Virus record (IMG/VR): IMGVR_UViG_3300006097_000029
Span: 1-27,532 of that record
From: a virus
Taxonomy: Duplodnaviria > Caudoviricetes
Direction: 5' to 3' (one strand)
DNA: 27,532 nt
Part shown: piece after piece, positions 1-27,532 of the stretch
Layout of the letters: the number at the start of each line of letters is the position of its first letter
Position numbering within the stretch: the first letter of the stretch is position 1
The notes under the pieces: generated by a model
Told to the model about the DNA's origin: nothing
Seen by the model: only the letters and a program-made list of their open reading frames with translations
Databases searched by the model: none
Made by a program: the position numbers and the translations under genes

Positions 1-55
1 ATTAGTGGACCAGTTTTCGATTAATAAGTGGACCAGTTTTCGATTGACAAATACA
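1..55. mobile_element. Terminal end of an IS21-family-like insertion sequence (remainder outside the window)
   Basis: Two identical 19-bp repeats AGTGGACCAGTTTTCGATT (4-22, 27-45) followed by a terminus ...TGACAAATACA at 55 (TGTATTTGTCAA on the - strand). TG...CA ends with tandem subterminal repeats are typical of IS21. Confidence 0.75.
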
Positions 56-497
56 CATAATTAATAGGATATACAAACCCTTTACAATTGATTTTATACT
101 TAACACAAAAACCTTTACCATTGTTAGCATAATGAGCCCACATTGGCATGCATTCAAATAAATCATCATTAAAAAATGAAAAACAAAGAAATAAATAATT
201 ACCTCTAAACATGTCTACAATCTTATCAAATTCTTCTTTAGAATAGTTATTTTTATCTATCTTTTCATAATCATAGATAAATGGTCTAGAATCAAAAGGA
301 TCGTTTACCTCTTTATAACTATTTAAGAATATTCTAGAGTTTTCTAGATTATTTAATATCGATTCATCATGTTCTCCATCTAATTTAAAAAACTTATATA
401 GACTGTTGGGCATCAATAACTCTTTGTAAGCTAGTGCATTTTCTGTTCCTTTATCATTTACTATTTGTCTGAAAATATCATAAGAAAATTCTTTCAT
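21..497 (-). pseudogene. DUF2971-like protein truncated by the IS (last residues YLSIENWSTY* are IS-derived)
   Basis: Motifs LYKF...NDPFD...LCFS...MWAHYANNGKGFCV. Likely start ATG at 497 behind GAAGGGAGA. The frame enters the IS end at 55. Confidence 0.75.
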
Positions 498-513
498 ATG
501 TCGATCTCCCTTC

Positions 514-858
514 TTACCCCAAACTAGCAACATCCTCCAACGCATAGACTGCCATCCTATCAGCAACAACTTCATTCTCATTCTTATGTTCCATTCTAAG
601 AAGATAGGGGCTCTGAGGTGCTTCAGCTACAATATGGGCCAGTTCATGTAAGAATACGAATCTAGCTTCATCAAAACTAAGCATCTGATTAGCGATAATG
701 TAGTAGTAACCACTTTTAGATCTATAGACCATACCTGCAATATGTTTTCCTAGTGGCCCAGATCTAGTAATTATATTATTAGCTAACAAAAAATCCTGAG
801 AGTATTCAGGATCTTCCATTAGTTGTTTAAATATTTCACTTTCCTGAAGCTTAGCCAT
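514..858 (-). CDS. ImmA/IrrE-family Zn metallopeptidase (anti-repressor protease)
   Basis: RFVFLHELAH (HExxH) and E-xx-AD motifs. Likely start MAKLQ at 858 overlaps the repressor stop. Confidence 0.85.
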   Translation of the reverse strand: MAKLQESEIFKQLMEDPEYSQDFLLANNIITRSGPLGKHIAGMVYRSKSGYYYIIANQMLSFDEARFVFLHELAHIVAEAPQSPYLLRMEHKNENEVVADRMAVYALEDVASLG

Positions 859-1276
859 GTGTATGACCTGCCTCTTCTTCATCCTCAATCACTTTTATAA
901 TTCGGATTATTCTTTTTATATCATCATCATCTAATTCTCTTGCTTGCTTAAATAGGAGAAACAGATCCTCACGTTCTTTTAATTCCTGCCAAAAATCAAC
1001 TAGCTCGGGGTCTTCATCTTTTAGTGCTTTAGATATTCGTTGTTTATTTTCATCGTTCACCTGGTCAATAGGGCGAGGGTCGTTTGTTTGGCCAAGGAGG
1101 TAGTCTAAAGATACATTAAAGAAATCAGCTATTTTAATTTTAATTTCATCACTAGGAGCACGTTGTTCACTTTCATATTGAGATAAAGTTGAATTTGAAA
1201 TATTAATCATACGTGCAAACTCAAGTTGTGTTAATCCTTTGGACTCACGTAACCTTTTGATCCTTTTGCCAATCAT
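851..1276 (-). CDS. ImmR/CI-like XRE HTH repressor
   Basis: N-terminal HTH_3 (RIKRLRESKGLTQLEFA...FFNVSLDYLLG). Divergent from cro and coupled to the ImmA-like gene. Confidence 0.9.
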   Translation of the reverse strand: MIGKRIKRLRESKGLTQLEFARMINISNSTLSQYESEQRAPSDEIKIKIADFFNVSLDYLLGQTNDPRPIDQVNDENKQRISKALKDEDPELVDFWQELKEREDLFLLFKQARELDDDDIKRIIRIIKVIEDEEEAGHTHG

Positions 1277-1306
1277 AAAAATTCATCCTTTTAATTTATT
1301 AATGTT

Positions 1307-1422
1307 ATTATACAGTTTTGCAGTTAGTAAAAAAATACAGTTTTGCAAAATGTGAAATTTATTATTGACATTTGCATATTGTGAAAGTATAATAAATATA
1401 GAAAGGTTTTGCTAATAGCAAA
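1307..1422. promoter_or_regulatory. Switch 1: divergent promoters with four operators
   Basis: Consensus sigma-A promoter TTGACA(1365-70)-17-TATAAT(1388-93). Leftward TATAAT at 1312-1307. TTTGC-N5-G(C/T)(A/G)AA sites at 1317-31, 1342-56, 1371-85 and 1408-22. Confidence 0.85.
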
Positions 1423-1444
1423 ATTAAAAAATGGAGGTGATTGA

Positions 1445-1660
1445 ATGTTAGAAGATTTAAGGAAGGAAAAAGGTTTATCTCAGACTGATTTAGCCAGTCT
1501 TTTAGATATACCTAATAGTACTTATCATATGTATGAATCTGGAAAAAGAAAGATACCAGTAAAAATTGCAAAAAGAATTGCTAACTTTTTTGAAGTTGAA
1601 GTTGAAGATATTTTTTTACCTTCATATTTCACAGTTAGCAAAACAAAGAAAAGTGCATAG
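1445..1660 (+). CDS. Cro-like HTH regulator
   Basis: 71-aa XRE HTH with GGAGGTGA RBS, divergent from the repressor. Confidence 0.88.
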   Translation: MLEDLRKEKGLSQTDLASLLDIPNSTYHMYESGKRKIPVKIAKRIANFFEVEVEDIFLPSYFTVSKTKKSA

Positions 1661-1671
1661 GGGGTGAATGA

Positions 1672-1983
1672 ATGGAAATGCCAAGTCAAATTAAAATTGC
1701 AGGTTTTGTGATAGATATAAAAATGGATAAAAATATCTTAGTGGAGAGAGGTCACATTGGTGAGTATGCTCCTAAATATCAAGAAATTAGGATAGCTGAA
1801 GGTCTAACTGAACAGCAACAAAAAGAAACTCTTATTCACGAAGTTATAGAAGCAATAGATTCTATATATTCTTTAGATTTAGATCATGATGAGCAACTGA
1901 GTATTATATCATTAGCACTTCACCAGGTCTTTAATGAGAGTCATGAGTTATTGTCTTTCTTAAAAAATAAAACCCCTAAGTAG
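1672..1983 (+). CDS. Small metallopeptidase-like phage protein with HExxE variant
   Basis: GEY...QEIRI...ETLIHEVIEAI resembles minimal zincins, but the second His is Glu. Confidence 0.55.
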   Translation: MEMPSQIKIAGFVIDIKMDKNILVERGHIGEYAPKYQEIRIAEGLTEQQQKETLIHEVIEAIDSIYSLDLDHDEQLSIISLALHQVFNESHELLSFLKNKTPK

Positions 1984-1986
1984 GGG
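1962..1986 (-). terminator. Putative intrinsic terminator for the leftward YjzC-like gene
   Basis: CCCCT-AAGT-AGGGG (1973-1986) with a U-rich tail on the - strand. Confidence 0.45.
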
Positions 1987-1998
1987 ATGGAACTAAAG

Positions 1999-2190
1999 TT
2001 ATCTTACTTTTCCAGATTTATTTTTAGTTCCATCAACAAAAACATATTTTTGTCCAGGTTTACTTGTTGGTGGTAAAGGTTTTCCCTTAGTAGAAGTAAC
2101 TTCTTTATTAGTTTTACCATTACGAGGACCAACAACTTCATATTGACCTGAAGCAGGTGCTTTTGTTCCTGGTGTGTATTTCTTACTCAT
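1999..2190 (-). CDS. YjzC-family small basic protein
   Basis: PGTKAPASGQYEVVGPRNG...KGKPLPPTSKPGQKY. Start MSKKY at 2190 with AAAGGAGTGA RBS; the ORF-track start at 2307 is an over-extension. Confidence 0.8.
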   Translation of the reverse strand: MSKKYTPGTKAPASGQYEVVGPRNGKTNKEVTSTKGKPLPPTSKPGQKYVFVDGTKNKSGKVR

Positions 2191-2258
2191 GAGTTCACTC
2201 CTTTCATAAAATAGTTTTTTGTCAACTAAATTATACAAGATATAGGGGGTGAAAACAA

Positions 2259-2456
2259 GTGTTTGTACTACATATTGTGGAATTAAGAAAAAAAAGAGGT
2301 TGGTCAAGGAATGAGTTAGGTAGAAGATCTGGCTTATCGGGTGTAGGAATTGGATTAATTGAGAGGGGAAAGCGAAATATGAAGATTGATACAGCTGTAA
2401 AGATAGCTAAAGCATTGGGTGTAACCTTAGATGACTTAGTAGAGATTGAAAATTAA
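2259..2456 (+). CDS. XRE/Cro-like HTH regulator
   Basis: 65-aa HTH_3 with GGGGGTGA RBS and GTG start. Confidence 0.85.
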   Translation: MFVLHIVELRKKRGWSRNELGRRSGLSGVGIGLIERGKRNMKIDTAVKIAKALGVTLDDLVEIEN

Positions 2457-3228
2457 GGAGGCGTTAACTATAAACAACATACATGTTTTTAACAATTCAG
2501 AGTTTGGTCAAGTAAGAACCATCCTTAAAGAAAATCAAGTTTGGTTTGTAGCAAAAGATGTATGCGATTGCTTAGCACTAACAAATCCCACAATGTCTTT
2601 GCAAAGATTGGATGAAGATGAAGCGACTAAGTTTAACTTAGGGGGTCGTGTTGGAGAGACTAACATCGTAAACGAGTATGGATTGTATAACTTAGTACTA
2701 GGTAGTAGGAAGCCAGAAGCTAAAAGATTCAAGAGATGGATTACTCATGAAGTGCTGCCTTCAATCAGAAAGCATGGAGCTTATATGACTCCATCTAAGC
2801 TTGAAGAAGTACTGCTAAGCCCAGATACAATAATTCATTTAGCTCAAAACCTTAAAGAAGAAATGGAAAAGAGAAAAGCAGCAGAAAACCAAGTTAAAGA
2901 AATGAAACCTAAAGCATTGTTTGCTGAAGCTGTTGAAACATCACATACTTCAATTTTAGTAGGTGATCTAGCTAAGTTACTTAGACAAAATGGAGTAAAT
3001 ACTGGTTCTCATAGGTTATTCGAATGGTTAAGACAGAATGGATTCTTAATTAAAAGAGGTAGTAGCAGAAATATGCCTACACAATACTCAATGGATCTAG
3101 GGCTGTTTGAAGTGAAAGAGAGAGCTTTTACAAATCCTGATGGAAGTGTACGAGTTACTAGGACAACTAAAGTTACAGGTAAAGGACAAGTATATTTTAT
3201 TAATAAGTTTTTGAGAGAAAGTGCATAG
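2446..3228 (+). CDS. Phage antirepressor (BRO-N + KilAC/ANT); probable start ATA at 2470
   Basis: FNNSEFGQVRT..WFVAKDVC..SRKPEAKRFKRWITHEVLPSIRKHGAY, then MKPKALFA...TKVTGKGQVYFINKF. Confidence 0.92.
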   Translation: MKIKEALTINNIHVFNNSEFGQVRTILKENQVWFVAKDVCDCLALTNPTMSLQRLDEDEATKFNLGGRVGETNIVNEYGLYNLVLGSRKPEAKRFKRWITHEVLPSIRKHGAYMTPSKLEEVLLSPDTIIHLAQNLKEEMEKRKAAENQVKEMKPKALFAEAVETSHTSILVGDLAKLLRQNGVNTGSHRLFEWLRQNGFLIKRGSSRNMPTQYSMDLGLFEVKERAFTNPDGSVRVTRTTKVTGKGQVYFINKFLRESA

Positions 3229-3239
3229 GGGGTGTTGGG

Positions 3240-3533
3240 GTGGAAATTACATTTGATAGAAAAGAAACTATAAATTACATAGAAGGGTTAATAACTGATA
3301 TTGAGAGAGCCATTATAGATTTGAAGAAATGTATTCCCCAAAATTATAAAGAAGATATGAAAAGGCTAAAAAGTGGTGAGTTGAATGACCAAGACTTTAT
3401 GTTTTTAGCAAATAAAATTATTTCTTGGTCATTAACTTTTTTAACACCTTTATCGGATTATATTAGATATGAAGTTGTTGGTAAAAAAAACAGTGAATTC
3501 TACTATATTAAAATCTCTAAAACTAATCTATAG
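3240..3533 (+). CDS. Hypothetical protein
   Basis: 97-aa ORF behind a GGGGGTG RBS directly after the antirepressor. Confidence 0.55.
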   Translation: MEITFDRKETINYIEGLITDIERAIIDLKKCIPQNYKEDMKRLKSGELNDQDFMFLANKIISWSLTFLTPLSDYIRYEVVGKKNSEFYYIKISKTNL

Positions 3534-3951
3534 GGTTTTCATCGGTAAGTACTACTGGCTTAACTCTTACATAGTCTTTAACTTTGATTGGCCTATCAGT
3601 ATTTATGCCGTATCCTTCAATATCTTCGGGTTTAACATTTAGGGATATTCTATTGCTCGTTTTTGCAAACTGCATCATTGCGCCAACAAGTGGACTGGGA
3701 TTATTTTTATAGTCATTACTTAAACAAACAGTCATGTTCTCTAATACAGTATCTGCTATGATATTAGCTTTAATATAGTCAAGTGTACCTAAACTCTTAT
3801 CATCATAGGTCGGATCATTTATTTCAATGCCTTTAAGGAAAATCTGAAATTCCTGATTCTCTTTTACACCTTGTTTATAACCTGCATTAATCAAGACACT
3901 ATCTTTGCTAATTATTCTTATTACTTGAATTGGATCTTTATTAATTGTCAT
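3523..3951 (-). CDS. Hypothetical beta-rich protein, FlgT C-terminal-like motif
   Basis: VLINAGYKQGVKENQEFQIF..EINDP..SLGTLD pattern. Start overlaps the stop of the upstream gene (TAATG). Confidence 0.65.
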   Translation of the reverse strand: MTINKDPIQVIRIISKDSVLINAGYKQGVKENQEFQIFLKGIEINDPTYDDKSLGTLDYIKANIIADTVLENMTVCLSNDYKNNPSPLVGAMMQFAKTSNRISLNVKPEDIEGYGINTDRPIKVKDYVRVKPVVLTDENPID

Positions 3952-4439
3952 TATTGTCTCCTTTTTTGTATTAGTTCATTTTCATTTTTATCTAAGTATT
4001 TAATTAATGCAATAATTTCAATTTCTTTTTTTGAATCGGTTAAAGTTAACCAATTACGAAAAAACTGCTTTAGTTCGCTGTTTTGCTGTTCTAAATTGTC
4101 GCGCATACTGGTTACTCTATTAAGTTCTTTTGAAAGATTTGAATTACTTGCTTTTTGTCCAAGAAGAGCTTCGTTACAAGTCGTATACTTTGAACGAATC
4201 TCTATTAAAAAATTAATAGATTTCTTAAGTCTGCGAAAATAATAAATACAGTAGCCTATAGCAATAATGGTAAGTGTAAGCATACATAGAAAAAGAAGTA
4301 AATAGTTATTTTTTACAGAGTTGTAAACGCTGAAAGCAAATATTATAAACGAAATAGAACCTGTAAATATACTAATGGGCTTATTAAAACTAATACTTTC
4401 TTCTAGTTTTGTAATTTGGTCAACATCATTTTGACTCAG
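3951..4439 (-). CDS. Two-TM membrane protein with C-terminal coiled coil (162 aa, CTG start)
   Basis: The frame stays open 52 codons upstream of the ORF-track start, up to CTG at 4439, which lies 6 nt after GGAGGTG. Two hydrophobic segments. Confidence 0.7.
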   Translation of the reverse strand: MSQNDVDQITKLEESISFNKPISIFTGSISFIIFAFSVYNSVKNNYLLLFLCMLTLTIIAIGYCIYYFRRLKKSINFLIEIRSKYTTCNEALLGQKASNSNLSKELNRVTSMRDNLEQQNSELKQFFRNWLTLTDSKKEIEIIALIKYLDKNENELIQKRRQ

Positions 4440-4455
4440 CTAAAACACCTCCAGA

Positions 4456-4689
4456 TTATTTATTAACGATATAACCAGGAAGGTCAGCTAAAAGCTCGCT
4501 AACAGGCATATCAAGACCATTAGCAATTTTGATGAGAGTTCTAAGTTGAGGGTTTTTGCTTTCACCTTGAATAATACTATTCACTGTAGATTGAGTTAGT
4601 TCAGATCTTAAAGCTAATCGATTAATGGAAAGATCTTTTTCATCACAGAGAGATTGTATCCTTTGGCTAAGCCATTTTTGTAAAGTCAT
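4456..4689 (-). CDS. XRE HTH repressor (switch 2)
   Basis: RIQSLCDEKDLSINRLALRSELTQSTVNSII..NPQLRTLIKIANGLDMPVSEL. Confidence 0.88.
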   Translation of the reverse strand: MTLQKWLSQRIQSLCDEKDLSINRLALRSELTQSTVNSIIQGESKNPQLRTLIKIANGLDMPVSELLADLPGYIVNK

Positions 4690-4700
4690 AATATAACCAC

Positions 4701-4815
4701 CTTAACGTAATATCGTTAAGTAAATAATACCAAAAATTTTTCAAAATACTTAACGATGCATCGTTGACACTGAGAAAAACATGTAGTAGAATATAATAAA
4801 CGATACATCGTTAAT
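4701..4815. promoter_or_regulatory. Switch 2: three palindromic operators and a rightward promoter
   Basis: AACG-N6-CGTT sites: CTTAACGTAATATCGTTAAG (4701-20), CTTAACGATGCATCGTTGAC (4749-68), ATAAACGATACATCGTTAAT (4796-4815). Promoter TTGACA(4764-69)-17-TAGAAT(4787-92). Confidence 0.85.
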
Positions 4816-4835
4816 AATAGAAAGTAGGTGAGCGA

Positions 4836-5039
4836 GTGAAGTTTGGAAACTCAATGAGAGAGTTGAGAAAAGCAATGATGTTATCACAAAGAGAGTTAGG
4901 TGAAAAGATTGATGTTCCACAAACAACTATAAGTGATTGGGAGACAGGTAAGTATCTTCCTGATGTTTATCAAGCTAGTAAACTAGCTAAAGCATTGGGA
5001 GTTCCATTAGATGATCTTGTTGACAGAAAGAGTGCATAG
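4836..5039 (+). CDS. Cro-like HTH regulator (switch 2)
   Basis: 67-aa HTH_3 (LSQRELGEKIDVPQTTISDWETGKYLP). Confidence 0.88.
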   Translation: MKFGNSMRELRKAMMLSQRELGEKIDVPQTTISDWETGKYLPDVYQASKLAKALGVPLDDLVDRKSA

Positions 5040-5050
5040 GAGGTGAACCA

Positions 5051-5353
5051 ATGAGCTATAAAAGCCACTTATTAAAAAAGTATTGTCCTAGTAAAGAGTG
5101 GATTAAGCAAAAGAAAAGGGATTGGGAAGAAAGATTCCCTAATAGTGAGCAAGATCCTTTATTGATAGAAATTGAAAGTGAAAGAGAAGCTATAGCAAGT
5201 ATAGATGAGAATACCTGGGAGTATCTGTTTTATCAAGGATATGTATTTGATAACACAAGAGACCAGGGCAAAACTATAATTCTTAGAAATGTGAAAAATG
5301 ATGAGGTAGTACCTCTGAGAGATGTAATAAGGAAGGAGGGAGAGATAGCCTAA
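5051..5353 (+). CDS. Hypothetical protein
   Basis: GGAGGTGA RBS, 100 aa. Confidence 0.65.
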   Translation: MSYKSHLLKKYCPSKEWIKQKKRDWEERFPNSEQDPLLIEIESEREAIASIDENTWEYLFYQGYVFDNTRDQGKTIILRNVKNDEVVPLRDVIRKEGEIA

Positions 5354-5432
5354 CCTTTGGCCATAGACTAGGCTAGAGGATTCAAGTGATTTGATTCTAC
5401 TTAAAGTATATCAAGAAAGGAGGTGTTTCAGA

Positions 5433-5969
5433 ATGTTGAAAGTAGCACGAGAAAGAGCTGGACTGACACAAGAAGAACTAGCTTACCTATTGAAATGTGA
5501 CCGCTCAACACTATCTAGATATGAGCTTAAAGGCTATGCACCAGCTGATGTTGTTTATCTTTGGGCCAAAGCATGTAAGTCACCAGAATTGATTAATTGG
5601 TACTGTAAGAGAATATGTCCTATAGGCAAGGCATATAGCTATGAAATGCTAGATAGAATAGATAACTCAATGCCAGCGGTTATCTTTGCAGGTATAGAAG
5701 AATTTGAAGAAGGTTTAGTAGCACTACAGACGTTTAGAAAGCTGATGCAGAACAAGAGTCACAAAGATGATCTAAGTAAAGATAGTCAGGAACAAGCTGA
5801 AGAATGCTTACAGCAGTTCATTCATGATATTAGTAGATTTACTGCAATAGCTAAAATGACAGCTGCAGTAATGGGATTTGATATAGAACTTGGAGTTAAG
5901 AAAAATGATAGGAAAGTAAGACAAAGGGGTTATACAAAAGAAAATAGCTCAAGCTATGTGGTAGCCTGA
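5433..5969 (+). CDS. XRE HTH protein with extended helical C-terminus (YC..ICPIG motif)
   Basis: Start MLKVARERAGLTQEELA at 5433 behind AAGGAGGTG. Confidence 0.8.
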   Translation: MLKVARERAGLTQEELAYLLKCDRSTLSRYELKGYAPADVVYLWAKACKSPELINWYCKRICPIGKAYSYEMLDRIDNSMPAVIFAGIEEFEEGLVALQTFRKLMQNKSHKDDLSKDSQEQAEECLQQFIHDISRFTAIAKMTAAVMGFDIELGVKKNDRKVRQRGYTKENSSSYVVA

Positions 5970-5972
5970 GCT
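5935..5972 (-). terminator. Hairpin over the stop codon; possible terminator of antisense transcription
   Basis: AGCTCA-A-GCTA-TGTGG-TAGC-C-TGAGCT (5946-5972) preceded by an A-rich run, which gives a U-tail on the - strand. Confidence 0.4.
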
Positions 5973-6045
5973 GGAAAACTTTGCTGAGTCATATGACTCG
6001 CTTACATAAGAATTATACCAAAATGACACACTAAAAACAACAGAG

Positions 6046-6405
6046 GTGAAGAGATTGCACAAACCAAACAAGTTTAGAGTGCTTAATGCACAAAATGACA
6101 ATAAAGAAAACAAAGTAGAAGAAGTATCATTTGATGAGATCATCTCTAAAAGAGTATATCAAATGATAGCCCAAGCAGTAGAAGAGTACAAGAATAAGAC
6201 TAAAACATACCCAGATGAGTGGCCACCAATATTAAGACCTAATGATGTGTCTGATGTATTAGGTATAGCTAGAAGTTCAGCAGATGAACTGTTCAATAGG
6301 AGAGACTTCCCATACATCCATCTGACTGAATACAGAAAAGCTATTGGTGCTGAAGCTCTATGGAAATGGGTTAATAAAAACTGGCCACCAAAAAGAGCAA
6401 GTTAG
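6046..6405 (+). CDS. Excisionase-like HTH_17 DNA-binding protein
   Basis: WPPILRPNDVSDVLGIARSSADELFNRRDFPYIHL..RKAI..EALWKW. Confidence 0.7.
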   Translation: MKRLHKPNKFRVLNAQNDNKENKVEEVSFDEIISKRVYQMIAQAVEEYKNKTKTYPDEWPPILRPNDVSDVLGIARSSADELFNRRDFPYIHLTEYRKAIGAEALWKWVNKNWPPKRAS

Positions 6406-6409
6406 TTAG

Positions 6410-6499
6410 GGTTTACAAGGAATCTAGAGCCTCCTTTGATCATACAAGCATGTAGTTTAGCCAAAAATTCTAGATTCCTTTTAACCATATCAAAGGAGG
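6410..6499 (+). ncRNA. Candidate structured leader (pseudoknot or alternative stems covering an RBS)
   Basis: 12-bp stem 6417-28/6469-80 and 11-bp stem 6430-40/6489-99. Confidence 0.5.
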
Positions 6500-6512
6500 G
6501 GAAAGGATAAAC

Positions 6513-6677
6513 ATGCAAGGATTATTCTTCATGATAATTTGCTTAAATGGAATGCTGTTACTATTAATGTTAGGTGCAGCAATTGATTTTATATTTGAAA
6601 AACTCGAACAAAGAAAAAATACAACCATTGAAGCAATAAAAAGAAATAAATACAACTCATTCAGGAGGTATAAATGA
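6513..6677 (+). CDS. Small single-TM protein (54 aa, not in the ORF track)
   Basis: MQGLFFMIICLNGMLLLLMLGAAIDFIFEKLEQRKN...RRYK*. RBS present. Stop overlaps the YqaJ start (ATGA). Confidence 0.7.
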   Translation: MQGLFFMIICLNGMLLLLMLGAAIDFIFEKLEQRKNTTIEAIKRNKYNSFRRYK

Positions 6678-7609
6678 TGGATTATAACGTTTATAAAGAT
6701 ACAAGAGAGATGTCGCACGAAGAGTGGTTAGAATCAAGAAAAGCAGGAATAGGTGGATCTGATGCTCCTGCTATTGTAGGTCTTAATCCTTGGAGTAGTA
6801 GATTCCAAGTATATGCTACTAAATTAGGTCTTATTGGTCCAACAGAAGACAATGAGGCTATGAGACAGGGTAGAGACTTTGAGGATTATGTAGCAGAACG
6901 ATTTTCAGAAGCTACTGGTATCAAAGTTAGAAGAAGAAATGCAATACTGCAGCATCCTAAATATGAATGGATGTTAGCCAATGTTGATAGATTGGTAGTA
7001 GGAGAGAATGCTGGGTTAGAGTGTAAAACTACTAGTGTTTTTAATAAAACAGACTTTGATAATGGTAATATTCCACCTTATTACTATGTTCAATGTCAGC
7101 ACTATATGGCTGTAACTGGAGCAGATCATTGGTATGTAGCAGTATTAGTCCTTAATAAAAGCTTCCACTGGTTCAAAGTGGAGCGAAATGAAGAGGATAT
7201 AAAAGCATTGATTGAGCAAGAGAAAATGTTTTGGAATGAAAACATATTAAAGCAAGTAACACCAGAACCTAATGAAAATGACTCTGATCTAATTAAAGAA
7301 CTATATCCAACAGCAGATGAAGAGAGTGAAGTTCCAATTCATCATATTGAGAACAGAGTAGAGCAATTAATGGATATCAAAGCTTCAATCAAAAACCTTG
7401 AAGAAGTAAAGAAAAAACTTGAAAACATAGTAAAGCTAGAACTAAAGGATGCTGTAGGAGGATTTGGAGATAGATACATAATATCTTATCCAACTATAGA
7501 GTCTAATCGTTTTAACTCAAGAGGATTCAAAAAAGACCATCCAGACTTATATGACAAGTATGCAAATGTATCTACTTATCGCAGATTAACAATTAAGGAG
7601 GCAAACTAA
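6674..7609 (+). CDS. YqaJ-like viral recombinase exonuclease
   Basis: WLESRKAGIGGSDA..ANVDR..GLECKT..YYVQCQHYMAVTG. Confidence 0.95.
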   Translation: MMDYNVYKDTREMSHEEWLESRKAGIGGSDAPAIVGLNPWSSRFQVYATKLGLIGPTEDNEAMRQGRDFEDYVAERFSEATGIKVRRRNAILQHPKYEWMLANVDRLVVGENAGLECKTTSVFNKTDFDNGNIPPYYYVQCQHYMAVTGADHWYVAVLVLNKSFHWFKVERNEEDIKALIEQEKMFWNENILKQVTPEPNENDSDLIKELYPTADEESEVPIHHIENRVEQLMDIKASIKNLEEVKKKLENIVKLELKDAVGGFGDRYIISYPTIESNRFNSRGFKKDHPDLYDKYANVSTYRRLTIKEAN

Positions 7610-8427
7610 TGACTAAAGATGTAAACCAGCAGGGAATTATTAAAAGAGCAGCATCAGAAAGTAGTAATCCAAAACCTCAATCACTTAAAGATTGGGTCCA
7701 AAAAATGACACCACAAATAGCTAAAGCTTTACCACAAGTAATTACACCTGAAAGATTCACTAGGATTGCTCTTACAGCACTTTCTAGTAATCCTAAGCTA
7801 GCTGAATGTGATAGAAATAGCTTTTTAGGAGGATTAATGCAGGCTGCTCAATTAGGTTTAGAACCTAACACACCACTTGGCCAAGCCTATTTAATACCTT
7901 TTAGAAACAAGAAAAGAGGTATTGTAGAATGTCAATTTCAAGTAGGCTACAAAGGATTAATAGATTTAGCTTATAGATCAGGAGATGTCAAAACTATTCA
8001 AGCTTACTGTGTTTATGAGAATGACCTTTTTGAATATGAGCTAGGGCTTGAGCCTAAACTTATTCACAAGCCCGCTAAAAGTAATAGAGGCAACTTAGAG
8101 TATGTTTATGCAATATTTAAGCTTAAGAATGAAGGCTATGGTTTTGAAGTTATGTCAGTTGAAGATGTTATCAATCATGCTAAAAAGTATAGTCAGGCTT
8201 ATAGTTCAAGCTACAGTCCTTGGAAATCAAACTTTGAAGAGATGGCCAAAAAAACTGTTCTAAAAAAAGCACTTAAATATGCTCCAATAAAGACCGAGTT
8301 CATTAAAGCGACTATAGTAGATGAATCAGTTTCTTCAGTGAAAGATGATGATTATGAAGATATAGAGGTTGAATACAGAAGCATTGAAGATATAGATGAA
8401 TTACCAGAGGTAGCTAATAATGCTTAA
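7609..8427 (+). CDS. recT: RecT-family single-strand annealing protein
   Basis: ITPERFTRIALT..AAQLGLEPNTPLGQAYLIPF..QFQVGYKGLIDLAYRSG..EEMAKKTVLK. Confidence 0.95.
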   Translation: MTKDVNQQGIIKRAASESSNPKPQSLKDWVQKMTPQIAKALPQVITPERFTRIALTALSSNPKLAECDRNSFLGGLMQAAQLGLEPNTPLGQAYLIPFRNKKRGIVECQFQVGYKGLIDLAYRSGDVKTIQAYCVYENDLFEYELGLEPKLIHKPAKSNRGNLEYVYAIFKLKNEGYGFEVMSVEDVINHAKKYSQAYSSSYSPWKSNFEEMAKKTVLKKALKYAPIKTEFIKATIVDESVSSVKDDDYEDIEVEYRSIEDIDELPEVANNA

Positions 8428-8839
8428 CATAGTAGTTTTAATAGGCAATATGACAAGAGATCCTGAGTTGAGATATTCAACTCAGGGTGTTCCTGTCACT
8501 AACTTTACTTTAGCTGTTAATAATGGATATGGAGAAGATCAACAAGCAAATTTCTTTAGAACAGTTTGTTTCAAGAAACTAGCTGAAGCTGTAGCTCGGT
8601 ATACGAACAAAGGTTCGCTTGTGGCTGTTTTAGGTAGGCTTCAAAGTAGAAACTATGAAAAGGATGGGCAAAGACATACGATAGTAGAGGTCGTGGCTCA
8701 GAACGTCAAATTTTTAGATAATAAGAAAGATTCGAGTAATAGTAATAGCTCTAATGGTAACAAGAGCAACAACAATAATTATGCCCAGTATCAAGACCAA
8801 CAAAGCAATTATGATGATCAAGGAGATCTACCATTTTAG
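8420..8839 (+). CDS. ssb: Single-stranded DNA-binding protein
   Basis: MLNIVVLIGNMTRDPELRY OB fold and acidic tail DDQGDLPF. Confidence 0.95.
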   Translation: MLNIVVLIGNMTRDPELRYSTQGVPVTNFTLAVNNGYGEDQQANFFRTVCFKKLAEAVARYTNKGSLVAVLGRLQSRNYEKDGQRHTIVEVVAQNVKFLDNKKDSSNSNSSNGNKSNNNNYAQYQDQQSNYDDQGDLPF

Positions 8840-8863
8840 ATCATTACAGTAGGAGGTGAGAGC

Positions 8864-9850
8864 ATGGCAAGACCTTTAAAACAAGGACTAGACTATTTTC
8901 CACTAGATGTAACTTTAGATGATAGTGTAGCTCTTATTGAAGCCACACATGGATTAATAGGATTTGGAGTTTTAATTAAGATGTACCAGAAGATTTATAG
9001 TGAAGGATACTATTATGACTGGACTGAAAAAGAACAATTACTGTTTTCCAGGAGAATTCATCTACCAGTTAATGACGTCAAAAACGTAATTAATGACTGC
9101 ATTAAGTGGGGTTTATTCAACCAGAAACTTTTTGAGAAATATCAAATATTAACATCTAAAGGGATACAAGAACGTTATCTATCAGCCACAAATAAGAGAA
9201 AATCTGTTGAAATGAGAGTCGAATATATACTTATTAACATAAATGACTACAATAATTTAACTGTCAAAGGGTTAATGTCGGATGAAATGGAATTAATGGA
9301 GGAAGAAACTACACAAAGTAAAGTAAAGGAAAGTAAAGTAAAGAAAAGTAAAGAATATTATCATCATCAAAAAGATGATGATTCTGATTCTCCTGCTGAT
9401 GCCTCACCTTCTTCAGATAATTCAGAAGCAATTATTACTAACCAAGGGGAAAGTGTATCCATTTTTAGCTTTGTTGAAGATCAATTTGCTAGGCCACTTA
9501 AGAAAGCAGAGTGTGCTTTGCTTGAATTCTTTCTGCAAGAATACCCAAAAGAGCTTATTCAAGAGGCAGTATCAAGAGCAGTGCTTAATCAAGCTACAAA
9601 CATCAAGTATGTTCAAAGCATATTAGTTTCATGGTCCAACAAAGGCATCAAGACACTATCTGAAGTTCATGAAGAAGATAAAAGATTCCAAAAAGCTAAG
9701 AAGTCAAAACTAAAAAAGTTTAACCCTAAAGGCAAAGATGCAAAGCTTTGTGCCTCTAAGACTTCTAGGGCCAGTCCTGATTCTGATAAAATACCAGACT
9801 ATTACAAAATCTATGCACAAAGAGATAAACAGAGAAATACAGGAGGCTAG
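8864..9850 (+). CDS. Phage replication initiator (DUF4373/Lin1244-like N-terminus + DnaD-like C-terminus)
   Basis: MARPLKQGLDYFPLDV..LTSKGIQERY, QSKVKESK linker, KYVQSILVSW..KGIKT. Confidence 0.88.
   Translation: MARPLKQGLDYFPLDVTLDDSVALIEATHGLIGFGVLIKMYQKIYSEGYYYDWTEKEQLLFSRRIHLPVNDVKNVINDCIKWGLFNQKLFEKYQILTSKGIQERYLSATNKRKSVEMRVEYILININDYNNLTVKGLMSDEMELMEEETTQSKVKESKVKKSKEYYHHQKDDDSDSPADASPSSDNSEAIITNQGESVSIFSFVEDQFARPLKKAECALLEFFLQEYPKELIQEAVSRAVLNQATNIKYVQSILVSWSNKGIKTLSEVHEEDKRFQKAKKSKLKKFNPKGKDAKLCASKTSRASPDSDKIPDYYKIYAQRDKQRNTGG
9315..9353 (+). repeat. AAAGT-type short repeats in the initiator linker (candidate origin iterons)
   Basis: AAAGTAAAGTAAAGGAAAGTAAAGTAAAGAAAAGTAAAG. Confidence 0.5.
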
Positions 9851-9852
9851 AG

Positions 9853-10284
9853 ATGAGTTTACGTATCACTGAGTCAGAATATGAGAAATTGTTGAAAAGG
9901 CATGATAAGCAGTTAACAAAAATAGATAAGCTAGTTAGTGATTTTAGAGCTAAAGAAAAAACATCTAGATCTAAGTTTGGCAATGTATTAACTAGCTACA
10001 ATGGCAAGACTTTTGATAGCAAGCGAGAGGCAGAGAGATATCAAGAGTTAGAGCTCTTAGAGAAAGCAGGAGAGATAACAGCTCTTATGACTCAAGTGCC
10101 TTTCTTGATAGAGCCTGCTAATAGAAAAAATAGGGCTGTTAAATACAGAGCAGACTTTGTTTATTTAGATTGCAAAACTAACAAGTGGGTAGTAGAAGAT
10201 GCTAAGGGATTTAAGACCAGTGTTTACAAACTAAAAAAGAAAGCCATGTTTAATCGCTATGGGATAGAAATTCAGGAGGTTTAG
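9853..10284 (+). CDS. DUF1064-family PD-(D/E)xK nuclease
   Basis: SKFGN..FDSKREAERY..KYRADFVY..VVEDAKGFKT..YKLKKK. Confidence 0.88.
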   Translation: MSLRITESEYEKLLKRHDKQLTKIDKLVSDFRAKEKTSRSKFGNVLTSYNGKTFDSKREAERYQELELLEKAGEITALMTQVPFLIEPANRKNRAVKYRADFVYLDCKTNKWVVEDAKGFKTSVYKLKKKAMFNRYGIEIQEV

Positions 10285-10288
10285 GGAA

Positions 10289-10768
10289 ATGAGAAAAATT
10301 GAATTCAGAGGTAAGTTATTTGATGAAGATATAATGTTTATGAAAGAGATGCTAAAAAACAGAAGGTGTCTTTTAAAGCATAGGCCACTGTACGAAGATG
10401 CTGTTAAAACTGGATGGATAAAAGGATATTTGACTGTATGGCTAAATGAAAATGATCCTTACATTATTGGGAATATCAATGAAGCATGTGAGGAATATGC
10501 AGATTTAGAAAGCTGGTGGCCAGTAAAAGCGGATACAGTCGGACAATATACAGGCAGAAAAGATATTAAGAATAAGAGAGTTTATGAGGACGACATTGTC
10601 AAAGGTGATGGTATCGAGGGTATTGTTTATTACGATGAAGCAGAAACAGGTTTTATGATAAAACCACGAGAGGGAGCTGATTATCAAGTGCTGGGATTGG
10701 TTGTAAATCTAGAAGTAATAGGCAATATTTATGATACGCCAGAACTATTTATTGAGCTGCCTTATTGA
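10289..10768 (+). CDS. YopX-family protein
   Basis: MRKIEFRGK..TVGQYTGRKDIKNKRVYEDDIV..LEVIGNIYDTPEL. Confidence 0.9.
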   Translation: MRKIEFRGKLFDEDIMFMKEMLKNRRCLLKHRPLYEDAVKTGWIKGYLTVWLNENDPYIIGNINEACEEYADLESWWPVKADTVGQYTGRKDIKNKRVYEDDIVKGDGIEGIVYYDEAETGFMIKPREGADYQVLGLVVNLEVIGNIYDTPELFIELPY

Positions 10769-10810
10769 TAATAGAAACTTAGCAAAAAATAGTTAAAAGG
10801 TGAAAAAGAT

Positions 10811-11032
10811 ATGAAAGAATTAAAAAATGATGCAAATATTAAAGAGATAGAAAATTTCTTATTGTTTCATATGGATAGGGCAGATGACACACAGTCCAAA
10901 GGAAATCCTGCTTTAACAAAAGAGGATGTTTGGAATATTCATATGAGTACAGTTCTGGGTGGAAATATATCTAGAACAAAAAACATTATAATAAAAAATA
11001 TCACTAAAGAATTTGGCAAAACATATGAATAA
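10811..11032 (+). CDS. Hypothetical protein
   Basis: 73-aa ORF with AAGGTGA RBS. Confidence 0.6.
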   Translation: MKELKNDANIKEIENFLLFHMDRADDTQSKGNPALTKEDVWNIHMSTVLGGNISRTKNIIIKNITKEFGKTYE

Positions 11033-11046
11033 AAAGAGGTAAAACA

Positions 11047-11220
11047 ATGAAATATCAGTTTGAACATAAGAGAATTAATAGCTGTGGTGATTGCCCTTTA
11101 CCCTATGAACAATTGTATGTAAGTTGTCCTTTTACACAACAAAGAGTGGAAGATTACGAACTTTTTAAACCAGACTGGTGTCCACTTGAACAGATAGTTG
11201 AAGAAACAGGAAGGCATTAA
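11047..11220 (+). CDS. Small Cys4 protein (57 aa, not in the ORF track)
   Basis: MKYQFEHKRINSCGDCPL..SCPF..KPDWCPL.. with GAGGT RBS. Confidence 0.7.
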   Translation: MKYQFEHKRINSCGDCPLPYEQLYVSCPFTQQRVEDYELFKPDWCPLEQIVEETGRH

Positions 11221-11320
11221 ACACACTTGAAATAATCAAAAATCTTCGTAGAAATACTTGATAAAATTTTATAAAGTAGAGCACCAGAAATACTAAAATA
11301 ATTCTAGTAAGGAGCAATTA

Positions 11321-11656
11321 ATGACTAATCAAGAGAAGATAGTTCAAAGAGTAGTAAGTGAAAGACAAAGACAGAATCAAAAGTGGGGATTTCCTCAAAG
11401 GCTAAGCCTGGTTGAATGGCAGTCAATTCTTAGCGAAGAAGTGGGAGAGGTCGCTAAGGAGATTAATGATATATCATTCAGTAAAGTTGATAGAGTAGAA
11501 GAACTAAAAGAAGAGCTTATACAGGTTGCAGCTGTGGCCATATCAATGGTTGAGCATATTGAAAGAAATGAGAGATTAGCTGATTTTATAACTGAGTTTA
11601 TAACAAATAGTTTTGGTTGTAAGAACATAAACATAACAATGGGAGATTTATTTTAA
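11321..11656 (+). CDS. MazG-like NTP pyrophosphohydrolase
   Basis: ERQRQNQKWG..ILSEEVGEVAKE..EELIQVAAVA. Confidence 0.85.
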   Translation: MTNQEKIVQRVVSERQRQNQKWGFPQRLSLVEWQSILSEEVGEVAKEINDISFSKVDRVEELKEELIQVAAVAISMVEHIERNERLADFITEFITNSFGCKNINITMGDLF

Positions 11657-11677
11657 TAACAAGTTTGGAGGGAAAGT

Positions 11678-12103
11678 ATGGATAAGTGGGATAACTTTGA
11701 CGAGATGAAAGCAACAAAGAGGATGCTTTATGAACATAATCAGAATAAACAAGCTATTCTTTCTCTCCAAGACATGCTTAAAAATCTTGATGGTCTGAAG
11801 GGAATGCAGTTCAATGGAGCACCTTCAAGAGGGAAGATAGGGGATCCAACATCAGTAGTTGCTTTTAAGAGCGCTGAGCTAGAGCAGAGGCTAAAGAATA
11901 CTGAGAGGTTAGTTAATATTGTTGAGAGAGCTTTAGATCAACTAGAGGGCATAGAAAAAGAGATAGTCATAAGAAGATATGTCAATGGCCAGCCTTGGAG
12001 AAGGATTGCTGATGAGTGCTATTATTCGAGGCAAGGAGCCTATTTAGCTGGCCAGAGGGGGTTGGGGATAGTTTGTAATATTTTGTTTGGGAAAATAGAA
12101 TAA
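11678..12103 (+). CDS. ArpU/RinA-like late transcription activator
   Basis: IGDPT..IVERALDQL..EIVIRRY..WRRIADECYYS, located before the packaging genes. Confidence 0.85.
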   Translation: MDKWDNFDEMKATKRMLYEHNQNKQAILSLQDMLKNLDGLKGMQFNGAPSRGKIGDPTSVVAFKSAELEQRLKNTERLVNIVERALDQLEGIEKEIVIRRYVNGQPWRRIADECYYSRQGAYLAGQRGLGIVCNILFGKIE

Positions 12104-12109
12104 ATAAAG

Positions 12110-12134
12110 AGGAATTAGTAAAATAATGTAGAAT
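12110..12134 (+). promoter_or_regulatory. Sigma-H-like promoter of moron 1
   Basis: AGGAATT-N11-GTAGAAT. Confidence 0.55.
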
Positions 12135-12168
12135 ATCCATATATAAATCTTATGGAAAGGTGATTGTT

Positions 12169-12972
12169 TTGAAAAGAGAACTACGTGGTGCAGCAATAGC
12201 AGTTCTTATTATGCTCATGATTACAGCGGGGTTTGCAGCAGGTGTTAGTAAAACTATCAGTGTTCAATTAAATAGTGTAAACTTAGCAGTTAATGGTCAA
12301 AGGGTAGATGCAGATACAATATTATATGATGGAGTTACATACGTTCCTTTAAGAGCAGCAGCTGAAATTCTTGATAAAGAAGTTGGTTGGAATGGAACTA
12401 CAAGAACAGCAAGTATTAATGATAAAGCTGGTGGCAACCAACAAACTGAGAATAATAGTGATGAAAAAAGTCAAGAAACACCTGTTGGGACAATTCAAAA
12501 TCCAATTTCAGTTAACAGTGATTTAGTTTTTAAGTTGCAAAGATATTCTTTTTATAATGAAAAAGAATTTAAAATAGACTTAGAAAAAGTTACTACAGGA
12601 TCAAGAGCTTGGAGCATATTGTATGACGAAAATATGTTTAACACAGAACCAAGACAAGATCAAGAATGGCGTATTTATGAATTTAATTTAGAATATGTTA
12701 GTGGACCATCAGATGAGAGCTTAGAAGCAAGTGATATACTTTATGATGAATATATGTATACCGAAAAAGGTAGTAAAATGGCCGTTTACGATACAGCTAC
12801 TTTTGGAGACACATTTGGTCCATACGGTTATAACAATGTAGAATTATATCCAGGTGCATCTAGCAAAGTTGTAATTGCAATGTTAGTTGAAAAGACTACT
12901 AGTGAGCCATTATTAAAGCTTAATTACAATGGTGGAGATAGTGTCACTTGGATTAAACTAACTATTGAATAG
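12169..12972 (+). CDS. Secreted protein with copper-amine-oxidase-like N-terminal (stalk) domain; moron
   Basis: Signal peptide (KRELR + hydrophobic + AFAA-like site) and VNG..ILYDGVTYVPLRAAAEILDKEVGWNGTTRT. Likely TTG start at 12169. Confidence 0.8.
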   Translation: MKRELRGAAIAVLIMLMITAGFAAGVSKTISVQLNSVNLAVNGQRVDADTILYDGVTYVPLRAAAEILDKEVGWNGTTRTASINDKAGGNQQTENNSDEKSQETPVGTIQNPISVNSDLVFKLQRYSFYNEKEFKIDLEKVTTGSRAWSILYDENMFNTEPRQDQEWRIYEFNLEYVSGPSDESLEASDILYDEYMYTEKGSKMAVYDTATFGDTFGPYGYNNVELYPGASSKVVIAMLVEKTTSEPLLKLNYNGGDSVTWIKLTIE

Positions 12973-13036
12973 CAACATTATAAATGGTTGGTAATAAGAA
13001 ACAATATTATTGAAATAAAAACTAGAAGTCACCTGA

Positions 13037-13061
13037 AGGATTTTTCTTCTAATTGTAGAAA
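13037..13061 (+). promoter_or_regulatory. Sigma-H-like promoter of moron 2
   Basis: AGGATTT-N11-GTAGAAA, same spacing as at 12110. Confidence 0.5.
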
Positions 13062-13080
13062 TAATCCTTGAGGTGATTTT

Positions 13081-14013
13081 TTGTCAAAATATATATTAGG
13101 CTCTCTATTCTTGGTTTCAATTGGTATGTTAATAGGTATTTTTTTTGAGAAGAGAGAGAATCGAACAGCAAAAACTTTTTCTATTTTAGTAGCTATTATA
13201 TTTGCGTTAGCTGTAGCTCCTTTTTTGACTAATTTAATAGTTTATGGACACATTTTAGGATACTCAAAAGAACTACCAAAAAATCCAATTTTCACTGGGA
13301 ATCTCGATGTATGGATAGGTTTTTATGGTAGTTTTTTTGGAGCAATAATTGGGGGAGCAGCTACTTTAGCAGCAATGATTTACAATACAAATAAGTTAAC
13401 AAAGAAGAGTGAAGAGCAACTAAATTTTATAAAAGAAAATGCAAATACAAATGCAGAAATGCAAAAAAAACAAATTAGGCTAGTAAAAGAAAACACTGAT
13501 GAAATAACTAAAAGATATGACAAGCAATTAGAGTTAGCAAATAAACCATATTTAATGCTCTTATTTAATAATAATACTACAGACATGAAAACCAAGAAAT
13601 ATAAGCTAAAAAAATTAGATGATGAAAAAAATAGATATTTAATAGATTTAGACTTGCATATTATTTTTGAGAATATCACAGATAGACCAATAATTGACAT
13701 AGAAATCTACCACTTTGTTGACGGTGATACTAAGTTATATAAATTTTACTTGAAGCCTCTTGGTACTAGAAAAGAATTGATCCCTTTTAAAGTTATTATG
13801 ACTCAGCTTTTTAATAATAGAAATCATTATTTAGGGACTGAAAAGCTCAAAGTAACATACAAATCTATAAATGGAGATATTTATAAGTCTTCCTTTCAAC
13901 TACAATTTCATACAATGATAAAGAATTATAGTGAGAGTTTGGATGAAAAAGGCAATAAAATTATTAAACGTACTGTTGAGACATTAGATATTATTATTAT
14001 GATAGATGAATAA
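13081..14013 (+). CDS. Three-TM membrane protein with soluble C-terminus; moron
   Basis: Hydrophobic segments including WIGFYGSFFGAIIGGAATL. Very AT-rich. Confidence 0.75.
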   Translation: MSKYILGSLFLVSIGMLIGIFFEKRENRTAKTFSILVAIIFALAVAPFLTNLIVYGHILGYSKELPKNPIFTGNLDVWIGFYGSFFGAIIGGAATLAAMIYNTNKLTKKSEEQLNFIKENANTNAEMQKKQIRLVKENTDEITKRYDKQLELANKPYLMLLFNNNTTDMKTKKYKLKKLDDEKNRYLIDLDLHIIFENITDRPIIDIEIYHFVDGDTKLYKFYLKPLGTRKELIPFKVIMTQLFNNRNHYLGTEKLKVTYKSINGDIYKSSFQLQFHTMIKNYSESLDEKGNKIIKRTVETLDIIIMIDE

Positions 14014-14027
14014 AGATAAATAATGAT

Positions 14028-14072
14028 ACTTTACATTCACTTTACATTTCCCCTCAAAATCCATGATAACAT
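14028..14072 (+). promoter_or_regulatory. Late promoter with tandem activator-binding repeat
   Basis: ACTTTACATT x2 (14028-37, 14039-48; 11-bp period), then TGnTAACAT (14064-72), upstream of terS. Confidence 0.6.
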
Positions 14073-14121
14073 AATAGTATGAAACCATAGTAAATCATGG
14101 AGGAGAAGGAGAGGTGGTGTT

Positions 14122-14556
14122 GTGAGTAGAAAACTAACTGTTAAGCAAAAGGCTTTTGTAGACTATTATATAGAGACTGGCAATGCCACAGAAGCTGCCA
14201 GATTAGCAGGATATAGTGAGAATACTGTCTCTGAGATAGGTTATGAGAACCTCAGAAAACCTCATATTAAAATAAAGATAGATGAACGACTAGAGGAACT
14301 AGAATCTGAAAGAATTGCAGATGCTAAAGAGGTTATGCAGTACCTTACCAGTGTTTTAAGAGGTGAGGTTACTGAAGAGACTGTAGTAGTTGAAAATGTA
14401 GGAGACTACATGAGTGAAGCTAAGAAGGTTGAAAAGAAAGCTAGTATTAGAGACAGAAATAAAGCAGCAGAAATGTTAGCTAAACGATATGGTATATTGA
14501 CTGAAAACATCCAGATAAATGATATCCCAGTAATAGTTGATGATATAAGTGAATAA
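14122..14556 (+). CDS. terS: Terminase small subunit
   Basis: LTVKQKAFVDYYIETGNATEAARLAGYS..IGYENLRKP..RNKAAEMLAKRYG. Confidence 0.95.
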   Translation: MSRKLTVKQKAFVDYYIETGNATEAARLAGYSENTVSEIGYENLRKPHIKIKIDERLEELESERIADAKEVMQYLTSVLRGEVTEETVVVENVGDYMSEAKKVEKKASIRDRNKAAEMLAKRYGILTENIQINDIPVIVDDISE

Positions 14557-15847
14557 CAATAACAATAAACAAAATAGAGTAACCCTAAGCTCGGTCATTG
14601 CACCGAGTTTTTTTGATGTCTATAAAGCAATAAGGAGTAAGAAATATACTCATTACTGGTTAAAAGGTGGTAGAGGATCTACTAAATCATCCTTCATAAG
14701 TATTGCACTTATTCATGGAATGATGAGAGACCCAGTAGCTAATGCAGTATGTATCAGGAAAGTTAAAGACACTCTGAGAGAGTCAGTCTATGAACAATTA
14801 TCATGGGCCATAGAAATATTGGGAGTAAAAGATTACTGGAAACCTTCATACAGTCCTCTAAAGTTTACATATAAGCCAACTGGCCAACAGGTTATATTTA
14901 GAGGTGGTAAAGAGCCTAAGAGAGTTAGATCTGTTAAGTTGGCCAGAGGATACTTTAAGTTTATATGGTATGAAGAGCTAGATGAGTTTTATGGAATGGA
15001 AGAAGTAAGGACAATAAATCAGACCTTTATGAGAGGAGGTCCTGAATTTGTTGTCTTTTATTCATATAACCCTCCAAAATCTAAAATGAACTGGGTTAAT
15101 AGTGAAACATTAGTAAAAAGGCCAGATAGATTAGTTCATCATAGTGATTACAGAACAGTTCCTAAGGAATGGTTAGGTAAACCTTTCTTAATTGAAGCAG
15201 AACACCTAAAGAAAACTAAACCAGTTAAATATGAACATGAATATTTAGGAGTGGCCACAGGAACAGGTGGAGAAGTCTTTGATAATGTCTCCTTAAGAGA
15301 AATTACTGATAAAGAAATAGAAAGCTTTGACAGAATATTTAATGGAATTGACTGGGGTTATGCTGATGATCCATTCCATTTCACAAGGCTTCATTATGAT
15401 AAAACCAGGAGAAAGATCCTCATATTTGATGAAATACAAGAAAGAAAACTTAGTAATAGAAGAGCTGCAGAGCTAATCAAACCTAAGTTACATGATATAA
15501 GTGAAATAATAACAGCTGATAGTGCAGAGCCTAAGTCTATTGATGAGATTAGGACATACAATCTAAAGAACATACTACCAGCTAAAAAAGGACCAGGAAG
15601 TGTTGAGCATGGAATGAAGTGGCTTGAGGATTTAGAGGAGATAGTTATAGACCCTGAGAGATGTCCTAAGACAGCAAAAGAGTTTACTAACTATGAACTT
15701 GATAGAGATAAAGAAGGTAACTTTATATCAAGGTATCCAGATAAGAACAATCACAGTATTGACTCTGTTAGGTATGCACTTGAAAGTCAGACTGTTGATT
15801 ATAACTCAGATAGAAGAAACTATTCAGGGAAGGGGGCAAGGAGTTGA
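14549..15847 (+). CDS. terL: PBSX-family terminase large subunit
   Basis: LKGGRGSTKSS Walker A, WYEE Walker B, SYNPP, GIDWGY, ADSAEPKSI, NHSIDSVRYA. Confidence 0.96.
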   Translation: MNNNNNKQNRVTLSSVIAPSFFDVYKAIRSKKYTHYWLKGGRGSTKSSFISIALIHGMMRDPVANAVCIRKVKDTLRESVYEQLSWAIEILGVKDYWKPSYSPLKFTYKPTGQQVIFRGGKEPKRVRSVKLARGYFKFIWYEELDEFYGMEEVRTINQTFMRGGPEFVVFYSYNPPKSKMNWVNSETLVKRPDRLVHHSDYRTVPKEWLGKPFLIEAEHLKKTKPVKYEHEYLGVATGTGGEVFDNVSLREITDKEIESFDRIFNGIDWGYADDPFHFTRLHYDKTRRKILIFDEIQERKLSNRRAAELIKPKLHDISEIITADSAEPKSIDEIRTYNLKNILPAKKGPGSVEHGMKWLEDLEEIVIDPERCPKTAKEFTNYELDRDKEGNFISRYPDKNNHSIDSVRYALESQTVDYNSDRRNYSGKGARS

Positions 15848-17301
15848 TAGATTACACACAAGTTTTATTATCAGAATTACAAGGTGTATATGGAGATTCA
15901 TTGCAAAAAATTAATGAAATCAATACATATTACTCTATATATGATGGTGATCAAGCATGGATAACTGCAGCAGGGCTTGATTATACACCTACTAAAAAGA
16001 TTACTAACATAATCCAAACCCTAATTGATAAAAGAGCAAGGTTTATGTTTGGTAAAGAACCATATTTTGATATAAAGTCTGTTAACCAGGATGAAGGAGA
16101 AGCTACTACATATCAAGACCAGGCTCAAGAGAAAGAAAATCTTTTATATAAAATATTCAAAGAGAACAACTTTCATAGCAAGTTACTAAAAGCTAAAAAG
16201 GACTGTTCAATTGGTGGGAAGGTCGCAATTAAGCTCTGGGGCCACAAAGATTATGGGTTAAAGATAATCTTCGTACCAGCACAAGAATTCTTTGCACAGT
16301 ACAATATAGACGATATAGACCAGCTTGAAAAGGTGGTCTTTCTTTATGCAATGAATGAAGAAACAACTCCAGACAAACAGAGAATTAAGAAGCAAACTTG
16401 GGAGTTATCTGAAGGTAAATGTATCTTAAACGAGTCTACATACAATGGTCATGGAATAAGATTATCAGTTGAATATGAGGACTATAATACAGGGCTAGAC
16501 TTCATTCCAGCACTTATTATTAAAAATGGAGGATTAACAGGAGAGACTGAAGGAAAATCAGATGTACAAAGGTTATGGTCTAATCAAGATGTATATAACA
16601 AATTAACTAGTGATGATGTAGATGCTTTAAAGTTTCAGATGTTTGGCCAAGATGTAGTAACAGATGCTGATGAAAGAAGTCTTAAGAATATTAAAATTGC
16701 TCCAGGGGCAATGATAGACCTACAAACTGACACAGTAAAAGCAAGAGAAGGTAAGCAAGCTCATATGAGCAGGCTTGAAAGCAACTTTTCTTATGGAGAT
16801 AAGTTTGCAGATACTATTAATCGTATTAAAAATGATATGTATGACCAGATGGAAGTGCCAAATGTATCTCTAGAGCAGTTAAAAGGTCTTATGCAGTCAG
16901 GTAAGAGTATGAAAGCTCTATATTGGGGCCTTATAGCAGCATGTGAAGAAGATTGGACTGAATGGGAGCCAAAACTTCAGCAGATGGTTGATTATATCTT
17001 CAAGATGATTGATGTATATAACCTCTATGGAGCAAAAAAGATAGCGAAATATGAAACTTCTTTAACCATACATCATAACTATCCAATTCAAGAAGATGAA
17101 GACGAGAAGAAAAAGATTGATATGGAAGAAGTAGTTAGCGAAGTTAGATCCAGAAAGTCATACATGAAGAAGTGGGGAGAGTATGAAGATATAGATAGTG
17201 AGCTAGAGCAGATTCAAAGAGAAAAGCAGATGATGCAAGACAGTTTCACTCAAGACCTTCTAAACAATATCAATGAGCCAATAGACAAGCTAGAAGAATA
17301 G
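15844..17301 (+). CDS. SPP1-like portal protein
   Basis: 485 aa directly after terL; ARFMFGKEP..SGKSMK..D..SELEQI C-terminus. Confidence 0.88.
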   Translation: MIDYTQVLLSELQGVYGDSLQKINEINTYYSIYDGDQAWITAAGLDYTPTKKITNIIQTLIDKRARFMFGKEPYFDIKSVNQDEGEATTYQDQAQEKENLLYKIFKENNFHSKLLKAKKDCSIGGKVAIKLWGHKDYGLKIIFVPAQEFFAQYNIDDIDQLEKVVFLYAMNEETTPDKQRIKKQTWELSEGKCILNESTYNGHGIRLSVEYEDYNTGLDFIPALIIKNGGLTGETEGKSDVQRLWSNQDVYNKLTSDDVDALKFQMFGQDVVTDADERSLKNIKIAPGAMIDLQTDTVKAREGKQAHMSRLESNFSYGDKFADTINRIKNDMYDQMEVPNVSLEQLKGLMQSGKSMKALYWGLIAACEEDWTEWEPKLQQMVDYIFKMIDVYNLYGAKKIAKYETSLTIHHNYPIQEDEDEKKKIDMEEVVSEVRSRKSYMKKWGEYEDIDSELEQIQREKQMMQDSFTQDLLNNINEPIDKLEE

Positions 17302-17311
17302 GTGATGCTCT

Positions 17312-19039
17312 ATGCAAAACGAGTATCAAAGAATAGCTCTAGCAGCTAGGAGAAATGTATCTAAACTTACTCTGAAGCAGCAAAAGAAAGTTCATAGCAT
17401 TTATGAGAGTGCTATTAACAACCTAATCAATGACATATATAAACATGATGAAAAATCTTTGGCTTCTAGGTGGAAAAATGATTATGTTAAGCAGTTAGAC
17501 AAAGTGTCAAGAAATCTATATAGAGAAATTAGAGAAAGCACTAAAGATGGTATTAGAAAAGGTGCTAAGTTTGGAGCTGATAGTAATAAAGATATACTTA
17601 AGAATATTTTTGATGTAGCTGGTATAGATCCAGGAGATCATTTCACTACAGCTTTCTCACAAGTTCAAGAAGGTGTTATTAAAGATATTATAGCTGGGGA
17701 CATTTATTCAGATGGAAAAACTCTTTCTGAAAGGATATGGAATACTAAAAGTGAATTTGAGAAAGATATCCAGTATGTTATAAGTCAAGGTATAGCAGAG
17801 AAAAAATCAACTATTGAACTTGCTGAAGATCTAGAACAGTTTGTTAAGGATAAAGCACAAAGGAAATCCACCTGGAGAAAGTCTTATCCTCATCTTAAAA
17901 ATAAAACTATTGACTATAATGCTCAAAGATTAGCCAGGACAAGTATTAACCATGCCTATCAGTCAGCTAGTGTTAAGAGCTCTAATATGAACCCTTTTAT
18001 TGAGGGTATAGAGTGGAGAAGTGCATTAATACATGGAAGGACATGTGAACTATGTAGAGAGAGACATGGCCAAGTATTTGATAAAGACAGTGTTCCATTA
18101 GATCATCCTAATGGTTTATGTACAATGCTTCCTTCAATCTCAAAATCAACTGATGAAGTGGCAACTGAGTTAAGAGATTGGGTTGATGGTGGAGAGAACA
18201 AGGTATTAGATGAATGGTATGAAGAATATGGAGATTACTTTGCTGGAGTTAAGAAGCCAAATGATGATATAATTAAAGAAGGAATAAAGAAGGCTAGTGA
18301 AGCTTCAAAAGATGCAAAGAAAACATATAAAAGCACTAAAGAAGCTTTCAATAAGGTTAGTTATAGAGGGATAGACAAAGAGTTTGCTGAAAAGATTGAT
18401 AAGAGATTTTTAGATCTAGCTAATACTTATCCTATAAACACAGAAGAAATAACAATTAAAGCATTGAAGAATAAAAGAAACTTTGGTTCATATTCTAATC
18501 AAGTATATAACAAGGGTAAAAGAAAGCTTGGATATAGAAATCAAATTGTTGTTTCAAGCTATAATAATAGAGATGAAGCTTATGCTAAAGCAGCACATAT
18601 TGCAGAAGCTAAGTATAGGGCTAGCAAAAACATGGCCACATTATCTACTATAGATCATGAATATGCACATGCGATAGATATGATGGCTGTAATGAAAAAG
18701 AACCCAGAACTAAAACCTGAAGCACTAAAGTGGGTTGGTAAAAAATTGAGAAACGAAGATGTTGATGCAATAAATGACATTAATAGAAGGATAAATGAGT
18801 CTCCAGAGAAGTTTTCTGAAAGATTATTTGTATCTTTAGGCAAAGAATTTGAGTTATCAGATGCAAAACTATGGCGTAGGATATACAGTGAATTAGGGGA
18901 TTATGCTACAGAAAACAAGAATGAATTCTTTGCTGAAGGATTCTCAGCATATAGGCATATACCAAAAGAAGAACAAACAGAATTTGTTAAGAAGTTTGGA
19001 GAGCATTTTGAAAAACTATTTGAAGAGGTGTTTAGATAA
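17312..19039 (+). CDS. MuF/gp7-like minor head protein with C-terminal HExxH metalloprotease domain
   Basis: LSERIW..AQRLARTS..RTCELC..PLDHPNGLC MuF core. Extension carries HEYAH and YATENKNEFFAEGF. Confidence 0.88.
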   Translation: MQNEYQRIALAARRNVSKLTLKQQKKVHSIYESAINNLINDIYKHDEKSLASRWKNDYVKQLDKVSRNLYREIRESTKDGIRKGAKFGADSNKDILKNIFDVAGIDPGDHFTTAFSQVQEGVIKDIIAGDIYSDGKTLSERIWNTKSEFEKDIQYVISQGIAEKKSTIELAEDLEQFVKDKAQRKSTWRKSYPHLKNKTIDYNAQRLARTSINHAYQSASVKSSNMNPFIEGIEWRSALIHGRTCELCRERHGQVFDKDSVPLDHPNGLCTMLPSISKSTDEVATELRDWVDGGENKVLDEWYEEYGDYFAGVKKPNDDIIKEGIKKASEASKDAKKTYKSTKEAFNKVSYRGIDKEFAEKIDKRFLDLANTYPINTEEITIKALKNKRNFGSYSNQVYNKGKRKLGYRNQIVVSSYNNRDEAYAKAAHIAEAKYRASKNMATLSTIDHEYAHAIDMMAVMKKNPELKPEALKWVGKKLRNEDVDAINDINRRINESPEKFSERLFVSLGKEFELSDAKLWRRIYSELGDYATENKNEFFAEGFSAYRHIPKEEQTEFVKKFGEHFEKLFEEVFR

Positions 19040-19284
19040 TGGAGCCTTTACATGGTACTAAACTATATAAAGAAAGAATAACGAATCAAGATTATAATAT
19101 GATGATGTCAGAGTTAATGGTGCTAGTGGTCAAGTATGAAGCTGGTGAAGATGTAGACACAGATAGGGTTGAATATATTGGAGAGCTATTTGATATGGCT
19201 GAAGAAGAGGATGACGAATGGCATAATTTTTATAAAGAGTATTTAGAACTGAAAAAAGAAAGAGAAAACGAAGATCATAAGTAA
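19039..19284 (+). CDS. Small acidic protein, candidate immunity/partner of the MuF extension
   Basis: TAATG translational coupling, 81 aa, D/E-rich. Confidence 0.65.
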   Translation: MEPLHGTKLYKERITNQDYNMMMSELMVLVVKYEAGEDVDTDRVEYIGELFDMAEEEDDEWHNFYKEYLELKKERENEDHK

Positions 19285-19310
19285 TTAATTCATAATTGGA
19301 GGTATATATA

Positions 19311-19802
19311 TTGGAATTTGAAGAGCTAAGAGAGTCTTGTTGAGCAAATAATGAAAATTCTACAAGTAATGTAGAAAAAGAGTCTTTATGTCCTGAATGT
19401 AAAGGTGAAACACAAAGAATTAAAACTATAACTGTTAAGCATTTTGTTAAAGATAATCTAGTAAAATCAGTCCATGATGGCAATTATATGGCTTGTCTTG
19501 ATGAGGAATGCGATGTTGTATATTACAGCTTAGAGCAAGATATTGTGTTTAGAAAGAACGACCTCAAAATTCCTGTGTGGTATAAAAAAGATGCGGATCC
19601 TAAATACATATGTTACTGCAGTAAGGTTACAGAAGAGCAAATCATTGATGCAGTTCTTAAAAAAGGTGCTAAAAACATAAAGGATATAATTAGAATTACA
19701 GGAGCAATGGAAAACTGCAACTGTGAAGTTAATAATCCATTAAGCAAGTGTTGTAGCCCATATATTCAAGAAACTATAGATAAAGCATTAAGTAAAAAAT
19801 AG
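19311..19802 (+). CDS. CopZ-N zinc-finger/BFD-like [2Fe-2S] protein with in-frame TGA at codon 11 (candidate selenoprotein, 163 aa)
   Basis: GGAGG RBS (19298-302) and TTG at 19311. MEFEELRESC*ANN..CPEC..TVKH..CLDEECDVVYY..ICYC..CNCEVNNP..KCC is in frame with the ORF-track ORF 19488..19802. Confidence 0.8.
19341..19376 (+). promoter_or_regulatory. Candidate bacterial SECIS element
   Basis: TGA (19341-43), 14 nt, then perfect stem TTCTACA/TGTAGAA with loop AGTAA. Confidence 0.6.
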
Positions 19803-19833
19803 TATAGATTTACAATTTAATAAGTATTTAACC

Positions 19834-19859
19834 AGGACACCCATTGAGGTGTCTTTTTT
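19834..19859 (+). terminator. Intrinsic terminator
   Basis: AGGACACC-CATTGA-GGTGTCTT followed by a T run. Confidence 0.75.
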
Positions 19860-19861
19860 AA

Positions 19862-19930
19862 TGCTCTTTTTAGTATTTATGAGTCAAAACCAAAAGAGTT
19901 CGTGGTGGAGCCGACCACTCAAAAAAGGTC
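19862..19930 (+). ncRNA. Candidate cis-regulatory RNA upstream of the GP20-type scaffold gene
   Basis: GCTCTTTT..AAAAGAGT pairing, hairpin GTGGT-GGAGCCG-ACCAC, then an A-run and GGT able to pair with the loop GCC. Confidence 0.45.
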
Positions 19931-19954
19931 AGAACAAAATATGGAGGGATATTG

Positions 19955-20527
19955 ATGGATTTAAAAGAGTTATTAGGTGAGCAGTTGTTTGATCAAGTAA
20001 GTGACAAGCTAGGAGAACATAAGATAGATATCGTTAGTGATGGTAAGTGGATTCCAGTAGAGAAGTTTAATACTGTGAATCAAGAGAAAAATGAGTACAA
20101 AACTCAAGTTGATGATCTAAACAAGGATTTAGGCAAGCTTCAAGGTCAATTGAAAAACAATGAAGATGCTACTAAAACCATACAAGACTTACAGCAAAAG
20201 ATTAAAGATAAAGATGCTGAGATGACTAAGATTAATAAGTTAAGCACTATTAAATTGGAGGCACTAAAGGCAGAACCTAACGATATAGAGGACATTTTAC
20301 CACATCTAGACACTGAAAAAGTGATAGTTAATGATGATGGTATTACAGGGCTTAAAGAGCAATTAGAGAGCCTAAAAGAAGCTAAACCTTACTTATTTAA
20401 AGAGACTACACCACCTGGTACAGGAGGAAGTAAAGGTGGAGGACCTAAGGGAAAGACAGAAGTAACAAATCAATCAACAGAGGAATTCATGAAAGCAATT
20501 TATGACAATCAAGCAAAAAGAAATTAG
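19955..20527 (+). CDS. Capsid scaffold protein (Phage_GP20-like)
   Basis: MDLKELLGE..DGKWIPVEKFN, coiled coil, GLKEQLESLKEAKPYLF. Confidence 0.88.
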   Translation: MDLKELLGEQLFDQVSDKLGEHKIDIVSDGKWIPVEKFNTVNQEKNEYKTQVDDLNKDLGKLQGQLKNNEDATKTIQDLQQKIKDKDAEMTKINKLSTIKLEALKAEPNDIEDILPHLDTEKVIVNDDGITGLKEQLESLKEAKPYLFKETTPPGTGGSKGGGPKGKTEVTNQSTEEFMKAIYDNQAKRN

Positions 20528-20542
20528 TAGGAGGAATACAGA

Positions 20543-21442
20543 ATGCCAGATACAACTTATTTAAGAGAGAATCTAGTTGGTTTTGTACCAACTGAACAAG
20601 CAGCAGGGATAATGAAAGAGGTAGCAAGAGGATCTTCTGTTCTTAGACTCTCTGATGTGAAGCCTATGAAAAGTGATAAGAAGAAGTTTTCAATAATGAC
20701 AGATGGCCCAGGAGCTTACTGGGTAGGAGAGACAGAGAGAATTCAAACTAGCACAGCATCTTGGATCTTCCCAGAAATGGAAGCTAAGAAGTTAGCAGTT
20801 ATAATCCCAACAACTAAAGAGAAGTTAAATGACACTACTATCAATGTGTTTGGAGAAATGAGACCAGCAATTGCAGAAGCTTTTTATAAAGCGATAGATG
20901 CAGCTTGCTTGTTTGGTACTAACTCTCCATTTGCAAAGTCAATAATCAGTGTAGCTGATGGTGTTGATAATGAAATAGTAGATGGTACTGCAGAAAGCTT
21001 AGATCTAGATGTATCAGATCTTATGGCTTTAATTGAAGATGCAGGGTTAGATGTTAATGGTTTTACAGCTCATTATGGTATCAAAAATAGACTTAGAAAG
21101 CTTAGAGATGCAAATGGTAACCAGCTATTTGTTAGTGGAGTTGATCAAAATGAGTTTTACAACAATCCTATTGAGTTTTCTAGGAATGGAGCATGGGATA
21201 AGACATTAGCAGAACTAATAGCAGGAAACTGGAACTATTCACTAGTTGGAATAAGGCAAGGAATTGAGTATGAAGTATTGAAAGAAGCTACTTTACAATC
21301 TGTTACTATGGGTGATGGACTACCATTATCTTTAGCTGAGAATGACATGATAGCTCTTAAAGCTACTATGAGACTAGGCTTCTTACCAATCAAAGACGAA
21401 GCATTTGCATTGCTAAGACCAACTGGATTTACAATAACTTAA
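20543..21442 (+). CDS. Major capsid protein (HK97 fold)
   Basis: GAYWVGETERI..KKLAVIIP..D..ALKATMRLGF. Confidence 0.92.
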   Translation: MPDTTYLRENLVGFVPTEQAAGIMKEVARGSSVLRLSDVKPMKSDKKKFSIMTDGPGAYWVGETERIQTSTASWIFPEMEAKKLAVIIPTTKEKLNDTTINVFGEMRPAIAEAFYKAIDAACLFGTNSPFAKSIISVADGVDNEIVDGTAESLDLDVSDLMALIEDAGLDVNGFTAHYGIKNRLRKLRDANGNQLFVSGVDQNEFYNNPIEFSRNGAWDKTLAELIAGNWNYSLVGIRQGIEYEVLKEATLQSVTMGDGLPLSLAENDMIALKATMRLGFLPIKDEAFALLRPTGFTIT

Positions 21443-21448
21443 GCTATG

Positions 21449-21472
21449 AAGAGGGGATAATACCCCTCTTTG
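21449..21472 (+). terminator. Hairpin/terminator after the capsid gene
   Basis: AAGAGGGG-ATAATA-CCCCTCTT-T. Confidence 0.65.
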
Positions 21473-21498
21473 ATTCTTATATATAAGGAGCTGAGAGA

Positions 21499-21744
21499 AT
21501 GCCTAAATATAGTAAAGGGAAAAGAGTTATAGAAGCTACTAAAAGAGCTTTTGAAGTTATATATAAGGCTCAAGGCTATAAAGAACACAAAGAAACTGAA
21601 GAAAAAGCTGAAGTAAAACTATCTAGAGAAGAATTCGAAGAGCTTACAGTGCCTGAACTTAAAGACATGGCTAGGGATGCTGATTTAAGTGGCTATTCAA
21701 GTTTGAATAAAGGAGAGCTGATTGACTTATTGGTAGGTGAGTAA
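21499..21744 (+). CDS. Rho N-terminal-like (HEH) domain protein
   Basis: LTVPELKDMARDADLSGYSSLNKGELIDLL. Confidence 0.8.
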   Translation: MPKYSKGKRVIEATKRAFEVIYKAQGYKEHKETEEKAEVKLSREEFEELTVPELKDMARDADLSGYSSLNKGELIDLLVGE

Positions 21745-22015
21745 TGTGACAGATTTAACTAAGCTAAAGGATCTAATTGATGAAGATAACTTCCCTTATT
21801 TTGAAGATGAGTATCTCTTAAATAGAATAGATCAACTAGATGCTGATGAAGATCTATATGATTTAGCTAGAGAACTATGCATTGTTAAGTCAGGTATAGG
21901 AGAAATTAAGCTAGGTGATATTACTATACCTAGTCCTAAAGAACATTTCTTAACATTAGCAGATAGGTTGAGAAAGAACGTGTCAAGAGCAGTAGGTAGA
22001 GCAGATGAATACTAA
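21737..22015 (+). CDS. Head-tail connector/adaptor
   Basis: Position and size; PYFEDE motif. Confidence 0.65.
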   Translation: MSNVTDLTKLKDLIDEDNFPYFEDEYLLNRIDQLDADEDLYDLARELCIVKSGIGEIKLGDITIPSPKEHFLTLADRLRKNVSRAVGRADEY

Positions 22016-22367
22016 GTACTATAAGAAGTATATAGAAAAACTTATTAACTCTAATCCAGCATCTATAGTTTTAACTAGGGAGATTAAAACTGATGATGGT
22101 TATGGAGGACATACCACAGGAACTAAGACAATAACTGCTAGAGTATCAATTTATGAGAAGAAATCAAGAAGAGAAGTAATAACAGAGTCAGGAGTTCACT
22201 ACAGTGGTATTAGGATTTCAAAAGTATTAGCTTCTTTTGATACAGATATTAAAAGTAATGATGAATTTGAATATCAAGGTAATTTGTATAAAGTGATATC
22301 AATTAATCCTTATATGGATGTATGTAAACAAGCAGAGATAGAAGTGATTGGTAAAAATGAAACTTAA
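22005..22367 (+). CDS. Head closure/stopper protein
   Basis: DDGYGG..DIKSNDEF..YKV; position in the module. Confidence 0.65.
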   Translation: MNTKYYKKYIEKLINSNPASIVLTREIKTDDGYGGHTTGTKTITARVSIYEKKSRREVITESGVHYSGIRISKVLASFDTDIKSNDEFEYQGNLYKVISINPYMDVCKQAEIEVIGKNET

Positions 22368-22689
22368 AATGAGAAACAACTTTAATGCTCTTAGTGTTAA
22401 ACACAAATTAAAAGCTGCAGTAGGTCTCTATGCTCACACAGAAGCTAAAAGAATGGAAGCAGAAGCTAAGAATAAAGCTCCCTGGACTGATAGGACTTCA
22501 AACTCTAGGAATTCCATCTTAGGTGATTTCTTTTGGGATAATAACAAAGCAATTATCACTTTGAGTGGAAATACAATGCAGTTTCCTTATTTAGAGTTAG
22601 CTATGGAGAAGAAGTATGCAGTTTTATATCCAACGATAAATAGTAATTCAGCTAAAATTTACAAAGGCTATAAGAAGTTGGTGAAATAA
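22357..22689 (+). CDS. HK97 gp10-like tail completion protein
   Basis: EAEAKNKAPWTDRT..YLELA motif. Confidence 0.7.
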   Translation: MKLKMRNNFNALSVKHKLKAAVGLYAHTEAKRMEAEAKNKAPWTDRTSNSRNSILGDFFWDNNKAIITLSGNTMQFPYLELAMEKKYAVLYPTINSNSAKIYKGYKKLVK

Positions 22690-23036
22690 TGTGGAAAACA
22701 ATATATGAGAAGTTAAAAGCAGATGGATTGAATCCTTATCCACCAGGAAAACACCAAGGCTTATGTAATCAGTCTTATTGTGTAATTAAAGAAGGAAATC
22801 AAATGCCCACCTTTTACACTAATAAGTTAGGGAATAAGCTCATTGATGTAATAATCTTTGTACCTTTGGCAAGTTATGTAGAAATAGAAGGATATAAGAA
22901 AAGTATTATTGATTCGCTTAAAACTATTAAGAGTATTAAAAAGACTGGAAATGAGACTCCAGTAATAGTAGATGATGATAAGCAAGCTTATACACTAAGC
23001 TTAGAATATAAAATAATGAAAAGGTTGGAGGGATAA
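22689..23036 (+). CDS. Tail terminator-like protein
   Basis: Position before the tail tube gene; coupled start. Confidence 0.6.
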   Translation: MWKTIYEKLKADGLNPYPPGKHQGLCNQSYCVIKEGNQMPTFYTNKLGNKLIDVIIFVPLASYVEIEGYKKSIIDSLKTIKSIKKTGNETPVIVDDDKQAYTLSLEYKIMKRLEG

Positions 23037-23039
23037 TGT

Positions 23040-23600
23040 ATGGCTCAAGTAGTAGAATTTGCTCTAGCTAATATAGCAAGAGTAGATATAGTAACAGAGG
23101 AGACTACACCACAAGAGTTTACACTTACAAATGTGGCCACAGAAGCAGAAGCAACAGCTTACATTTCAGAAGGACAACAAGAAACTATGAGGGTTAAGAA
23201 TGTGATAAAAGCACAGAATAACACTGAAGATATAGTTCTTGGTTATGATATTAAGCTAGTATCAGCAACAATGGTTCCTGAAATACTAGCTTTAATTGAT
23301 GGTGGCTCATTAAGATATGATGATATAGAGACAGATAAAATTGTAGGCTATGATGCACCAGTAATAGGACAGGTAGTATCTAGGATTCCTTTTACACTTA
23401 ATGTCTTTACTGAAGAAAAAGATGTTAATGGAGATATTATAGGATATACAAGGTTTCAATACTTGCATTGTAAAGGAACTCCTGCATCTTACACAATGAA
23501 TGAAGGAGAGTTCTTTACTCCTGAATTAGTATGTAGATCTAGGCCAAAATCTGGTGAGACACCTGCAAAAGTTGACTTTTATGATGAACTACCTGCTTAA
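23040..23600 (+). CDS. Major tail (tube) protein
   Basis: 186 aa, acidic and beta-rich, strong RBS, upstream of the chaperone and tape measure genes. Confidence 0.75.
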   Translation: MAQVVEFALANIARVDIVTEETTPQEFTLTNVATEAEATAYISEGQQETMRVKNVIKAQNNTEDIVLGYDIKLVSATMVPEILALIDGGSLRYDDIETDKIVGYDAPVIGQVVSRIPFTLNVFTEEKDVNGDIIGYTRFQYLHCKGTPASYTMNEGEFFTPELVCRSRPKSGETPAKVDFYDELPA

Positions 23601-23617
23601 ATTAGTGGGTAGTTTTT
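23587..23617 (+). terminator. Weak intrinsic terminator after the tail tube gene
   Basis: AACTACCTGCT-TAAATT-AGTGGGTAGTT followed by TTT. Confidence 0.5.
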
Positions 23618-23638
23618 CTGTATATGGGAGGAATGTAA

Positions 23639-24067
23639 ATGAATAAGGTTTTAAGTATTGAAAAACTAAGAGAAATGGCTTTTAACTATATTGAGATACC
23701 TAATTTTAATGGCCAAGGAACTATAACAGTCCAGGTGCAAAAGCCTAGGATAATGGCAATGGCTGCTGAAGGCAAGATACCTAATCCTTTACTTTCAGTA
23801 GCTAGTAAAATGGCAGGGAGTAAAGGAAGTGCTAAGACAGATGAGAATGCTTTTGTAGATAGTTCAAAAGTTTTTGCTTTATACTGTAAAGCCTGCTTAG
23901 TTAATCCTAAATATGATGATATGAAAGATATTATTACAGATGATCAAATGCTGGCCATATTTAATTGGGCTATGGGTGAGGTTAATGAGATAGAACCCTT
24001 TCGTAAAGAGCAAGGAAATGGCTCAAGTGATAATAATGAGCAAGAGGTACAAGGAGAGACCGAGTAA
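23639..24067 (+). CDS. Tail assembly chaperone (G-like)
   Basis: GKIPNPLL motif; lies between the tube and tape measure genes. Confidence 0.8.
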   Translation: MNKVLSIEKLREMAFNYIEIPNFNGQGTITVQVQKPRIMAMAAEGKIPNPLLSVASKMAGSKGSAKTDENAFVDSSKVFALYCKACLVNPKYDDMKDIITDDQMLAIFNWAMGEVNEIEPFRKEQGNGSSDNNEQEVQGETE

Positions 24068-24263
24068 AATTGTTGGGATTGAAGATACTTACTTAGCTTA
24101 CTGTTTTGATGAAGCTGCTTTATATCTAGAAAGTGAAGCTACAGATAGCAAGGGAGTATTTAAACCTAATAAGATAAGGTGGTCTAGTAACCAGCCAAGT
24201 GGAAATAAAGAACTAATAGCATTTATTCAAAAGCAGAATGGAGGTGGTAAGATTGTCATATAA
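24000..24263 (+). CDS. Frameshifted chaperone extension (T-like; G-T fusion of about 207 aa)
   Basis: The +1 frame opens after TAG 23991-93, just before CCC_TTT_CGT. RPSKIVGIEDTYLAYCFDEA. Confidence 0.75.
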   Translation, partial: FVKSKEMAQVIIMSKRYKERPSKIVGIEDTYLAYCFDEAALYLESEATDSKGVFKPNKIRWSSNQPSGNKELIAFIQKQNGGGKIVI

Positions 24264-27036
24264 TGCTGGTACAGTATACAGCTCTATGGTGCTAGATTTA
24301 TCAAAGTATGAGAAGAATTTAACAAAAGCAGAGAAACAAATGCAAGGCTTTGTTAAAAAGATGGAGTCAATGGGTGGCAAGATGGAAAAGGCAGGAAAGA
24401 ATCTTACCACTAAAGTCACTGCTCCGATACTAGCCATAGGTGGTGCAGGTGGTGTAATGGCTGCTGACTTTGAGGAAAGTCTTAATAAAGTTGAAACTAT
24501 TGCAGATACTTCAATAAAACCAATAGAGAAAATTAAAGAAGAGATATTAAATCTATCCGATGATATAGGAGTTTCTTCAAAGGATCTAAACGAAGCTTTG
24601 TATCAAACCATCTCAGCTACAGGAGACACAGCTAATGCAGTATCATATATAGAAATAGCTTCTAAAGCTGCTATTGGTGGTTTTACAGATACTTCAACAG
24701 CAGTAGATGGTCTAACTACAGTTATGAATGCCTATGGATTAGAAGGTTCAGACGCAATGCAAAATGTATCAGATCAAATGTTAATGGCTCAAAACTTTGG
24801 TAAAACCACGTTTGGAGAAATGGCTTCAAGCATAGGAAATGTAATACCAATAGCTTCATCACTCGGAATAACTACAGAAGAGCTATTTGGTTCAGTAGCA
24901 ACCTTAACTAAGAACGGTATTCAGACAAGTCAGGCTATTACAGGACTTAAGGCAGCTTATTCCAATATATTAAAACCAACTACTCAAGCACAAAAAAAAG
25001 CTGTAGAATTAGGAATAGAGTTTAGTGCTGCAGAACTTAAGTCAAAAGGATGGGCTAAGTTCTTAGAAGATATCAGTGAAAAGACTGGTGGCAACTCTGA
25101 AGACATGGCCACTTTGTTTGGTTCTGTAGAAGCTCTCAATAGTGTAACTGTACTAGCTACAACTGGTGCTGAAGACTTTTCAGAAGCTTTAGGTGCTATG
25201 GGAGAGTCAGCTGGAGCTACTGAAAAAGCATTCGGTACTATGGATAAAGGTACTAAAGACTTATTTGAAGATACATTAAATAAGGGCAAGAATACTTTGA
25301 TAGAATTAGCCGATATAGCTTTGCCTTTGGCCAATAAAGCTATAGAAAAAGTAGACGAATGGATTGAGAAGTTTAAAGGGTTAGATGATCAAACAAAAGA
25401 GAATGTAGTTAAGTTTTTAGGATTAGCTGCCGCAATAGGACCTGTTTTAATAATAGGTGGTAAAGTAGCAAAAGCATTCGGTCCTATAATTTCAATATTT
25501 ACCAAACTGAAAGGAATAAGCACTGCTTCAACAGCAGCTACAGGACTTATGTCAGGTAAGTTAGCTGGTTTAGCAACTGTTGCAAAAGGTGCAATAGCAG
25601 CTTTAGGGCCAGCTGCATTAGTAGTTGGTGCAATTACAGTAGCTGGCATAGGTCTATATAAACATTTGCAGAAAGATAGTATTCCAGAGATAGAACTCTT
25701 TGGAGATGCAGTTTCAGAAGCTACTAAAAAAGCTGTTGGTTCATTTTTAGATCTAAATGATAAAGCTACAGTAGCTCTTAATGGAATGAACTGGTCTGGC
25801 CAAGCTGTTACAAGTGAAATGGTAACTGAAATTACAGGTAAGTTTGATACTATGAAGAACCAAGTAGTTACAAAGCTAAAAGAACAGCATAACGAGTCAT
25901 TCAATCAAATGAAAAGCCACTTTGCAGATAGTAGTGCTTTAACTGAGCAAGAAGAACAAGCTATCTTAGAAAAAATGCAAACAAGTCACAGTGAGAGACA
26001 AGCTCAGATTGAAGGATATAATCAGAGAATTAAAGAGATTATGCAAACTGCTTCAAGTGAGAAAAGAGCTTTAACTCAAGCAGAGCAAGAAGAGATTAAC
26101 TCAATACAATCTAAAATGGTTGAGAATGGGATAAAGGTCTTATCAGAAAATGAGTTAGAAGCTAAATCTATTCTAGCAAGAATGAGAATTCAAGCTAGTG
26201 AAATTACAGCTAAGCAAGCTGCTGAAGTAGTTCAAAATAGTGTAGAGCAAAGAGATAAAGCAGTTAGTGCTGCAGAAGAGCAATATAGCGAAACTGTTAA
26301 AAATATAATCAAGCAAAGAGATGAGCTAGGAACTATCTCAGCTGAACAAGCTGATAAGCTAATAGAAGAAGCTACTAGACAAAGAGATGAAGCAGTGGCC
26401 AAAGCTGAAGAGATGCATACTAATATAGTTACAGAAGCAAAAGAGCAAGCTAGTGAGCACATTGATGAAGTCGACTGGGAAACTGGAGAGATATTAAGTA
26501 AATGGGAATCTTTCAAAGCTAAGTTAACTAGAAAATGGGAAGAGTTAAAGACTAATGCATCTGAGAAGTGGGATAGCATTAAAGCATCTATAAGTAACAG
26601 TATGGATAATATTAGATCTAAAATAGATGAAGGAATTAATAAGATTAGAGATTGGAACTCTCAAAGTGTTAAAAGTAAAGTTTTTAGTATAGTTGAGAAA
26701 GTTAAGAAAGTCTTTACAGGTTCAAGTGATAATCAAGGACAAATCATTTCAGTAGGAGCTAATGCTAGAGGTACAAACTACTGGGATGGTGGTTTGACTT
26801 GGGTAGGTGAAGAAGGACCAGAGTTAATTGATTTACCTAAAGCATCTAGAGTTTTTGATACTAATAAATCTATGGGGATGACTCAAAGTGGGCCACCTAT
26901 TGAATATAAAATAGAGAATCACTTTCACATTGGTAGTCTGATAGGTGATGAATATAGTCTTAAGTTACTTGAAAGAAAAATGAGCGGAATTAGAAGGAAT
27001 GAAAGCACTCGTATTGGAGAAGAGGTGTTTGGCTAA
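24253..27036 (+). CDS. Tail tape measure protein (TP901-type core)
   Basis: ADFEESL..GKTTFGEMASSIG..LFGSVEAL, Trp at 11-residue spacing, ARGTNYWDGGLTWVGEEGPEL. Likely TTG start at 24253 after GGAGGTG. Confidence 0.93.
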   Translation: MSYNAGTVYSSMVLDLSKYEKNLTKAEKQMQGFVKKMESMGGKMEKAGKNLTTKVTAPILAIGGAGGVMAADFEESLNKVETIADTSIKPIEKIKEEILNLSDDIGVSSKDLNEALYQTISATGDTANAVSYIEIASKAAIGGFTDTSTAVDGLTTVMNAYGLEGSDAMQNVSDQMLMAQNFGKTTFGEMASSIGNVIPIASSLGITTEELFGSVATLTKNGIQTSQAITGLKAAYSNILKPTTQAQKKAVELGIEFSAAELKSKGWAKFLEDISEKTGGNSEDMATLFGSVEALNSVTVLATTGAEDFSEALGAMGESAGATEKAFGTMDKGTKDLFEDTLNKGKNTLIELADIALPLANKAIEKVDEWIEKFKGLDDQTKENVVKFLGLAAAIGPVLIIGGKVAKAFGPIISIFTKLKGISTASTAATGLMSGKLAGLATVAKGAIAALGPAALVVGAITVAGIGLYKHLQKDSIPEIELFGDAVSEATKKAVGSFLDLNDKATVALNGMNWSGQAVTSEMVTEITGKFDTMKNQVVTKLKEQHNESFNQMKSHFADSSALTEQEEQAILEKMQTSHSERQAQIEGYNQRIKEIMQTASSEKRALTQAEQEEINSIQSKMVENGIKVLSENELEAKSILARMRIQASEITAKQAAEVVQNSVEQRDKAVSAAEEQYSETVKNIIKQRDELGTISAEQADKLIEEATRQRDEAVAKAEEMHTNIVTEAKEQASEHIDEVDWETGEILSKWESFKAKLTRKWEELKTNASEKWDSIKASISNSMDNIRSKIDEGINKIRDWNSQSVKSKVFSIVEKVKKVFTGSSDNQGQIISVGANARGTNYWDGGLTWVGEEGPELIDLPKASRVFDTNKSMGMTQSGPPIEYKIENHFHIGSLIGDEYSLKLLERKMSGIRRNESTRIGEEVFG

Positions 27037-27380
27037 TGAGATTAGGTCTAATTGGAAATGAAGCAGAAATACAAGAACCAGATGGATTTAGCATAGATCC
27101 TTTTGAAATATCTAGAGAAGCTAGAACTGCTAGTGGTCTTTTAGTTAAAGATATTATAGCTGTTAAAAATAGATATACATTGTCATATGAAGGGTTTAAC
27201 CCTGAGGATACAAGTCATATAAAAGATTTATTAATGTCTGGTCAAAAGCTAAGCTTTATATATGATGATTCAGGAGTAGAAGAGCAAGCTTATGTATATA
27301 TAAAGTCTTTTCCAAGAGAGTTATTTGTTTATGACTATGATTACAGTAAGAATATAACTATCACATTAGAGGAAATATAA
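27036..27380 (+). CDS. Distal tail/tail-tip protein
   Basis: RTASGLLVKDIIAVK..LSYEG motif; directly after the tape measure gene. Confidence 0.65.
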   Translation: MRLGLIGNEAEIQEPDGFSIDPFEISREARTASGLLVKDIIAVKNRYTLSYEGFNPEDTSHIKDLLMSGQKLSFIYDDSGVEEQAYVYIKSFPRELFVYDYDYSKNITITLEEI

Positions 27381-27381
27381 A

Positions 27382-27532
27382 ATGTTAAATGTATCACAAG
27401 AGTTCTTATATAGTTTAGTAGAGGAAAAGAGAAGGCTTTTTGGGAAAGTACAAATTGATTATACAGATCCGTTTATTGACCAATCTATAAGTATTTCAGC
27501 TTCAGAAGAAGCTAATGTGTCATATAAAAACC
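27382..27532 (+). CDS. Tail protein, partial (runs off the window)
   Basis: MLNVSQEFLYSLVEEKRRLFGKVQIDYTDPFID..., open to the end. Confidence 0.65.
   Translation, partial: MLNVSQEFLYSLVEEKRRLFGKVQIDYTDPFIDQSISISASEEANVSYKN

Follow-up and report, generated by a model that had tools for sequence, protein, structure and literature searches.

Does a tailed phage carry, in the middle of its head genes, a gene whose in-frame TGA is to be read as selenocysteine (Sec)? The question is raised by a stretch of 27,532 nucleotides (positions 1 to 27,532 of the IMG/VR record IMGVR_UViG_3300006097_000029; Duplodnaviria, Caudoviricetes), called here the window, for which an earlier note made from the letters of the sequence had proposed a phage-borne selenoprotein dependent on the Sec machinery of its host. 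The computational follow-up reported here shows a full-length gene of the Csac_0668 family, travelling as cargo in the head module of a siphovirus, and makes it likely that its UGA at codon 11 is a Sec codon, to be decoded through the SelB and the tRNA-Sec of the host together with the hairpin located just behind it. These statements do not all have the same standing: the gene truly belongs to a known selenoprotein family, its carriage by a phage is the new part, and both Sec insertion and function are predicted.

An interrupted reading frame in a phage head module

The record's own gene call at this place is an open reading frame of 104 aa starting at ATG 19488, which the earlier note had taken for only the 3' part of a longer gene. 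This was borne out, since a GGAGG and a TTG at 19311 open the same frame 59 codons further upstream, and translation from this TTG to the TAG at 19800-19802 meets one single break, the TGA at 19341-19343. The position of that TGA (codon 11, right after a Cys codon), as well as the 7-bp stem that begins 14 nt behind it and closes a loop with G in its second position, could be verified to the base. The 152 codons 3' of the TGA are open and keep all of the conserved Cys ligands. Between the TGA and 19488, neither the sequence nor the list of open reading frames offers an in-frame ATG, GTG or TTG, so that without read-through the CPEC motif would be lost from the product. The locus is therefore an annotation trap, in a sense that the record's own call is a 104-aa fragment, and public homologues are likewise filed in shortened form or with W in the place of Sec. 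The features of the region are collected in Table 1.

Table 1. Features in and around the predicted selenoprotein gene (positions in the window; "slot" denotes the place that the gene occupies within the head module).
Feature	Position	Strand	Details
Head morphogenesis/minor head protein gene, 575 aa	17312-19039	+	phrog_1657, E 1.8e-77; upstream edge of the slot
81-aa acidic ORF, directly upstream of the selenoprotein gene	19039-19284	+	from the ORF list
Shine-Dalgarno (SD) sequence GGAGG	19298-19302	+	8-nt spacer to TTG; read from sequence
TTG start codon	19311-19313	+	read from sequence
Predicted selenoprotein gene	19311-19802	+	163 codons + stop TAG (19800-19802); TGA at codon 11 taken as Sec
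TGT-TGA, predicted Cys-Sec (CU) dyad	19338-19343	+	Cys 19338-19340; predicted Sec codon 19341-19343
SECIS-type hairpin	19358-19376	+	arms 19358-19364 (TTCTACA) and 19370-19376 (TGTAGAA); loop AGUAA 19365-19369
CPEC, first Cys pair of the zinc-binding zf_CopZ domain	19389-19400	+	C27 and C30, nearly invariant in alignment A1
BFD-like [2Fe-2S]-binding domain	19605-19724	+	residues 99-138, CYC motif; PF04324
Terminator-like hairpin + T-run	19834-19862	+	8-pair stem, then TTTTTT; 32 nt after the stop codon
Head scaffolding protein gene	19952-20527	+	phrog_194, E 3.7e-41; downstream edge of the slot

The surroundings, which had been read as a phage head module before any search was made, are indeed identified as such by PHROG matches. 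The genes follow each other in the order terS, terL, portal, head morphogenesis, an 81-aa ORF with no PHROG or Pfam match, the selenoprotein gene, scaffold, major head, tail tube and tape measure, and genes for a repressor, Cro, an antirepressor, RecT and SSB lie upstream of the head module. The record, about 64% complete, is a fragment of a temperate-type siphovirus; neither an integrase nor a host flank was found on this linear viral contig of 27.5 kb, and a megablast of positions 12000-27532 against deposited phages returned no near relative. Of the three related phages L094, L095 and L096, the slot was read in L094 and L096, and in both it is occupied by other small genes. A gene of host origin that brings its own SD and a terminator-like hairpin into a variable slot of the late operon resembles phage morons, lysogenic-conversion genes and auxiliary metabolic genes; two terminator-like sites were counted in the scanned 1.2 kb, when 0.3 were expected. 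Unlike morons, the gene of the window would need a Sec recoding system that is missing from the phage record, and a scan of the upstream + strand for one promoter type (sigma-70-like) found no promoter of its own.

This last point would fit a gene that has died in transit: captured from a Sec-using bacterium, it would now be stopped by the UGA after 10 codons, the rest being an untranslated relic. Such a fate is improbable, considering that the 152 codons behind the TGA have remained open with each conserved Cys ligand in place, that the product scores above the cut-off of its family profile over the full length, and that the gene agrees with the homologues in its SD, where it starts and how long its N-terminus is (M, 8 residues, C, U). 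No dataset of RNA containing the stretch of the gene was listed.

Could the TGA instead be a Trp or Gly codon, in a phage or a host with a reassigned code? In many public gene calls of the homologues a W does stand at this column, three of them (P0002, P0003 and P0008) reading 'SCW'. Nonetheless, three of the 28 genes of the window, terL among them, end in TGA, the 6547 codons of the window contain just one in-frame TGA, at codon 11 of this gene, and every phage gene is full length under table 11. Furthermore, the genomes with TGA alleles that were tested have selB and tRNA-Sec, and the named genomes that carry such alleles (Clostridium, Tissierella, Finegoldia, Oribacterium and others) belong to table-11 organisms. 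The W at the column would most simply be due to gene calling with code 4 on short contigs. Given the TGA stops and the single in-frame TGA, a reassigned code was ruled out and keeps practically no probability.

A different concern is the origin of the contig itself, which derives from a metagenome: a TGT or TGC might have turned into TGA by a sequencing error, or a bacterial gene might have been joined to a phage contig during assembly. The same sequence is present in contigs of other runs, which argues against both an artefact and an untranslated relic. The best holder of the sequence is run X1, although it may be the sample from which the record itself was obtained. In it, record 2 (19133-19533) joins the upstream ORF to the gene with one difference, at 19168, and record 5 (19537-19944) leads from the gene across the terminator with 0-1 differences. 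In run X2, records 10 and 11 cover 19295-19598 with 1-2 differences each, the listed one of the two in record 10 (19295-19460) being at 19379. The TGA at 19341-19343 is thus covered by contigs of X1 and X2 with no listed difference. Contigs of higher depth in X2 depart from the window at 19266/19277 and return to it at 19816, as a chimera might produce; these loose ends fit a related phage without the cassette rather than a chimera. Altogether, and since a SECIS of the family in perfect register behind the TGA is not what a random error would leave, an artefact of either kind is very improbable. In runs X3 and X4, parts of the stretch are without contig cover.

Family membership and the Sec/Cys column

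When the TGA is translated as Sec, the product of 163 aa matches the NCBIfam profile NF045877 ("Csac_0668 family 2Fe-2S cluster-binding (seleno)protein", short name CopZ_Nterm_CU) with 246.1 bits in a profile search, the cut-off being 190, and residues 4-161 align with positions 4-161 of the 161 in the profile, which is to say over its full length. The earlier note had pointed to a clostridial family of this type with seleno members, and the match bears this out. It had also compared the Cys pattern to the N-terminal domain of the Archaeoglobus CopZ, a likeness upheld by three matches: Pfam zf_CopZ (PF18423; 71.8 bits, above cut-off), Pfam Fer2_BFD (PF04324; 31.8 bits, E 1.9e-7, above cut-off) and the chain PDB 2hu9_A (E 1.3e-22 over residues 27-153), with which the ligand Cys residues of the two metal sites align. 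Besides these two, no further domain was found in Pfam. The sequence match to 2hu9 settles the fold. In alignment A1, the residues C101, C103 and C138 and the CC pair at residues 147-148 (C147, C148) are invariant. The aligned solved chain of 2HU9 starts at CPEC, in contrast to the product of the window, which has the CU tail before it (no CU or CC tail is present in that chain). The A. fulgidus CopZ additionally possesses a C-terminal heavy-metal-associated domain. As a side observation, the molecule name under which 2HU9 is filed is 'Mercuric transport protein periplasmic component'.

With the Csac_0668 family, which a 2026 review of prokaryotic selenoproteomes lists as a selenoprotein with a CU motif (PMC13188914), the gene of the window shares the spacing of the C-U dyad, the zf_CopZ and BFD domains and the register of the SECIS hairpin. 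It differs from the family members in its location, these being found on bacterial chromosomes and not in a phage head module, and in the hairpin loop, which an A.A in place of the innermost pair widens to 5 nt. Identity between the phage allele and the homologues found does not exceed 70%. A Cys-type sister family, NF047645 (CopZ_Nterm_CC, putative iron-sulfur cluster-binding metallochaperone), has the same domain layout with an N-terminal CC at the place of the CU of the window, but the product of the window scores only 96.3 bits with it, below its cut-off of 100.

Is the TGA column occupied by Sec or Cys in the homologues, as would be expected of a Sec position and not of a simple nonsense mutation? 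The comparison comprised 94 sources (93 loci and the window), and 83 gene copies could be placed in register. TGA stands at the column in 44 of the 83 (43 C-U and one N-U), and another codon in the remaining 39, 32 of which are C-C; the expected pattern was therefore obtained, Cys predominating among the copies without TGA. The C-U dyad lies 16 codons before CPEC in the window, and the column is common to 43 other TGA alleles, found in named genomes that include Clostridium, Tissierella, Finegoldia and Oribacterium, among others. A quick tree was built from the body of the protein, the TGA column being omitted, and in it a branch with SH-aLRT 99 separates 42 Sec rows, together with 4 non-Sec rows, from the rest. 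The window falls within this Sec-rich side, whereas the Cys alleles occupy the other side and are mostly without the hairpin.

The hairpin behind the TGA codon

Like the SECIS elements of bacteria, the hairpin of the window follows closely on the 3' side of the UGA, within the coding region. Its geometry can be compared with the consensus model used by bSECISearch, as given in the Fig. 2 legend of the review (PMC13188914). According to this legend, the apical loop has 3-9 nt, the upper stem 4-16 bp and the distance from UGA to loop is 16-37 nt, with a G in loop positions 1-2 that is usually followed by G or U, and with a minimum free energy of -7.5 kcal/mol or lower (PMC13188914). In the window the loop has 5 nt and the stem 7 bp, the loop starts 21 nt after the TGA, and the conserved G, at 19366, is in loop position 2 and followed by U, all of which agrees with the geometry in the legend.

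The energy is less clear-cut. The hairpin is rich in A and U and reaches, on its own, only -5.2 to -5.9 kcal/mol, weaker than the value of -7.5 kcal/mol in the legend; the UGA with the following 45-60 nt gives -5.9 to -7.1 kcal/mol, and 19335-19400 gives -9.4 kcal/mol, so that wider folds attain the model value and the outcome depends on the stretch folded. This weakness, along with the A.A that stands in the window at the innermost pair of the family helix, would also be compatible with the decay of an element no longer in use. The minimum-energy fold includes the hairpin at 19358-19376, and the fold of 66 nt is overall unexceptional (z = -1.6). Hairpins comparable to this one (perfect 7 bp, loop of 3-9 nt, G in loop positions 1-2, spacing of 16-37 nt) follow 7 of the 686 TGA trinucleotides in any frame on the + strand, when block shuffles have a mean of 2.9 in 596, and from these counts the chance for one given TGA is about 0.5-1%. 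It is the comparison with the homologues, and not the sequence of the window alone, that carries the argument.

In that comparison, the mean energy of the region 8-40 nt after the codon is -6.65 kcal/mol in 37 distinct Sec alleles versus -1.93 in 34 distinct non-Sec alleles. Of the helix cells, 85.8% are paired in the Sec alleles versus 50.4% in the non-Sec alleles; in a separate count over the 37 Sec alleles, the proportion is 32-62% if the register is slid, compared to 86.8% in the register of the family. The loop G is found in 35/37 Sec alleles versus 15/34 non-Sec alleles. Both-side, compensatory changes occur in six of the eight pairs (35 cells), which was reached in 0 of 500 shuffles. 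The pairs 24-42, 27-39 and 30-36 link third codon positions; pair 27-39, which is never unpaired, occurs as UA (22 alleles), CG (10) and UG (2), and pair 30-36 is A-U in the window versus U-A in 27 of 34 distinct alleles, a change on both sides that leaves the stem intact. A perfect stem containing such a change speaks against a gene that is carried along untranslated. What had been asked of the hairpin from the start, namely that it be conserved, covary and be tied to the TGA alleles, was thus found, the Cys alleles being largely without it.

A covariance model trained on the other 36 alleles, the window being excluded, recovers 19335-19391 with 57.9 bits (E 7e-12), and since a structure-free model gives 41.0 bits on the same stretch, the structure adds 16.9 bits. 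The model R1 had a second match in the window, at 20104-20169 within the scaffold gene (19.9 bits; E 0.004 under a rough calibration), which was discarded as chance because it has no in-frame TGA. A scan of 19100-19950 with Rfam, at E up to 10, returned only names of snoRNAs and riboswitches at chance level, far below the gathering scores.

Host, predicted function and occurrence in viruses

If the UGA is a Sec codon, where would the machinery come from? No tRNA-Sec, nor any other tRNA, was found on the 27.5-kb record, a statement that is limited to the 27.5 kb seen because the record is about 64% complete. Since none of the machinery is in the record, all of it would have to be provided by the host. 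The portal protein was tried as a guide to that host. Its best relative is 77% identical, those of Wansuia and Tissierella are 74% and 68% identical, and the best among 401 genomes sampled from the order to which Tissierella creatinophila belongs is 73% identical; with best relatives at 73-77%, the approach was rejected as too distant to name a host. Nonetheless, selB was above the cut-off in all five genomes with the closest portal relatives found (5/5), in 175 of 201 genomes sampled from this order, and, with tRNA-Sec adjacent, in all four scored genomes with Sec alleles (4/4). The portal relatives, at 77% identity or less, do not identify the host, and its Sec capability is therefore a base-rate argument. 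About 13% of the sampled order (26/201) is without selB above the cut-off, which would fit an untranslated relic; selB in 5/5 genomes with the nearest portal relatives points in the other direction.

Under the preferred reading, that of a UGA decoded with the help of the host, a ribosome starting from GGAGG/TTG would meet UGA-11 while SelB-GTP-Sec-tRNA(Sec) sits on the hairpin 21 nt downstream; Sec would be inserted and the remaining 152 codons translated. In a cell lacking selenium or the Sec machinery, synthesis would end with a peptide of 10 residues. From this we infer that expression is selenium-dependent and needs SelA, SelB, SelD and tRNA-Sec of the host, as the earlier note had proposed. 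In broader terms, it is rather probable, though with less assurance than for the gene itself, that this is a phage selenoprotein requiring those host factors and recognition of its SECIS, that it confers a selenium-dependent trait, and that temperate phages move selenoprotein genes together with their SECIS elements between Clostridia. If expressed, the gene would be a test system for phage genes that depend on host recoding, with SECIS-SelB compatibility filtering the hosts able to make use of the cargo, and for the spreading of selenoprotein genes by phages.

How unusual is such a gene in a virus? The glutathione peroxidase homologues of the molluscum contagiosum and fowlpox viruses are selenoproteins of eukaryotic viruses. 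Their SECIS is in the 3'-UTR, whereas the window has a gene of bacterial type with an in-frame SECIS. For huge phages, tRNA-Sec genes have been predicted, and in the available text of that source only tRNA genes are named, with no selenoprotein gene (PMC10747093). Both cases, the second within the bounds of that text, likewise involve a virus relying on host Sec decoding, and the window differs from the huge phages in being a small siphovirus record without tRNA. A phage-encoded selenoprotein does not appear as a phrase in the roughly 8.4 million papers searched, and the 2026 review contains neither 'phage' nor 'virus' (PMC13188914). A tblastn search of 50,697 deposited phage genomes found no homologue, and a viral scan with the single protein as query found no relatives, but an alignment-based scan of IMG/VR revealed a Sec allele on just one further viral contig, L002, which combines a C-U allele and its hairpin with DnaD/DnaC loaders and an integrase. 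Because curated entries already exist for the family and for its combination of Sec and SECIS, the gene only adds to its members, and the novelty is its location in a phage.

As for its function, the product would be a small metal-handling or redox protein. In an AlphaFold model, residues 1-23, including the Cys-Sec dyad, have a pLDDT below 50, and are read as a flexible tail on the basis of this model. Such a tail might capture a soft metal or undergo selenylsulfide cycling beside the [2Fe-2S]/Zn core, and a lysogen or an infected cell might thereby gain a benefit in metal homeostasis or redox balance. In the neighbourhoods of 16 bacterial Sec loci, no conserved partner gene recurs, and because of this the predicted function is drawn from the domain content and from a few mobile-element contexts. 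The Cys copies of L003 and L005 (mobile elements filed as viral contigs) lie directly 3' of P-type ATPase genes. Among the 16 Sec loci, PadR was seen twice and a TusA/DsrE protein also twice, the latter in two related loci, and one locus has ArsR together with a pyridine-nucleotide disulfide oxidoreductase.

The predicted selenoprotein gene and its family

An earlier note on this stretch had proposed a phage-carried selenoprotein, and its description of the Shine-Dalgarno sequence, the TTG start, the frame, the TGA and the stem and loop of the hairpin is identical to what is read in the window.

Features of the selenoprotein gene read in the window
Feature	Position	Strand	Remarks
Shine-Dalgarno GGAGG	19298-19302	+	sequence read; 8 nt, then TTG 19311
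Selenoprotein frame	TTG 19311 to TAG 19800-19802	+	sole interruption TGA 19341-19343
Hairpin stem TTCTACA/TGTAGAA, loop AGTAA	19358-19364 + 19370-19376	+	begins 14 nt past TGA

The TGA is codon 11 of the frame and is immediately preceded by a TGT, and the 104-aa ORF of the plain ORF list (19488-19802) is the 3' portion of the same frame, 59 codons in. Between the TGA and 19488 there is no in-frame ATG, GTG or TTG, so that, unless the TGA is read through, the CPEC motif at 19389-19400 would be left untranslated. With the TGA translated as Sec, the frame gives a product of 163 aa that scores 246.1 bits with NCBIfam NF045877 ("Csac_0668 family 2Fe-2S cluster-binding (seleno)protein"; curated cut-off 190), and the match extends over profile positions 4-161 of 161. 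In a 2026 review (PMC13188914), this family stands among the known prokaryotic selenoproteins as "CopZ family form 2", with the motif CU. Therefore, the Csac_0668-like label given in the earlier note was right, and the family was already known. The gene is a further member of a known selenoprotein family, and what is new is its carriage by a phage. A search of 50,697 deposited phage records gave no homologue, the only Sec alleles (gene copies with TGA at the Sec column) among the IMG/VR matches are those of the window and of a second viral contig, L002, and literature searches over the main text of openly available papers listed none on a bacteriophage selenoprotein gene. Of two related papers, one predicts that huge phages have tRNA-Sec genes, and its passages on these mention no selenoprotein (PMC10747093), and the other reports viral sequences as absent, or nearly so, from other metalloprotein and selenoprotein families in GOS data (PMC9402790).

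The product comprises the Pfam domains zf_CopZ and a BFD-like [2Fe-2S] domain, and its sole solved relative is 2hu9_A (E 1.3e-22, residues 27-153). The AlphaFold model has a mean pLDDT of 77.6 with a confident core, while residues 1-23, including the C-U dyad, remain below 50, which we read as a probable flexible tail in the model.

Two other readings of the TGA were considered, namely a sense codon in this phage or an error of this record. Regarding the former, TGA is the stop codon of 3 of 28 genes, and that of the selenoprotein gene is the sole in-frame TGA in 6547 codons. Regarding the latter, contigs from two other public sequencing runs cover the site: record 2 of X1 (19133-19533) differs from the window only at 19168, and record 10 of X2 (19295-19460) has two differences, one of them listed, at 19379; neither difference table has a row at 19341-19343, which falls short of full proof of identity. 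X1 may be the source sample of the window, which leaves X2 as the independent run. The TGA stops elsewhere exclude the first reading, and the X1 and X2 contigs carrying the same sequence make the second very improbable.

The Sec column and the hairpin in homologues

The homologue set comprised 13 viral and 80 bacterial loci, whose DNA was translated with TGA as U, and the register of the Sec column was fixed 16 codons upstream of CPxC. This placed 83 gene copies; the remaining sources could not be put in register because the copy was truncated, the anchor motif was missing (one locus) or the protein has no N-terminal tail (six viral loci). To the question raised in the earlier note, whether homologues carry Cys or TGA in this column, the answer is both: TGA in 44 of the 83 (43 C-U and one N-U), from Clostridium, Tissierellaceae, Peptoniphilaceae, Oribacterium, Desulfosporosinus and others, and another codon in 39, of which 32 are C-C. 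A quick tree built on the protein body without the Sec column puts 42 Sec and 4 non-Sec rows on one side of a branch (SH-aLRT 99); the window falls within this side, beside a Tissierellaceae subgroup with support 94 (not starred).

At the Sec site, public protein records of the family frequently contain errors. Many show W (e.g., P0002, P0003 and P0008), probably from code-4 gene calls on short contigs, and some start past the TGA, giving 143-148 aa, as in a Clostridium estertheticum record (P0007 and P0027 are among the flagged entries); the window's own gene call is likewise a 104-aa fragment. Three odd alleles could be variant motifs or decaying copies: L071 has N-U then S-C in place of C-U (column at about 3016-3018), L079 has CCC with a TGA three codons further on, and L093 has a TGA within a disrupted N-terminus.

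In the window itself, the stem is included in the minimum-energy fold, and a perfect 7-bp hairpin of the same type and right spacing follows 7 of the 686 + strand TGAs, against 2.9 of 596 in block shuffles, i.e., a chance of about 1% at a random TGA; the 66-nt fold around the TGA, taken whole, is not exceptional (z = -1.6). Compared with the published bacterial SECIS consensus, as given in the Fig. 2 legend of PMC13188914, the hairpin satisfies the loop, stem, G and spacing rules, and is borderline for the energy rule (-5.2 kcal/mol alone, -9.4 in the wider fold).

The comparison across alleles is more telling. In a gap-free alignment of 37 distinct Sec alleles (A2), 86.8% of the cells of the helix (columns 24-31/35-42) are paired, falling to 32-62% when the partner is slid by 1-3 columns, and both-sided changes occur in six of the eight pairs (35 cells), a covariation reached by 0 of 500 shuffles. 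Three pairs involve third codon positions only, among them 27-39 (U-A in 22 alleles, C-G in 10, U-G in 2, unpaired in none), which indicates a constraint on the RNA rather than on the peptide. With a covariance model trained on the other 36 alleles, the window element reaches 57.9 bits (E about 7e-12), versus 41.0 bits for a structure-free version of the same alignment. The loop G is present in 35/37 Sec and 15/34 non-Sec alleles, the mean hairpin energy 8-40 nt past the codon is -6.65 versus -1.93 kcal/mol, and 85.8% versus 50.4% of helix cells are paired. The hairpin covaries in Sec alleles and is much weaker in non-Sec ones; those non-Sec alleles that have strong hairpins are mostly within or beside Sec lineages.

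Phage setting and host

The window spans the entire record, a linear viral contig estimated as 64% complete. Genes for a CI-like repressor, Cro-like regulators, an antirepressor, YqaJ/RecT, SSB and a DnaD-like protein precede a series that runs from terS, terL and portal through head morphogenesis, the 81-aa ORF and the selenoprotein gene to scaffold, major head protein, tail tube and tape measure. A terminator-like hairpin lies downstream of the selenoprotein gene, and no sigma-70-like promoter was found upstream of it. The slot between head morphogenesis and scaffold is filled by unrelated small genes in two related phages with 57-61% identity in the head-morphogenesis protein. In X2, contigs at depths of 13.6 and 18.7 follow the window sequence as far as 19266/19277 and resume it at 19816, with other sequence between, and the selenoprotein gene is on lower-depth contigs (3.2-5.7). 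This pattern fits a sister phage without the cassette, and suggests a presence/absence polymorphism of 19266-19816 among co-occurring phages. L002 is unrelated to the window (DnaD/DnaC loaders and an integrase); a C-U allele, followed by a hairpin of its own, lies in its early region and, in the quick tree, forms a pair with that of Tissierella creatinophila.

Two unexplained ORFs occupy 12160-14013, just before terS: the first, of 270 aa, has a domain of the copper amine oxidase N-terminal type (PF07833, E 3.8e-9), and the second, of 310 aa, lies in the kilobase where the GC content of the window is lowest (27%) and has weak PHROG matches only, to families of unknown function.

The record contains no tRNA genes, tRNA-Sec included, in its 27.5 kb (about 64% complete). 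The four scored genomes with Sec alleles all have selB above the cut-off and an adjoining tRNA-Sec. Portal relatives reach 77% identity at most. In a sample of 401 genomes from the order of Tissierella, the five genomes with the best portal matches all have selB above the cut-off, as do 175 of 201 genomes sampled from this order; one of the five, G147, has a TGA allele in the subgroup nearest the window. Taken together, these sequence comparisons make a Sec-competent member of the Clostridia the likely host. G147 (Tissierellales, portal 71% identical) has three family paralogues (L102, L103 and L104), of which one has TGA and the other two are free of in-frame stops.

Mobile relatives and possible function

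No conserved neighbour gene was found across 16 bacterial Sec loci. In two elements filed as viral contigs (L003:5165-7632 and L005:3785-8417), one or two P-type (E1-E2) ATPase genes immediately precede the Cys-type copy; both may be integrative elements rather than phages, and that of L003 also encodes a large serine recombinase and restriction-modification genes. Six further viral contigs (L008-L013) encode a zf_CopZ/BFD protein without the CU/CC tail; in the one read, L008 (6560-8417), it directly follows an ABC-transporter ATPase and a UPF0014 permease, between capsid and distal-tail genes, and is a second kind of metal-related cargo of the family in a phage structural module. These transporter contexts, together with the CopZ-N-terminal fold, point to a putative role in metal handling or in a redox relay that would run from the Cys-Sec tail to the [2Fe-2S]/Zn core.

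A near-identical Sec allele with identical upstream residues occurs in L027-L030, L034-L038, L044, L063, L064, L069, L072 and L073, in most of them at about 3001-3480, and forms a tight clade (SH-aLRT 100) across Fenollaria, Anaerococcus, Finegoldia, Peptoniphilus, Oribacterium and a Tissierellaceae MAG. This distribution suggests a mobile element that has spread recently; in L028, DNA methylase fragments lie downstream. The same element has TGT in L026, GGA in L042 and TGC in L046 at the Sec column with the hairpin kept (-4.7 to -7.5 kcal/mol); in these three, Sec was apparently replaced by Cys or Gly not long ago, and the SECIS still persists.
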